In this document: piece after piece, positions 1 through 64,000 of the stretch | Position numbering within the stretch: position 1 is the stretch's first letter | How the letters are laid out: each line of letters starts with the position of its first letter | Source of the DNA: Neoechinorhynchus agilis | Lineage: Eukaryota > Animalia > Acanthocephala | NCBI GenBank assembly: GCA_051530055.1 | Contig: CM121341.1 | Location: 9,464,784 to 9,528,783 of the forward strand | Length of the DNA stretch: 64,000 bases | Reading direction: 5' to 3' | Notes under the pieces: generated by a model | The model's input: the letters and a program-made list of their open reading frames with translations, nothing else | What the model was told of the DNA's origin: nothing | Database searches by the model: none | Made by a program: the position numbers and the translations under genes

Positions 1-1500
1 TCTCAAACGATTTCGAGAAATTGATCGATAATTTCATGCCGTCGCAGAAATCTGTAATGTTTGAGATTTCAGCCCCGTTTGTCCTAGACGGGAACTGCTG
101 GATATTTTATACGAGGAGGTGGGCTAGAAGAGGAGACGAGGACGCAGGAGTGATCTGAGTTGGCGAATGGCGGTAGTTTAGTAGCGGTTGTGTAGGCTTG
201 TATGTTGGAGAACACTTTTTCGAGGCGGGATTTTTGCCGTGTAGGAAATTTGATGAGTTGATGCAGGTCAGAGAGTGGCGTAAATTGAAAAAGGTTGTTA
301 AAGTCGCCTGCAGTGAGGAAGTGGTGTGAATTGTTGCTGTTGAACAGATCCATCAGTGTTTCTATTTGGGCTTCTGCGGCCGAAGGGCGAGAATAGGGAG
401 GACGGTAGACGCCTGCGATCGAGAACTCTCGGAAGCTGTTTCTTAAGTGGGTGGAGAGATGAATGGCAATGAACTTAAGGTCGGGATGTTGTAGGGAACC
501 TATGCAGGATACAAAATGGGGCAGTAGAGTGCGAAAGGATTGAGATTCCTCCCCCTGTTTTATCTTCGCGATAAGAGTGAAACGCTGAGAACCCGGGCAG
601 GATTGCGGAGTCCTTGTTTATAAGGGTAAGCCATGTTTCGGTTGTTATTATGATATCCGCATTGGTGCTTGCTGACATACTTATAACCTCATCGAGTTTG
701 AGAAGGAGGCTGCGAGCATTTGAGTAAAGTATCCTAGGAAAGTATATTTCCTTCTAGGATTGAGGCGATGATTTGCTGAGACCGACTTGGCGTCAGATAC
801 GCTTAACTCGGTGGCGCATAAGGAGCGTTCATGGGATGGATTAGTGGGTGCGAAAATAGATGTGGAGCGTATATCGCAGGGATTGGGTGTGAGAATCGAT
901 TTGTCGGATAAATTAGGGGTTGCTGTTGCGGTGATGGTCGTTGTAGAAGATACGGAGACGCCCATTGCTGTGCCAAAGGGGTATAGTTGGTAGTGCCGAC
1001 CAAGTTACGGCGGGTTCTTTGGGCACATTCGAAAAATTTACGGCGTTGGATCCATTTGGCTGAGACGAGGGATATATGGGCCGAGTTTTCTTGAGGGGTC
1101 GTGAGCGTAATTTTTGCTGTTGTTGATGAGTTCCCCCGAGAGCTTGAGGATGCTTTTTTGTGATTGTAAGGTTGAGCTTGCCCTTTGGGCGGAAATGCGA
1201 TAAGGAAAGGATGATGAGTGCATAACCCCTCCTTTTCCCACGAATAAAGAGGCTGTGAGCGGAGAGAAAATTCCGGCAAGAGGGTTTGGGTCATTTGCAT
1301 GATTTCTTGTTAGTGGTGTAGATTGCTCGAGGCATGATCAGTATGTGGGCATTCTGGGATTCCAGAAATGAAGACGCTGCAGTCTTGTGAATGGGCAGGG
1401 GAGTGAAGAAGTGGGGGCACTTCGAGGCGAGCGCGGTGGGCGAGTCAGGGCCGGTTCGAGGATTCTGAGTGTCCATACATTGAGAACACGTCAAGAGTGC
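1..1500 (-). mobile_element. 5' part of an APE-type non-LTR retrotransposon (CR1/L2/Jockey-like): decayed ORF1 plus AP endonuclease
   Basis: Minus-strand motifs DIIITTETWL (ORF 475-678), GGGISI, GVYRPP, AGDFN and SDH (ORF 84-353) in several frames. The ORF1 assignment upstream is positional inference. Confidence 0.75.
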
Positions 1501-2032
1501 CATCCTTTGCAATGGTCGATTGGATGAAAGATGAAGCTGATTTGATTGTTATTTTGTTTGGGGGGAGGGGCCGATTTAGCGTCCGGTACAGTAATGATAG
1601 TGTCGGATTCGGTTTGAGTTCGAAGTTGTGTGCTTACTTCAGTGATTGAGTGTTTAGGGGTTAATTTCGAGAGTATCCGTGCGCAACGGAACTCACACAG
1701 TCCGGGCTTGAACACGAAATACGTTTTGTGTTTAGTTTGTTGGATTTTCTGACCATTTTAAAAAACTGACGAAGGCGGATGACTAGTTGCCTTGAATAGA
1801 TTTATTTTGCTGTTTTTAAGTTCTGAAATTTCGCAAAACGATTCTTGTCATTAAATGCCAGAATTTAAAAACGCCTAAACGAACTTGCTTATTTCAATTG
1901 AAACAGTCATTATTTCGGTTGTATTCTGGCGGAGAAATTGAAATGATTTTATTTTAAAATCCAGCTACTTATGTACTGTATCGACTACATTTAAACGGTG
2001 AAGTTAAGTTAAAATAAATAAAGATACCAAAA

Positions 2033-4151
2033 TATTCTCAATGGCGAATTGTAACACACTCGAGCTTTATTATTGAAATCAATCTTGCGAATTTTCAAGG
2101 TCTCAGCCTCCTCCCAGAGTATCTAAAAATGGACGTGAGCCTTGACTCGAGTGCGCAGGACCGTCGATTCCCGAGGTGATATTCACCCCCTGCGCAAAAG
2201 ACAAATAGAGATTCCTCGTCGGAAATCTTAGAGAATGATTGCTCTTGTTCCCTTCCATTGTGTCCTCCATATCAATGAGCAGAGCCTCGTTTATCAACCT
2301 GCTCTGTTGGTTCCTCTCGGCCATCATTGTAAACGCGTTTTCAAAATCGATTCTGTGGTCGTTGTTGATAGCGTGATTGAACAAAGCTGATGACACGTCA
2401 CCTCGTCGTAGCGGATACTCATGTTTCTCTACTCTTTTTCGCATCCCCTGTTTTGTCTGTCCAACATTGACTTGGTCGCAATCCTTACAGTTTATCGAAT
2501 ATACCACGCATCTCCGTAAGCTGTGATGGTCTCACTTTCAGTATCCCGCTCAGTTTGAGTCCTGACGAATAGTAGGGAACCAGATTCGTCGAACTCGGCT
2601 TTGTAAAAATGGGTGTCAGCATGTTACCCATCCTCGTTGAGATGAACTGAACTCGAATGAATTTCTTCTTTAAACCGTCTCTAACATCACTTTTCGTCGT
2701 GGTCTTCACTCGAGCCAATGCCTTCCTTATAGAATATGTCGCGTACTCAAGGTCCTGAAGTTTTACAAAGATGCTCTCAATGTCCTTCCTCACCTTTTGA
2801 TCATTGTTTACGATCTTTATGACTCGCTTGAGGATGTTTGCTACAGCATTGATTTTGTACTTGGCAGGTCCGTGGCGGGTTTACTTGGCTTATTGAATAA
2901 CGACGTCGTGATCAAGGTTCCTTGTTGTTGTATCAACACATCTAAGAAGCTGATCCTTCCCTGCTCGTCCTTTGGGGTGATGCTCCACTTTATCAACGGA
3001 TTTATTCCGTTCAATTGATCCCCTAACTTCATTTTAATAGGATCCTTGTTAGTCACTGCAAACACATCGTCAACGTACCTCCACCACGCCACAATCACAG
3101 GAAACCTCAATCTCAGTTGCTTCTCATATTCGATCATATAGATGTTGGCCAACGCTGGTCCTAACGGTGATCCCATTACAAATCCGTTCGTCTGGTCGTA
3201 GAATTTTCCTTCGAATGAGAACCCAGACTTCGACGTGCAATGATCAATCAGTACTGACCAATCATCCATATCCAGCTTGGGATCCAAACATCGTGCGGCC
3301 AAGATAGTTGCTTCCTTTATCGGTACGTTCGTAAATAGTGCCGTGAATCTGCCGTCCAAAGGAAGTTGTTGCGAGGATCGAATATTCCGATTGCTTCAAC
3401 GAATGGCGGGCCATCTTTAACGTATGATGCTGGAGTTTCCATGTTATCCCGAATTAGTGTGTTAATATCCTTTGCTAACTTGTGGCCAAACAAAGAGTAA
3501 GACGCCAGTGATCGGTCTGACCTTCAGAAATGGTTTGTGGACCTCTGGTAGCAGGTACATGAAGCCCGGCTCCGCATTAGAAGATCTTATTCTCGCATAC
3601 CAGTTTTGGGTAATTTTCCCGGCCAATTTAAAACCGCTCAAGTAACTGTTAAATCCACGTTCTCTTATCGAAGTTGGATCCTTCTTAAATTATTGGAATT
3701 GGTTTGCTTTCGATATATCCATACCCACCTCCATATAGTCCGTTGTGTTTAGCATGACTAATGTTTTCCCTTTGTCCGCTCGGCATGCTCTTATAGTTTT
3801 GTCCTCTTTCAATACTTTCAACGCATGCTTTTCCTCCTTTGACATATTGTCCTTATTCCAGTTATTCTCTCTCAAAGCCATTTCGTCGTAGTGAACGATA
3901 TCACAGAACATCTCGTCTTCCACTCTTTAATCATTGCCTCGGTGTATGCTTCGCCTTAAGAATCTGATATCCTTGGAATCAAACGTTCTTGTTAACCATT
4001 CCCAGATACTCCTCCTCGGGAATCGACGGTCCCGCGCACCCGAGTCAGGGCTACCAACTTTAAGATGCTTGCGAAGGAGGCTGAGACCTTGAAAATTCGC
4101 AAGATTGATTTCAATAAAACTCGAGTGCGTTACAATTCGCCATTGAGAATA
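2033..4151 (-). mobile_element. Penelope-like element (RT + GIY-YIG), frameshifted, bounded by inverted pLTR copies
   Basis: ADKG motif (3690-3923); RT motifs ALFTNVP, GFVMGSPLGPALANIYM and RYVDDVF (2841-3359); GIY-YIG VYSINCKDC..VGQT (2103-2507). 2033-2176 is the reverse complement of 4014-4151. Confidence 0.9.
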
Positions 4152-4189
4152 CACATCCACTCGAAGGAACAATTGGACAGATGGAATAC

Positions 4190-4790
4190 CAAAATATAGT
4201 GAAAATATTATTGTTTTGCAACAAAATTATAATAATAACATAAGCTAATCGTATGAAGCAACCGTCCAATACAAATGTCTTCAAAAATCATGTTGAAGGG
4301 AGCTCGGCCCTCCGCCAGCAATGCCGCCTACCATTTTAAATGATGACGGGATATTCCTCTGTGCCGTTTGTTCCTCCATTTGGCGGAATCCCACATCTTT
4401 TAGACGTGTTAGGTGCAACTCCACTTTGTTGGTCCACAAAATTATAACTGTGATTGACAGTCATATGAGTGAAGCGAGCTTTCTGTAGCTCAACTGTGTT
4501 GTAGGCCCTCCAACAGTCGGAAATAATTGTTGACCCTGGCTCAACGTTAAGCCGAATTTGGTTGAGTAGGATTTCTGCAGTTCGGTTATGGATTTCCACT
4601 AAAAATCTTGCACCGGTCTCCGTACACAACCCTCCAAACAATCACTGTTGAGGCAACATCTTTCTTGAGTTATTCTTCCTTTTGGAGAGCAAGGTCTCGT
4701 CTACTTCAACTACTTTGCCGACTCCTTCCAATTTTTCCAGTTTTTTGTTGTTTTACAGAGCTATGTCCATAACTGCAATATTATACTTTG
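4190..4790 (-). mobile_element. Merlin/ISXO2 (IS1595-like) DDE transposase fragment
   Basis: VGKVVEVDETLLSK upstream, then MFGGL..RFLVEIHNRTAEILL..I..NVEPGSTIISDCWRAY..TVNHSYNFVD (4336-4641); frameshifted; no TIRs identified. Confidence 0.85.
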
Positions 4791-5149
4791 AGATCTTTTT
4801 CGCTGTCTGGGGTGGTGCGGTAGGGAAAGGGTATTTCCCCTTTGCTTCCCCGAATCCCTTGGAATCCGCTTCTGGTCGATATAATACCTAAGTACCAAAA
4901 TCCGATATTTCGGCACAGTCTTGTACACGTTTTATGAAGGTTGCTTGTAGTGTTCAGTTTCGAATCCGAACATTCTCTGATGGAACAAAATTCGACTTAT
5001 CTCTTGACTTCATTGATGCAGACAAAAAAGATTCTTATGTTGGATACAATGAAGTTCCAATAACCACAAAGTTCTTCGTTGTCCTTTGTTCTCTTGTATT
5101 TACTGCTTTTCTACTGAACGGGATCGTATCGCTTCTGTTCTCAATCGGT

Positions 5150-5540
5150 AAAAAAACCCAATGAAGTTACTGCAAATGGACCGCCCCAATTACTTTTGCT
5201 CTGATGCCCTCCTCTGCATCTACGATACGCTTGTGCGCCCTCGAAACCTTCCACAAGAGAGCAGCGAGAATATGCGGGACTTCACTCCCTTCCCTCGACG
5301 CCCACCTCCACTCCATTTTCAAACCCCTCCACAATTTTCTTCCCTCATCTCTAAATACTCTTCCCTCGTAATTACCCATAACCCCAACCTTTTTATTCCC
5401 CCTCGCTCGTACCGCCCTCTACTAAAAATCTTTCCTCCCTCGAGCCCAATCTTTCCTTAATAACCGGAGAACAAGGAAAGACTCCCAATCGATCATCTCC
5501 TGTACAAAGCCTCCGATCGTACATGAAAACTCCTAAAAAG
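5150..5540 (+). mobile_element. 3' remnant of a CR1/L2-like LINE RT
   Basis: ALLCIYDTLVRP, then LETFHKRAARI in the next frame, resembling the post-RT L..LY..LVRP.LEY / LE..QRRA.R segment. Confidence 0.5.
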
Positions 5541-5899
5541 AAGAGCAATCTTTCTAGGAAATATAAAATAACAGGCTGGCTTAAGGTTTCGTCGTTTGAG
5601 GATATATTAAATTCTATTTTTGAATTTCACTCTTAGGGTTCCCTCAAAGATATCCCTCCAACAATAATTTTTCGGAAAAAAATCGCAAGGTTTGGTCAAA
5701 TAATCCAAAATTGGCGTCTTCGAATTCCAGTTCTGGTACCAAAAATTTTAATCTACTAGCCCATGATAGTATCGTTCATTTGGCCCGAACGATACTAAAC
5801 TGCTCTCCTTACGCTTAGCGAAAGATTAATGTCTCACGTCGTATTTTCATTATCAAAAATGGAAAAAAATTAATTTCACAGCCAAAGGAGCTGCGCCCC

Positions 5900-6820
5900 A
5901 TTTCCTTACAGAATCCATTTGTCACAATTTACGAGAGAGCTCTGGCGCGTCGTTTATTTTCATTTATATCGGAGCACAACTGTATCTCGGCCAATTGCCA
6001 TGGATTTCAAAAAGAAAAATCAGCACACTCCGCGCTTACTAATATCTACGATAGTTTTATGATCTCCAATCTGTCTATGCGTAAGACTCCCAATCGGTCA
6101 TCTCCTGTACAAAGCCTCCGATCGCACATTAAAACTCCTTCAAAGACAAGTCCCACCTCCCTGCCTCAACATCCGACATCCAGACAAAGGCCATATTAAT
6201 ATCAATCCCTTGTTGGGAATGTTTACATCCCATTTTTTCAAAGCTGTTAGATTTTTGCTCTTCTCACAAGCATAAGTACGTACAGCAAGACGTTCTGAAT
6301 TTCAACGTAAAGAGATGCGGATATCTGAGTTCGGTACCATACATCTTCTCTTGGCTAATGACTCTGATCAGCGGAGTAATGTGTGATAAACTTATTAACG
6401 CCGGAACGATGGATCGTACAATGGCACGAAAAGTCTTTACAGCGCTCGGAAACTTTCTACCTGGAAGCAGCTTCGGCCGGTACCCTGCTGTTTACGCTGG
6501 CCTTGGCGACGATAGAATTTAATACAGGAGGTGAGTTGTCTTGAGACATGGCAGCAAGATTTGCTGGCATAATCTGGGGTATTTCTAACACGTTTGGAAT
6601 ACTGCCAGGAGTATTGTGCCCGACAATGGTCGGCGTGATAGTGAAAGATGGATTGGCAAACCAGTGGCACATTATATTTAGAATTTGTGCCGTTTGCTAT
6701 TTCATTTCGGGATTATCTTTTATATTGATGGGAACCGCGGAGATGCAATCATGGGCCCTCGATAAATACGAACTCGAGATAGATGAGCTGGAAGAGGATG
6801 ATGAAATAGCTACTTTGTGA
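5900..6820 (+). pseudogene. SLC17/sialin-like MFS anion transporter, disrupted C-terminal half
   Basis: GYLSSVPYIFSWL..ISGVMCDKLI..RKVFTALG, then DMAARFAGIIWGISNTFGILPGVLCPTMVG..QWHIIF..GTAEMQSWA. There is a frameshift near 6470, an in-frame TGA before 6548 and foreign sequence at ~6083-6180. Confidence 0.8.
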
Positions 6821-7413
6821 CTGATGAAATTTTCATAGATCGCTATAATAAAATATTTATTTCATGTTTCCAGTGCTCGTGATCGAGGTAAAAACAATTG
6901 GACACGTAAGCCGGGTACAAGGAGCAAATAAAATTTAATAATGATATTATCCTTTACCACAAATTCATGCTCCATTTTGGATAATCTTTCTATTCTTCAT
7001 TGATAAATAAATCACCAAAACATATTGTTGGTCGAATAAAAACTGGTCAAGAATACTTTATCGTGAAAACATTACCCACGAGGTGATTAAATCTTCGTCA
7101 ATACGAACAAAACGTAACACTATTACACTTCATGCCTTTTGCTTTGACGTTAATGCTTTGGTCTTTAGTTCATTATCTAATGCAAATCGACTATAATAAA
7201 TATCAGTGCTTTAAATCTAAATGAATATTTAAAATCATGTTACGGAAAATCTTCTTCGACTGCAAAGAAAACCATTGAATTAATTTCAAAAGCTTCGCTT
7301 ATCGTAATCATGAGAATTAGATTTCGTATTCTGTTTACAAAATTAATTGGCTTAGAAATAATCGTATTTTCAACTTATTTTGATACAGTGACTCGGAAAT
7401 AAATTAACGTTTA

Positions 7414-7694
7414 GGCTGTTTTATGGCGAAGAAATTAAAATGATTTTGTTTTAAAATCCGGTATTTCGGAGGCACTACCTTGTACGCGTTTATGGAGGTT
7501 GTAAATTGTTTCGAGATCAAATTGAAAGTTATAAAGATCGATTTTCGCTAACGATCTCTCACTGTGAAAAATACCTTTATAACTTTCAATTTGATCTCGA
7601 AACAATTTACAACCTTGATAAACGCGTACAAGATGATGCCGAAATATCGGATTTAAAAATAAAATCATTTTAAATTCTTCGCCGTAAAACAACC
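7414..7694. mobile_element. MITE / foldback element with ~130 bp imperfect terminal inverted repeats
   Basis: ggctgttttatggcgaagaaattaaaatgatttt... pairs with ...aaaatcattttaaattcttcgccgtaaaacaacc. The same terminus recurs at 1917, 13650, 17535 and ~26740-26790. Confidence 0.8.
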
Positions 7695-8211
7695 AATATG
7701 AACAATTCAATCTTCAAACATAATTACCGTTTATTCTTAACAAGCCAGTTTAGCCGGCATTGCGCAGGTAGACCTTATTGAAGAATAGATAATCAATATT
7801 CTATCGTTAAAAAATGATCAAAAACTACGCTAATTAAAATTCAAAAATCGCCTGGCATTGCCATCGACGGACTCTCCTTTGCAGTCTTCGATTTGATTTA
7901 ATTAGATGCTAAAATTCTGCCGTTAAACACGATTAGTTCGCTAACTAGTGAGGAATCCTTCTTACAGACTTGAATTTCGTTCACTACCAATTAAATGATC
8001 GCTTACAATTCGAACCCATGTCGTTTTTCTGGATTATACGGAATGCAATTATTTTGAATCTTTTAAAATTCAAAACAACTGGCCATTGGAATTCTTAAAC
8101 AAAAAATTCCGTGATCAAAACCGGTTCTTTTTCCTGCTAGGCTAAATTTGCGCCCCATCGCGTCGAACTATAAAATTAACCGAAGATTAAATCTATACGT
8201 CATATAATTAA

Positions 8212-8235
8212 TGAACACGTGACGTCACGTGTTCA
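8212..8235. promoter_or_regulatory. Perfect 24 bp palindrome: CRE flanked by two overlapping E-boxes
   Basis: tgaacacgtgacgtcacgtgttca, ~225 bp upstream of the ATG at 8461. Function is inferred. Confidence 0.55.
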
Positions 8236-8460
8236 ATCTCCCTCACCCCCGGATTCATACTTTCCCAAATATTTAATAGCAAAGAAACAAACAAATTGCT
8301 CGGCCTTATGTATTTAGAACTTCGAAGTTCAATAGAAGGTGCTTCAGCCCAATAGTTCTCCTAAACCTGAAAAAATTGGCCCACATAGCCTCCTTGTATC
8401 GAATTTGCTTTAAATTTATAAACAGAAGTAGATTTCAACTTACTTTTACTTTAGACAAAA

Positions 8461-10020
8461 ATGACATCGTCTCTCACTACCGCCTACAACTGCAGTGCAA
8501 AATTCAAAATGAACGAAGTGAGTCTTGTCGAACTAAAGAGGAAAATGCCGCATACGGAATTGCAAAAAGGACCAACAATCTTATACACTGTACCAAATGA
8601 TCGTGAAGATTTGATGTTTCCTGGTGCAACGGCTCGCATTTTTGGAAGTGGGAAAGTCGTCGTAAATGTACAAAGCGAAGTACAAGACGGAGCAAAGTTA
8701 TTTTCTAATCATGTTGCTGAACTCATTGGTAACATTTGCCTCAGAGCCGGACAAATGAGCGATTATTCGATTACAAATATCGGATTGAATATAACTTTAA
8801 AATATTGCGTTGACCTTGACTTGTTATTTAACAATTGGGAAGCAATGAAGTTGCCAGATTTGAGGAAAACTGTAAAGCGGGTATATTATTATCCAGAGTT
8901 CTCCAAAGTCGGAGAAATTTGGTTTAGGGAATCAAGCGTAAAAATCACTGCTCATGGCAATGAAATGCTCCAACTTTCGGGTACAAGCGCCGAGGAGATG
9001 ATGGAGAAATTTAAAATAGTTGAACCCCTGCTAGAAATTTCGAAGAAAACAAACAAACCCGCGAGATCTTCCAGTAAACCCAGAAAACGTACAGCTGATG
9101 TTGAACTTTCGGATAAATCAGTAGTAGCTGAACCAAAGAGAAGGTTAACGGAACACGAAACGACCGCAAAAGACGAGCAACATCAGAATGAAACTGAAGT
9201 GAAACGTTCACGTCCTGATCGTAACGATCCCGATAGGTCAGTTCAGCGAGTTTCATCGTATGGCGTTTCCACTGGATCAACTCAATGGCCATTGGTTCAA
9301 ATGGGACAATCCTTCTCCCAACAGCAGCAAATAAATCGCAGCCACCAACGATCGATTCAACAACGACACCAAAATGCCAATACGAGTGTTCAATCTAACT
9401 ACATGGCGTCTATACCATCGTACGGTGAAAGTTTTGTTCAACCAATGAGCAGTCAACAGGAAGTTCCGTTGGATCTGTCGATGCCGCGAGGACGCTATCC
9501 AATACAACAAGACAACCGAGGAAATGCCTACTCGCAGCATTCTTACCAATTGCAAAGGTATCCGCAAACGTGGACCCCTTACGATTTGATTGCGGTTCAA
9601 CCTCAGGCGCAACCCATGAGCAATGCCTATAACAATTTCCAAGGAACTTCATTATCGACCTCTAATGAGTACGTCTATCGACCAGGATATTCCCGAATGA
9701 TAAATCAATCGGTGCCAAATAGTATGGAAGTTTATCCTGGAGGATATTACGCCGAAAGGCCCTATATTAATGAACGTTTTCCACAGCTACTATATCATCG
9801 AGGAAACCAATCCAATCCATCGAGAATGGTACATAACCTTCAAAACTATTACGATGGAGCACGATGGAGTTCGCAACAACCGAATAATTTTCAAGGAATT
9901 CCTCAGTTTCCTACACGAATGGAAATGCCGCAAGGAACAAATTATCGAATGGCTTACAATCCTAATGCGCTGGTCCCACGCAGCCATCAACGACGTACCA
10001 GAAACCGATCACGTCGTTAA
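8461..10020 (+). CDS. Divergent TBP-family (TRF2/TBPL1-like) protein, 519 aa, with C-terminal Q/N/Y/S/P-rich low-complexity tail
   Basis: Repeat 1 ATARIFGSGKVVV resembles TTALIFSSGKMVC. DYSITNIGLNITLKYCVDLDLL resembles [22 protein letters not shown]. YYPEF...LQLSGTSAEEMMEKFKIVEPLL resembles YEPELF...[22 protein letters not shown]. The ORF is uninterrupted. Confidence 0.8.
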   Translation: MTSSLTTAYNCSAKFKMNEVSLVELKRKMPHTELQKGPTILYTVPNDREDLMFPGATARIFGSGKVVVNVQSEVQDGAKLFSNHVAELIGNICLRAGQMSDYSITNIGLNITLKYCVDLDLLFNNWEAMKLPDLRKTVKRVYYYPEFSKVGEIWFRESSVKITAHGNEMLQLSGTSAEEMMEKFKIVEPLLEISKKTNKPARSSSKPRKRTADVELSDKSVVAEPKRRLTEHETTAKDEQHQNETEVKRSRPDRNDPDRSVQRVSSYGVSTGSTQWPLVQMGQSFSQQQQINRSHQRSIQQRHQNANTSVQSNYMASIPSYGESFVQPMSSQQEVPLDLSMPRGRYPIQQDNRGNAYSQHSYQLQRYPQTWTPYDLIAVQPQAQPMSNAYNNFQGTSLSTSNEYVYRPGYSRMINQSVPNSMEVYPGGYYAERPYINERFPQLLYHRGNQSNPSRMVHNLQNYYDGARWSSQQPNNFQGIPQFPTRMEMPQGTNYRMAYNPNALVPRSHQRRTRNRSRR

Positions 10021-10849
10021 TAGGAATCGTTTATATGCTGCAAATTAATTCGATTTGTTTGACGCCACTAATCGAATATTTTCAACTAAGTGCATTTAGC
10101 AAAGGACATTTCCGATTTTTGAAAGACGAACGTCCTGTGGAAATTAAGGAGATTACGACTGTTTTGGTTGTCGTGGAAGATAAATTATGGGAGGAATCGA
10201 TATAAGTTTTCGATCGGCAATGGTAAGAACGAATTTTGAGTTATGAATTGGTATGGATCAGAGACAATTGGATGAGCCGATTTACGGTATAATGATGTAG
10301 GGACTCGGTGATAACTTTATATTTGTTTCGGAAGGAAAATTGTGTTTAATGTGGAAAAACTATGTGGTTGTCTTTTATGGCTTTTCGGGCGCCTATTTAA
10401 TTGCGCATAGTCAAAGAAGTTAGGGATTCGGTTACTATTCGAGTTTTTAGGGTGTGAAATATGTTTTAGGGTATTAAAGATTTATGTCGCGATTACGGGG
10501 TTCAAAAGGTAAAATTTATGGCGCGGGGTGTTTCAAATGATAATTAAACTTAAACACACCTTTATTATCCAGTCTATAATCACTTAAAGTCTCTACTTGT
10601 ACTTTCGTTTGATAAAGTTGCCAGTTTTGGAAGCCAATAATAAATTTAATTTCAGTAACGGCTTCGTCCACACCATTTAGCTGGGCCGAGAAGTCTCTAA
10701 ATTCGTAACTTTGATCTTCAGACGTTACTATGATCGATTGCGAAGTTTGACACGTTAAATAGGGCTTCAGTCCAGGGTGAAACTGCATTAAAGTTACAAA
10801 TCAACGAGCATTGCCCCTAAAATCAAGTGGTGGAGGCTAAAGGATCCTA

Positions 10850-12560
10850 TACTCGGGGAAAAGATTAAAATGGTGCTTACCCAGAAATTGGGCGAGAATG
10901 TGGCTGAACTGGAACGCTAGTGGAATGAGACAGCCGGAGCGATTTGTAGTGAAGCAAAGAACATCCTAGGAATGACATCGGGGAAACCTCCACCCTAAAA
11001 CAAAGAGGCATGGTGGTGGAATCCAGCCGTCAAGGACGCAATCAGTTTGAAAAAATCAGCCAGGAAAAGATTGGATTTTGACGCTTCGGCCTCGAATGCA
11101 GACGCTTACAAGCAGCCAAAAAGGAAGGATGCACGAGAATGTGCCAAAACCAAGAGGGAAGCCAATAACGACCTGTACGAGCAATTACAGCGAGGGAGTT
11201 GTATAGACATGGTCTTCAGGTTGGCCAAAGTCAGGGATAAAAAAACACGGGATATTGTGCACCTCAAAATGACCAGAGATAGCCACGGAACGACGCTGGA
11301 ACAATGCAAGGACATTTTGGATAGGTGGAAGGAATGTTTCAGCACTCTACTGAACACACCCGAATGTCAATATGACGAGGCCGTAGTCGTACGATGAGGT
11401 GGTTACACCGCTCAAGAAAATGAAGACTGGTAGGAACGCCGGCCAAGATAACATTCCGATCGAGCTGTGGCAATCCCTCGGAGTCCTCGGAATAAACTTG
11501 GTTACGAGGCTCTTTCAGAAGATAGATATGGAGGAAAAGATCCCGTGGGAATGACAGGGAAGTATATTGATACCTATCTTCAAAGGCAAAGGAGATGTTC
11601 TGCAGTGTAGGAACTACCCCGCTATCAAACTCATGTCTCACACAATGAAATTGCGGAAACGAATGATCGATCACAGGATAAGAGAGGAGATCCGAATCAG
11701 CGAGGACCAACGAGGATTCATGCCGGTCAGAAGCACAATCGATGCAATATTCGTGCTAAGGCAGCTGTATAAGAGGTTCAGTGCTCGTTGCACAGTGTGT
11801 TCGTCAATTTGCGAGAACGCTGTGTCGCCGCGATTTAGGCGATGTATCGAGAATGCTACACCTTGGTACGATGCCACAGCGGATCCATCGACTATTTTCG
11901 AGTCCCCGTGGGTCTGCAATAGGGTTCGGCTCTGAGCCCATTCTTGTTCACGATCGTAACGTCCTAGGGAATGCGGAAAGAGAAATGAACGCACCATGGA
12001 CGATACTATTCGCGGACGATTAGGTGCTCGGAGCTAGGGACGTGGACACTCTCAGGAATTTGCTGGAGAGTTGGCGACAGCGATTAGAGAGTAACGGATT
12101 GAGAGCGAGCAGGCGCAAAATGAAATATCGGACAAAGAGTTCAATGCGAATGGAACAACTGGAGGAAGACAATTGGCATCCTTTGCGATAAGCGTCTCCC
12201 GAACAAGCTTAAATGGCGGGTGTACAAGGCAGTAGTGGGAACCGCCATGCTCTACGGAGCAGAAACGGTGGCTACGAAGAAGGAAGACGTTCAACGATTA
12301 GCCGTCAACGAAATGCGGATGCTGAGATGGTCCGCAGGATTGACACGCAAGGATCAAGTGCCCAATGAGGAGGTGCGAAAGCTGTTTGTTGTCGATCCGA
12401 TCGAGGAGGCAATCGCTTAGAAGCGGATGGGACGGTACCTGCAGATGACACAAGCAGATGAAGACGCAGCTCGGGGGGAAAAGGAGAAGAGGGAGGCCCA
12501 AGAAGATGTGGAAGGACAGTGTGAGAGAAGATCTCAAGATGCTGGGATGTTGTTGTTGTT
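10850..12560 (+). mobile_element. RTE-clade LINE, decayed RT with 3' (TGT)n tail
   Basis: WWWNPAVKDAI; IPIFKGKGDVLQCRNYPAIKLMSHTMKL; QRGFMP.RSTIDAIFVLRQL; GSALSPFLF; ILFADD; YKAVVGTAMLYGAET; tgttgttgttg at ~12548. Confidence 0.9.
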
Positions 12561-12939
12561 GAAAATGTACATTTTCTTATTTTCTTACAATCTGATTTCA
12601 GAAACAATTGTTGTAAATCAATCATTTTTGCTCAATATATAAACGAATGTATCTTGAATTAGACGATGAATTTTCTTTAACCGTGTTCCATAAGTCAATT
12701 TAGCCGCCCTCGTTAGTGCAGTCAAAAGATGACTTAAATTCGTTTAAAGCTTTTAAAGCGCATTGGGAGAGCCCAGAAAATCCAACCGTTCATTTAATAA
12801 ATACATAAACGTCAAAATTAATCAAAATAACATTTCTTTACAGGTATTACCCTTATTGAACTTCATTTTGTCGATTCCATGTGGAAAAGACTACAATTTT
12901 ATAAATTGAATCATTTAACGTGTTTAAAACTTTTTCATT

Positions 12940-13620
12940 TAAAATAAGTCGACATGAAATGATTCACACCACCGCCTTTCTGGATCACTCAGCTGCCGTC
13001 CTGGTGTAACGGCCGAGAGGACGGATGCAGCGTTCCCTCGTTGCAGAGTTAGACTTATGTTTTGTAGGAGGAATGCTCCTGATCTCAGATCGCCAGTGAT
13101 TCGTCTCAATCTCTTAGACAATTGCTTGACCAAGTTCTGCGGTACCAAACGACCCAAGTGCCTAGACGCCAAAGGGAACAAAACAATGATTTCGACTAAG
13201 GTCCCTGTATTTTGTCCTTTTTCGCTCCTCAGCTGCGGTTCCTGATCTCCCTCCGGTTTAACGATAGCGAATTTATTTTTGCTGGCTGCGAAGTCCCAGA
13301 AAAGATATTTGCGTCCCCTCGCCACGGGAATAGTATGATACCGCCTGGTCTACGGCGGTCATCGAGTGGGCAAAGATTGCTCGGCTCTAGGATGTTGGGC
13401 ACCTTTGACAGAATTCAGGGCACGGCTTAGAGAATTGCGTTCACTTCGGCCTGTCGTGAGTACCTTCCGCCTGATTGCCGACAGACGAGGTCATGGTGTC
13501 CCGATGGTTCCACGGTCGCTCCGCAACGGCAGCGATGGGATGTGCACATCGGTGCCCCAAGTCTCAAAGACATTGCGGTCTTTACGGTTTCGCCGCAGGG
13601 TACCGACAAAAGCGATTGGG
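12940..13620 (-). mobile_element. CRE-clade non-LTR element, zinc knuckle/RLE endonuclease remnant
   Basis: LRLGAPMCTSHRCRCG..GHH.LVC..SGGRYSR and QNISLTLQRGNAASVL; interrupted by unrelated sequence at ~13165-13290. Confidence 0.8.
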
Positions 13621-13869
13621 ATAGCCTTGAAAATTGAATTGTTCATATAGGTTGTTTTCTGGCGTAGAAATCAAAATGATTTTAATTTTTGTGGTGAGTG
13701 ACAAATCGATACGGTATTTAAATGTAAAACGGAGATCGATAATTCACTCACTACACAAAGCGCCAGTGCAGGACTCACTTCCAAAGACGATAATGGCGAA
13801 TTGAGAATTTCCGCAAAAAAATTTGCGATTCTCTTTTTTCTGAAATCCGGGGAGGGACTTTTAATCAAA

Positions 13870-15100
13870 GTTGGCTGTCTTTGGGATCTTCCTGTGAGAG
13901 TGTTTATCGCTCTTCATGCTAAGGAGGTACGAACAAAACCTTCCTTATATGCGATGCCGCGAACTGCATCCTCTATCGATGCCTTTTGCTTTTCATTATA
14001 GAGGTTGACAAGTTCAAGACTTGTAATGCGAGCTTCAGATCGTTTTCCTCTTTTTCTTAGAGTTTTGATCTGCTCAGCCAACGCCATAAATTCACAGTCC
14101 TCCTGCCATATAACCTTTGCAGCTTCTATGCGCCTCATTTTTGGGAGGGTTTTCTCGGCCGCTTCGGTCACTGCGTCGCAGATTGACTTGTAATAAAAAT
14201 CAATATCCGTTTCAGCAGCTGGCATCGAGCTCAGTTGATTCGCTAGTTCGATATCGAACTCTTTTCTCTTCTCCTCATTAGCGAGGGCGCCATAGAACGG
14301 ACGTGGAGGATGCTTAAGCGTGCGGAACAACGAGTCACTCATGCTCAACTGACACCTAACCAACTTGTGGTCGGTTGGCAGCCCGTCAACTGTGAATGTG
14401 TCAGCGTTTTATTTTTTCCCATGGCATGTTTGGACGGATTCTTTTGACCCATAAACGTTGCAAAACGCCACGGGCGCTTCCGGAATAAAGTGTTAGCAGA
14501 CACGAGATCATGCTGCGCCAGCGCCTCAACCAAGTACCGGCTGTTCCGATTCTCGCCTTTCAACACATATAGCGATCTTTCAGAATGCGGTAAAATCGCG
14601 TTGAAGTCACCGGCTACTAGGAGGGTGCCTCTGTTCGGTACATCATCTAACGCTTCGGCTAGATTTCCATAAAATCCTTCAACCGCCTCTTCAACCGACG
14701 AGGAGGTCAGTGAATATACGCCAAAGCATAGAGATTTCTCGACCGAAGCTTTATGCTGACACGAAGGATTCGGTCAGTTATAATACTGCATAGTGCTGAG
14801 TTTCGGAGGCGGAGTGATAAACAAACGCCTACACCTCCATTTCCTCGACTGTCCGCAGATAGGTAAAATAATCACCGGCCTCCTCCTAAATCCTCCTGAT
14901 TTACGTCTGTGTCTGACTGGCCTCTTATGCGCAATTCTTGTAAAAACACAAGATCCATTCTGGCGTCCCCTGCCAATTTGGCCAGGGTTCCCCTACGCCA
15001 TTGCGCTCGCAGACACCTACAATTCAAGGATCCGATTCGTAGTCCTCTTCTATTTGAAATAGCTGGGCCAAAGGGCTCACGGCTGTCAGCGCCACCTGAA
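13870..15100 (-). mobile_element. RTE-like LINE 5' region, AP endonuclease, frameshifted
   Basis: LRIGSLNCRCL..DLVFLQELRI; NSRYLVEAL.QHDLVSANTLFRKRPWRFATF; DHKLVRCQL. Confidence 0.8.
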
Positions 15101-15400
15101 CAGTCCGTACCCACCACGGTGATGAGCTTCGACTGACGCTTTCGTTGCCTACGGCGACAGTTTCGCTCATTTCGACGCTCAAGTCGTCGACGAGAGCTGC
15201 GACGCTCTCACTTTTTCCCCTTGCACTGGTGGATTTTGTTGCTCCCGTTCGCTGCCGCATCACCAAGTGGAGCAACACACCGACCCCGCGTTGACAGGCT
15301 ACTATCAGTAACTGTCTGGCCGCCAGAGCTGCTTCTTTTACGTGACCGACAAGAACCAGTAACATCAAGTCCGATCATGGTGAAAGAAAGTTTGGGACTG
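15024..15400 (-). mobile_element. Possible Gypsy gag remnant
   Basis: KEAALAARQLLIVAC..LLHLV and GKSESVAALVDDLS loosely resemble Gypsy gag helices; adjacent to an integrase fragment. Confidence 0.35.
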
Positions 15401-15422
15401 AAAGAAAGTTAGGGACTGAAAG

Positions 15423-16120
15423 ATGGGAGTTTCTAAAAACGTACAGAAATGTACCGCACAATGCGACTGGTCAGTGCCAGCTGAGATGATGATGGGAAGG
15501 CGGCTGGCTACGAAATTCGATCATATAAAGCCAAGTTTCAGATCGAAACATCAGCCAAAGGGATTCTCGAAGGGCAGAGGGTTTACAGAAGGACAGCCTG
15601 TCTGGTGGAATAGGTCAAAGAACGACAGGTGGGAAAAAGGAATTGTGCGGAGACAAACGGGACCGCGATCGTTCGTCATAAATCACGGAGATGGGGTATA
15701 CAGGCGCATACACGGTGATTATGTTCGCGATCGACTGACGATAGAGCAGCTAAATAGAGAGAGGGATCAAAACGAAAATGAAATCATAGAAGAGCACGAA
15801 CAGCAGTCCATCAAGCACGAACAGAAACCAATCGAGCGCGAACGGCAGTCCATCGAGCACGAATAGCCGCCAACCAATGTAAACACTCGCTGATCTATCG
15901 ACCACGGAACCCAACCAATAGAAGAAGCAAAGACCGAGTTCTGGGAGGATGGTAGAAGAGATAATATGGTGTTAAGATGGAGCAATCGAATTCGCAAACC
16001 TCCGTCCAGACCGTATGACAAGTTTCTGAAATAGACGGGGGAGGAATGTGGTGAGTGACAAATCGATACGGTATTTAAATGTTAAGCGGAGATCGATAAT
16101 TCACTCACTACACAGAGCGC
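15423..16120 (+). mobile_element. Gypsy integrase C-terminus, polypurine tract and start of 3' LTR
   Basis: PAEMMMGRRLATKFDHIKP..GQPVW..WEKGIV..GPRSFVI and RIRKPP; PPT acgggggaggaa at ~16036-16046 followed by tgtggtgag at 16047. The LTR start is repeated at 13690-13765. Confidence 0.8.
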
Positions 16121-16139
16121 CGATCAATAACACGATTAC

Positions 16140-16420
16140 TATATATCGCGTGTGTGGAACCCGCGGCCGACCACCTTACCAACGTATGGTATTCCGCGGT
16201 ACCTTCCTTAAAGCTCTCCAACATCTTCAATACCCTTGGGCGCATACTACAGATTGGTCCGACAAAACGTACCGAGTGAACGACTTAAAAATGTCCTGAA
16301 TCGCTATCCTCACTGACCGATCCAAAATTTGTAAATACATTGCGATTCCTAACGAATAAATCCTTGTTGGTGTGTGGTAAAAATAAATGAGCGACTGCGA
16401 TGTCAACAATTTCGACGCCA
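16140..16420 (-). mobile_element. Small LINE RT remnant
   Basis: QQGF and IAIQDIFKSF resemble the QxGF and FxDFxKAFD motifs; heavily decayed. Confidence 0.4.
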
Positions 16421-16537
16421 ACTTATGTTTTGTAGGAGGAATGCTCCTGATCTAAGATCGCCAGTGATTCGTCTCAATCTCTTGGACAATTGCTTGACCA
16501 AGTTCTGCGCCGCGGTGATATTTTAGTATCTTGATGC

Positions 16538-16551
16538 CTGTGACGTCACAG
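16538..16551. promoter_or_regulatory. 14 bp CRE-like palindrome upstream of the eL40 fusion gene
   Basis: ctgtgacgtcacag, ~77 bp before the ATG at 16628. Confidence 0.5.
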
Positions 16552-16627
16552 TAAAAAGAATTCTTCCAGATATCCTTCTCGTTCGCACACTTTCTTCCCT
16601 TAGTCTTCCCGTACTGTAGATCGTTGC

Positions 16628-16990
16628 ATGTATCCCGTGATTCTTCGTCTTCCCGACGAGTCGATTCGATTCGTTCAATTGAACGATTTGTCCAATGCTG
16701 TAGAAGAGATTCGCGATATTTTCGATCTTTGTGATTCGATCAGATTTAGAGTTGAAATTAATGCTGGTAGCGAAGGACACTTTTCTCGTGGGCAATTATT
16801 CCCAGTCGTTTGTGGAGGAGTGGGCGATGGAATTGAACCAACTCTTAAGGCATTGGCACTCAAATGCAACAACGATAAAATGGTGTGCCGAAAGTGCTAT
16901 GCCCGGCTTCCACCTCGTGCTACTCATTGCAGGAAACGGAAATGCGGTCACAGTAGCAACTTAAGGAAGAAAAAACCACCAAAGAATTAG
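16628..16990 (+). CDS. RPL40: Ribosomal protein eL40 fused to a divergent non-ubiquitin leader ending in GG
   Basis: [48 protein letters not shown] is clearly eL40 with its four zinc-binding Cys. The 64 aa leader ends VVCGG and lacks ubiquitin identity. The ORF is intact. Confidence 0.92.
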
Positions 16991-17534
16991 AAGCGATTTG
17001 ATTGTGGTTCATTCAGAAATCATTTTGTTTTTGAATGTTCGGCACAGTTTAACAAACCTTATGAAGTTTATCAACTAGTTAAGACGATTTAATTGTGTTT
17101 TAAAGAGAACGGAAATTTAAGCTTTTGTGTTAGATCACCATCAGTTTTTTAGTGATTGTGAACTCGAGGATGTTCGCAGGGAACGCAATAGACTCTTTAC
17201 CGCGAATGAAAACAGCCCACTTTTTCTGATTCTATATAAAAAATCTCTGCGATTTAACGTAAAAATATGAATGCCAATTGAAACGAGCACCGCTTCTTAT
17301 AAAATGTTTTAAAATATTCGATAGCATCCGAGTTTAACTAATATCTTTTTTCTTCATCTAATAAAATCCATTTAGTAAAAAATATTGAAGTTGAAAACGT
17401 TATCGTTAAAATTGCGCTTTTGCTGATCATGGGACCGCTTTAACTTTTTCAAGTTAGAAACCCTATATAAGAAGATTATTATTTTAAAAAATGAACCCGG
17501 CAAGACTCGCAGAACGTCTTTAATAAACTCTTTT

Positions 17535-17772
17535 TTGTTTTCTGGCGGAGAAATTAAAATGATTTTATTTTAAAATCCGATATTTCAGCACAATATTGTG
17601 CCAAGCAACCTTAATAAAACGCATACAAGACTGTGCCGAAATATCGCATTTTGGTACTTAGGTATTATATCGTTCGTGTCTGCGTTTTTAAATTCTGGCA
17701 TTTCATGACAAGAATCGTTTTGCGAAATTTCAGAACTTAACAACAGCAAAATAAATCTATTCAAGGCAACTA
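17535..17772. repeat. Composite copy of the MITE terminus plus dispersed repeat
   Basis: The start matches the 7414 TIR; ~17625-17695 is the reverse complement of ~4862-4935; ~17680-17772 is the reverse complement of ~1785-1872. Confidence 0.7.
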
Positions 17773-18119
17773 ATAAATAAAAGACGATTCTGACATTTTC
17801 AGATCTTTCCTCATTAATGTAGCTTGCTAAATTCTTGGGTATTTAATATTCTATTACGCTGCGACTGCCCTATGCACGGAAATTGTAAAGAAAATTGTTT
17901 CAAGCCCTAAAAATACGAGAAAACAAAACTCGGCTTATGTTGCAGTGATTTCGGTTGCAATTTTGTCGTCAGTGTCATTTTGGATCGTGAGACCATTATG
18001 CTTATCTCAAATCCCGCTGCATCGTTAAAATAAAAGATTTACCTAAATGATAGATTCCACACATAACGATAAATTATCCGTATAGTCATCGTTATTTTCC
18101 ATGAATGATCGCTATGTTT

Positions 18120-18310
18120 TAATATAGTTTTGTGAAATATTACTTGATTTTCCAGCCGCGTGATCGATCAAGTTTTTTATTGAAACTTAGACGGGTTGTG
18201 ATAATGATAAAGATAATCTTTGTTTTAAAGCTTTCGCAGTCTTACGGCTTCCTCAGGAATGTACAAAGGCGCGTGGAGATGTGAACTTAATAAATCACAC
18301 ACATAAAAGA
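18120..18310 (-). mobile_element. Solo Penelope pLTR (second family) with minimal hammerhead ribozyme and AATAAA
   Basis: Minus strand reads ttcCTGAGGAagccgtaagactgcGAAAGCTT, followed by AATAAA. Homologous to ~21360-21500, ~39720-39900 and ~53270-53450. Confidence 0.7.
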
Positions 18311-19384
18311 TTTCTGCGACAGTCACAAAAACTCCACCTGAGTTACTCTAAATGCTTCGAAACGATGCCTTCATTCTCCCGCAACCCCACATCCTACCCC
18401 GATCTTCCAAATGACATCCAACGAGTCACCTCCCCCAGAATGCCAGGTTTCAAATTTCAATGGAATCTGAAATGGAAGTCGAAAATTACATTTTCTCCTT
18501 AAAGGCAATACCTTTAAAATTTATTTCCTCAAACGCCTTAGCCATTTAGGAGTCTCCTGGTACGATCTCCAAATTTTATTACACCTTAATTTAGCCAACT
18601 TTCCCAATCACAAATCCGTTGCTTTGAAACGTTTCATAGAAGAGTCTCTAAAATTTGCACAGTTGATTTTTACCCGCTCACCGAAAGCCTTGATAATATT
18701 TTCATTAAAAATCAAAATGCAACGAGTGCAACACTCGTAATCCTAATTCATTTCATCCGCCTAAACTCGAACCTACGCTCCTTTTTCCATGCAGCCCAAT
18801 CTTCACGGATACCATAACCTGAAATGAACTTTACGAAGGAAAAACCTTACAAGCGCTCCTGCAAACAATGACTACCAATTCCCACCACTCACCCGCGCGG
18901 ACTCGTAATCCACTCCAAAATCAATAGCCAGATTAATTTATCCAATCATAACTCGAGTGTTCATGAGAACCAAAAGGTAGATGGATCCGCTTTGTGCATT
19001 AATAAAGCGTGTTATTATTATATAAAAATGTTTCTGAGGCATCGCTTGAGAAATGGAACCCGCTGCTCAAGTAAAATGCTGCACAAAATTAATTCGTTGA
19101 GGATAGCTTGGATCGATTTCCGCTTCGATGTAGCTTCTTTAATACACTTCATATCTCCACGCACCTTTGTATATTCTTGAGGAAGTTGTATTACGAGGAA
19201 AACTGAAATCACATTAAATGGAAAATGAATTATGGAAGGATTTGGACGACCGTGGATGCTACGTGAATCACATGTTTGTATCGCTATAATCAACAAACGA
19301 AACAAATATTATATACACAAATATTTTGAGAATATTTGCTTATAGAAAAATCATTATGGACTATAGTGTTTCAAAATAAAAGGT

Positions 19385-20699
19385 CGTATCGCCGTAACCC
19401 AATACTTCGTCGATGGCTCAGTAGGAACCGCACATTTGGATCGTAAGCTATTTGATAATTTGTTCCTTGCGGCACTTGCATTCGCGTGAATTTTGTTCCT
19501 GTCTTAATAAGAGGAAATTCGGGAATTCTTTGAAAATTATTCGGCTTTTGCTACTCGTACTCACTCCATCGTCGTAATAGTTTTGAAAATTTATGTACTA
19601 TTCTCGATTGATTGAAACGGTTTCCTCGATGATTTAGTCGCTGTGTAAGACATTCATTAACATAAGAAGTTTCTGTGTAGTATCCTCCAGGATAAACTTC
19701 CATACTATTTGGCATCGATTGATTTGTCGATAATGAAGTTCCTTGGAAATTGTTGTTGACATTGCTCATGGGTTGCGCCTGAGGTTGAATCGTAATTAAA
19801 TCGTAAGGGGTCCACGTTTGCGGATACCTTTGGAATTGGTAAGAATGCTGCGAGTAGGCATTCGCTTGGTTGTCTTGTTGTACTGGACAGCGTCCTCGCG
19901 GCATCGATAGATCTAACGGAACTTCCCGTTGACTGCTCATTGGTGAAACAAAACTTCCACCGTACGCTGGTCAAGACGTCATGTAGTCAGATTGAACACT
20001 CGTATTGGAACATTGCTCGATCGTTGGTGGCTTCGATTTATCTGCTGTGGTTGGGAGAAGGATTGTCCCATTTGAACCAATGGCCATTGAGTTGATCCAG
20101 TGGGAACGCCATACGATGAAACTCGCTGAACTGACCTATCGGGATCGTTACGATCAGGACGTGAACGTTTCACTTCAGTTTCATTCTGATGTTGCTCGTC
20201 TTTTGCGGTCGTTTCGTGTTCCGTTAACCTTCTCTTTGGTTCAGCTACTACTGATTTATCCGAAATTTCAACATCAGCCGTACGTTTTCTGGGTTTACTG
20301 GAAGATCTCGCGGGTTTGTTTGTTTTCTTCGAAATTTCCAGCAGGGGTTCCACTATTTTAAATTTCTCCATCATCTCCTCGGCGCTTGTACCCGAATGTT
20401 GGAGTATTTCATTGCCATGAGCGGTGATTTTTACGCTTGATTCCCTAAACCAAATTTCTCCGACTTTGGAGAACTCTGGGTAATAATATACCCGCTTTAC
20501 AGTTTTCCTCAAATCTGGCAACTTCATTGCTTCCCAATTGTTAAATAACAAGTCAAGGTCAACGCAATATTTTAAAGTTATATTCAATCCGATATTTGTA
20601 ATCGAATAATCGCTCATTTGTCCGGCTCTGAGGCAAATGTTACCAATGAGTTCAGCAACATGATTAGAAAATAACTTTGCTCCGTCTTGTACTTCGCTT
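19385..20699 (-). pseudogene. 5'-truncated, frameshifted inverted copy of the TBP-like gene
   Basis: Reverse complement of ~8674-10000. It lacks the first ~70 codons; the core is nearly identical, while the tail is much more diverged and frameshifted (ORFs 19979-20617 and 19551-19940). Confidence 0.9.
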
Positions 20700-20767
20700 G
20701 CTGTCGTTGAACAGGGGGTTGAATCGATCGTTGGTGGCTGCGATTTATTTGCTGCTGTTGGGAACCG

Positions 20768-20922
20768 GGCTTACGTGTCTAATTGTTTTTACCTCGATCA
20801 CGAGTATTGGAAACATGAAATAAATATTCTATTATAGCGATCTATGAAAATTTCATCATTCTCTTCAATTAATCTATCTTGATATATTATCGAGAGCCCA
20901 TGATTGCAAATGCGCGGTTCCC
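20768..20922 (-). pseudogene. Inverted fragment of the SLC17-like 3' end
   Basis: Diverged reverse complement of 6730-6912 with a deletion between tgatgaaat direct repeats. Confidence 0.8.
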
Positions 20923-21359
20923 GTAGAGCAAGTTTTAGATTTCTTTGGACTGTTTTTATTGTTCATCTGAAATTAAAATCGATTGAAGGATTTTGCGCTT
21001 TTATTTTCCGTTTTACGCCCGGAAGCATATCTCTAGAAAGACAACAATATTTAACATAAATATTCCACTTTATTAGAGGCTAGAGTAACCGCTTTAAATC
21101 AAAAATGAAGCAATTAGAAAATCACCAACATTGGAACACGATTTGTTGCTTGAACTTCACTTTAAAGAACATACTTAAATTGCACTCTTATGAAATATTG
21201 AGAAACGTCTCTGCTTTAAACAAAGCTTTTGTATACTCCGGAATTTATGAAAATATTTTCAAGTTCACATATTTGACTTTAACTTATAAAGTTCTCTTCC
21301 AGCAGACATTTAAAAAATAAAGTTTAATCGCATCAGTTCGAAAAATCATGTGCAATACA

Positions 21360-21600
21360 ACTTGATTTGCTAGCCGCGTGATTGATCAGGTTTTTTATTG
21401 GCACTTGGACGGGCTGTTGTAGATATAAAGAAAAATCAATATTTTCGAGCATTTAACGTCTTACGGCTTCTTCAGAAATCTACAAAGGCACGTGGAGCTT
21501 TGAAGTGTGTTATAGTAGCAACATCGAAACGGAAAGTTCATCCCTCTTGTTGAACAGTTCTGTAGCTTTGCCTAACTGATGACCAGAACTCTACCTCGCA
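21360..21600 (-). mobile_element. Penelope 3' end/pLTR (second family) with degenerate hammerhead
   Basis: Minus strand reads gatttCTGAAGAagccgtaagacg..., then AATAAA; the upstream ELFNKRDEL matches ELLNERDEL at ~53220. Confidence 0.65.
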
Positions 21601-22349
21601 TTGTCTGCGGAAATGATCGTTGCGCTCTCTACTTTCAGGTTCCCGCGATGGGGTCGTCCGAATTAGATTGTTGGCAGTTTCGACACGAGAATCGGGGCGT
21701 GGTTGGAGGCTGTTCCTTTGGCATCCGTGGGAACTCTTCTCACTGATGAGGTAACGAGGATCGCAGTGTCCTTAAGACTTGGTCTCCCGATATGCACGCC
21801 CATCGCTGTCGATGTGGGTCTTTGGTTGATGCTTTCGAGAGACACGGTCTCGTTCGCCGAAAGTCACAAGGAAGGTTCTCATGCCATTCTGAGATCAACA
21901 GCGCAATTTTTCGGGCGTTGAGAACGGCGAACTTCCCCTCCAATCTTTGTCGACTAGATAGTCGTCGACCCGACGGAATTTCGGTCTTTCCGTGGCGGGA
22001 GGGCAAATGCCTTCTCTGGGACGCCACGTCCCTCACAGTAAGCAACATTCCGTACTCTCTCGAAATCGCTGGAGGTGCAGCGGAAGGGAGGATAATACGA
22101 AAATATAGGGATTTAGCAAGGGCCCACTATTTTGTCCCCTTCGGAGTAGAGACGTATGGAGCGCTTGGCAGCTCGGCACTTACTTTGCTTCAAGATCTCT
22201 CGAAGAAATTGAGAGAAACGACCGGCGACGCACGAGCAAATGTATTCCTGCGACAAAATATCTCGCTTGCAGTACAACGAGGCAATGCTGCTAGCGTGAT
22301 AGCGATAGCCGAAAAAGGAGAGAAGCTAAGAATTTGCGGACGGTGGTGA
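21600..22349 (+). mobile_element. CRE-clade RLE endonuclease domain fragment
   Basis: HRCRCG..HGLV..SQGRFSCHSEIN; RRPDGISVFPWREGKCLLWDAT; FVPFGVETYGALG; NISLAVQRGNAASV. Confidence 0.9.
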
Positions 22350-22949
22350 TTGTACCTTTTGTGCTTTATTATTTATTCATAAATGTGAAAGTCATCCAAG
22401 AAAATATTAGAACAACTTTAATTTGTTGTAAAATCACGATTTTTTATATTGTATTTAACAAACTATTACCGTAAATGACATTTCGTTTTGATCCGTCGCA
22501 AGAATACCTTCTTTTCAATATTAACCAAAATATTTTGTCATCTAAATAAGAGGACGCTTAATTTCAAGGGAACAATTTATAAAGGTCAAATCTCCTCGCT
22601 CATCTTTGAACGTGTTGCCATCCCTAACCTTAAATTTTTAGTTTGATTTAGATTATCAGCTTTTTGTGATTTTTGACATTCCAGTATGAATTATTATTAT
22701 TATTCATACGCCTCATACAAACAAACACACAAATCAGTTCCTTAATTCTTTAGTTTATGCGTTCCAGCATGTCCCGGGCCTAAGACAACTGTGAGTTGAA
22801 GGACGATCTCTTAAATCCCTCACAGCAGCCTCGAGTACCCTTTTTATTGTCTATTAATAAGTATCCTTTTCCTATCCTGAGCCTGTAAAAGAGAAATGAG
22901 CGTAATGAAATCACTTACCTCTTTCCTGTTTAAGAGATTAGTGGAATTA

Positions 22950-23620
22950 ATGGGTAAAAAACTTGAAGAGTTATTGTAAAGGATTGTAAGAATTGAAGAG
23001 TTTTATTTAAAATATTTACAGTTAGAATTAAGATTAGAAAAAACCCAGATTTTAGACAAGAAAAGTCTTGTTAAAAAGGAAAAAAGGGGTTCCGTATCTA
23101 TATTATTTCTAAAGAGAATACTACTAAGCTTATTTAGCAAGATACGATAAAATGAAAGCCTATTTTCAGGGGGCCGGCCTCGTGCGAAAAAACAAATGGA
23201 ACACCCTAAAAAGATTTTTAAAACTTTCGAGATAAAAGGAGAAGAGATGGAGAGCCTTTTTGCTCTTTTGATGAAGATAACTGTTTTTGCCAATAGACTT
23301 TTAACGGAAGAGTTAATAAAAATTCTATGATTCTTACAAGGGAAGTCTACACCTAAAATCCTGGAATGCGATCTAAAGTTGATATTAATTAAATTTAAAT
23401 TAGATGCTAATTCATTAAAATATGAGTTTCCTCGAGACCAAGGTTTTAGTAAGTGGAATAAAGAAAGTTTTATTACTATTTACAACCAGATTGGCTTTCA
23501 TAAGTTCCGAAGACAAAGAATGCATATAATTAGCTATATTATTAGTTAGGATTGAATATGTTCTAGCTTTAAAAAAATAGAAATATATCATCTGCATAAA
23601 CTAGCGGAAATATGGAAGAA
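22950..23620 (-). mobile_element. Very AT-rich LINE RT C-terminal remnant
   Basis: ANLVVNSNKT followed by ILGV, resembling GLxINxxKT / YLGV; composition similar to 28899-30420. Confidence 0.4.
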
Positions 23621-23744
23621 GAGTTCTTTAAATTTTTTAAAATATATATGAGGACAATTAAGAATAAGGTGGGCGAGAGGGGAGAACATTGTATTGTATT
23701 GTATGCAACGGTACTTTCCTACGTTCACCGTAGATATAAGCCCG

Positions 23745-25240
23745 TCAAATAGAATTGGACTCCGCAAGGGATCTAAAATACACGACAGCAGTTCTGTTAT
23801 GCGGGCAGTTCGCGTCTCTTAAAATCAGGTCATCGTATGTATGACAGTTCCCTTTGCCTTTACGATACAATGTCGTTGGCTTCGAGAAAAGGAACTGTTG
23901 CACGACCTGTGGGCAAGATGCCTCGGACCGGATTATATTGCCCGTGAACTGCAGTCGTCTGCGGCGCAAATATTCACTGGGCGGTTGGACTCCGGCTCTC
24001 TTATACAGTGCTTTGTTGGTCACTTTATCTGACCATCTAACCTTGAACGCCGTACGTAAGAGAGATGAATGATTTTGGTCCAACTGCCTCGTCGCCGTTG
24101 GTAACAGTGTCCAGGTCTCTGCATTGTAGTAGAGAATGCTCTCAATTAGAGTCCTGAACAGCTGCGAACGGAGTTCATCTGGCAAAGACTGTCAAACAGT
24201 GGTTTAAGTTGCCCCATTGCTCTCCAAGCTCTAGCTCTCCGCCGGCTGACATCCGCACTCACCTCAGGAACGACAGCTCCCAGATAGACATACCGCTCTA
24301 TCTGTTTTAATTGCCCAACGCCATTCGGCCCTTCGCCAGAGACTGTATGCGCGGCATGCGGAATCGTCAAGAATTCCGTCTTTTTCGAGTTGATGGTCAG
24401 ACCAATCAAACTCGCCCTCTCGTACAGTCTATTTAGCATGCGTTGAGCTCCTTCGACTGTTGAGGGCATCAATACGATGTCGTCGGCATATGCCATGTAG
24501 GAGGCGCGTATCTCAGGATACCTACGACCTCTTTTCCTCAACAGAAGAAATCCATCTTCATCATTCGGTAGTGCCTATCTCATTACCCAATCAAGCACCA
24601 AGATGAAGAGGAAAGGAGCCAATGTGTCGCCCTGCAGAATACCTGAAGTGGTGGAAAAGTATTCTGTCAAACCGTCAGTTGTCTTTACGGCGGAAATTGT
24701 GTTTTTGTATAATGTCATAACGGATGTGACAATGATCGGCGGCACTCCATACTCCTTTAAGATACCGCCAATCATCGTTCGATTTACCGAATCGAAAGCT
24801 CGACGGAAGTCAACAAATACCAGAGTCACATTCGTTTGATGAATTCGTGCCTCCTCGAGGATCCTCCTCAAAGCCAATATGTGCTCTGTGGTGCCTCGAC
24901 CTTTCCTGAAGCCGTTCTGTTCAATTCTTAGAAACGGTTCGAGGATTGGCTGAATTCGGCGTCTCAAAATGCTGCTCTGTAGTCCTCCGCCTTTGTCGAG
25001 CAGCATTTCTTGGGGATCATTGTTAAATGCGTCGTTTGCCAGATTTGAGGTACTGAGCCACCATTCATTATGCCATTCATTATCGGTATGATTTTTCTGG
25101 CAATGGATTCAAATTTCAGTACCTCTGCCATTTTCGCATCTGGGCCTAATGCACGTCCCGCACGCATCATTTTCGCCGCAGCGATCGCTTCCTTCACGGA
25201 AATCGGTCCAGTGAAGTATGCCTCAGTGCTTGAAGACGAT
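23745..25240 (-). mobile_element. RTE-like LINE reverse transcriptase, frameshifted
   Basis: RALGPD; IPKK..AEDYR; EQNGFRKGRGTTEHI; VFVDFRRAFDSV; GILQGDTLAPFLF; YADDIVL; GLTINSKKTE; YLG; LFRTLIESILYYNAETW. Confidence 0.92.
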
Positions 25241-25246
25241 TGTGCC

Positions 25247-25514
25247 CGTCGACCCGACGGAATTTCGGTCTTTCCGTGGCGGGAGGGCAAATGCCTTCTC
25301 TGGGACGCCACGTCCCTCACAGTAAGCAACATTCCGTACTCTCTCGAAATCGCTGGAGGTGCAGCGGAAGGGAGGATAATACGAAAATATAGGGATTTAG
25401 CAAGGGCCCACTATTTTGTCCCCTTCGGAGTAGAGACGTATGGAGCGCTTGGCAGCTCGGCACTTACTTTGCTTCAAGATCTCTCGAAGAAATTGAGAGA
25501 AACGACCGGCGACG
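25247..25514 (+). repeat. 268 bp direct copy of 21963-22230 (CRE RLE) at a rearrangement junction
   Basis: Identical by eye to 21963-22230; it lies between the RTE RT fragment and the inverted duplication. Confidence 0.9.
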
Positions 25515-27335
25515 GGCGCAGCTCCTTTGGCTGTGAAATTATTTTTTTCCAATTTTGATAATGAAAATACGACGTGAGACATTAATCTTTCGCTAAGCGT
25601 AAGGAGAGCAGTTTAGTATCGTTCGGGCCAAATGAACGATACTATCATGGGCTAGTAAATTAAAAATTTTGGAACCAGAACTGGAATTCGAAGACGCCAA
25701 TTTTGGATTATTTGACCAAACCTCAAGAATATATAATCCAGAGTCAAATCCACTCTGTTTGCGATTTTTTTCCGAAAAATTATTGTTGGGGGGATATCTT
25801 TGAGGGAACCCTAAGAGTGAAATTCAAAAATAGAATTTAATATATCCTCAAACGACGAAACCTTAAGCCAGCCTGTTATTTTATATTTCCTAGAAAGATT
25901 GCTCTTCTTTTTAGGAGTTTTCATGTACGATCGGAGGTTTTGTACAGGAGATGATCGATTGGGTGTCTTTCCTTGTTCTCCGGTTATTAAGGAAAGATTG
26001 GGCTCGAGGGAGGAAAGATTTTTAGTAGAGGGCGGTACGAGCGAGGGGGAATAAAAAGATTGGGGTTACGGGTAATTACGAGGGAAGAGTATTTAGAGAT
26101 GAGGGAAGAAAATTGTGGAGGGTTCCCTACTATTCGTCAGGACACAAACTGAGCGGGATACTGAAAGTGAGATCATCACAGCTTACGGAGATGCGTGGTA
26201 TATTCGATGAACTGTAAGGATTGCGACCAAGTCAATGTTGGACAGACAAAACAGGGGATGCGAAAAAGAGTAGAGAAACATGAGTATCCGCTACGACGAG
26301 GTGACGTGTCATCAGCTTTGTTCAATCACGCTATCAACAACGACCACAGAATCGATTTTGAAAATGCGTTTACAAGGATGGCCGAGAGGAACCAACAGAG
26401 CAGGTTGATAAACGAGGCTCTGCTCATTGATATGGAGGACACAATGGAAGGGAACAAGAGCAATCATTCTCTAAGATTTCCGACGAGGAATCTCCATTTG
26501 TCTTTTGTGCAGGGGGTGAAACATCACCTCGGGAATCGACGATCCCGCGCACTCGAGTCAAGGCTCACGTCCATTTTTAGATGCTTGGGGAGGAGGCTGA
26601 GACCTTGAAAATTCACAAGATTGATTTCAATAATAAAGCTCGAGTGTGTTACAATTCGCCATTGAGAATATTTTGGTAACTTTATTTATTTTAACTTAAC
26701 TTCACTTTTTAAATGTAGTCGATATAGTACATAAGTAGCTGGATTTTAAAATAAAATCATTTTAATTTCTCCGCCAGAATACAACCGAAATAATGACTGT
26801 TTCAATTGAAATCAGCAAGTTCGTTTAGGCGTTTTTAAATTCTGGCATTTAATGACAAGAATCGTTTTGCGAAATTTCAGAACTTAAAAACAGCAAAATA
26901 AATCTATTCAAGGCAACTAGTCATCCGCCTTCGTCAGTTTTCTAAAATAGTCAGAAAATCCAACAAACTAAACACAAAACGTATTTCGTGTTCAAGCCCG
27001 GACTGTACAATAATCACCCTCTTCTTCGGCACAATCCCGCAGGATCCTACTGCAGACTTAATGTGTGAGTTCTGTTGCGCACGGATACTCTCGAAATTAA
27101 CCCCTAAACACTCAATCACTGAAGTAAGCACACAACTTCGAACTCAAACCGAATCCGACACTATCATTACTGTACCGGACGCTAAATCGGCCCCTCCCCC
27201 CAAACAAAATAACAATCAAATCAGCTTCATCTTTCATCCAATCGACCATTGCAAAGGATGGCACTCTTGACGTGTTCTCAATGTTTGGACACTCAGAATC
27301 CTCGAACCGGCCCTGACTCGCCCACCGCGCTCGCC
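25514..27335. repeat. Inverted duplication of 1426-5899 with 2582-5326 missing; includes Penelope GIY-YIG/pLTR (26121-26670, +)
   Basis: 25514-26122 is the reverse complement of ~5327-5899; 26121-27335 is the reverse complement of 1426-2581. Small insertions at ~25725-25760 and ~27005-27060. Confidence 0.92.
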
Positions 27336-27641
27336 CAGCAAAAATAAAATCGCCTTCGTTAAACCCGAGGGAGAGCAGGAACCGCAAGATTCACTACTGA
27401 TTTATTTCAAATTCTTCGCGTTTGATAATTCCGACATTCTGTCAAGATTTTTCATTGTTTGTTATAAAAAAACGCACAATATCAACAAATAATGACAAAC
27501 CTCGGGAGAATGTCGGAATTAACAAACCGGCAGGGGCAGCAAAAGAAAGTTTCCATGTTCCCATTAAAAACTACTTTCGAAAATGGGAAACTAAAGATTT
27601 TTATTAAAGATAGCAGATATCGAGGTCATCAAACTTCAAAA

Positions 27642-27979
27642 TTATTGAACATTTTTCAAGCACCGCAGCTCCTCGTGGAGTTTCAAACATTCAAGTGAAC
27701 AATACCTCATCCGACACCGGGCACAGGAATAAGACGCCGGTTTAAGACATGCAGAACAGATACGAACGATTGGTGGATATCTTGAAGGCGGCGCTGTGGC
27801 CATATGATAAAGAATTACCTGCGGATCGATTTCATCCCTGTTTTCTTCAGGATTAATTGTAAAGAGATCACGCTTGTCATGACGTCGTCTTTGTTTCTTC
27901 ATCCTGAAAAAATTACAGTTGAACCGCGTCCATTATCCATCAGTCCTCATGACCGAAAAAACGCAATTCTTCCGTTCAT
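27642..27979 (-). CDS. ZNHIT1: HIT zinc-finger protein, ZNHIT1/Vps71/Swc6-like (SWR1/SRCAP subunit)
   Basis: YHMATAPPSRYPPIVRICSACLKPASYSCARCRMRYCSLECLKLHEELRCLK. A possible first exon at 27954-27979 joins in frame via a 50 nt GT-AG intron (27904-27953). Confidence 0.82.
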
Positions 27980-28039
27980 GTTTCTATCCCTCCATTTTTA
28001 GTTATCAATAGGGAGAACGATAGAAATAAGATAACTTTT

Positions 28040-28520
28040 ATCCTGACATCACTTTGTCCTTATTGGCCTCATTATTTTATTTTAGTTTCAGACTTCTAAA
28101 TATTGAATGTTACATTAATTTAATATCATATTCTTCCGTGTAAATCACTGGAAAGACGATAATAATAAAGTAATTTTTATCGTGACGTCACTTTGTCCTT
28201 TATTGGCCTCATTATTTTATGTTAGTTACAGACTCTTCTAAATATTGAATGTTACATTAATTTAATATCATATTCTTCCGTGTAAATCACTTGAAAAACG
28301 CTGCAAATAAAATAATTTTTATCCTAACGTCACTTTGTCCTTTATTGGCCTCATTATTTTATGTTAGTTTCAGATTCTTTTCTAAATATTCACCATTAAA
28401 TTCATTTAGTATAAAATTCTTCCGTGTAAATCACTTGAAAAACGATGCAAATAAAATAATTTTTAACCTGAAGTCACTTTGTCCTTTATTGGCCTCATTA
28501 TTTTATGTTAGATTCCGATT
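28040..28520. repeat. Tandem array, ~143 bp monomer (~3.3 copies)
   Basis: ttccgtgtaaatcac recurs at 28134, 28276 and 28420; same family as 35490-36575. Confidence 0.92.
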
Positions 28521-28898
28521 CATTGGATTCTCGGGGGGTTTGCAAACGTTTATAAAAAATCTCTTAACCCTAAATTGCTTTTGCAGTTTAAAGAAGACTA
28601 TCTTGCTGTACAAATTTTTCCGTAGACAATTTTTTAACGTTTAAGGACCCTAAATTGATTTTATGCAATCTCTACATCCCCCAAGAAAAGTGAACAAATT
28701 TTTGAAAGAGGAAAGACAATTGATAATAGACTAGAATCCTGACATAATTTTAGGAGACTAACTCCGATTCGCTTACAGCGTTTGAAAAATGGTCAAACGT
28801 TTTTAATTTCTAAGTCCTTTCCCTCCTTCCACAATTATGCGAAAAATGCACACTTTTACCTAGATGCTTGCCTGATTTAAAAAGAATTTAATATTTCC

Positions 28899-30420
28899 GT
28901 GAGAGTGAGGGCTCAAATTTTAGATAAGAAATCCATAGGGCGTGATCTTATTCTGTTCGAATCCGGTCAACTAGATTTAAAAACCAGAATCGTTTTCAAT
29001 TTAAATAACGTAAATAATTTTAAACTTCAAATTAAATCAAAAGTGTCTTTACAAAGGCTTAAATTATCAGAAGTTATTGACATCATCTCCAAAGCGACTA
29101 ATGATAATCTAACCACCTTTTGCCATTTAAAAAGATGGAGACCCTCGAAGCTCACTAATTCATTTATGAGATTATCCATTATAAATGAGTTAAAAGGGAA
29201 TCTGGCACTAAGTAAATTTTACAGATCGGAATTTTATAAACATCTAACGAATAAAAACTTAGATAGAGATAAGAAAAAATTAGCGACATTAAAAACCATG
29301 TCATCAAGCTACTGGAATACTCTTCTTAATAAAAAAAATGGATCGATTGGAAGCAAAAAGCGGCTAATTGGATAGGGACGATTTCACATCCAGAGGTAGT
29401 TAGTCAAATACTTTATAGGAACCTGTTTGGAGTTGCTTCCTCTCCCACTTGGTTTCCCGACAATATTATTGACTTAATAGAAATTTCAAAAGAGGATATT
29501 TGTCAGTATGGGATAGATGTGTTTCTAACGCCAACAACGATCTTTCCTGCTCGCCCAAAGTGCTTCAGGTGCTCAGTTCGATTAATACAGAACTTATATT
29601 ACAAAATTGGAATAGAAGGCTATCTTTTCAATAGGGTGCGAAAAATAATTATTCCCAAAAATGATAAAATAATTTCAAGTCCTGGGAATGTTAGACTCAT
29701 ATCTATTCAAAACCCGTTAATTTCGATTTAGTTAACAAAAATCTTATCACACCTAATTTTCATGGGTTTGCCCCGGGTAAGGGAGTTAACTCTTGATTAT
29801 ACGAGTTGCAAAGTTTTAATGATCAAATCATTGGAGTAAATATAGTCCTTGTTCAACTAGATATTAACAAGGCATTTGACGCGATCAATCGCACTTTTAC
29901 TTATGAGGATATGGATGGCTTAAGAATCCCTAAAAAACAAACCCAATTTTTATTTGAATCAAAATCGTAACCCAAACAAATCAATTTTTTACTCGAAATC
30001 TGGTGTGCTTCTAGGCTCCCCCCTTTCCCCTACTCTTTTCCTTATAGGAATGATTAAAATTTTAAAACAATTAAACAGGAAATATTGTAAATATTGGGCC
30101 TATGCGGATGATTTATTTTTCTTAGTTTTTAATAAAAAAAGGGAAAAGCTTATTAATCTTATTGGAGATCCTATTAACTTAGATTGCATTTTAAAGAGAG
30201 CAAATCTCGCTGTAAATAGACAAAAAAACCTTAATTATCCCCTTAACAAAGACGCCGAGTGTGAGAGCAAAACTCACTACGCTACTATGCGAAAATGATT
30301 TAACCAATGCTTGCTCTATTAAAAACTGTTTCAGGATATTAGAGATCAACTTTCGGGCTAGCAATAAAAGAACGATTCTAAATTCCAAGACTGTGCTGGA
30401 GATTAATTAGACTTAACATT
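28899..30420 (+). mobile_element. Very AT-rich decayed LINE RT
   Basis: IIIPKN..PGNVRLISI; HGFAPGK; VQLDINKAFDAINR; SGVLLGSPLSPTLF; WAYADDLFF; broken by stops and frameshifts. Confidence 0.8.
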
Positions 30421-31474
30421 CCACATTTAAAAAATCTACCTATTTTTAAAACCCTTTTGGGCGGTTTTTTTGGCAGAGGTAGCCCACCGAACCTTAGGCT
30501 AACTTTTGCCAAAATTGTTTATTAAAAAAGTAAATAATATCTTTAGTAACAAAGGTAGAACCATTTGTAATTAAACTTTTAGTGTGAACGAGCGATTGGA
30601 GTCTTTCCTATGGAAGACTTTTTTAACCAACATTTTCATGTATGATAGTGTTAATAAAGAATGTTTTGTCAATGCCAGCTAGCAAGATATACGAGTGACA
30701 GATAGTCATATGAGCCGTTTGTTATTCTATATTTTCGTTATCTATGCATTTCCACATAATTCATAATTTGTATATCCTAAACCTTTTGTTATTTGGGAAA
30801 GGATATCCCGATTCTTATAAGACTGCAGAGCGTGCCGGAATATCTCGCTAGAGATATTCCTTTTGTTGTTTCATTGTTTTGTTGCTCCGAGATCAGCCAA
30901 ACGGAAGAGTCAGGAATATTTGCAGCGAGAACAAGATGGAATCACTTGGAATACATAACTCTTTTTTTGTTTTGAGCGAATTTGTATGCTGCATACTTAA
31001 ATAAATTAAGATCCAAGTACTTTTAATGCTACATTCATCAAATTGTGGCCATCTTCAAGAAAGTGTTCCGAGTAAAAGTATACCCGACTTTTCTTTAGCC
31101 AAAGGTTGAGGTATCATGAAGACATTGTCGCATTTTGACGCTCGTGTTAAATGTTGTAATATTTTTTAGACTAAATAGTCACTTGTCCAACACTTTCATA
31201 CATCCATGCAAAAATCGTAGGTTCTCAAGTCTCTCTTATAACGACTTATCGCTAAAAATAACGACATTTTTCCAAAGTGTTTGATTTATACGAGTTCAGT
31301 AGATCAATTCTTCATATCGCTCTTGTGGAGTTTAATCAATATTTCAAGAATGTAGCGTTCATCTTGAAATTTATCACCAAAAACAGTCAACGGCAGTTGG
31401 TGCATTCCCATTTTAATTTACAACATAATCGTGAAACATATGATTTCGTTCGTCTTTGGACAGTCAAAATCATC

Positions 31475-31705
31475 ATGAACAAGATCTTTTCCTTGCCTTT
31501 AATCGTAGTGTTCTGTGTTGTTTTATCCGAATCCAGCAACAGATTTACTTATCAACCTTATTGGAAATATTTGAATGAAGAACGATGGATTAATCGTTAT
31601 CTTTGCGTTTACCCAGAAAATATCTTTAATGGGAAGCCAGATTTCGGCTCAACGGAGTCGAGGAGAAATTATGCTAAAGGAGGTTATTCAACTGGTAAAT
31701 GCTGA
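31475..31705 (+). CDS. Hypothetical secreted/surface protein exon
   Basis: MNKIFSLPLIVVFCVVLSES looks like a signal peptide; gtaaat donor near 31695. A downstream W..GDYRC segment at ~32280-32430 could be an Ig-like exon. Confidence 0.3.
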   Translation: MNKIFSLPLIVVFCVVLSESSNRFTYQPYWKYLNEERWINRYLCVYPENIFNGKPDFGSTESRRNYAKGGYSTGKC

Positions 31706-33169
31706 AATTCTGCATCTATTTACGTGATCTACAAGAGTAGATGGCATTTCTCTGCACTGATAGCGGTATTCATATTGTTGTATGTCGTTAGTTCCAATTG
31801 AAATTCTTGTGATTTTTGTGGAACAAGATGCTAAATGCTGGTTGATTTAGAGAATTCCCATGGTATTTTGAGTTGGTACTATTTTGGGTTGCGATGAAGT
31901 ATACTTCGATTTTAAAGATTCAGAAAATCAGCAATGCATGCCGAAGAGGTTTTAATTCGGTGTCCTGTGTAATTCAGTACAAGAAAAGTCTTGTAAGTGA
32001 TTGAGAGACGTACGACTATTATAATTATGGCTTTGCTAAATGTAAAATCGTCTCGCGGAGGTCGCGAATTCGAATTTATTATATAAGTCAATATTAGATT
32101 TCTCAGTTGAGCATCTGAATTTATTCATCTAGATTAATACTCATTAAAGTTTGGAGGCGAAGTCGGTACTCACGTTCTCTTTATCATTACATGTGTTTAT
32201 TCGCTCGAAAATTAAATAATTCATTGTAAACTAAACTATTATATTAAAATCTAGCAAAATAAATGGGATGTTTATTACGAATGGTTCAAAAATTGTTCAA
32301 CTTCTGCCGATGGATTCAGAATATTGGGAGTGACACAGCGAGATTGGCCTTGGGCATCCATGGGAGATTATAGATGTCGACGTTTACTTTTAAGAGTAGA
32401 TCTTTTCAGGTGGTGCGGAAAGGTAAAACAGAATCCTTTTTTCTGGTTAATAATTCGTCGCTTCCTGTAGTGTCCAACCCGTCAAATCACAAAGGTATTC
32501 TATATGGAACGCACCAAGAGCATCGGAATTTTACTATGTTTTTTAGACGAAACGTGTATCACAAAGTATAGTATTGAATGGAAAGGTGAGAGAAAGTTCG
32601 AATTCGACTTTACTAGATTTCGGCTTAGGTTGATTCATGCAAAATAGTGGATAAAATTAATACAGAAACAGTGAGTCTCTCTGCACAAGTATTTAAAACT
32701 CGAAATAATTTCAATGATGATCTAGGTAAAAACAGTAAAATTTAAATGCAAAGTGAGTAAATCTTTCGATGAATTAAAATTGATGAATTCTGCTAAATCG
32801 ATAGACTGTAAAATTCGAAACCAATGTTACCAAATGGCATAATAAAGTCTATTACGAAATACAATCTATGTAGATTAATATCATTAAATTGTTTGCATCG
32901 TACGCAGCGGGAAAACTCTTAAAATTCATGCGAGTTTAGTGCAATAAAGTTATGCAATTCATTGATTGGTTGCCTTGGCATGAAAGCATATTCAAATAAA
33001 AAATTAGACGGAAAAAACATTTAAAGTTCTGATAATTATGGTCTACGAAAATCAATTGAAAAGCGTTTTTCATGGATCTCACAAATTTGAAGATTTTAAT
33101 TTAATGACGTTTAATTTTTTTTATAAACAATTTTTTTTAAGCAAGCATACATAATTTATAGTTTCTTCG

Positions 33170-33541
33170 ACGCTCCTATTCATCGGCGCTGGCCAAAATG
33201 CTGGCCGCATTGCCCCGCTGCACCGCAATGCTTATTTTTGCACCAAGAACGACCTCGATCTTGGCTCTCCAGTCGCTGCGTAAATTCGTTTCCCCAAGTC
33301 CTTCAGGAGGGCCAGTTCTGACCCTCCCAAGGTACGTTTCCACACCGAAGGGGACAAAATGGTAATTTCGGATTAGCTCCCTGTATTTTGAGCATTTCGG
33401 ATCCTCTGCAGCCGTCGCCGCTCCTCCTGGACCTTTTTTCGAGTGGCTGATGTTGGAGTTTGCCAACGTGTCCACACACGTTGCATCCCACAACAAACAT
33501 TTTCCCTTCCGCCAAGGAAATACGGTCACGCCAACTTTCAT
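33170..33541 (-). mobile_element. CRE-clade RLE fragment
   Basis: PWRKGKCLLWDATCVDTLA..KY.ELI..FVPFGVET..ISIAVQRGNAASIL. Confidence 0.88.
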
Positions 33542-33599
33542 CTATCGCTTGAATTTTAAAACGTGCCACGATTGCAAAGCACCACATAATTTTTTAGTG

Positions 33600-35435
33600 C
33601 CTAAACCTTTTGGCTCTTATGATCACGATTGTCCTTGGAAAAGTGGTTTTGAATGTGACTTGGATGATGACGTGTATAGTTTTTACACGATATTCGAAAC
33701 GATGTGGCGTTTGTTTTTGGAATATTAAAACATGTCATCTGGCGATGAGGATGTCCGAACCCGAATGAAGACAATCGAGGATATTCTGATAAATCAACAG
33801 TTGATACAGTTGTTGACACGGGAAGCCAAGCCCAAATCCGGCAATATGAACGACAAGAATATTACGGGATTCGAGTGGGCTTCCTATGAGATGCAACTAG
33901 AGAAACATTTTGAATACTGCGGAGTAAGTGACGACTCTATTAAACAAGCATGTTTACTCGCCTGGATGGAATCGAGTGTATTCTCAACGATTCGATAACG
34001 TTTAGGAGTAAAGAAGCCGTCGGAATGCACATACTCAGAACTACTGGGAGTATTGAGAAACGTTTTCCGAAGTGAAATTCATGAAATCGCAACTCGATAC
34101 AAATTTTTCAATATGGTATCGAAGGACGAACCTACCGTGAGTGGGTAGCTGACCTGAGGGGTGCAGCGAATGGTTGCCAGTTCTTCAAGGAGAAAATGGC
34201 TAATGAATAGGAAGCGACCGAAGTATACATAAGAGATGCGATCATAATGAATACGCCCCATGACGAGATCAGGAGAACGGCTTTCCATAAAAAGGACCTA
34301 TCGCTCAAAGACCTGTTAGAAATAACGGATGCATACGAGAGTGCGAAAGAGGCACTAAAGATCATGCCGAAGATAGAAAGAAAAGATCAATCAGACCCAG
34401 AAGTGTTGAAGGTGAGTACTTGGAGTCACAAGGGGCGGCAGATGGAGAGGACGAACAGCGACGAACAAGGTAAGTCTGCGACAATGATCGTCAAGACCTG
34501 TCTACACTGTGGCCGAAAGCACAATGATGTTTCGAGGTGCCGAGCCAAGACAATGGTGTGCTACAAATGCAACAGAGTGGGTCATTTGTCACGTTGCTGT
34601 AAGACCTCTCGTATGGTTCAACAGATAATTGGACAGGATTCGAGCGACGATGAAGCGATTGTGCGATGCATTAGAACCGTAAAGAGAAGAAAAAAGCGGA
34701 AATTCGCGCGAAAATCAACGGGATCCCGATCTCTATGGAATTCGATACAGGAGCTGCTGAGTCCATCATTATTCGAAATATATGGGCGAAGCTGGGAAAG
34801 CCAAAATTAGGAGAAGCTCCTTCAATCAGAGCGTTTGGTGGCACGAAGATTGATACTCTTGGGTCATGCAATGTGCAGGTGACGCTAGCTAATCGAACGG
34901 AAACGCTCAACGTCATTGTGATCTCGGGCGTAGAAAGGCCAATCTTCGGATTACTTTGGATGCTCAAATTCGATTTAACGATTCCTGCAGCACGGATTGT
35001 TGATGTCCACAAAATTCGAGAAAACGGTACGTCAACGAACGAAACGGGGGATCTATCCGATGCGAAGAAAATCGAGGCTTTGATGAGGAACGAATTCTAG
35101 ACGGTATTTTATGGAAAACCGGGGCAGCAACAAATTTCGAAGTAAGCCTGTCGGCCATTAAGAACCAAGAAGGTACGACGTGGAAGGCTAGAAGAGTGCC
35201 TTTCGCTCTCTATGAACCTCTTGAGAAAGATTTGGAGTGATTAGTCTCGAATGGTACTCTGATCCCAGTGGACGTGACAAAGGAGGATCTCAAGTGGGCG
35301 ACGCCCATTGTAGTCGTACGAAAACCGAACGGGAAAGTAAGGGTCCGCGGAGACTTTAGAGTCACGCTGAACAAACTTATGAAAGTAGATTCCTTACAAA
35401 CACCAACATTCGAGGAGGTGACGTAGAAGTTAGCC
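33600..35435 (+). mobile_element. Gypsy LTR retrotransposon 5' half: LTR end, PBS, gag, protease, RT start (decayed)
   Basis: ...tgtca-tc-TGGCGATGAGGAT (33740-33752; tRNA-Ser(GCU)-like PBS); gag WASY..QLEKHF; knuckles CLHCGRKH and CYKCNRVGHLSRCC; protease FDTGAAESII; RT WATPIVVVRKPNGKVRVRGDF. Confidence 0.92.
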
Positions 35436-35489
35436 AAATCTAATTCGATTTAACGATTCCTACAGCACGGATTATTGATGTCCACAAAC

Positions 35490-36575
35490 GTTATCGGCCT
35501 CATTATTTTATGCTAGTTTCAGATTCGCTTCTAAATATTGGATGTTACATTAATTTAACATCATATTCTTCCGTGTAAATCACTGGAAAAACGATAATAA
35601 TAAAGTAATTTTTATCGTGACGTCACTTTGTCCTTATTGGCCTCAGTATTTGATGTTAGATTCCGATTCTTTTCTAAATATTGAATGTTACATTAATTTA
35701 ACATCATATTCTTCCGTGTAAATCACTGGAAAAACGATAATAATAAAATAATTTTTATCGTGACGTCACTTTGTCCTTATTGGCCTCATTATTTTATGTT
35801 AGTTTCAGATTCTTTTCTAAATATTCACCATTAAATTCATTTAATATCGAATTCTTCCGTGTAAATCACTGGAAAGACGATAATAATAAAGTAATTTTTA
35901 TCCTGACGTCACTTTGTCCTTATTGGCCTCATTATTTTATGTTAGATTCCGATTCTTTATCTAAATATTGAATGTTACATTAATTTAATATCACATTCTT
36001 CCGTGTAAATAACTGGAAAGACGATAATAATAAAGTAATTTTTATCCTGACGTCACTTTGTCCTTTATTGGCCTCATTATTTTATGTCTTTTTCATAATC
36101 TTTTCTAAATATTCACCATTAAATTCATTTAGTTTAAAATTCTTCCGTGTAAATCACTGGAAAAACCATAATAATAAGGCAATTTTTATCGTGACGTCAC
36201 TTTGTCCTTATTGGCCTCAGTATTTGATGTTAGATTCCGATTCTTTTCTAAATATTGAATGTTACATTAATTTAACATCATATTCTTCCGTGTAAATCAC
36301 TGGAAAAACGATAATAATAATAAGGTAATTCTTTTCCGTGACGTCACTTTGTCCTTATTGGCCTCATTGTTTTATGCTAGTTTCAGATTCGCTTCTAAAT
36401 ATTGGATGTTACATTAATTTGATATCATATTCTTCCGTGTAAATCACTTGAAAAACGATGCAAATAAAATAATTTTTATCCTAACGTCACTTTGTCCTTT
36501 ATTGGCCTCATTATTTTATGTTAGTTTCAGATTCTTTTCTAAATATTCACCATTAAATTCATTTAATATCGAATT
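35490..36575. repeat. Tandem array, 143-147 bp monomer (~7.5 copies), two subtypes
   Basis: ttccgtgtaaat at 35569, 35712, 35855, 35999, 36143, 36286 and 36433. Confidence 0.95.
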
Positions 36576-36659
36576 CTGGTGTAAGTGCGGTAGATCAAAC
36601 TGTTTCGGATGTTCTCGGAGTGAATTTTTCGATCTTATCGTTGAGCTTCTTTGAAAGTA

Positions 36660-36825
36660 AACAGTTCGACTTTGTATTTTTTCTCATGTAAAATATTACT
36701 TTCCCTAAGATATCTTACCAAGAATATTCCAGACTTAATCACGATGCTATTTAGAAAAAAATCACTTTGGATCAGCAAATTAAAAAAAATCGCAAATATT
36801 TCTCGGTCGAGAATTTCAAAAATAA
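36660..36825 (+). repeat. Dispersed direct repeat, second copy at ~38580-38765
   Basis: Shared ttttttctcatgtaaaata..ctttccctaagatatcttaccaaga and cacgatgctatttagaaaaaaatcactttggatcagcaaat. Confidence 0.8.
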
Positions 36826-37259
36826 AACAAAACCACATGAATAATTGCTCGCGAAATATCTCGATTCAAAATATCTTTTTATCCTTGTTTGAAGATTGAA
36901 TTGTTCATGTTTTTATAAGGTGGAAAAATTGAAATAATACATTGAATCCGATTGTTTTCGGCGCACAATATGAATTTTCGATTTAGGTTCAAATCTACGG
37001 AAGGAGTCGTTTTACGGTCAATTTTTACCGTCCTTAGCGCTTTCGAGTTATCAGAAGTCATGTATTTGGGTTATTTTTAAATGAAGTTACAATCATTCAA
37101 AATAATTAAAGGATGACGTAAAACGGCAGCCCGTTAAATGAATGATTTTTGGAACGTCTATAAATATTTCACTTTTCTTTTATTCCCACAAACCCAATAT
37201 TATTTGAACGCTTATTTTCAAAAATGATTTAATCTTCGTCAATGGTTCCAAATAATAAC

Positions 37260-38430
37260 TTACAAACGGGACAATGCACGTCTCGGAACGAATCCTTTTC
37301 GATTATCCTGAGTATGCACAAGGCACCATTTCCCCGGACTGTCTAGTTGAATATCGTTTATAAGAGTAACCGAATCGCCCGAAACAAGTGAAATCTCTCT
37401 TGGGTCTTGAGCCTTGTATGCCTCCTTTGCAATATACTTTCTGGATGATTGACTAAAAAAGATTTTATTATCGTTAGTTAATGAGAAAATTAGTACAAAT
37501 TGAAAGCATTCTGAGAGATTGATTTGCACGACTGCAACATCTCCTCATTGAGTCGTTTGTAAAATGTAGGAGTTTGGATTGGTGTATTGAAGTAACCGTG
37601 TTGTAACTGTTCGTTTTCTCGCAATCGGAGGATTGTATTGCACAAACTCTCACTAGATGACGGGCTAATTGAGTAATTTTTGTTCACAAATGACACCCTA
37701 CTAAAAATTGCAAAAACAATTGCCGATTTATCCTCGGGCAAAAAGCAGCGAACCGTCCTTTCAAAAAAAGATGATTTTAAAATCGACCAATTGGTAAAAA
37801 ATGTGGATCTAATCTTCTTTTTTTGAAAAATCCCAACTTGCACACTTACTCCTCATTGCAAAGCCAAGTTCGTCCAAGATCTTTAAAAACTTTGCAATTT
37901 TTTGTTCCGAGATGTTTTAACAAGATTGATGTTGTGTTCGATGTGAAAACTGGTAACGGCACTTGTTTCACGTGGTCAAAAATGTCCAAGAACCTTGCCA
38001 CGTCAATTATTCGTTTGAACGTATTAAAGACGAGTACAAGGCGGGTTTTTAAATCAACGCCCGTTGAATCAGTGACAAGATCGCACTTTATGTTTTCTTA
38101 GACCGAAGTGTACTCTTGCATAGTGAACTTACTGCTGATTCGAAACAAATTTTGCAGCTTTCGAGAGCTTCTTTGAATTCGGGTCTTGTAGGGATGTTGA
38201 CTATAAAAGATTTTTTTGATGAAAATCCGCAATGGTGGCACAGTACCTTGTGAAATTGGCGTCTTCTTCTGTTTACTTTCATCGAAAAACGCAACCAAAT
38301 GCTTGACAAAAGAACGCATTCCGATTTGCTTATTTTCCTGCTGATTAGCGTCCTTCTTTACTTTTAAACTTGGCAAATGGGAAGTCCGGAGAAGGAAAGA
38401 CTGAATTCGCATGAAATGAGTGTGAAACAA
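37260..38430 (-). CDS. Multi-exon gene (possibly degraded) ending in an SH3 domain; possibly Dbl-family RhoGEF (DH-PH-SH3)
   Basis: SH3: YIAKEAYKAQDPREISLVSGDSVTLI..WCLV..RKGFVP. The upstream R..RCFL and PEFKEALE segments only weakly suggest PH/DH. One 41 nt gtaagt..ag intron joins frames near 37810-37850. Confidence 0.55.
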
Positions 38431-39656
38431 TTTATCAGCGATTTCTGATGCTAAAAATATGTAATGAGAATTTTTTTGTTAAATCACAAACAAACCAGTC
38501 TCGAGATTGGATTGCGTCGACGCATCTATTTTCTCTTGTTTAATTTCTTGAATACATTTGAGTTCATAGGGAACAATAGTCCGACTGTGCATTTTTTCTC
38601 ATGTAAAATAAGACTTTCCCTAAGATATCTTACCAAGAAAATTCCACTTTTTTTCGAATCGACGATACTAAATCACGATGCTATTTAGAAAAAAATCACT
38701 TTGGATCAGCAAATACAAAAAACATCGAAAATACTTCTTGGTCGAGAATTTCAAAAATTAAAACTTTAATATAAGCATCCGAGTTTAGACCAATAACCAT
38801 TCTATTAAATTCAACATCAAACACTGTACAAATATCAGCAGTTGAGAAAGTGTCCAAAATTGTCTAAATTATTATACTGGTTTAAACTTTTTTTAGAAAA
38901 AGGAAAATACCTTCTGATCACAATCTGTTAGAGTTACAATATTTCCGTCCACGAGCATAATCATCGCTTCACCATGATTTACGGATCTCAATGAGTTTAT
39001 AACCTTTTCAATTTTACTTAGATAATTTCCATTTTCTGCAAATGACACAATAATGGAAGGTTAAACCCGGTTAAAATAAACTAACTGGACGATAGACGGA
39101 ATTCTGCCAATTTCAAAACAGTCGAATATCTGTAGTCATTTGCAGAGACGAGAGCTTTGTTGTCATTACTGCAAGATATCATAATCTCGACAAAAAACCC
39201 TTATCCACTTTTATTTTACCTAAACTGGCGTTCGCATGATATTTGCGTCACATTAAAATCGATTTAGTTTTTACTCGGGCAAGAATTTAAATTATTTTAA
39301 ATATTGTAAAATCTCCTTTAGTCCGATTTTTCCAATCAAAAAACAATTAACACGAGAATACAGGACTCAAATACTTTTAAAAAATATATCAATAAGTCGA
39401 TTTAAACTTAGCGAAGAATAAAATAAGACGTTATTCCGCTCGGTAGTTACAGAGAATTAAGCGTTTACGCTATTCTCAAAGCCCCTTCGAACCCCTTTCA
39501 AATCAGGGTTTAAATAAAATCAAAGTTAACTAAATAAGAAATAAAAAAATTGATAAGCACCAAGATTGCAAGATATTTCTCGTTTTAAAGACGTTCTTTA
39601 AGTGTTAAAATCACATCACCTGTTCCTGGGGGACAGTCCACCACCAAGTAGTCCAA

Positions 39657-41490
39657 TTGTTGATTTCGCAAGCGCCCGTACAGATTTAAGCGATTTTCGC
39701 TTCAGCTTCCAATCGACATGATATTTCCAGTCTAGTTTTGTGAAATACTACTTGACTTTTCTGCCACGTGATTGATCAAGTTTGTTTTTAATACGAAACT
39801 TGGCTGGGCTGTTGACAAAGAAAATAAAAAAATCTTGATTTCCGAACATTCGCCATCTTACGGCTTCTTCAGGAATCTAAAAAGGCGTGTGGGGTTGTGA
39901 ATTGTGTTAAACTATCGACATTAAAATGTAGAAAGTTCGTCTCGCTCGTTTAAAAGTTCTGGGGTGTTGCCGAACTGATGTCCAGAACTCTCTCTCGCAT
40001 AGTCCTAGGAGACACCTTCACTTTCCAACCGCCGGTGTATAAGCAGTACCTCGGCAATCGGTATTCCACCGAATCCTTTACCACAGACCGAACTCGTATG
40101 GAGAGTTACTCTGTCGCAATGGATTTCGGAGCGGTTCTTTTGTTTACGGTGTAGCCATAATACTGCATCCGGATTCAGTGTGTTGGGAACTTGTACGGTC
40201 CAACGTTAACGCACGCGATGACCATTTGCGCCCACGGAATTCCCTGGACATGTTTCTGGCGTTTCGTGATGTTCAGTTCTCGTTAGGATTCGTCTAAGTG
40301 TAAGCACACTTCTGTGGAAAATCCGGGCATCCATTCTAATCATGGCAGATTCTTTAGAACTTCACTTGGAAACTTTTCGATGATATATGGAATCTTGAGA
40401 ATCGGTTTCCTCCATATCGATTCCCACAACGATCATCGTTCCGTTTCGCGTCTTTTGAATTACTTGGCGGCAAGATCTCTTTTTTCGTGTATATCCATTA
40501 TGAGCGAAAATTCCGTTTATTCTGTCTATCGCCAATCGTTTCTCCGTTAACGACGATGAACAAACCAGTGCTGTAATGTACATCTCAGCGTAAATTGCTT
40601 GTTTCATCACGGAAAAATGATGGAAATCTCGATGCATGACTCCGCTTTTAGAGTTTGCGATATAAATTGAAATCCGTGACCTGATTAACTCTGAAACACA
40701 AATTCAGTATGGCAGATAATCCGGTGGTTTGTCTCGCATCACCTTAATCCCTCCAGTAGGATCCATAGAATTCAACCCCTTGGTCATCGACCTCACAATC
40801 CTCTCTGTAGGTTAATAGCTCATCATCCAGATAGCGGAGGTAAATTTGGCTCGATGTTTAATGTGGGAAGATGCACTGCTTTTACAAATCACCGAGGAAA
40901 ATTATTGCCAAAACGGGAGCAATGCTGTTTCCCATTGACAGCCCATGGATTTATCTATAAAGTCGGTCGTTATATCTAAAGAACCTGCAATCTAAAACCA
41001 GTCAAAAGAGTCGAATCACGTCCGTCGGTAACAGTCCAAATAGATTTAATGTTTTCTGGAGGGATATAAAGCTAATTTTAGCTTGAAACTTCCAGCCAGC
41101 GACGTGATAAAAATCAATATAAAAAATCAATAAAAAAAGGGTTCAAGCGGATAATTAGTCCCTGAACTTCGGGTTTGGCGATCCCGCGCACTCGAGCATA
41201 AATCGTAATACGGAAAACCTATTTTTAGATGACTGAAGAGGCGAGGATACCTCGCGAAATATTTCGAATAAATAAAATATGTAATGACCGGGATTATTCT
41301 CACCGAAAGTGTAATTCCAAGAAGCTTCAATAACCCGCAGCAAATCCAATGATTCAAAATTTTGTGATATAATGCGACATCCAATGTTAATCTCCGATAT
41401 AATTTGCCCAAATCATACCGCAAACGGTTCATGCGATCAAAATTGTTCATGAAAGCACGGACTTGTTTGCCCGATTTGCTGTTTTTATGC
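39657..41490 (-). mobile_element. Penelope element (second family), decayed RT and 3' pLTR, facing outward
   Basis: GLSMGNSIAPVLAII; YLRYLDD; LNSM; KQAIYAEMY..ALVCSS..NGY; hammerhead at 39837-39877. Confidence 0.88.
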
Positions 41491-41502
41491 ACTTCATTCC
41501 GA

Positions 41503-43480
41503 TTAATCGTTATCGACTCAATCGGTAATGCGAAATTTTTTATTTTTCTTATCTATAAACGCGAATAAAATGTAATCAGCGCTAAAAATAAACTTTCCCG
41601 GTTTTGTTATAAGACAAATTCCGGAATCGAAGCCTTAAACGTTTTAAGGCCCCACAAATTCTATATTCAGCACAAGAGCTAAAAATCTAATGCTAATTTG
41701 TAGAAATTTGGGCTACAAAAATTACCAAAATAAATCGATTTAGGAGAGGTTCATTTAGGATGCATCCATGGTTTTTGAAGGCGATATCTATCGGCGTTTT
41801 TAAAAACTTTTTAATCGTTATCGACTCAATCGGTAATGCGAAATTTTTTATTTTTCTTATCTATAAACGCGAATAAAATGTAATCAGGGTTAAAAATAAA
41901 CTTTCCCGGTTTTGTTATGAGACAAATTCCGGAATCGAAGCCTTAAACGTTTTAAGGCCCCACAAATTCTATATTCAGCACAAGCCTAATGCTAAAAATC
42001 TAATGCTAATTTTAGAAATTTAAGCTACAAAAATAAACAAAATAAATCGATTTAGGAGAGGTTCATTTAGGATGCATCCATGGTTTTTTGAAGACGATAT
42101 CTATCGGCGTTTTTGAAAAACTTTTTAATCGTTATCGACTCAATCGGTAATGCGAAATTTTTTATTTTTTCTTATCTATAAACGCGAATAAAATGTATTT
42201 AAACTTTCCCGGTTTTATTATGCAAATGCCGGAATGGAAGCTTTAAGCGGTTTGAGGCCCCACAAATTCTATATTCAGCACAGGAGCTAAAAATCTAATG
42301 CTAATTTGGCGAAATTTAAGCTACAAAAATTAAATCGATAACAGAGGTTCATTTAGGATGAAGGCGATATCTATCGGCGTTTTTAAAAACCTTTTAGTCG
42401 TAATCGACTCAATCGGTAATGCGAAATTTTTTATTTTTCTTATCTATAAACGCGAATAAAATGTAATCAGGGCTAAAAATAAACTTTCCCGGTTTTATTA
42501 TGAGACAAATGCCGGAATGGAAGCTTTAAGCGGTTTGAGGCCCCACAAATTCTATATTCAGCACAGGAGCTAAAAATCTAATGCTAATTTGTAGAAATTT
42601 AGGTTACAGATATGAAATAAATAAATCAATTTAGGACAGGTTCATTTAGGATGCATCCATGGTTTTTGAAGGCGATATCTATCGGCGTTTTTAAAAACCT
42701 TTTAGTCGTTATCGACTCAATCGGTAATGCGAAATTTTTTATTTTTCTTATCTATAAACGCGAATAAAATGTAATCAGCGCTAAAAATAAACTTCCCGGT
42801 TTTATTATGAGACAAATTCTGGAATCGAAGCCTTAAAAGTTTTGAGGCCCCACAAATTCTATATTCAGCACAAGAGCTAAAAATCTAATGCTAATTTGTA
42901 GAAATTTGGGTTACAAAAATTACCAAAATAAATCAATTTAGGAGTGGTTCATTTAGGATGCATCCATGGTTTTTGAAGACGATATCTATCGGCGTTTTTA
43001 AAAACTTTTTAGTCGTTATCGACTCAATCGGTAATGCGAAATTTTTTATTTTTCTTATCTATAAACGCGAATAAAATGTAATCAGGGCTAAAAATAAACT
43101 TTCCCGGTTTTGTTATGAGACAAATGCCGGAATGGAAGCTTTAAACGGTTTGAGGCCCCACAAATTCTGTATTCAGCACAGGAGCTAAAAATCCAATGCA
43201 AATTTGTAGAAATTTAGGCTACAAAAATTACCAAAATAAATCGATTTAGGAGAGGTTCATATAGGATGCATCCATGATTTTTGAAGACGATATCTATCGG
43301 CGTTTTTGAAAAACTTTTTAATCGTTATCGACTCAATCGGCAATGCGATAATTCTTATTTTTTCTTGTCTAAAAACGCGAATAAAATGTAATCAGGGCTA
43401 AAAATAAACTTCCCCGGTTTTGTTATAAGACAAATGCCGGAATCGAAGCTTTAAACGGTTTGAGGCCCCACAAATTCTAC
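41503..43480. repeat. Tandem array, ~308 bp monomer (~6.5 copies)
   Basis: Unit starts at 41503, 41811, 42125, 42394, 42702, 43009 and 43318. Confidence 0.97.
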
Positions 43481-43573
43481 ATTCGTCTCAGCAGATGTTA
43501 ATGCGATTTAATTGCCATATCAAACTGCCATCCATGGTCTTTCACTCAATATTGATGGACCGGCAAAGTCAAA

Positions 43574-43710
43574 CGTACAACAATTTCAAGATTAGAAACG
43601 TTGTTATGAGGATTAGGAACAAGGAATTCCTTTTCAAAAGTATTCGGGAAAGGGAAGAGATCCCGCCGGAGAAAGTCTTGTGAAGAGGCTTATACGGGAA
43701 CATGAAAACT
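43574..43710 (+). pseudogene. 3' remnant of the TFIIA-L-like gene in the left arm
   Basis: FKIRNVVMRIRNKEFLFK matches the reverse complement of 47814-47950; upstream exons are missing. Confidence 0.85.
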
Positions 43711-44179
43711 GAATATAACCTTTTTGTTAGAATTATACACTTAATAAATAGAATGTTGCTAGCACGGTTAAGAATTTTTGCAATGAAACATAATTTGATG
43801 CCTTTTAGAAATGGTGGAGAATCGCTTTAATGAACTTTTCGCTAGGTGTTTGCTACTGCGAGTATATCGGTCATTTCATTTTTGGATGTTATTTTTATTT
43901 GGGCGGCTACAAAGCAAAGGTTTTCAATAAATCAGTAACAAATACTAAACGCCACTAAATAAGATTCCAAATATTCTGATGATCTCTATTTAACAGTAAT
44001 TAAGAGGCATAATATTTATTAGACAGCTACCAATAGAAATGTTCACGTGGTAACGTGAGAAGCGGGCCTAACACTAACAAATAAGTTTATCAACAGCTTC
44101 GGTTTACTATTTATTAACAGTTCGAAGAAACACACGATCGTATCTCCTTCAATTGCGATATTTTACAACTTAAAGAGAG

Positions 44180-44719
44180 ATGCAACGACGGATCAGTGAT
44201 CACTCACCAATCTTCAAGAGATCAAAACAGTCTTGGCCACGTTCAAATCGAATCGAAACTCATCAACAATCAACAAAATATCACCAAACACGAAACAGAG
44301 ACCGAAATCAAATGCCAGTTTTCGAGCGTCGAGGCGATCATTCAACATGGCACTCACGAAATGTTAGCCAGCGACGGCAAGATAATGAAAGTAATTTTTA
44401 TGAACCTCAATGGAGAGCCAATCGAAATTCTAATTATCGACCATCATCACACAACCGAAATTATCAAAGATATCGAAATTACTGGCAGGAAACAAGACAG
44501 GACAATCGCACGAAGCAAGAGCGTGAAACAAGACCGTGGTCGCCAGAATTCAATAGAAGGAAGCAATTTCAAAAAAGAGCTTCGCGACAACAGAACGATT
44601 TTCCGATCCGAAAACGTCCTCGAGTGACATTGGAGTTCCTCGACAAACAACCTTTCGTCACATTTGAAAAATGTTGTTTTATATTGATTTATATTTTTAT
44701 ATATCGATTAGTGACATAA
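44180..44719 (+). pseudogene. Copy of the R-rich UBM-like gene, truncated inside its C-terminal motif
   Basis: Near-identical to 46793-47347 up to VTLEFLDKQ (44650), then reads into unrelated sequence. Confidence 0.8.
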
Positions 44720-45270
44720 AGAATTGTTAGTAAACATATTGGTGTGTGTGGTGCCGAGACTGGCGGTTGTGACTTAATAAAAACCAGTTATTGAAATCCA
44801 CGGAGAACACAACAATTGGCGACGAGAGTAAAGCGGATATGGCAAAAGAGTTGATGCAGATGCCAAGGGAAGAACAATCACGGAAGCTTTTCTTGAATCG
44901 TATGAGGGGAGTCAACCGATAGCGAAGAAAATTCTAAAGGAAAAGTTTTGTCTTGACCAAGACTTTGTGGTGGCATTTGAAGAATGGTGCCAGCAGACAG
45001 GCGCTAACCATGTTCCCGTGAATGGCCTCAGACAGTCGATCTGAGACAGACCTCTCGTCGCGAGAGCTTACAGCTCTCTACTTTCACGACAAACGAGACC
45101 GTGTCGCTCGAAAGCGTCAACCAAAGACGGGAGACCAAGTCTTTAGGACTGCGATCATCGTTACCTCATCAGTGGAAGAGCTCCCACAGATGCCAGAGGA
45201 ACAGTCTCCAACCACGCCTCGATTCTGCCAGTGCGTTCTTTATCAGAAATAACGCTTCGTGAGCCGAGAG
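44672..45270 (+). mobile_element. Internally deleted Gypsy derivative: 143 bp LTR, PBS, gag start joined to integrase pieces
   Basis: tgttg...aataaa...caaca (44672-44814); TGGCGACGAG at 44817; QDFVVAFEEWCQQTGANH..NGL resembles the integrase core. Confidence 0.7.
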
Positions 45271-45275
45271 AGCGC

Positions 45276-45600
45276 TCACCCTATCGCACAGCAACAAAAG
45301 TTTCGGTATCTCAGCTTCCACATTTGAATCAAAGACGCAACTACCCAGGAGCTGAGTTGCTCTGGAGTCACGAGTTTCAGACCTGGAGCTACGGCCTCGA
45401 ACCCATACATCAGATCCTTGACTTTGGAGGTGTCCTCGATATTAAATACTGGGCGCTCACACTTTCCAGCATTAAGATCAACGCCCAATGTCGCAGTCTC
45501 CTCAATCAGCGTCTCCAAATCGCGCAGTACAACGGAGGGATCACCTCCGAGCGCAGCGTCATCCAAGTCAGTGGCATTCATTCGATCTGAATTCGTTGAT
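45276..45600 (-). mobile_element. CRE-clade RT fragment
   Basis: LDDAALGGDPSVVLRDL..LGVDLNAGKCE resembles YLDDGTLGG..LGLxLNxxKCE. Confidence 0.8.
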
Positions 45601-46792
45601 GATTTTTGCTATAATCTTTTACGCTGGACACTTGGAAATTCAAAATGCCCGGTTCGCCATTATCACAAGAGAACCCCGACTATCACGGGCATCTTTAAAA
45701 GAAAGGCTTAGAAAAATACTAGCTCGGATCTAGTATACCGCGCATAAATTGACAAAAGAGCTGTTCAAAAAATTTCAAAGAGAGGAATTCGAAATGATCA
45801 ATTACAAAATCGTGCTCCACCACCTGATGATATGAACATCGCAGATTTCTTTAAAAAGTCGTTTGAGAGTATTAATCACGACCTCGGAATAAGTGAGGAT
45901 GGTCAAGCTCCACAGGTCGAGCTAAGAAGAGTTCCAGGATTATAGAGCAAGCGTGTGTGTGTCGTAATCTCAATCAGATCAGAGTTGAACAGGTAGTTTT
46001 AACTGCGATTGGCCTAATCGGTATTGTAAGTATTGAAACTTTAGGTCAAACGATCGGTGATTTAAGGGACTTCTATCATTCAAGTACTGACCCAGTCAGT
46101 TGTTTCTGCGTTTAAGGATCCCGAAACAGCTTTATAGATAATCATTAGGCTAATCTCTCACTATTTAAAACAGGTCTTAGATTATAATCCTTAGACATTG
46201 TTCCCAGTACCTCGTTCTGGATGTTTGGCATTGCCTGTCTTTTCTCAGTATCTAAAATTTCTATCCGCTTTTCTGACTACAGTGTCCATGAGTTGTTCGG
46301 CTACATCATCATCTCCGTCTAAAGCGTTTTCTGCTAAGTTGTATAAGGGAGATGAAAGTGATTGAACTTTTTCTCTTTTGAAAAATTATTATGCTTTTTT
46401 AATCGATTGCACAAGTATTCCGCTCCTTTGCATTCTCAGGGAATTAAATTTCGAACTTTAAACGCGAGTCGCATTATTTTTAAATTGATCCTATCTAAAA
46501 TTGCAGTCATCTACTGATTGTCTATAATCTGCATTCTGGAAAATTGTTCAGTGACCTAGAACGCTTCTTATGAAAATTAAACTATGGTGGCTGTGGTTTC
46601 AAACAGGTATTAAGCTTTACACTTAATGCATTCAAAATGTTCAACTTGCTACCCTATTGAACGTAAAGGCATGATATTTTAGACTGTAATTTTAATTTAA
46701 CAGTCTTCCACAATCAACCATCGTTATTATGACTTTTATTAAAAAAAGTCTAAGCCCCATGCTGACATATACAGCTTTGAATTATATAAAGT

Positions 46793-47347
46793 CTACGGTT
46801 TTTCATTTTTCTCCGAAGTAGCCTCTTGTGCAGGTCCCATCGCCATTCGCTCCCTTGCACATTTGGCCATGTAGTCATCCAATTGTTTGTCGAGGAACTC
46901 CAATGTCACTCGAGGACGTTTTCTGATCGGAAAATTGTTTCGTTCCCGTAACTCTCTTTTTCGAAATCGCTTCCTTCTATTGAATTCTGGCGACCACGGT
47001 CTTGTTTCACGCTCTTGGCGATTGTCCTGTCTTGTTTCCTGCCAGTAATTTCGATATCTTTGATAATTTCGGTTGTGTGATGATGGTCGATAATTAGAAT
47101 TTCGATTGGCTCTCCATTGAGGTTCATAAAAATTACTTTCATTATCTTGCCGTCGCTGGCTAACATTTCGTGAGTGCCATGTTGAATGATCGCCTCGACG
47201 CTCGAAAACTGGCATTTGATTTCGGTCTCTGTTTCGTGTTTGGTGATATTTTGTTGATTGTTGATGAGTTTCGATTCGATTTGAACGTGGCCAAGACTGT
47301 TTTGATCTCTTGAAGATTGGTGAGTGATCACTGATCCGTCGTTGCAT
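46793..47347 (-). CDS. Arg/Gln/Asn-rich 184 aa protein with C-terminal UAP56-binding-motif-like helix (ALYREF/CHTOP/UIF-like, no RRM)
   Basis: RPRVTLEFLDKQLDDYM resembles the xxEELDxxLDxYM UBM/FoP motif; preceded by a low-complexity R-rich region; intact ORF. Confidence 0.65.
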   Translation of the reverse strand: MQRRISDHSPIFKRSKQSWPRSNRIETHQQSTKYHQTRNRDRNQMPVFERRGDHSTWHSRNVSQRRQDNESNFYEPQWRANRNSNYRPSSHNRNYQRYRNYWQETRQDNRQERETRPWSPEFNRRKRFRKRELRERNNFPIRKRPRVTLEFLDKQLDDYMAKCARERMAMGPAQEATSEKNEKP

Positions 47348-47813
47348 CTCTCTTTAAGTTGTAAAATATCGCAATTGAAGGAGATACGATCGTGTGTTTC
47401 TTCGAACTGTTAATAAATAGTAAACCGAAGCTGTTGATAAACTTATTTGTTAGTGTTAGGCCCGCTTCTCACGTTACCACGTGAACATTTCTATTGGTAG
47501 CTGTCTAATAAATATTATGCCTCTTAATTACTGTTAAATAGAGATCATCAGAATATTTGGAATCTTATTTAGTGGCGTTTAGTATTTGTTACTGATTTAT
47601 TGAAAACCTTTGCTTTGTAGCCGCCCAAATAAAAATAACATCCAAAAATGAAATGACCGATATACTCGCAGTAGCAAACACCTAGCGAAAAGTTCATTAA
47701 AGCGATTCTCCACCATTTCTAAAGGCATCAAATTATGTTTCATTGCAAAAATTCTTAACCGTGTTAGCAACATTCTATTTATTAAGTGTATAATTCTAAC
47801 AAAAAGGTTATAT

Positions 47814-48822
47814 TCAGTTTTCATGTTCCCGTATAAGCCTCTTCACAAGACTTTCTCCTGCGGGATCTCTTCCTTTCCCGAATACTCCTTTGAAAAGGAA
47901 TTCCTTGTTCCTAATCCTCATAACAACGTTTCTAATCTTGAAATGTTGTACGTCCCATTTCATATATTTTGGTTCACTAATTCCAATAATTATATCATCG
48001 GTCTCAGGGTACTCTTCGACGTCTTCACCGCTCAGAGAATCTGCCGAATCAATCGTGATCCTTTCACTTTTATCAATTTCTACGTCTTCAATACTTTCTT
48101 CACTTGTATCACAAATGTCACTCTCTTCTATCTTGTTTTGCATTGAATCTTCTAAAGACAAATCACTACTATTTTGATTCATTGAGTCTCCAACACGAGT
48201 CCTAGCCTCCATCCTTCCTCTATTTACAGTTTCTATCTCGTTAGATCCATCGATATCACACGTATCGATTGAAGAGATGCTTACAAGGTCTTCCTCCATA
48301 TCCTCTAGCATTCTTCTATTTGAAATTAATACCTCACTCATTTCATTTATATTAGACGAATCGATTGAAGATATGCTTATAGCGTCGTCATCTTTGCTAA
48401 CTTCATTATTTGAACCGAATCTTTTAAATGGAGCAATTCTTTGCAGTACTTCATGATCTAAGCAAATTAGATTTTGTTACAATTGTTAAGAGTTCAAGCC
48501 GAACCTACCCGCTGGCCCACCAAAAGTTCCAGCCTTGATCAACAAATCAATCCATTTCTGGCGTAATATTAGCAAAACTTTAAAATGATAAATCTAAATT
48601 AACATACCTCCTTTAATTCCGCAATTTTGCCTGTCTCAATACCTCTCCTCGAGAATAACGGTTCTAGCCGTTTACCAACTTCCCGTATCGCCCCATAATA
48701 TTGATTTCTCTGCGGAAATTTAAATTTCTTATTAGATCAATAAAGATTTCTTTTACCGTTGTAGCTGATCTTCGACTTGTCGCAAAATGAATTGGCCTTT
48801 CACATCCCCTAGTTCTTCCCAT
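47814..48822 (-). CDS. TFIIA large subunit (GTF2A1/TOA1)-like, 4 exons, ~286 aa
   Basis: Exons 48822-48757, 48709-48608, 48557-48509 and 48457-47814, with GT-AG introns of 47, 50 and 51 nt, join in frame. N-terminal FSRRGIETGKIAELKEKWIDLL resembles FLDDGVDEQVLMELKTLWENKL; acidic linker; C-terminal FKIRNVVMRIRNKEFLFKGVFG resembles FHLKDGIMNLNGRDYIFSKAIG. Confidence 0.82.
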
Positions 48823-49258
48823 TATAAGATTTTATCGTCTTTGCTGAGCTTCCGGGATATTTTGTGGGTAACAAAGATACTATTTTTGAGTGGGTTTATC
48901 GATGTATATTAATGTTTTTGGAGAACCTTTTAGAACACAATATTTGTTGCAATCACAGCATATTGACGATCCTGAGCGTTTCTTCAAAATATGTTATTCA
49001 AAGACTAATTTTTTAGCACAAAAGCTTTTCCGCTAACCTTTTATTTAATATGAAGTTGCGTATTTTAAATGGAAAATGGGGCAGATTCGGCAATGAACTC
49101 TTCGTCGGCTCTGATCAACAGAAAATATTATTTATGTAATTTATCACTGGTAAACCAGATCTCCAATCAAAATAAACCCATCGATGTCGTTTTATTAAAA
49201 TTTAAATTTTCTATGTTAACCAAATGTTCGGTGCGGACGCCTACCGATTTTCAACTGT

Positions 49259-49640
49259 TTAGCTAAGAATTCTACCCCGATGTTTGATTGCGCGAGACAT
49301 AGAAGCCAATCGGAGTTCAATCGTAGCGTCTGCACTTTGATGGTCGCCGGATACTGCATTACAGACGTATATTCCTTCATTTTCTTTCCCGAAATTTGTG
49401 ATTGTAAACGCTCCGTTAGATTCCTGAGTGCTTTGAGGATGTGTAGGATTGGGTCGCATCACCCACGTGATCACGGCTCCTCCCTAAATAATTTCGCTCA
49501 TTTTGAAATATTCTCCTTTAGACCGGCATTTAAGGGTGACATTATCTCCTGCACTTATTGTTGACTTTGCCGGTCCATCAATATTGAGTGAAAGACCATG
49601 GATGGCAGTTTGATATGGCAATTAAATCGCATTAACATCT
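49259..49640 (-). pseudogene. Immunoglobulin I-set domain remnant
   Basis: STISAGDNVTLKC...VITWV...NGAFTITNFGKENEGIYVCNA; in-frame TAG between the parts with no canonical donor. Confidence 0.65.
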
Positions 49641-49649
49641 ACTGAGACG

Positions 49650-51688
49650 AATGTAGAATTTGTGGGGCCTCAAACCGTTTAAAGCTTCGATTCCGGCATT
49701 TGTCTTATAACAAAACCGGGGAAGTTTATTTTTAGCCCTGATTACATTTTATTCGCGTTTTTAGACAAGAAAAAATAAGAATTATCGCATTGCCGATTGA
49801 GTCGATAACGATTAAAAAGTTTTTCAAAAACGCCGATAGATATCGTCTTCAAAAATCATGGATGCATCCTATATGAACCTCTCCTAAATCGATTTATTTT
49901 GGTAATTTTTGTAGCCTAAATTTCTACAAATTTGCATTGGATTTTTAGCTCCTGTGCTGAATACAGAATTTGTGGGGCCTCAAACCGTTTAAAGCTTCCA
50001 TTCCGGCATTTGTCTCATAACAAAACCGGGAAAGTTTATTTTTAGCCCTGATTACATTTTATTCGCGTTTATAGATAAGAAAAATAAAAAATTTCGCATT
50101 ACCGATTGAGTCGATAACGACTAAAAAGTTTTTAAAAACGCCGATAGATATCGCCTTCAAAAACCATGGATGCATCCTAAATGAACCACTCCTAAATTGA
50201 TTTATTTTGGTAATTTTTGTAACCCAAATTTCTACAAATTAGCATTAGATTTTTAGCTCTTGTGCTGAATATAGAATTTGTGGGGCCTCAAAACTTTTAA
50301 GGCTTCGATTCCAGAATTTGTCTCATAATAAAACCGGGAAGTTTATTTTTAGCGCTGATTACATTTTATTCGCGTTTATAGATAAGAAAAATAAAAAATT
50401 TCGCATTACCGATTGAGTCGATAACGACTAAAAGGTTTTTAAAAACGCCGATAGATATCGCCTTCAAAAACCATGGATGCATCCTAAATGAACCTGTCCT
50501 AAATTGATTTATTTATTTCATATCTGTAACCTAAATTTCTACAAATTAGCATTAGATTTTTAGTTCCTGTGCTGAATATAGAATTTGTGGGGCCTCAAAC
50601 CGCTTAAAGCTTCCATTCCGGCATTTGTCTCATAATAAAACCGGGAAAGTTTATTTTTTGCCCTGATTACATTTTATTCGCGTTTATAGATAAGAAAAAT
50701 AAAAAATTTCGCATTACCGATTGAGTCGATTACGACTAAAAGGTTTTTAAAAACGCCGATAGATATCGCCTTCAAAAGCCATGGATGCATCCTAAATGAA
50801 CCTCTCCTAAATCGATTTATTTTGTTTATTTTTGTAGCTTAAATTTCTACAAATTAGCATTAGATTTTTAGCTCGTGTTCTGAATATAGAATTTGTGGGG
50901 CCTCAAACCGCTTAAAGCTTCCATTCCGGCATTTGTCTCATAATAAAACCGGGAAAGTATATTTTTTGCCCTGATTACATTTTATTCGCGTTTATAGATA
51001 AGAAAAATAAAAAATTTCGCATTACCGATTGAGTCGATAACGATTAAAAAGTTTTTCAAAAACGCCGATAGATATCGTCTTCAAAAAACCATGGATGCAT
51101 CCTAAATGAACCTCTCCTAAATCGATTTATTTTGGTAATTTTTGTAGCTTAAATTTCTACAAATTAGCATTAGATTTTTAGCTCTTGTGCTGAATATAGA
51201 ATTTGTGGGGCCTTAAAACGTTTAAGGCTTCGATTCCGGAATTTGTCTTATAACAAAACCGGGAAAGTTTATTTTTAGCGCTGATTACATTTTATTCGTG
51301 TTTATAGATAAGAAAAATAAAAATTTCGCATTACCGATTGAGTCGATAACGATTAAAAGTTTTTCAAAAACGCCGATAGATATCGTCTTCAAAAAACCAT
51401 GGATGCATCCTAAATGAACCTCTCCTAAATCGATTTATTTTGTTTATTTTTGTAGCTTAAATTTCTACAAATTAGCATTAGATTTTTAGCTCTTGTGCTG
51501 AATATAGAATTTGTGGGGCCTTAAAACGTTTAAGGCTTCGATTCCGGAATTTGTCTTATAACAAAACCGGGAAAGTTTATTTTTAGCGCTGATTACATTT
51601 TATTCGCGTTTATAGATAAGAAAAATAAAAAATTTCGCATTACCGATTGAGTCGATAACGATTAAAAAGTTTTTCAATAACGCCGTCG
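49650..51688. repeat. Tandem array, ~308 bp monomer (~6.6 copies), inverted relative to 41503-43480
   Basis: The gagtcgataacga(t/c)taa motif ends at 49815, 50124, 50431, 50739, 51047, 51356 and 51665. Confidence 0.97.
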
Positions 51689-51852
51689 CTACTTCATAAC
51701 AACATTCAATGTTGCCAAAAGTCATTAGAAGTTGAACGCTGCAAAAATAGGATTGTCTGTGCAACAACTCGGTCACTTCCCTTAATTTGACATTTCAACA
51801 ATTAGCGCAACATTCCAAGAAACCATCGATAGAAAGTCCTTCGGGATAATAA

Positions 51853-53516
51853 AATTACACTTTCGGTGAGAATAATCCCGGTCATTTCATATTTTATTTA
51901 TTCGAAATATTTCGCGAGGTATCCTCGCCTCTTCAGTCATCTAAAAATAGGTTTTCCGTATTACGATTTATGCTCGAGTGCGCGGGATCGCCAAACCCGA
52001 AGTTCAGGGACCAATTATCCGCTTGAACCCTTTGTTTTTCCATTGATTTTTTATATTGATTTTTATCACGTCGCTGGCTGGAAGTTTCAAGCTAAAATTA
52101 GCTTTATATCCCTCCAGAAGGCATTAAATCTATTTGGACTGTTACCGACGGACGTGATTCGACTCTTTTGACTGGTTTTAGATTGCAGGTTCTTTAGATA
52201 TAACGACCGACTTTATAGATAAATCCATGGACTGTCAATGGGAAACAGCATTGCTCCCGTTTTGGCAATAATTTTCCTCGGTGATTTGTAAAAGCAGTGC
52301 ATCTTCCCACATTAAACATCGAGCCAAATTTACCTCCGCTATCTGGATGATGAGCTATTAACCTACAGAGAGGATTGTGAGGTCGATGACCAAGGGGTTG
52401 AATTCTATGGATCCTACTGGAGGGATTAAGGTGATGCGAGACAAACCACCGGATTATCTGCCATACTGAATTTGTGTTTCAGAGTTAATCAGGTCACGGA
52501 TTTCAATTTATATCGCAAACTCTAAAAGCGGAGTCATGCATCGAGATTTCCATCATTTTTCCGTGATGAAACAAGCAATTTACGCTGAGATGTACATTAC
52601 AGCACTGGTTTGTTCATCGTCGTTAACGGAGAAACGATTGGCGATAGACAGAATAAACGGAATTTTCGCTCATAATGGATATACACGAAAAAAGAGATCT
52701 TGCCGCCAAGTAATTCAAAAGACGCGAAACGGAACGATGATCGTTGTGGGAATCGATATGGAGGAAACCGATTCTCAAGATTCCATATATCATCGAAAAG
52801 TTTCCAAGTGAAGTTCTAAAGAATCTGCCATGATTAGAATGGATGCCCGGATTTTCCACAGAAGTGTGCTTACACTTAGACGAATCCTAACGAGAACTGA
52901 ACATCACGAAACGCCAGAAACATGTCCAGGGAATTCCGTGGGCGCAAATGGTCATCGCGTGCGTTAACGTTGGACCGTACAAGTTCCCAACACACTGAAT
53001 CCGGATGCAGTATTATGGCTACACCGTAAACAAAAGAACCGCTCCGAAATCCATTGCGACAGAGTAACTCTCCATACGAGTTCGGTCTGTGGTAAAGGAT
53101 TCGGTGGAATACCGATTGCCGAGGTACTGCTTATACACCGGCGGTTGGAAAGTGAAGGTGTCTCCTAGGACTATGCGAGAGAGAGTTCTGGACATCAGTT
53201 CGGCAACACCCCAGAACTTTTAAACGAGCGAGACGAACTTTCTACATTTTAATGTCGATAGTTTAACACAATTCACAACCCCACACGCCTTTTTAGATTC
53301 CTGAAGAAGCCGTAAGATGGCGAATGTTCGGAAATCAAGATTTTTTTATTTTCTTTGTCAACAGCCCAGCCAAGTTTCGTATTAAAAACAAACTTGATCA
53401 ATCACGTGGCAGAAAAGTCAAGTAGTATTTCACAAAACTAGACTGGAAATATCATGTCGATTGGAAGCTGAAGCGAAAATCTCTTAAATCTGTACGGGCG
53501 CTTGCGAAATCAACAA
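51853..53516 (+). mobile_element. Penelope element (second family), decayed RT and 3' pLTR with hammerhead, facing outward
   Basis: GLSMGNSIAPVLAIIFL; YLRYLDD; post-RT helical segment; ELLNERDEL; gattcCTGAAGAagccgtaagatggcGAAtgttcggaaatc at 53296-53336. Confidence 0.88.
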
Positions 53517-54169
53517 ATACAACTTTTCGTGGTAAATATTTTAAAACATATTTGCAATATGCTTCAACTTTAGATCTCTCACAAAACGAGATTATGTAAA
53601 AATGGAAAACTGTTGATTATATGGATTGAGCAAAATAACAAACGATAAAAACCGATGAGTCGAATGACTATTTCGGAAATAAAATTTAGTATTTTTTAAA
53701 ATTTACAGAATGGGGATTATACGATCGTTGAACATATCAATTCTGTAAAGCGAGGTATGAGTGTACCCAAAATCCTGTAGACGCTCCCTTTGCCTTATTG
53801 TTTCAACAAACTGTTTAACACCACTTTGTTTATTTTTGAAAAGTTATATGTTATTGTCGTAAGATTATTTCACCGCATAAAATGACTCCCCAGCACTTGT
53901 ACTTATTTAATACTCGATTTTTTAAAATTATTTCTTGTATGTTACCTATTTATCGCTCGACGAATATCGCAATATTTTGGCATTTGATTTCATACAATAG
54001 ATTTGTGATCTGGTCGATCAGTTAGCTAATGCTGGGATATCCACAAATGTCATATCCACAAATGTCATATCCAATCAACAACAACACAAAAAGTTTAAAA
54101 TGAATGGGCGAACAAAGGCGTATTTCCCCTCTACTAGAATTCAAAATTGCACCTTTCTATTTTAAAGCA

Positions 54170-54670
54170 ACTCTTTCATTTCAAAAAGTTTATATCTTTA
54201 AGCTGAACGAAATAATTTTCACATTTTCTTAAAAAATCTATATTCCCTTTTTTATTTAAAGTGCAACGTTTAGAAAATTGACTTGAAAGCACAGTGTAAA
54301 TTGTGATTTCCCTGTCTTTGTCTCCATTAAACAACAATGCTGAAAAAAGACATGCAAGTGTCGCTCGGTTGCTCGGATTCAATTTTATTGATAAAGATGA
54401 AGGAACATTTTAAAAGAAACGATAGTGCGCTGAGCAGATACCAAATTGCTGTTAGCGACAAACCGAATACAAAAATATTTTGTATTAGTACCACAAAGCG
54501 AAGGATTTTATGAATTGTCAAGTCACTTTTAACGTAGAAAATCATTTTAACGTCAGAAAACTATTCAAAGAAGCATGATCCAAAAACTTTTTTATAAATT
54601 TCGAATTGAAGCTACCGTCGACTTTTGCATTAGCCTTCTTGTGCAAATCGTGGATTCGTACGTTACCTCT
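54170..54670 (-). pseudogene. Diverged inverted copy of the 5' region of the coiled-coil gene
   Basis: Reverse complement of ~55340-55640 joined to ~56065-56170 (LNPSNRATLACLFSALLFNGDKDR vs LNQSDQTTLTCLLSALLFDGDKDR). Confidence 0.8.
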
Positions 54671-55049
54671 ATATGAAATCTGCAATAAAGTCTGTAAATA
54701 AAATTAACTGCTTGATTATCGTGACTTACGGTTTAAAGCGTATACTCAAGCAACAAACGGACATGAATTTAAAATCGTAATTTTGAACACAATCAGTAAA
54801 TCAAACTTCTGTCCCCCAGATATATATTAAATTGAAAACGGGTCTCTTCAGCTTGATATTCATCATGTGGGCATAATAATTATAACCGATTTCGAGGGAT
54901 AAATACTATGTTTTTCAATACTTAATTAGTGATAAGCAAGCATTCATGTTTTCCAAACCATAGCTAAAGACAATCGTCTTTAGATGGTGAACGATTTCCC
55001 AAAGGAATACCTATGATCAATAACAATTTTTGAGAACCACATCATCCCC

Positions 55050-55479
55050 CTCAGCTCTCGAATGCTCGATTAGTGTTCGTTGTGTTGCTATTCGTGTAGT
55101 GTTCCAATACAAGCGAGCAAGTTGCTTACTAAGCCAAGAAACCTCCATTTTGGCGTTCATGCTCTCATTTAAGAATTTGAAACGATTCTATAAATGAACG
55201 TCACGGACGTATTTGGATTCTTAATCTCTTTTTCTCTGTCAACATTTACTGGGATTTTTTAGGTTTAATGATCCGAGGATAGTGGTTTATGCGAATTAGT
55301 TTAGAAACCATTTCTGGATGCACGCGTTCATCCCAGGCCACGTACGAATCCAAGATTCGCATAATGCAAGTCGACGGTAGCTTGAATTCGAAATTTATAA
55401 AGTTTTTGGACCATGCTTTTATGAATAGATTTCTAACGTTGAAATGATTTTTCACGTTAAAAGTGATTTGACAATTCAT
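55050..55479 (-). CDS. Possible TBC (Rab-GAP, TBC1D22/Gyp1-like) C-terminal exons
   Basis: FIKAWSKNFINFEFKL..IMRILDSY resembles FAFRWMNNLLMREVPL..TIRLWDTY; EVSWLSKQLARL resembles DISLLLAEAYRL. No N-terminal part found. Confidence 0.3.
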
Positions 55480-58400
55480 AAAATCCTCCGCTTTGTGGTA
55501 TTAATTCAAAATTGTTTTGTATTCGATTTGTCGCTAACAGCAATTGGGCTTTTAAATATGTTGATTGCACTATCGTTTGCTTTCTCGTATGTTTCGGAGA
55601 ATTTTTAATTATTCTTTATTTTAAAATGTATCTTCATTTTTATCCATACAAACCGCTCCAACATATTGATTCCTGATAGGAAAACCCCTTCTTCAATTTT
55701 AGAAATGAGTCTCAACGCCAATATTCGTACTGTGATAACTAACCTCGTCGCTGCCTCCGTATCTCCGACATGTAAGCTACGCCGCAATATCCGAACTTGG
55801 ATTTCTATTAATGATCCAAATGCTGTTTATAAAATAATGGAGGACATTTGTTTTCAAATTGAAAACACCGTAAATGAACAAAATCCACCTGAAGATTTTT
55901 TTATGCTTGGAAAAAAACCAAGCGAAATGAAAAAGTTTTTAGAGAATTACTTTAAGATGGCAATTAAACCATTAGAACTATTGGGGCGCGCTTCCTTGAT
56001 TTTGAGCTTTTACTGCTACGGACTGTCAACGCCTTCTGTAAGTGAATTCTTTTTACAAATGTGTACACGATTGAACCAGAGCGACCAAACGACACTCACT
56101 TGCCTTTTGTCAGCATTGTTGTTCGATGGAGACAAAGACCGGAAAACAACAATAAACAATATCCTTGCAAGTGAAGGCGAAAGCCCATACGATAAAAATT
56201 GCATTTACTCATCCTTGTCGGATCTGATGGCTGCTATTCAGAACAGCGAAAATGGTCAATTTGCTCAGCTAGAGAAACCAAAAGAAACAAAGGAAACTGA
56301 GCATTCAAATGGCAAGGGAAGCAACGACGGCAAGAAAGAGTCAATTAAAAGTCCCGACGTATTAAATGGCACACAATGTATTGAAAACGGAGGCGATCCG
56401 CTAGGAAAATATGAATCGGATGACGAGCCTTTCGGTTGGAGTAAGCATATAGAAGGGGCTTCCAAGAGAACAAACAACAAAAATGTAAATATAGATAATT
56501 TTCGAAAACAAGAAACAAAGCCTCAAACGGAAAGTCGATTGTCCCCTATCCGAGATATTGATTCCCAATGCAAAATGCTAAAGGAGGAGCTAAGTGAGAA
56601 GGAAAAGCTGCTAGAGGACACGAATCGCAGGCTAAAAGAAATATCCGTGCAAAACGATGAATTAAACGCACAAATTGTAAAGCTGAGAATGATCACGAGA
56701 AAAATAGAAAACGATTTTGAGGAAAGGGACAAAAAGTGTTCAGACCAAAATATGAGGATTATAAAGTTAGCAAAACAGAATGCTAACCTGAAGGAGGATC
56801 TAAGACTCGCGAAAAGTACGAATGCTGATTTATCGAAAAAAGAAAATGAGCTTAAATCGTTCGCAGAAGACGCGCAAGAGGAGGTGATGAAATTGAAGGA
56901 ATACCAAAAGGAAATTTTAGAAAGTTTGAATGAGAAAGAGAATCGTTTGATTGACAACAAACGCAGACTGAAGGAGGTATCAAATCAAAACAATGACCTT
57001 AATGCTAAAATTTCAGTACTGACTAAAAAGCAAAAAATTAATGAATATGAAATTGAGCAGAAAAACAAGAAGTGTGAAACGCTATCTTCAGAATTAGAGG
57101 AAATGACGAAGGAAAATCAGGATTTAAAAACGAAACTTTCGTCTGCTCAGCGAGAAAAGGAAATCGATTTGTCAAAAACGGAACGGGAGATGCAATGTCG
57201 TATTGATGAAAGCCAGCGGAAAATAATTAATCTTGAGAGATCCCTTAAATTGGCAAATGAGAAATTTGATGCGAAAGTACAAGGTTCATCGGAAACGGAA
57301 AAACATTTAGAAAAGGTTATAAAGCGGAATGAAGAAATGGCTGTCGAATGCAAGGCTAACGGTCAACTCATAAATGACCTAAGGGCTAAATTAAATCAAC
57401 TAAAGGAAATCAACGACCAAAATGAAATTGAAAGGAAATCGAGAGATCGGCAAATTGCAGAAGTTGAAGCTAAATTGAAAGCAGAAATAGACATGACCGC
57501 AAAAAGAGTAGAACAGTTTTCACAGAAGGAAATAAAATGGAAAACTGATAAGCAATCACTTGAACTAAAACTTCAAAACATTATGGGAAAACTGGAACAT
57601 TTGGAACAGTCGAGGAATTTAGAGGAAAATACACGACTTATGGAAAGCAAAGAAGAAAATCTGAGACTTGAGGGTTGCTTGGGAAATGCTAAATCTGAGA
57701 TCTGTGATCTCAAAACAAAATCGGAATCTCTTAATAAGGAATTAAGAGAGAAGAACACGAAACTAGCAGAAAGTTCCATGAAGTTAGAAAATCTCCTTGT
57801 GCAAAATGGAGAATTATTAGAAAAAGTGGAAACCATTCAAAGGAAGTTTGATTGCGCTTTAAGCGAAAATCAAAATCGTTCAATAATTATTCAGACGCAA
57901 GACAGTGAAATTAGCAAATTGAAGGCGGAACTTCGTGAAAACGTTTCGGTTTACGCTCACGAGCAATGGGAAATGATGAAGAAGTTAAATGATCAAATGA
58001 TTGAAGAACTAAAGAAGAACAAACTTGAGAAAAACAAGCTTCTAAAAAGGAACAAAGATTTGGAAGATCATGTTGGCCGCTATACAAGAAAGGTGACAGT
58101 CTTGGAGCAATCACAAGAAGAAATAAAGTCCCAAATGTGCAAGCAAACAAAGGATTTTGAAGATGCGAATAATCGTGCACAACATAGACTCAGGCTATTT
58201 GAACGGACGATACGCCATCTTTTAAATAGAAGAGTAGAAAACTCAGAAACAGATAAACTAAGAGGTGACGATCCAGTTGGTACGAATATGCCATTTTCGA
58301 ACATCGCCGGGCAAACTTTGGGTCCTAAGAGCACTACAACATTGCCAAAAAAAATCAATTGTATGTTAGATGAAGATCAGAACACAACTTCATTGGAAAA

Positions 58401-58599
58401 CCACTCTACACTTTCAAAAGGAGAAAAAAGAACGCCATTTCCGCGTCCTCAAAGAAAGATCACAGCCATTGGTACACCTTCTAAACCTCCAAAACCGTCA
58501 CTATTCGAAGATCAATATCTCACGAATGCTTTAAATACATGCAGAGAACTGAATGCGATAGCGGATGCATTCGATGCGATTCGTCCGGGTAAAAATTAG
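55444..58599 (+). CDS. Long coiled-coil protein (977 aa ORF from 55666; likely extra hydrophobic first exon 55444-55586)
   Basis: 2.9 kb open frame, E/K/L-rich heptads over ~550 aa and a Pro-rich C-terminus. A gtatgt..ag intron at 55587-55679 joins in frame. Several differences from the 54 kb copy are synonymous in this frame. Confidence 0.8.
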
Positions 58600-58929
58600 A
58601 GTGGAACATGTTGTTTTACATAATTTAATAGCAAATTGTATAATAAACGCAATTTATGTATAACTATCTTTTGGGATACGGTTTTAAAACATATACAATC
58701 TCGTAAAATTCATTCGTTCTTGTATGATCGCTGCTTGGGCTAAAACGCTAGCTCGAAATTTCAGCAATCCAGAAACTATGCGGCACCAATCGAATTCGAT
58801 TTACCAGGTTACGAGAATCTGAAATTAAAGAGTTATGAATTCTCGCTACCAGGGGTTAGTCCCTAGCTGGTCGTTTGCAACCATTGACGGAAACTTGATC
58901 GCTGCCTGAATCTCGACACCATGGATTAA

Positions 58930-59205
58930 AAGCCTCCACGAAATCTTCAACCAAAGTTTAATTCTCGCCAAGAAAAGACTGAATTATTATGCGGTTTGCT
59001 TCATACGATCCCAAATAAGCTGGGAGAGAAATATCGGCTGCTTTTCGGATACCGAAACCGCCAGACGACACAGGAAAGGACGCTTGACGCCAGGCCTCGT
59101 CCGACAGATGAGTATATCAAATTTTCTCGAGAGAGAGGTTTTCACCGTCTCATCTTATTTTGCCAGCTTATCCATACGTCTTCCTCGAGACGATTACACG
59201 CGTCC
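58930..59205 (-). mobile_element. CRE-clade RT C-terminal fragment
   Basis: LSDEAWRQASFPVSSGGFGIRKAADISLPAYLGS resembles W.QAxLPVRxGGLGIR..xALPAFLxS. Confidence 0.8.
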
Positions 59206-59206
59206 A

Positions 59207-59640
59207 CGTCAAGGAGGGCTAAGAAAAACCAGATCAAAGCATTGGGAATGGAAAGTAGGATAATTGCAGTCAGCAGGAACAAAATCGACTATTTTTTCGG
59301 TTTCAAAAATAAAAGAATTGTGCTTGGCGTATTCGAGGGCGTCTGGGTCGTTGTCGATGCCAATAGTGAAGTATCGTTTTGCGAAATGGATTCCGTTTCC
59401 ACTAACTCTGCAGTACACGTCGAGACATAATCGGTTGATTTAGAGATCTGCTTCGCTACCAACTCCTGGGTCGCAGAAAAGAAATCAACATCGTCCCACG
59501 TTTTAACACCACTGTCGAATTGAACAAAAAGTTTGTGTTTGCTCGCATAAGGAGGTTTTGTTGCTTTTGGACAAGAATCAGGTTCCGAGAATTGGACTAT
59601 ACGTATTGTAATTTGTTGGATCGCACTAGAAATCAGAAAA
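59207..59640 (-). pseudogene. TGS1: Trimethylguanosine synthase (TGS1)-like, frameshifted and truncated
   Basis: KHKLFVQFDSGVK..DFFSATQELVAKQI resembles RYRLFSRFDDGIK..GWFSVTPEKIAEHI; (L)DVYCRVSGNGIHFA; IGIDND; DLVFLSPP, then stop. Frameshift near 59425. Confidence 0.8.
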
Positions 59641-62600
59641 TTTTTAAAACGTAGGGACTTTCCCCAAATCCCATCTTCGAACGCGTATTTATGGGGCTTA
59701 CTATGACTCTTATTTCTCGTAAGGGGTTAGCAATTCGAAGTTCGCGAAAATCGCAATCAAAAATCGTTGGAAAGTTCTATATAAACTTCGTTTTGGGTGC
59801 TTTAGAATGGAAAAATCTTAATTTCTTAAACCGGTTAACTTTAAAAAACGGAATGAAAAGCTTGAAGCGAAAGGCGGCAAGCGGTCACGGAATGTTTTGT
59901 AAAGGTTCACTTACCATAGGAGCAGAGATTGCTCTCTCGTTACTTTGTTCGGATGCAGAAACTTAGCTCCTGGCCTATCACAATAAAAGATGGCTACCGG
60001 CCATGCCTAAACAATCAGGATTAAACCGTTACCCAATGGGTACTTTCATTCAAAAATGACGGCGTCCACTGGACGATGCACAGCAGAAGTTACTTTCGGT
60101 CAAAAGCTCACTTGATAAATCAATATTGTTCCTGTTCATAAATCTTAAATAGATTCGAGTCGTCAGATATGCCGAGCTTCTGCATTGGTTTCAATTATTC
60201 ACAAAATATATAAAGTTGCGACTTCAACTAAACGAAGGATTTCGTACAATATTGAAAGTAACTACCTAAAGGATTATTGTAACGAAATTATTCATTATAG
60301 TTTTAGTTTCAATGATAATCAAACATCGCTAATTGAAACTAAAGGATTATTATCGATTGTTGGGTGGCACTCATTTCGAAGGTCATCGATCTTCCTGACA
60401 TGCTCCAATCAGTTATCACTGACCCAATTCCTCCCTCTTGAGGAGGTCCAACTCCTTTGAGGCCGAGGATTCCAAATTTGTCAAAAATATAGTCGAAGAT
60501 CAATCCTTTCATATAAATTCTGCAATTGCGTTCTTTATTCGTGGTTCAAAATCGAAGGTCCGGAAAATCTCCACGAAGCCCGTCGCAGGCTTGAAGTTTA
60601 TCATAAGCTTCAATAAACTAAGGTAATGGTAGAGAGTTTTCGCTTGTTACAGTTCCTGGCATCTCCATTTTTTATTCCAAGGATCTAAATGTGCATGTAA
60701 TCTTTCTCAATTTTCCGATTTCGTTTCTTTTATTGCAGAATCTTTTAGTTCCTCTTCTTAGGCTTCCATCTCAATTTTTCGCTCTTCGTTTTAGCATTGA
60801 CTTTATTGTCGGTGACTTTAATGATCCTTCAATGAAATGGACCAAAGTCATAAACAAAGAATTATCATCCCTTTTTAGACCTTATTATTCTTATGAAGTG
60901 TCTTAATTTACTACGCTTTTGAGAATTATTATTCTCAAAAGAGTCTTAATTTACTACCTGAAGTTGACTGGCAACTATTTCTTTTTCACTTGGCTGGTCA
61001 TGATGCTTTAACCTGGTCCATTGGACTTGTGGACACTTTAGGCCGAGTTCTGCATTCGTCTCCTCGTAACGTTTCTCCCTTCCGATCTATGAACCAGTCT
61101 TTTATCCAGGAATTATTTTTGTCCCAATCCCATTTATGCCCTCCCGCAAATCAGTAATGTCATTAATACGGCGTCTAATTTATTTCTTTGTCAGCCTGTA
61201 ATGATTTTTTCTAATCCCCATGAAAGTAGGTAATCGCGTTTTCTTGGCCATCGGCTGTATCCTGCCAAACACTTTGGCGATGCACTTATCGTAAAAGTAC
61301 TTTCTCGGCGCTTCTGGGAATCTCGTGGTCGACAACAGCATTAAAAATTTATTATTTTGAAATCTACAGCAGATTGTTTTATAGGAGAACAATCCGATCC
61401 GAATTTTATCGAGCAGATTTACCTTCGTAATTGCTGACATGTAATCGTCATCTAAGTCCTAGAATTTATGAAACGAGTATCCTTGCTGCCAACGTCATGT
61501 GAGCACAGTTGTATGAGCTTAATTGCCATTTTCTTAAAAGATAAACCAAAGGTTTGTACTTAAACTTCTACAAAATATTAGAAGGTATATCGCTTGCATT
61601 TATATTCTAGGTTTTGTCTAATATTATGAAAGGTAAACATCTCAATAGTGAAAATGACGATTTTTCAATACTGATTGCATTTTATACGAGCGATGAAAAA
61701 GTCAACATGCACTTAGATTTCATAAACGTTCGATGCTCTTAACGATACTCACTTTTCCTGTGAAGCAAGCCTTCTATTTTTGTTTCGGAATTGAAATTTT
61801 CTCATTGGCTCTTGCAATTCGACAATAAAGAATTTTTCGTCGAAGAATGAAGCTCTTAAAGCTGCAAACCCAGTGGATAAATACGTGTTGATTTTGGAGC
61901 ATTTCTCGGCTAATTTTGAAGTTTTTTACGTTTATTATAAAAGTATTTTTAAAGTACCCAAGCTTAAAGTAGGACTCACAACTTAAGATCTTGCGAATAT
62001 TGCTGTAGTCTTTTTTTAATAAACAATCTTTAACACAATTATCAAATACATTTGCAGAAGTTGGTACTCGTCCAGGGTTAATTCGATAGTTTGAATCAGT
62101 GGAATATTAGAGGAAATGCACCTGAGTTTCTATGAATTATAGAGCGTATCTTGAGGAGAACCGTTTGGCAGAATCTCGCTGATTGGTGTTTGCAAGCACG
62201 ATAATATGTTTGGAATGATGGTTTGTTTGATCTAGATGATTCAAACCAAAAAACATCGCACTACTTCGAATGTTACGAAAACCTTGAAAAGATATCCAAT
62301 TTACGACGCGATTTCAGCAAAGACGTGCAGTGTTGTGTGCGCTTGCAAACCTACTGATTCGGAGCAAAACGTTTTTTGAAATTATGAACTGTTTCCGGCA
62401 TTGTCTATGCCTACAATGCGCTCGTTCGTGGTTTGAGGAGGAAGATAAATATAGTTGCCCAATTTGTCGACGAATCCCGGATTCCATATTCCACAGAGGC
62501 ATTGCATGATACCGTTGTGGCAAGTCAAAAAGTTGAAAATAAAATAGATGAAGAAGCCTTGGAGGTGATAAAAGCTGCCATGGCTAAAAGTAAATACGTT

Positions 62601-63085
62601 TAATTGCAATCGGATGTTCCAAAGTTAGACAAATTTTTTGCGATGAGCGAAATCCCTTCGTTCCCTCTATTTCGGAACTTCTTCTGATTGGTGTATAAGT
62701 TGAGTGTTTAGCGTCAAGTAGCGCAAAATCAGAATTTTTGTCCTATCTGAATCAAAATAAAAAGTTTGAAAACGTTGACGATATTCTAATACCAACTTAT
62801 GGTAACAGTTTTGAAAAAGTTAAACTTGGATGTTTAAATGTTGAGCAGGTTGACGCAATCTTATCATAAGTTTGGGAAGGACATTCAGCACATTGCGGCA
62901 AAACCGGACACATTTTAAATCGTATCTCACTTGCCCGAAAAACAATTCGATTTCTCAATGTCTTACGCTCGTAATTTGATTTATACAATTTAAAGAGCGC
63001 GTTTTGTCGACAACAACGCAATAAAATGTTTAACCATCGATCACGTTATTGCACTAAAAAGTATTTAAATCGATTAGTAAATTCG

Positions 63086-64000
63086 CCTTTCGTCACATTT
63101 GAAAAATGTTGTTTTATATTGATTTATATTTTTATATATCGATTAGTGACATAAGGAATTGTTAGTAAACATATTGGTGTGTGTGGTGCCGAGACTGGCG
63201 GTTGTGACTTAATAAAAACCAGTTATTGAAATCCATGGAGAACACAACAATTGGCGACGAGAGTAAAGCGGATATGGCAAAAGAATTGATGCAGATGTAA
63301 AGGGAAGAACAATCACGGAAGCTTTTCTTGAATCGTATGAGGGGAGTCAACCGATAGCGAAGAAAATTCTAAAGGAAAAGTTTTGTCTTGACCAAGACTT
63401 TGTGGTGGCATTTGAAGAATGGTGCCAGCAGACAGGCGCTAACCATGTTCCCGTGAATGGCCTCAGACAGTCGATCTGAGACAGACCTCTCGCCGCGAGA
63501 GCTTACAGCTCTCTACTTTCACGACAAACGAGACCGTGTCGCCCGAAATCATCAACCAAAGACGGGAGACCAAGTCTTTAGGACTGCGATCATCGTTACC
63601 TCATCAGTGGAAGAGCTCCCACAGATGCCAGGGGAACAGTCTCCAACCACGCCCCGATTATGCCAGTGCGTTCTTTATCAGAAATAACGCTTCGTGAGCC
63701 GAGAGAGCGCTCACCCTATCGCACAGGAACGAAAGTTTCGGTATGATACGGCCGATCTCAGCTTCCACATTTGAATCAAAGATGCAACTACCCAGGAGCT
63801 GAGTTGCTCTGGAGTCACGAGTTTCAGACCTGGAGCTACGGCCTCGAACCCATACATCAGATCCTTGACTTTGGAGGTGTCCTCGATATTAAATACTAGG
63901 CGCTCACACTTTCCAGCATTAAGATCAACGCCCAATGTCGCAGTCTTCGTTATCAGCGTCTCCAAATCGCTCAGTACAACGGAGGGATCACCTCCGAGCG
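63086..64000 (+). repeat. Direct duplicate of 44651-~45545 (143 bp LTR 63107-63249, PBS 63252, Gypsy remnant, CRE RT); runs off the window
   Basis: High identity to 44651 onward, including the same Gypsy/CRE juxtaposition. Confidence 0.92.

Follow-up and report, generated by a model that had tools for sequence, protein, structure and literature searches.

Introduction

The TBP paralogues TRF1, TRF2 and TRF3 are the standard case of the "general" transcription machinery diversifying, often for germline programmes. In canonical TBP, the four intercalating phenylalanines are present and the low-complexity region lies N-terminal to the core. The closest described system to the gene reported here is TRF2 (TBPL1, TLF), in which the two-lobe TBP-like core has lost most of the TATA-intercalating phenylalanines; in invertebrate TBPL1s, a basic patch and then a C-terminal extension come after this core. 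The loss of Phe at the intercalating positions has been tied to lost TATA binding (PMC4422821; PMC4180970). The TRF2 signature of Duttke et al. 2014 consists of an altered F193, Trp in place of F210, His in place of F284 and a retained F301 (PMC4180970). The roles of the stirrup residues, the TFIIB-contacting Glu and the Phe, have been described (PMC7221094; PMC4180970).

The lineage of the acanthocephalan Neoechinorhynchus agilis has shed much of its transcription-regulatory apparatus, for example Mediator and NELF subunits; transcription factors are outside the scope of that report (PMC12256650). A TBP-family gene or locus tag is not mentioned in the N. agilis genome/transcriptome paper or in one supplement, and a literature search on "TRF4/TRF5" as TBP paralogues returned unrelated poly(A) polymerases only. 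Here, a 519-aa TBP-like protein encoded in a 64,000-nt stretch of N. agilis DNA (the window) was compared with these systems.

Results

Gene structure

The 519-aa ORF is real, runs from ATG to stop in one exon, and is as an earlier sequence-only reading of the window had described it (Table 1). It stands in the ORF list, and an in-frame TAG lies two codons 5' of the ATG. Window 9979-30816, read in reverse, corresponds to the locus L004, at the end of which the 519-aa gene was called. The protein has a three-part layout with a core of residues 1-197, a charged linker and a low-complexity tail. The alternative gene model P0006, in which 5' exons are spliced in at codon 13, was disfavoured. Because M1-S12 of the window protein align well with strand S1 of TBP and of the related N. 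agilis protein P0004, and because the full ORF of the copy L003 is intact from M1, M1 appears to be the likelier start.

Table 1. Features of the 519-aa gene and its surroundings in window coordinates.
Feature	Position	Strand	Basis or remark
Perfect 22-nt palindrome GAACACGTGACGTCACGTGTTC, CRE core between two E-boxes	8213..8234	.	227-248 bp 5' of the ATG
Single-exon CDS, 519 aa + stop	8461..10020	+	Annotated 519-aa gene on N. agilis chromosome CM121341.1; exact product present in protein collection
N-terminal TBP-like lobe, aa 1-96	8461..8748	+	Pfam aa 10-83, AF2, alignment to TBP/P0004
8-residue insertion N46-F53, S3-S4 turn of lobe 1	8596..8619	+	Relative to TBP, TBPL1, P0004
F61 codon (N.L5.1, human F210), sole intercalating Phe kept	8641..8643	+	Alignments
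C-terminal TBP-like lobe, aa 97-197	8749..9051	+	Gapless BLASTP to P0004 lobe 2, AF2, Foldseek
11-residue insertion, H1'-S2', aa about 131-141, in F-N-N-W-E-A-M-K-L-P-D-L	8851..8883	+	Alignments
C-terminal stirrup Y144-P-E146-F-S148, counterpart of TBP E-P-E-L-F	8890..8904	+	Alignments
H165 codon, equivalent to human F301 (C.L5.1)	8953..8955	+	Alignments
Charged linker, aa 198-262, basic clusters KPRKR ... KRR	9052..9246	+	Composition
Low-complexity tail, aa 263-519, Q/S/R/N/P/Y-rich, ending RSHQRRTRNRSRR	9247..10017	+	Composition
Inverted 5'-truncated second copy, aa 72-511	19403..20699	-	Alignments; gene model P0003 covers part

The TBP-like core

The two-repeat TBP-like core, which the sequence-only reading had placed at about residues 1-197, was borne out by the Pfam and PDB matches, the alignment with P0004 and the AlphaFold model. 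The sole Pfam match of the 519-aa protein was TBP (PF00352), in one stretch over aa 10-82/83 of lobe 1, scoring 16.6 bits (E=0.0073) with the full protein and 19.6 bits (E=0.0008) with the core alone. The profile check returned the expected family beneath its curated gathering threshold of 22.9 bits, with one repeat in place of two, lobe 2 being undetected by Pfam. All 17 matches of the PDB sequence search were TBPs, with the best E-value of 0.008. The very high core conservation of canonical TBP was not found, the window protein scoring about 23 bits with human TBP compared with 289-363 bits for canonical TBPs, microsporidian ones included, and about 120 bits for archaeal TBPs. The identity to TBPL1s was only ~15-19%.

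The MSA-based AlphaFold (AF2) model of the core reached a pLDDT of 82.2, but the underlying MSA was dominated by TBPL1 sequences, so that the fold was partly imposed. Lobe 2 was modelled with the highest confidence (pLDDT above 90). In Foldseek against PDB, the top 44 matches of the AF2 model were all TBP (E down to 6e-12). Superposition on solved TBPs resulted in TM-scores of 0.70-0.85 (TMq 0.70-0.75) and rmsd values of 2.3-3.3 Å over ~198 columns; the TM-score with 1cdw and 1vol was about 0.75. An alignment-free core model had a pLDDT of 40, yet its top 42 structure matches were only TBPs. The core is therefore predicted to adopt two pseudo-symmetric S1-H1-S2-S3-S4-S5-H2 lobes arranged as a saddle, in agreement with the fold proposed before. 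Canonical TBP also shares the lobe-1 FxSGK motif and, in lobe 2, the central Asn (N106).

In lobe 1 of the AF2 model, the secondary structure elements were E2-11, H22-28, E32-43, E57-61, E65-71 and H75-92. Strand S1 begins at residue 2-5, which leaves the protein without an N-terminal extension. The 8-residue insertion of lobe 1 falls in the loop 44-56 of the model, its exact gap position varying between the alignments A1 and A5. The 11-residue insertion of lobe 2, modelled with a short helix at 132-136, is present in P0004 and missing from human TBP and 23 TBPL1 sequences.

Relationship to P0004

P0004 (ACOME3_006278; KAL7667466.1/KAL7671379.1) is encoded on CM121342.1, a chromosome other than that of the window. 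With the Pfam TBP profile it scored 94.9 bits with two repeats. When 1.84 billion representative proteins were searched exhaustively with phmmer, P0004 was the sole match besides the family's own copies (E=1.3e-5), the alignment spanning query residues 52-193 against 197-337 of P0004. BLASTP aligned query residues 54-194 with an E-value of 1e-14, lobe 2 being gapless; the identity was 25% over 141 residues covering both lobes. The alignments with P0004 show statistically significant homology to a bona fide TBP-family member across both lobes, and this bridge secures the homology of the weakly scoring window protein to the family.

P0004 scored 105-131 bits with TBPL1s and 85 bits with human TBP. 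Its residues at the four Phe positions, S/Y/H/F, largely fit the TRF2 signature, with the TRF2-type residues at F284 (His) and F301 (Phe). Like the window gene, P0004 is intronless, and its lobe-2 insertion shares the W-E-x3-L-P motif. In contrast to the window protein, it has a 155-aa N-terminal extension with the core at the very C-terminus, keeps YEPE and the C-lobe Phe, and passes the Pfam TBP threshold.

In the neighbour-joining tree, the window protein paired with the TRF2-like P0004 with a bootstrap of 0.94, calculated from columns without the shared 11-residue insertion, although this grouping may be inflated by long-branch attraction. The window protein is very probably a TBP-family paralogue related to P0004. 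Any affiliation to TBPL1 over TBP is indirect, via P0004 only (57 bits); the direct scores were equal (23.1 bits with the best TBPL1 and 23.1 bits with human TBP). A profile-profile comparison with a TBPL1-only alignment resulted in a probability of 11%, with lobe 1 cross-matched to lobe 2; the query profile was effectively one sequence. The word-index search with P0004 alone retrieved only P0004 itself; getting beyond it took a mixed profile with TBPL1 as bait.

No relatives outside N. agilis were found across about 15 billion proteins. The view of a lineage-specific TBP paralogue is thereby supported, its relatives occurring in N. agilis alone with P0004 as the nearest, and as far as public data show, the paralogue appears to be restricted to this species.

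Intercalating phenylalanines and TFIIB-contact residues

According to the alignments, F193, F210, F284 and F301 of human TBP correspond to K36, F61, S148 and H165, leaving one of the four Phe. The assignment of K36 is uncertain, but no aromatic residue is nearby. The earlier count of one remaining intercalating Phe, with Ser and His in repeat 2, therefore held. The residue after F61 is G62 in the window copy and R62 in both other intact copies and in P0004. At the F301 position, the otherwise universal C-lobe Phe, kept in TBP, TBPL1 and P0004, is replaced by His.

The TRF2 signature of Duttke et al. 2014 was not matched, as only the first position of K/F/S/H fits it. The comparison with TRF2/TBPL1 made in the sequence-only reading is apt with regard to the lost Phe residues (PMC4180970, PMC4422821), but the pattern is opposite: TRF2 has x/W/H/F, whereas the window protein has kept the N-lobe Phe and lost the C-lobe Phe.

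In the C-terminal stirrup, the window motif YYPEF stands against YEPEL. Tyr replaces Glu C.L3.2 and Ser stands at the F284 equivalent; Glu C.L3.4 is retained. The conserved TFIIB-contact Glu pair of TRF2/TBPL1 (C.L3.2 and C.L3.4) is thus incomplete in the window protein, with one of the two kept. The Tyr at C.L3.2, the lobe-1 insertions and the missing N-terminal extension further distinguish the protein from TRF2/TBPL1.

Linker and C-terminal tail

The composition confirmed a basic/acidic linker followed by a Q/N/Y/S/P/G-rich stretch. The 65-aa linker contains 16 K/R and 13 D/E and aligns with the post-core basic patch of invertebrate TBPL1s; its basic clusters form a candidate bipartite nuclear localisation signal.

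The tail consists of 14% Q, 12% S, 9% R, 9% N, 9% P and 8% Y, and Q+N+S+Y+G+P amount to 56.8%. There are 30 aromatics in its 257 residues, 24 Arg and 0 Lys, and the C-terminus is Arg-rich. The tail had no Pfam family match and no homologue outside N. agilis. By the Michelitsch-Weissman criterion, a Q/N-rich prion-like domain reportedly contains at least 30 Q/N per 80-residue window. The tail reached at most 23 per 80 aa (from aa 287), with Q+N at 22.6% overall, and the label "prion-like" was overstated by this measure. In composition it seems closer to a Tyr/Arg "sticker" low-complexity region than to a Q/N prion-like domain. FET/hnRNP-type Tyr/Arg low-complexity domains are a compositional analogue, and by composition alone they share the regularly spaced aromatics, Arg without Lys and the Q/S/G/P-richness; unlike in FET/hnRNP-type systems, RGG/RRM modules are missing from the window protein, as is sequence homology.

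The "reversed architecture" noticed earlier holds relative to TBP but not against invertebrate TBPL1s, which also carry C-terminal tails, of 60-100 aa after the core. The TBPL1 tail is short and acidic, whereas 322 residues follow the core of the window protein. Unusual in this protein are the missing N-terminal extension and the C-terminal extension of about 320 aa.

Copies, duplication and selection

The gene is part of recent segmental duplications, which comprise three intact and two truncated or degenerate copies. Divergence among the intact 519-aa copies (window, L003 and L001) is only 1-3%, and some of them may be haplotypes that were left uncollapsed; the loci concerned are those at 9.31 Mb and 9.48 Mb and contig JBMGUZ010000099.1. 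The inverted second copy in the window is probably a pseudogene: its core part is 98% identical, and the tail, at 63% identity, carries a frameshift and stops. In the copy L002, the core contains stops and 332 tail codons are open (P=0.0026 if all divergence occurred on the L002 lineage, about 0.06 if half). A second, identical copy of P0004 was found on an unplaced contig.

An origin as a retrocopy or mobile element was considered, as the copies seemed to have a common 3' end at window 10475 and variable 5' ends, and was rejected. The apparent end is a ~145-bp indel relative to L003, beyond which homology resumes, and a poly(A) tract was not found. Intron content does not tell retrogene origin here, because P0004 is also single-exon. 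The copies arose at the DNA level, by segmental duplication with rearrangements.

Unique changes among the three intact copies were mostly synonymous in the core (1 non-synonymous, 5 synonymous; P=0.0019 against neutrality), whereas 14 non-synonymous and 3 synonymous ones were counted in the tail (Fisher's test for the contrast, p=0.0086). The omega of the tail was about 0.8-2 between copies. This pattern indicates purifying selection on the core and neutrality of the tail at the residue level between recent copies. In a neutral simulation, about 5.5 stops appeared in 328 tail codons at 11% divergence.

Discussion

The best explanation overall, with a probability of about 0.6, is that the window gene encodes a fast-evolving TBP-family paralogue derived from a TRF2-like gene and acting as a TATA-independent, partner-recruited transcription factor. 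It would have originated by duplication of the acanthocephalan TRF2/TBPL1-like gene represented by P0004, followed by amplification through recent segmental duplication. The gene is regarded as functional because of the three intact 519-aa copies and the purifying selection on the core. Given K/F/S/H at the four Phe positions and the literature on Phe loss, the protein, like TRF2, would not recognise the TATA box. After nuclear import via the basic linker, it could be recruited via protein partners and multivalent Tyr/Arg tail contacts rather than by sequence-specific DNA bending. Its role might then be that of an alternative factor at the core promoter or in the pre-initiation complex; it could also compete with TBP/TRF2 for their partners. 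TATA-independent, partner-dependent recruitment is what would be expected by analogy with TRF2 (PMC4422821, PMC4180970); taken by itself, the partner-tethered, TATA-independent role in transcription is put forward only tentatively. Judging from the other TBP paralogues, a specialised programme such as that of the germline seems likely. With Glu C.L3.2 gone and the N-lobe loops remodelled, TFIIB and TFIIA may be left unbound altogether, which would weaken the case for a pre-initiation-complex role.

The TBP fold could instead have been repurposed beyond transcription initiation, as an RNA-binding or condensate scaffold via the Tyr/Arg/Gln-rich tail or as a decoy for TBP/TRF2 partners. Both C-lobe hallmarks are gone (Phe C.L5.1 to His and Glu C.L3.2 to Tyr) and the tail has a FET/hnRNP-like composition; moreover, the tail of L002 has stayed open next to a destroyed core and is joined to an RRM-containing protein in the gene prediction P0002 (ACOME3_003313). 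This chimera is a prediction only, and the window protein has no RNA-binding domain in Pfam. As selection is seen on the core and not on the tail residues, and as the basic linker resembles the post-core patch of TBPL1, such repurposing is considered unlikely.

A decaying or drifting duplicate of a TRF2-like gene, with no function of its own and an ORF open through youth or chance, would account for the extreme divergence from all TBP-family members (23 bits to TBP and TBPL1), the repeat-rich rearranged region with its adjoining truncated and degenerate copies, and the tail omega. The long branch, however, points to an origin so old that an ORF free of constraint would have gained stops since then, the simulation giving the scale, and real decay is visible in the core of L002 and in the tail of the second copy. 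With 519 codons intact in three copies and the core under purifying selection, decay is quite improbable.

Highly speculative is a promoter-scaffolding factor rebuilt from a TBP fold in this reduced lineage, with the C-lobe DNA-kinking Phe and a TFIIB salt-bridge Glu lost and a FET-like Tyr/Arg tail gained. Initiation hubs would be nucleated by the tail and not by DNA bending, and an RRM gene would have captured the same tail as a portable module, as in the P0002 chimera. It is hardly credible that the orthologue of TRF2 in acanthocephalans is the window protein itself, with P0004 as a highly diverged TBP of the worm. P0004 does have a TBP-type layout, and 45% of the metazoan BUSCO genes are missing from N. 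agilis, as are many transcription regulators. However, P0004 bears the non-Phe F193, His F284 and Phe F301 of TRF2 and scores higher with TBPL1 than with TBP; given the scores of canonical TBPs, there would be no precedent for a TBP at 67-85 bits; and the window protein lacks the TRF2 Phe pattern.

If the paralogue is TRF2-derived, it would add an example from an extremely reduced phylum that has received little attention, that of a duplicate diverged far past any described TRF, with a Phe retention opposite to that of TRF2 and a putative disordered region at the C-terminus. Such paralogues score too low for curated domain thresholds, carry the annotation "hypothetical protein" and can be traced only via a bridging sequence from the same genome. 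If expressed sex- or stage-specifically, the gene could mark a parasite-specific transcription programme; on sequence and model grounds, it is an evolutionary curiosity of moderate interest.

A minor observation concerns the palindrome 5' of the gene, which is missing from L003, where homology begins at window 8264, and is kept in L001. It occurs once in the window against a chance expectation of 0 and is possibly a promoter element.

Homology and predicted fold of the core

The DNA studied comes from Neoechinorhynchus agilis, an acanthocephalan (assembly GCA_051530055.1), and covers about 9.47-9.53 Mb of chromosome CM121341.1; a piece of the CM121341.1 record (L004) equalled window 9979-30816 reversed, with 100% identity. 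The N. agilis genome is very reduced, 46 Mb, and was annotated by BRAKER with mRNA-Seq hints (PMC12690905). The ORF at 8461-10020 (+) was found exactly as described by the sequence-only reading, with 519 codons from ATG to stop and a TAG two codons 5' of the ATG. In the existing annotation it is a 519-aa 'hypothetical protein'.

The sole Pfam match of the window protein was TBP (PF00352) at aa 10-83, with E=0.0073 to 0.0008 and 16.6-19.6 bits, which falls under the Pfam cut-off of 22.9 bits; the search gave no match in residues 101-200 or in the tail. In the PDB sequence search, 17 of 17 matches were TBPs, the best with E=0.008 (query 53-122 vs yeast TBP 48-115). The direct sequence evidence for a TBP core is specific but weak. 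An exhaustive phmmer search of 1.84 billion representative proteins with residues 1-215 as query retrieved copies of the protein's own family and P0004 (ACOME3_006278), and no others. P0004, encoded by the same worm, is an unambiguous TBP-family protein with two repeats and a Pfam TBP score of 94.9 bits. It was matched with E=1.3e-5 and 25% identity by phmmer (query 52-193 vs 197-337) and over 141 residues without gaps by BLASTP (E=1e-14). The homology of the window protein to the TBP family was therefore established via a bridging sequence. The profile-profile comparison of the window family with TBPL1s alone was weak.

The alignment-free structure model of the core was poor (pLDDT 40), its secondary-structure order fitting two beta-alpha-beta4-alpha lobes; the top 42 Foldseek matches were all TBPs, but with a TM of 0.29. 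The model from an alignment of 27 sequences (window family, P0004 and 23 TBPL1s) reached a pLDDT of 82.2 and a pTM of 0.67. It superposed on solved TBPs with TM 0.70-0.75 (0.78-0.85 target-normalised) and rmsd 2.3-3.3 A, and 44 of 44 top Foldseek matches were TBPs. The predicted structure agrees with a TBP core; since TBPL1 sequences dominate the alignment, the model indicates fold compatibility and is not independent proof. The bridged homology together with the predicted fold shows that the window protein belongs to the TBP family.

Relation to P0004 and TRF2

Against human TBP, canonical eukaryotic TBP cores scored 289-363 bits and archaeal ones about 120, whereas P0004 scored 67-85 and the window protein about 23 bits. 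The scores of P0004 with TBPL1/TRF2 proteins were higher, 105-131 bits (31-36% identity), and its residues aligned with the four intercalating Phe are S/Y/H/F, near the TRF2 signature x/W/H/F of Duttke et al. (PMC4180970). P0004 is therefore best read as a fast-evolving acanthocephalan TRF2-like gene.

Lobe 2 of both the window protein and P0004 carries, between H1' and S2', an insertion of 11 residues (…W-E-x3-L-P…) that is absent in human TBP and in 23 of 23 TBPL1 sequences examined. In the NJ tree, whose columns leave out this insertion, the two proteins were grouped at 94% bootstrap, the window branch being about nine times longer. The alignments thus show a specific relationship, and the window protein is most simply a far more divergent duplicate from P0004's lineage. 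Both genes consist of a single exon and lie on different chromosomes, so intron content is uninformative on how the duplicate arose. In current databases the window family is restricted to N. agilis; the proposed lineage-specific TBP paralogue, comparable to TRF2, was borne out in this form.

DNA-contact and TFIIB-contact residues

Human F193, F210, F284 and F301 correspond by alignment to K36 (uncertain), F61, S148 and H165, so that one kinking Phe of four is kept, as in the sequence-only reading. At N-lobe L5.1, TBPL1 has Trp and P0004 has Tyr, but the window protein has Phe. At C-lobe L5.1 it has His, whereas TBP, TBPL1 and P0004 have Phe, described as near-universal (PMC7221094). The C-terminal stirrup reads 'YYPEF' where 'YEPEL' is the usual motif; Glu C.L3.2, which makes a salt bridge with TFIIB (PMC7221094), is replaced by Tyr and Glu C.L3.4 is retained. 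The central Asn of lobe 2 (N106) is invariant. To fit TBP, the alignment also requires about 5 added residues in H1, a shorter N-terminal stirrup and 8 inserted residues in the S3-S4 turn of lobe 1, the gap placement there being uncertain. The alignments show that DNA-kinking and TFIIB-contact residues are altered. The loss of TATA binding has been linked to lost intercalating Phe in TRF2 and some protist TBPs (PMC4422821, PMC4180970), and by analogy we infer that the window protein would not bind TATA.

Linker, tail and possible role

The core starts at residue 2-5, so the protein is without any N-terminal extension. Residues 198-262 are strongly charged (16 K/R and 13 D/E); their basic clusters align with the post-core basic patch of invertebrate TBPL1s and look like a candidate bipartite NLS. 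Residues 263-519 contain Q 14%, S 12%, R 9%, N 9%, P 9% and Y 8%, with 30 aromatic residues, 24 Arg and 0 Lys, and end in RSHQRRTRNRSRR. The usual Q/N criterion for prion-like regions is 30 per 80 residues. The maximum in the tail was 23 per 80, so the term 'prion-like' was overstated; the composition appears closer to Tyr/Arg 'sticker' low-complexity regions. Pfam and protein searches gave no family match of the tail and no homologue beyond N. agilis. Invertebrate TBPL1s have C-terminal tails of their own, acidic and of 60-100 aa, and a post-core extension therefore has precedent in the family. The 'reversed architecture' is true in comparison with TBP only and was thus overstated; the length and composition of the tail and the missing N-terminus are without precedent in the family.

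The window protein could be nuclear and TATA-independent, acting as an alternative initiation factor or competing for the partners of TBP/TRF2. Partner proteins and multivalent contacts of the tail would recruit it, perhaps as part of a specialised (germline) programme like those of other TBP paralogues (PMC4422821); the tethering and the condensates proposed by the sequence-only reading are hypothetical. That a protein with such altered contact residues and such a tail has instead been repurposed as a scaffold or decoy seems rather unlikely.

Copies, duplication and selection

The window gene sits amid repeat-rich, rearranged, recently duplicated DNA (see table).

Copies of the window gene and other features (window positions unless a fetched piece is named)
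Feature	Position	Strand	Description
Window copy	8461-10020	+	intact, 519 aa
L003 copy	L003:11998-13557		CM121341.1, about 170 kb from the window copy; intact, with 97% identity; 5' exons added in NCBI model P0006
L001 copy	L001:3202-4758		unplaced 6.8-kb contig; intact, 98% identical
Copy 2, model P0003	20699-19403	-	5'-truncated at aa 72; tail with frameshift and stops
L002 copy, P0002 / ACOME3_003313	L002:12308-13697		CM121341.1, about 13.97 Mb, a third locus; core with stops and frameshifts
Palindrome GAACACGTGACGTCACGTGTTC	8213-8234		perfect, 22 nt; about 230 bp 5' of ATG; CRE core between two E-boxes; unique in window; kept in L001 (2957-2972); missing from L003 copy, whose homology begins at window 8264
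MITE-like element	7414-7694		about 280 bp; inverted-repeat build, arms 7414-7469 / 7639-7694 and 7471-7536 / 7575-7640
MITE-like fragments	1913-1962, 4898-4943, 13627-13689, 17535-17651, 26741-26790		in L001 too
Inverted repeats	2033-2176 vs 4014-4151		about 140 bp, 90-95% complementary, around about 1.85 kb
Reverse-transcriptase fragment ORF	2841-3359	-	inside 2033-4151; RVT_1 27.5 bits, under cut-off
Satellite, 142-143-bp unit	28016-28521; 35491-36577		3.6 and 7.6 copies
Satellite, 308-bp unit	42359-43484; 49649-51685		3.7 and 6.6 copies; 93-94% matches
184-aa ORF	46793-47347	-	Arg/Asn/Gln-rich; FoP_duplication (Friend of PRMT1/CHTOP-like), 25.8 bits vs cut-off 24.6
977-aa ORF	55666-58599	+	long K/E-rich coiled-coil-like protein; no Pfam match

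Retrocopies were rejected: the seeming common 3' boundary at 10475 is a mere indel and there is no poly(A) tract, so the copies are segmental DNA duplications. Copy 2 was 98% identical to the window gene in the core and 63% in the tail, with dS about 0.05 over aa 72-298 and about 0.15 over aa 304-511; this mosaic points to gene conversion or to a chimeric origin. At the truncated 5' end of copy 2, an insertion of 46 nt (20718-20763) repeats 9316-9361 without a difference. In the L002 copy, 332 tail codons are open although the TBP-like core is destroyed; in neutral simulation the lack of a stop had P=0.0026 with all divergence on the L002 lineage and about 0.06 with half. The annotation P0002, a gene prediction, joins this tail to an RRM_5-containing protein upstream and may represent a real chimeric gene having captured the low-complexity tail.

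L001 combines the flanks of the window copy with those of L003 and is possibly a haplotig, and the P0004 gene is identical on CM121342.1 (L006) and on an unplaced 19-kb contig (L005, JBMGUZ010000054.1). The small unplaced contigs thus appear to be redundant pieces of haplotypes, a point that bears on paralogue counts in the N. agilis assembly.

Among the three intact copies, which are maybe not all independent loci, unique changes were few: 1 non-synonymous and 5 synonymous in the core (P=0.0019 under neutrality) vs 14 and 3 in the tail, which is neutral (Fisher p=0.0086 for the contrast). These counts show purifying selection on the core, the pattern being that of a constrained folded domain and a freely evolving disordered region. 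With the core under selection, it is improbable that the window gene is a duplicate without function. Hardly credible is the window protein itself as the TRF2 orthologue; its Phe pattern differs from that of TRF2/TBPL1.

Elsewhere in the window, 2033-4151 is probably a degraded mobile element, and the 977-aa ORF falls where AT and GC skew is strong (56-58 kb).

Follow-up and report, generated by a model that had tools for sequence, protein, structure and literature searches.

Eukaryotes almost universally produce the ribosomal proteins eL40 and eS31 as fusions to ubiquitin, and why they do so is still an open question, posed as one of "chance or necessity?" in a review of the subject (PMC8122580). 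The competing reasons are that a supply of ubiquitin from these genes co-regulates synthesis and degradation, and that ubiquitin serves as a chaperone in cis (PMC8122580). A locus of the acanthocephalan Neoechinorhynchus agilis bears on both, as its eL40 reading frame is preceded by a leader in which ubiquitin is not directly recognisable. What is this leader, from what did it arise, and is the gene that carries it a working one? Our analysis of the window (the whole stretch of DNA examined, 64 kb) and of related proteins leads us to a best explanation that we regard as probable: this is an eL40 gene whose ubiquitin moiety, freed of ubiquitin function, decayed to a 64-aa leader that retains a Gly-Gly end.

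Gene model, eL40 domain and genomic setting

The open reading frame at 16628..16990 on the forward strand encodes a protein of 120 aa that consists of a 64-aa leader, a VGDG spacer and eL40 (Table 1). An earlier note on this DNA had described an intact eL40 behind a leader ending in QLFPVVCGG and a VGDG linker, with the di-Gly retained, and the reading frame reads as quoted there. The 120-aa protein is 100% identical to the N. agilis protein KAL7675973.1 (P0001), which is labelled "hypothetical protein". The record of that protein is chromosome-scale (19.4 Mb, GCA_051530055.1).

Table 1. Positions of the leader, spacer, eL40 domain and annotated upstream elements in the window
Feature	Position	Strand	Basis or remark
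Leader, 64 aa, ending in QLFPVVCGG	16628..16819	+	ORF
Gly63-Gly64 codons GGA GGA, presumed processing site	16814..16819	+	invariant in 10/10 aligned UBL-eL40 leaders
VGDG spacer, from di-Gly to canonical eL40 start IEPTL	16820..16831	+	VGDK in P0002
eL40 domain, 52 aa, zinc-binding Cys87/Cys90/Cys101/Cys106	16832..16987	+	Pfam PF01020, tblastn 1e-18
TAG stop codon	16988..16990	+	ORF
Annotated exon 1 of the public 130-aa model, ATGCCT (Met-Pro), 6 nt	16534..16539	+	doubtful
Annotated intron, 64 nt	16540..16603	+	weak donor, strong acceptor

The public model of the gene is longer, at 130 aa, and gains ten extra N-terminal residues by way of a 6-nt exon and a 64-nt intron. The annotated donor (cct followed by GTGACG) is weak and overlaps a 14-nt palindrome, CTGTGACGTCACAG, at 16538-16551 that contains a CRE core, TGACGTCA; the annotated acceptor is strong and ends a pyrimidine tract, CTTTCTTCCCTTAG. 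No ATG occurs between 16540 and 16628. The 6-nt exon is doubtful because P0002 (UniParc UPI00079F9D20), a protein 50% identical to that of N. agilis over its full length, begins in the alignment opposite the Met encoded by the ATG at 16628. The start codon could be that of the 120-aa or of the 130-aa form, and the start of P0002 favours the shorter one. Instead of an intron, 16540-16603 could hold promoter sequence together with either a start site rich in pyrimidines or an acceptor for trans-splicing. Bdelloid rotifers have spliced-leader trans-splicing, and none was seen in Brachionus (PMC1925144). The annotated introns of neighbouring genes were considered as a yardstick for the 64-nt intron and rejected, as they belong to transposon-derived ORFs and are untrustworthy.

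The eL40 half of the protein is intact by every measure that we applied to it. Pfam Ribosomal_L40e (PF01020) matches residues 69-116 with E 6.4e-26 and 90.5 bits, where the cut-off is 23, and the match spans profile positions 1-48 of 50. The zinc-binding residues C87, C90, C101 and C106 (CxxC...CxxxxC) are all kept, and are the same in P0002. Eukaryotic 80S ribosomes of solved structure contain eL40 chains that match this part of the protein at E 1.4e-21, over query residues 66-117 only. Identity of the N. agilis eL40 is 82% to that of P0002, 78% to the best canonical eL40 and 67% to the human protein. The gene is of RPL40/UBA52 type, its eL40 part being a clear orthologue, and is by descent a Ub-eL40 gene.

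Conservation between N. agilis and P0002 is strikingly uneven, at 82% identity in eL40 versus 27% in the leader, which is the pattern that would be expected if the gene works while its leader is relaxed. Taken with the intact frame and an old junction shared by the two proteins, this asymmetry argues for purifying selection on eL40, and disfavours a decaying pseudogene. The stretch 16628-16990 is presumably the functional eL40 locus of N. agilis. RNA-seq of 74 N. agilis worms has been published (PMC12690905). L40, UBA52 and polyubiquitin are all absent from the supplement of the N. agilis transcriptome paper.

The gene is essentially intronless and is flanked on both sides by repeat copies, one of which, an 89-bp repeat, lies directly upstream. 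This neighbourhood is repeat-rich, and the coding DNA of the eL40 gene is itself unique in the window; a transposon origin of the leader was rejected on the ground that its coding DNA is single-copy there. The adjoining annotated genes are transposon-like or without any Pfam family. Searched with ubiquitin by tblastn on both strands, the entire 64 kb showed no ubiquitin-coding segment (best E 0.62) and nothing at the eL40 locus, and the leader DNA hid no ubiquitin remnant, such as the trace of a compensated frameshift, in its remaining frames.

Character and ancestry of the leader

In direct comparison the leader has no recognisable identity with ubiquitin, as the earlier note had stated. Ribosomal_L40e is the only Pfam family that the whole 120-aa protein matches, with no ubiquitin or other UBL family found, and residues 1-68 searched alone match neither ubiquitin (PF00240) nor any other family, even at E<=10. 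BLASTP of the leader against ubiquitin gives E 6.2. An HMM of eL40-attached ubiquitin leaders, built from 113 unique leaders, scores it at -0.6 bits, with 300 of 2000 shuffled sequences doing equally well, and a semi-global alignment to ubiquitin yields a z of 0.2. With FUBI as the query, BLASTP produced no alignment to the leader at E<=100.

The residues on which ubiquitin function depends have fared no better. The leader is indeed shorter than ubiquitin, as had also been claimed, by 12 residues (64 versus 76). In functional DETERMINANTS it has 0 lysines versus 7 in ubiquitin, and its tail reads LFPVVCGG versus LVLRLRGG, so that LRLRGG is lost and Gly-Gly kept. Because it has neither lysines nor the LRLRGG tail, the leader, judged by these residues, cannot serve as ubiquitin and cannot feed the ubiquitin pool, which upholds the suggestion that it no longer supplies ubiquitin. 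The attributes of a canonical Ub-eL40, namely a PF00240 match, 76 residues with LRLRGG abutting eL40, and the determinants of conjugation and chain formation, are all absent. Across ten aligned UBL-eL40 leaders, Met1, G63 and G64 are the sole invariant columns, and the terminal Gly-Gly, the only element that endoproteolytic release would require, is kept. Ubiquitin-specific proteases normally read the Arg and Leu residues of the tail; these are absent from PVVCGG, and cleavage is therefore not assured.

Relatives of the protein provide a bridge from this leader to ubiquitin. A profile built from the N. agilis protein and P0002, run exhaustively with HMMER against 1.84 billion representative proteins, returned 781 eL40-type matches, of which only the two query sequences reached E<=1e-30; no relatives closer to P0002 were found. 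Among 424 fetched proteins, the GG-VGD[GK]-IEPTL junction together with KCNNDKM is confined to N. agilis P0001 and P0002, and the GGVGD junction occurs in none of the canonical Ub-eL40 proteins. A scan of metagenome DNA for KCNNDKM and GGVGD[GK]IE turned up 599 matches to the patterns, all of them spurious. The matches listed for a probe of ubiquitin plus the N. agilis eL40, capped at 8000 candidates, are dominated by polyubiquitins; they include canonical ones from two bdelloid rotifers, Rotaria and Didymodactylos, and no entry from N. agilis.

The leader of P0002, at 77 aa, is a divergent ubiquitin that aligns gaplessly and end to end with the 113-leader HMM (30 bits, E 2.4e-11, 0 of 2000 shuffles). 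Its alignment with ubiquitin itself has a z of 12, and it matches PF00240 in register at E 0.008. In the HMM alignment its equivalents of I44, K48, K63, R72 and R74 are T, V, E, S and A, and its single lysine stands at the K27 position. The N. agilis leader, at the 27% identity given above, is similar to this leader with a BLASTP E of 0.007 (5 of 5000 shuffles). Its similarity to the leader of P0006, a protein that exceeds the Pfam ubiquitin cut-off with 28.1 bits, is stronger, with a z of 9.3 (0 of 3000 shuffles), and tblastn with the P0006 leader reaches the N. agilis locus in the ORF's own frame at E 8.5e-6, with 33% identity over 76 aa. An HMM of divergent leaders, from which the N. agilis leader had itself been left out, recognises it at a level attained by 2 of 3000 shuffles, and hhalign against a UBL profile gives P 0.002 over residues 4-29. 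The similarity is confined to residues 1-30, where the predicted beta1, a shared LRLPD turn, beta2 and the first part of the helix lie; for residues 31-62 neither pairwise alignments nor hhalign gave any match.

These comparisons show the leader to be homologous to the ubiquitin-like superfamily, by a link that is transitive only, runs via P0002 and P0006, and covers residues 1-30. The resemblance to P0006, apparently a protein of a ciliate-like protist, may be partly convergence; P0006 was also picked as the best match from a huge database. The P0006 contigs, which come from gut metagenomes, are AT-rich, gene-dense and intron-poor and adjoin ciliary genes. An assignment of the P0006 group to rotifers, by which the trait would have been Syndermata-wide, was rejected since these contig features point to a ciliate-like protist. 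Given the junction shared with P0002 and the leader similarities, the leader looks like ubiquitin's own decayed descendant and not like a newly recruited UBL, and here we depart from the earlier note, which had proposed a new UBL-type carrier in place of ubiquitin.

For the fold we turned to structure prediction. AlphaFold2, given the leader with a 10-sequence alignment that included ubiquitins, produced a model with pLDDT 57.3 and pTM 0.33, in which strands occupy residues 2-7, 13-18, 38-44 and 55-61 and a helix residues 21-31; confidence is ~70 up to residue 20 and <50 after residue 45. Prediction without an alignment gave the same beta-beta-alpha-beta-beta order at pLDDT 42, a model too poor for a fold search. 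Foldseek found no PDB match at E<=0.001, the best being a ubiquitin variant at E 0.23 and TMq 0.58, and the top-ranked weak matches are mostly ubiquitin variants, di-ubiquitin, SUMO1 and NEDD8, with TMq of 0.43-0.58. A profile search of the PDB with alignment A2 was dominated by that alignment's own ubiquitins and is not counted as evidence. In these models the leader would keep the N-terminal beta-hairpin signature and probably a reduced beta-beta-alpha-beta-beta layout. They fit a reduced beta-grasp from which roughly the beta4/3-10 segment is missing, and its absence would account for the 12 residues by which the leader falls short of ubiquitin; the complete beta-grasp may have gone, and the C-terminal half resembles nothing. 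The beta-grasp that had been raised for residues 1-64 is a low-confidence prediction, with a pLDDT of 57 and a best Foldseek E of 0.23.

Proposed mechanism and rival explanations

We infer from analogy with two well-studied precursors how this locus might operate. In yeast, ubiquitin on eL40 raises the yield of eL40 as a cis chaperone, SUMO can partly replace that ubiquitin, and cleavage of Ub-eL40 is required for 60S function (PMC8122580). The cleavage of human FUBI-eS30 depends on the di-Gly and on USP36, and uncleaved mutants block 40S maturation (PMC8354635). By this analogy the N. agilis leader is most likely a propeptide of FUBI type, one that can be cleaved off, chaperones eL40 in cis and has ceased to supply ubiquitin. 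As for yeast Ub-eL40 and human FUBI-eS30, leader and eL40 would be translated as one precursor chain, in which the leader would aid the production, folding or solubility of eL40 as a chaperone in cis. A deubiquitinase-like protease would then cut after Gly64, and the released eL40, with a VGDG extension of 3-4 residues at its N-terminus, would proceed to 60S subunit assembly. The freed leader would not be ubiquitin and would probably have no conjugation role, and other genes, polyubiquitin or Ub-eS31 for instance, would have to supply ubiquitin.

A more far-reaching proposal is that acanthocephalans, or a subgroup of them, have fully uncoupled eL40 production from ubiquitin supply, with a minimal, lysine-free, ubiquitin-derived propeptide, an altered tail (VVCGG + VGD) and a protease that has co-evolved or been re-targeted. 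This we put forward tentatively, as an idea that is somewhat more likely to be wrong than right.

Several other explanations of the locus have to be weighed against decay of ubiquitin in place. The gene could be a redundant or decaying paralogue, for example a retrocopy in a transposon-rich region, with a normal Ub-eL40 elsewhere that does the real work; its essentially intronless structure, the repeats that bracket it, the 89-bp copy directly upstream included, and its transposon-like or Pfam-less neighbours are all in keeping with such an origin. Neutral erosion, however, would strike both halves equally, and yet the eL40 half is undecayed (90 bits, every Cys, no frameshift or stop) and has 82% identity to P0002, compared with 27% for the leader. 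The derived junction and KCNNDKM are common to P0002 as well, indicating a form that is old and maintained. The frame of the 68 codons upstream of eL40 is still open, for which the base composition gives a chance probability of ~0.01, and no second N. agilis eL40 is present among the eL40-bearing matches listed, so that we consider a paralogue unlikely. A different objection concerns processing alone: the leader may not be cut at Gly-Gly, and may either stay on eL40 in the ribosome or be removed elsewhere, for example before IEPTL, by a protease that is not a deubiquitinase. The PVVCGG tail without the LRLRGG determinants would suit this, as would the conserved VGD[GK] spacer after GG, absent in canonical precursors, and a C-terminal half that is not recognisably ubiquitin-like. 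Against it stand the invariance of GG, which apart from Met1 is unmatched in the aligned UBL-eL40 leaders, its retention in N. agilis and P0002 despite 73% divergence, and the block to subunit maturation that uncleaved Ub-eL40 causes in yeast and uncleaved FUBI-eS30 in human cells (PMC8122580, PMC8354635); we judge failure to cut at this site to be quite unlikely.

The origin of the leader and the gene model itself can also be read differently. If a non-ubiquitin UBL had been newly recruited as carrier and had replaced ubiquitin, as an analogue of FUBI on eS30, then the missing direct similarity to ubiquitin, the different length and the unmatched residues 31-62 would all be understandable. 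Recruitment is nonetheless very unlikely in our estimation: P0002 is an intermediate in which a genuine, if divergent, ubiquitin occupies the leader position ahead of the same junction, the N-terminal 30 residues of the N. agilis leader are in register with UBL leaders, similarity to FUBI is lacking, and the leader DNA, unique in the window, bears no trace of an inserted foreign segment. The remaining possibility is that the gene model is wrong, in that a canonical ubiquitin exon far upstream is spliced to a point just before eL40 and the leader is an intron that happens to be open. A possible acceptor, ttattcccAG, is indeed present at ~16805, shortly before the GG codons, and the gene has an uncertain 5' end. 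The window nevertheless contains no ubiquitin-coding segment, its 16.6 kb upstream of the gene included, while translation in the eL40 frame gives a leader with significant similarity to those of P0002 and P0006, P0002 has the same continuous architecture, and the low chance of an open frame applies here too; we attach hardly any probability to this model.

Known counterparts and significance

The preferred reading, an eL40 gene with a decayed ubiquitin still attached, places the locus beside several known fusions. Like human UBA52 and yeast Ubi1/Ubi2, it encodes an N-terminal moiety that ends in Gly-Gly, followed by a 52-aa zinc-binding eL40. Unlike them, its leader has 64 aa and not 76, no Pfam ubiquitin match and none of the 7 lysines, lacks LRLRGG, and is separated from eL40 by VGDG after the GG. 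Human FUBI-eS30 (FAU) also joins a non-ubiquitin leader with a terminal di-Gly to a ribosomal protein, the leader being almost or entirely lysine-free in both cases (PMC8354635). The single lysine of FUBI is the K27 equivalent (PMC8354635), and in this FUBI and the P0002 leader are alike. Unlike FUBI, the N. agilis leader has as its partner eL40 of the 60S subunit and not eS30 of the 40S. FUBI is 36% identical to ubiquitin and has a full-length beta-grasp, whereas the leader of N. agilis falls short of that length and is much more degenerate; FUBI is also ancient and widespread in Holozoa, whereas the N. agilis-type form amounts to 2 sequences in the HMMER search of 1.84 billion representatives. 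The FUBI analogy drawn in the earlier note therefore holds for function, in view of FUBI's single lysine and di-Gly-dependent cleavage, and does not extend to sequence: beyond the superfamily the leader appears unrelated to FUBI, and the resemblance is functional.

Two further groups of fusions show ubiquitin diverging on a ribosomal partner. Jones and Candido reportedly described, in 1993, a nematode UBL-1-eS31 (RPS27A) fusion in which ubiquitin has diverged to a ubiquitin-like sequence. That system differs in having the other ribosomal fusion partner, and its leader is reportedly still recognisably ubiquitin-like. Protist UBL-eL40 proteins resemble that of N. agilis in that eL40 stands behind a strongly diverged leader ending in GG; P0006, P0013 and P0425 form a ciliate-like group from gut metagenomes, and P0060 comes from a compact genome. 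These proteins often carry a spacer of 4-6 residues (GGVGASG..., GGAGDK...), and the leader of P0060, with 66 aa, is lysine-free and invisible to Pfam. They differ in belonging to unrelated lineages with different eL40 signatures, in an eL40 identity of 45-65% versus 82% for P0002, and in leaders that mostly pass or approach the Pfam ubiquitin threshold. Degenerate eL40 leaders occur independently in protists too, and the phenomenon is not unique to N. agilis. A published description of a degenerate ubiquitin leader on eL40 was not found in the searchable literature. Acanthocephalans are marked by extreme gene loss and divergence, N. agilis being without ~45% of metazoan BUSCOs (PMC12256650), and strong divergence of the leader is therefore less surprising in this lineage.

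The N. agilis locus has lost the identity of ubiquitin, yet its leader is still fused to eL40 in an open frame and retains an N-terminal hairpin and the Gly-Gly at its end. The decay of the leader suggests that the fusion can outlive ubiquitin's own function. If this is a working eL40 gene, the chaperone or processing explanation of the fusion would be favoured, and the leader would offer a minimal natural test case for yeast ubi1/ubi2 mutants. A decayed leader also predicts a protease that cuts after a non-ubiquitin tail, as USP36 does on FUBI. Should full uncoupling prove true, the locus and its protease would be the eL40 counterpart of the FUBI-USP36 pair, and a natural experiment in which selection keeps a cleavable N-terminal folding aid and not ubiquitin. 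Without a demonstration of expression and processing, the consequences for the field would be modest. For annotation the locus carries a caution of its own: genes of this kind are classed as "stand-alone eL40" by Pfam architecture in the 2021 review (PMC8122580), and eL40 genes that stand alone by that measure may hide cryptic remnants of ubiquitin.

Repeats and sequence elements around the eL40 gene

The surroundings of the eL40 gene are rich in repeats, and two inverted-repeat pairs, one nested in the other, flank it on both sides. One copy of an 89-bp direct repeat (16421-16509) lies directly 5' of the gene and, because it adjoins the gene in this way, the upstream region beyond ~16510 is repeat-derived. 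The 519-aa ORF at 8461-10020 belongs to the same repeat family as the annotated 260-aa gene at 19979-20816 (-); both are copies of it, and neither returned a Pfam domain.

A 14-nt palindrome containing a CRE/ATF core is located ~80 nt 5' of the ATG at 16628, where it overlaps the annotated splice donor. This palindrome could be a promoter element; taken alone, it is at chance level for 64 kb (E 0.52). Within the leader itself, residues 10-19 are echoed by the 11 residues at positions 35-45 (span 16655-16762), and both segments are predicted to form beta-strands. This echo could reflect either a small internal duplication or chance.

Coordinates of repeats, palindromes and genes discussed in the text
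Feature	Location	Detail
Direct repeat, 89 bp	16421-16509 and 13053-13141	97.8% identity between copies
Inverted repeat pair	8673-9659 vs 19726-20699	94.7% identity, ~0.9-1 kb
Inverted repeat pair	1697-2581 vs 26121-27006	97.4% identity, ~0.9-1 kb
Perfect palindrome, 14 nt, CTGTGACGTCACAG	16538-16551	CRE/ATF core TGACGTCA
Palindrome, 16 nt	16671-16686	Inside leader-coding DNA
Tandem array, period ~143 bp	35491-36577	~87% identity copy to copy
Inverted duplication arms	39657-43572 vs 49561-53516, plus 43573-44650 vs 46883-47953	96-99% identity
Tandem arrays, unit ~310 bp	41503-43484 and 49649-51685	One per inverted-duplication arm
Repeated segment	44651-45553, second copy 63086-64000	
ORF, 977 aa	55666-58599	TTG start as listed
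P0060 gene	L002 4001-4384	Logan SRR23617210 contig
Divergent UBL-eL40 family	L003, L004, L005-L007	P0013, P0006, P0425

Unusual leaders on eL40 proteins of other organisms

In P0060, an eL40 protein from outside N. agilis, a lysine-free and Pfam-invisible leader of 66 aa ends in LLRGG and is followed by an AGDK spacer. Its gene resides in a very compact genome, where its neighbours encode uL22, a proteasome subunit and eIF-5/eIF-2B, and P0060 is a case independent of the N. agilis leader.

The ubiquitin-like (UBL) fusions P0013, P0006 and P0425 derive from the AT-rich, gene-dense DNA of a ciliate-like gut protist and share the junction GG-[VI]G-x3-[IV]P[DE]HL and the tail KKKIKEKEGKK. An LRLPD/LRLPG turn is common to P0006, P0073 and the acanthocephalan leader, possibly by convergence.

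Retroelement-like ORFs and larger duplications in the window

Retroelement-like ORFs occur at three sites (34247-34810, 12247-12642 and 15423-15866). One appears gag-like, with a zinc knuckle of the CCHC type, and another, annotated as a 115-aa 'gene' with a 48-nt 'intron', reads like a retrotransposon reverse-transcriptase fragment. The third, of 147 aa, resembles an integrase C-terminus by eye and had no Pfam match; the 977-aa ORF likewise had no Pfam family at E<=0.01. The inverted-duplication arms (39657-44650 / 46883-53516 region) enclose a central segment.
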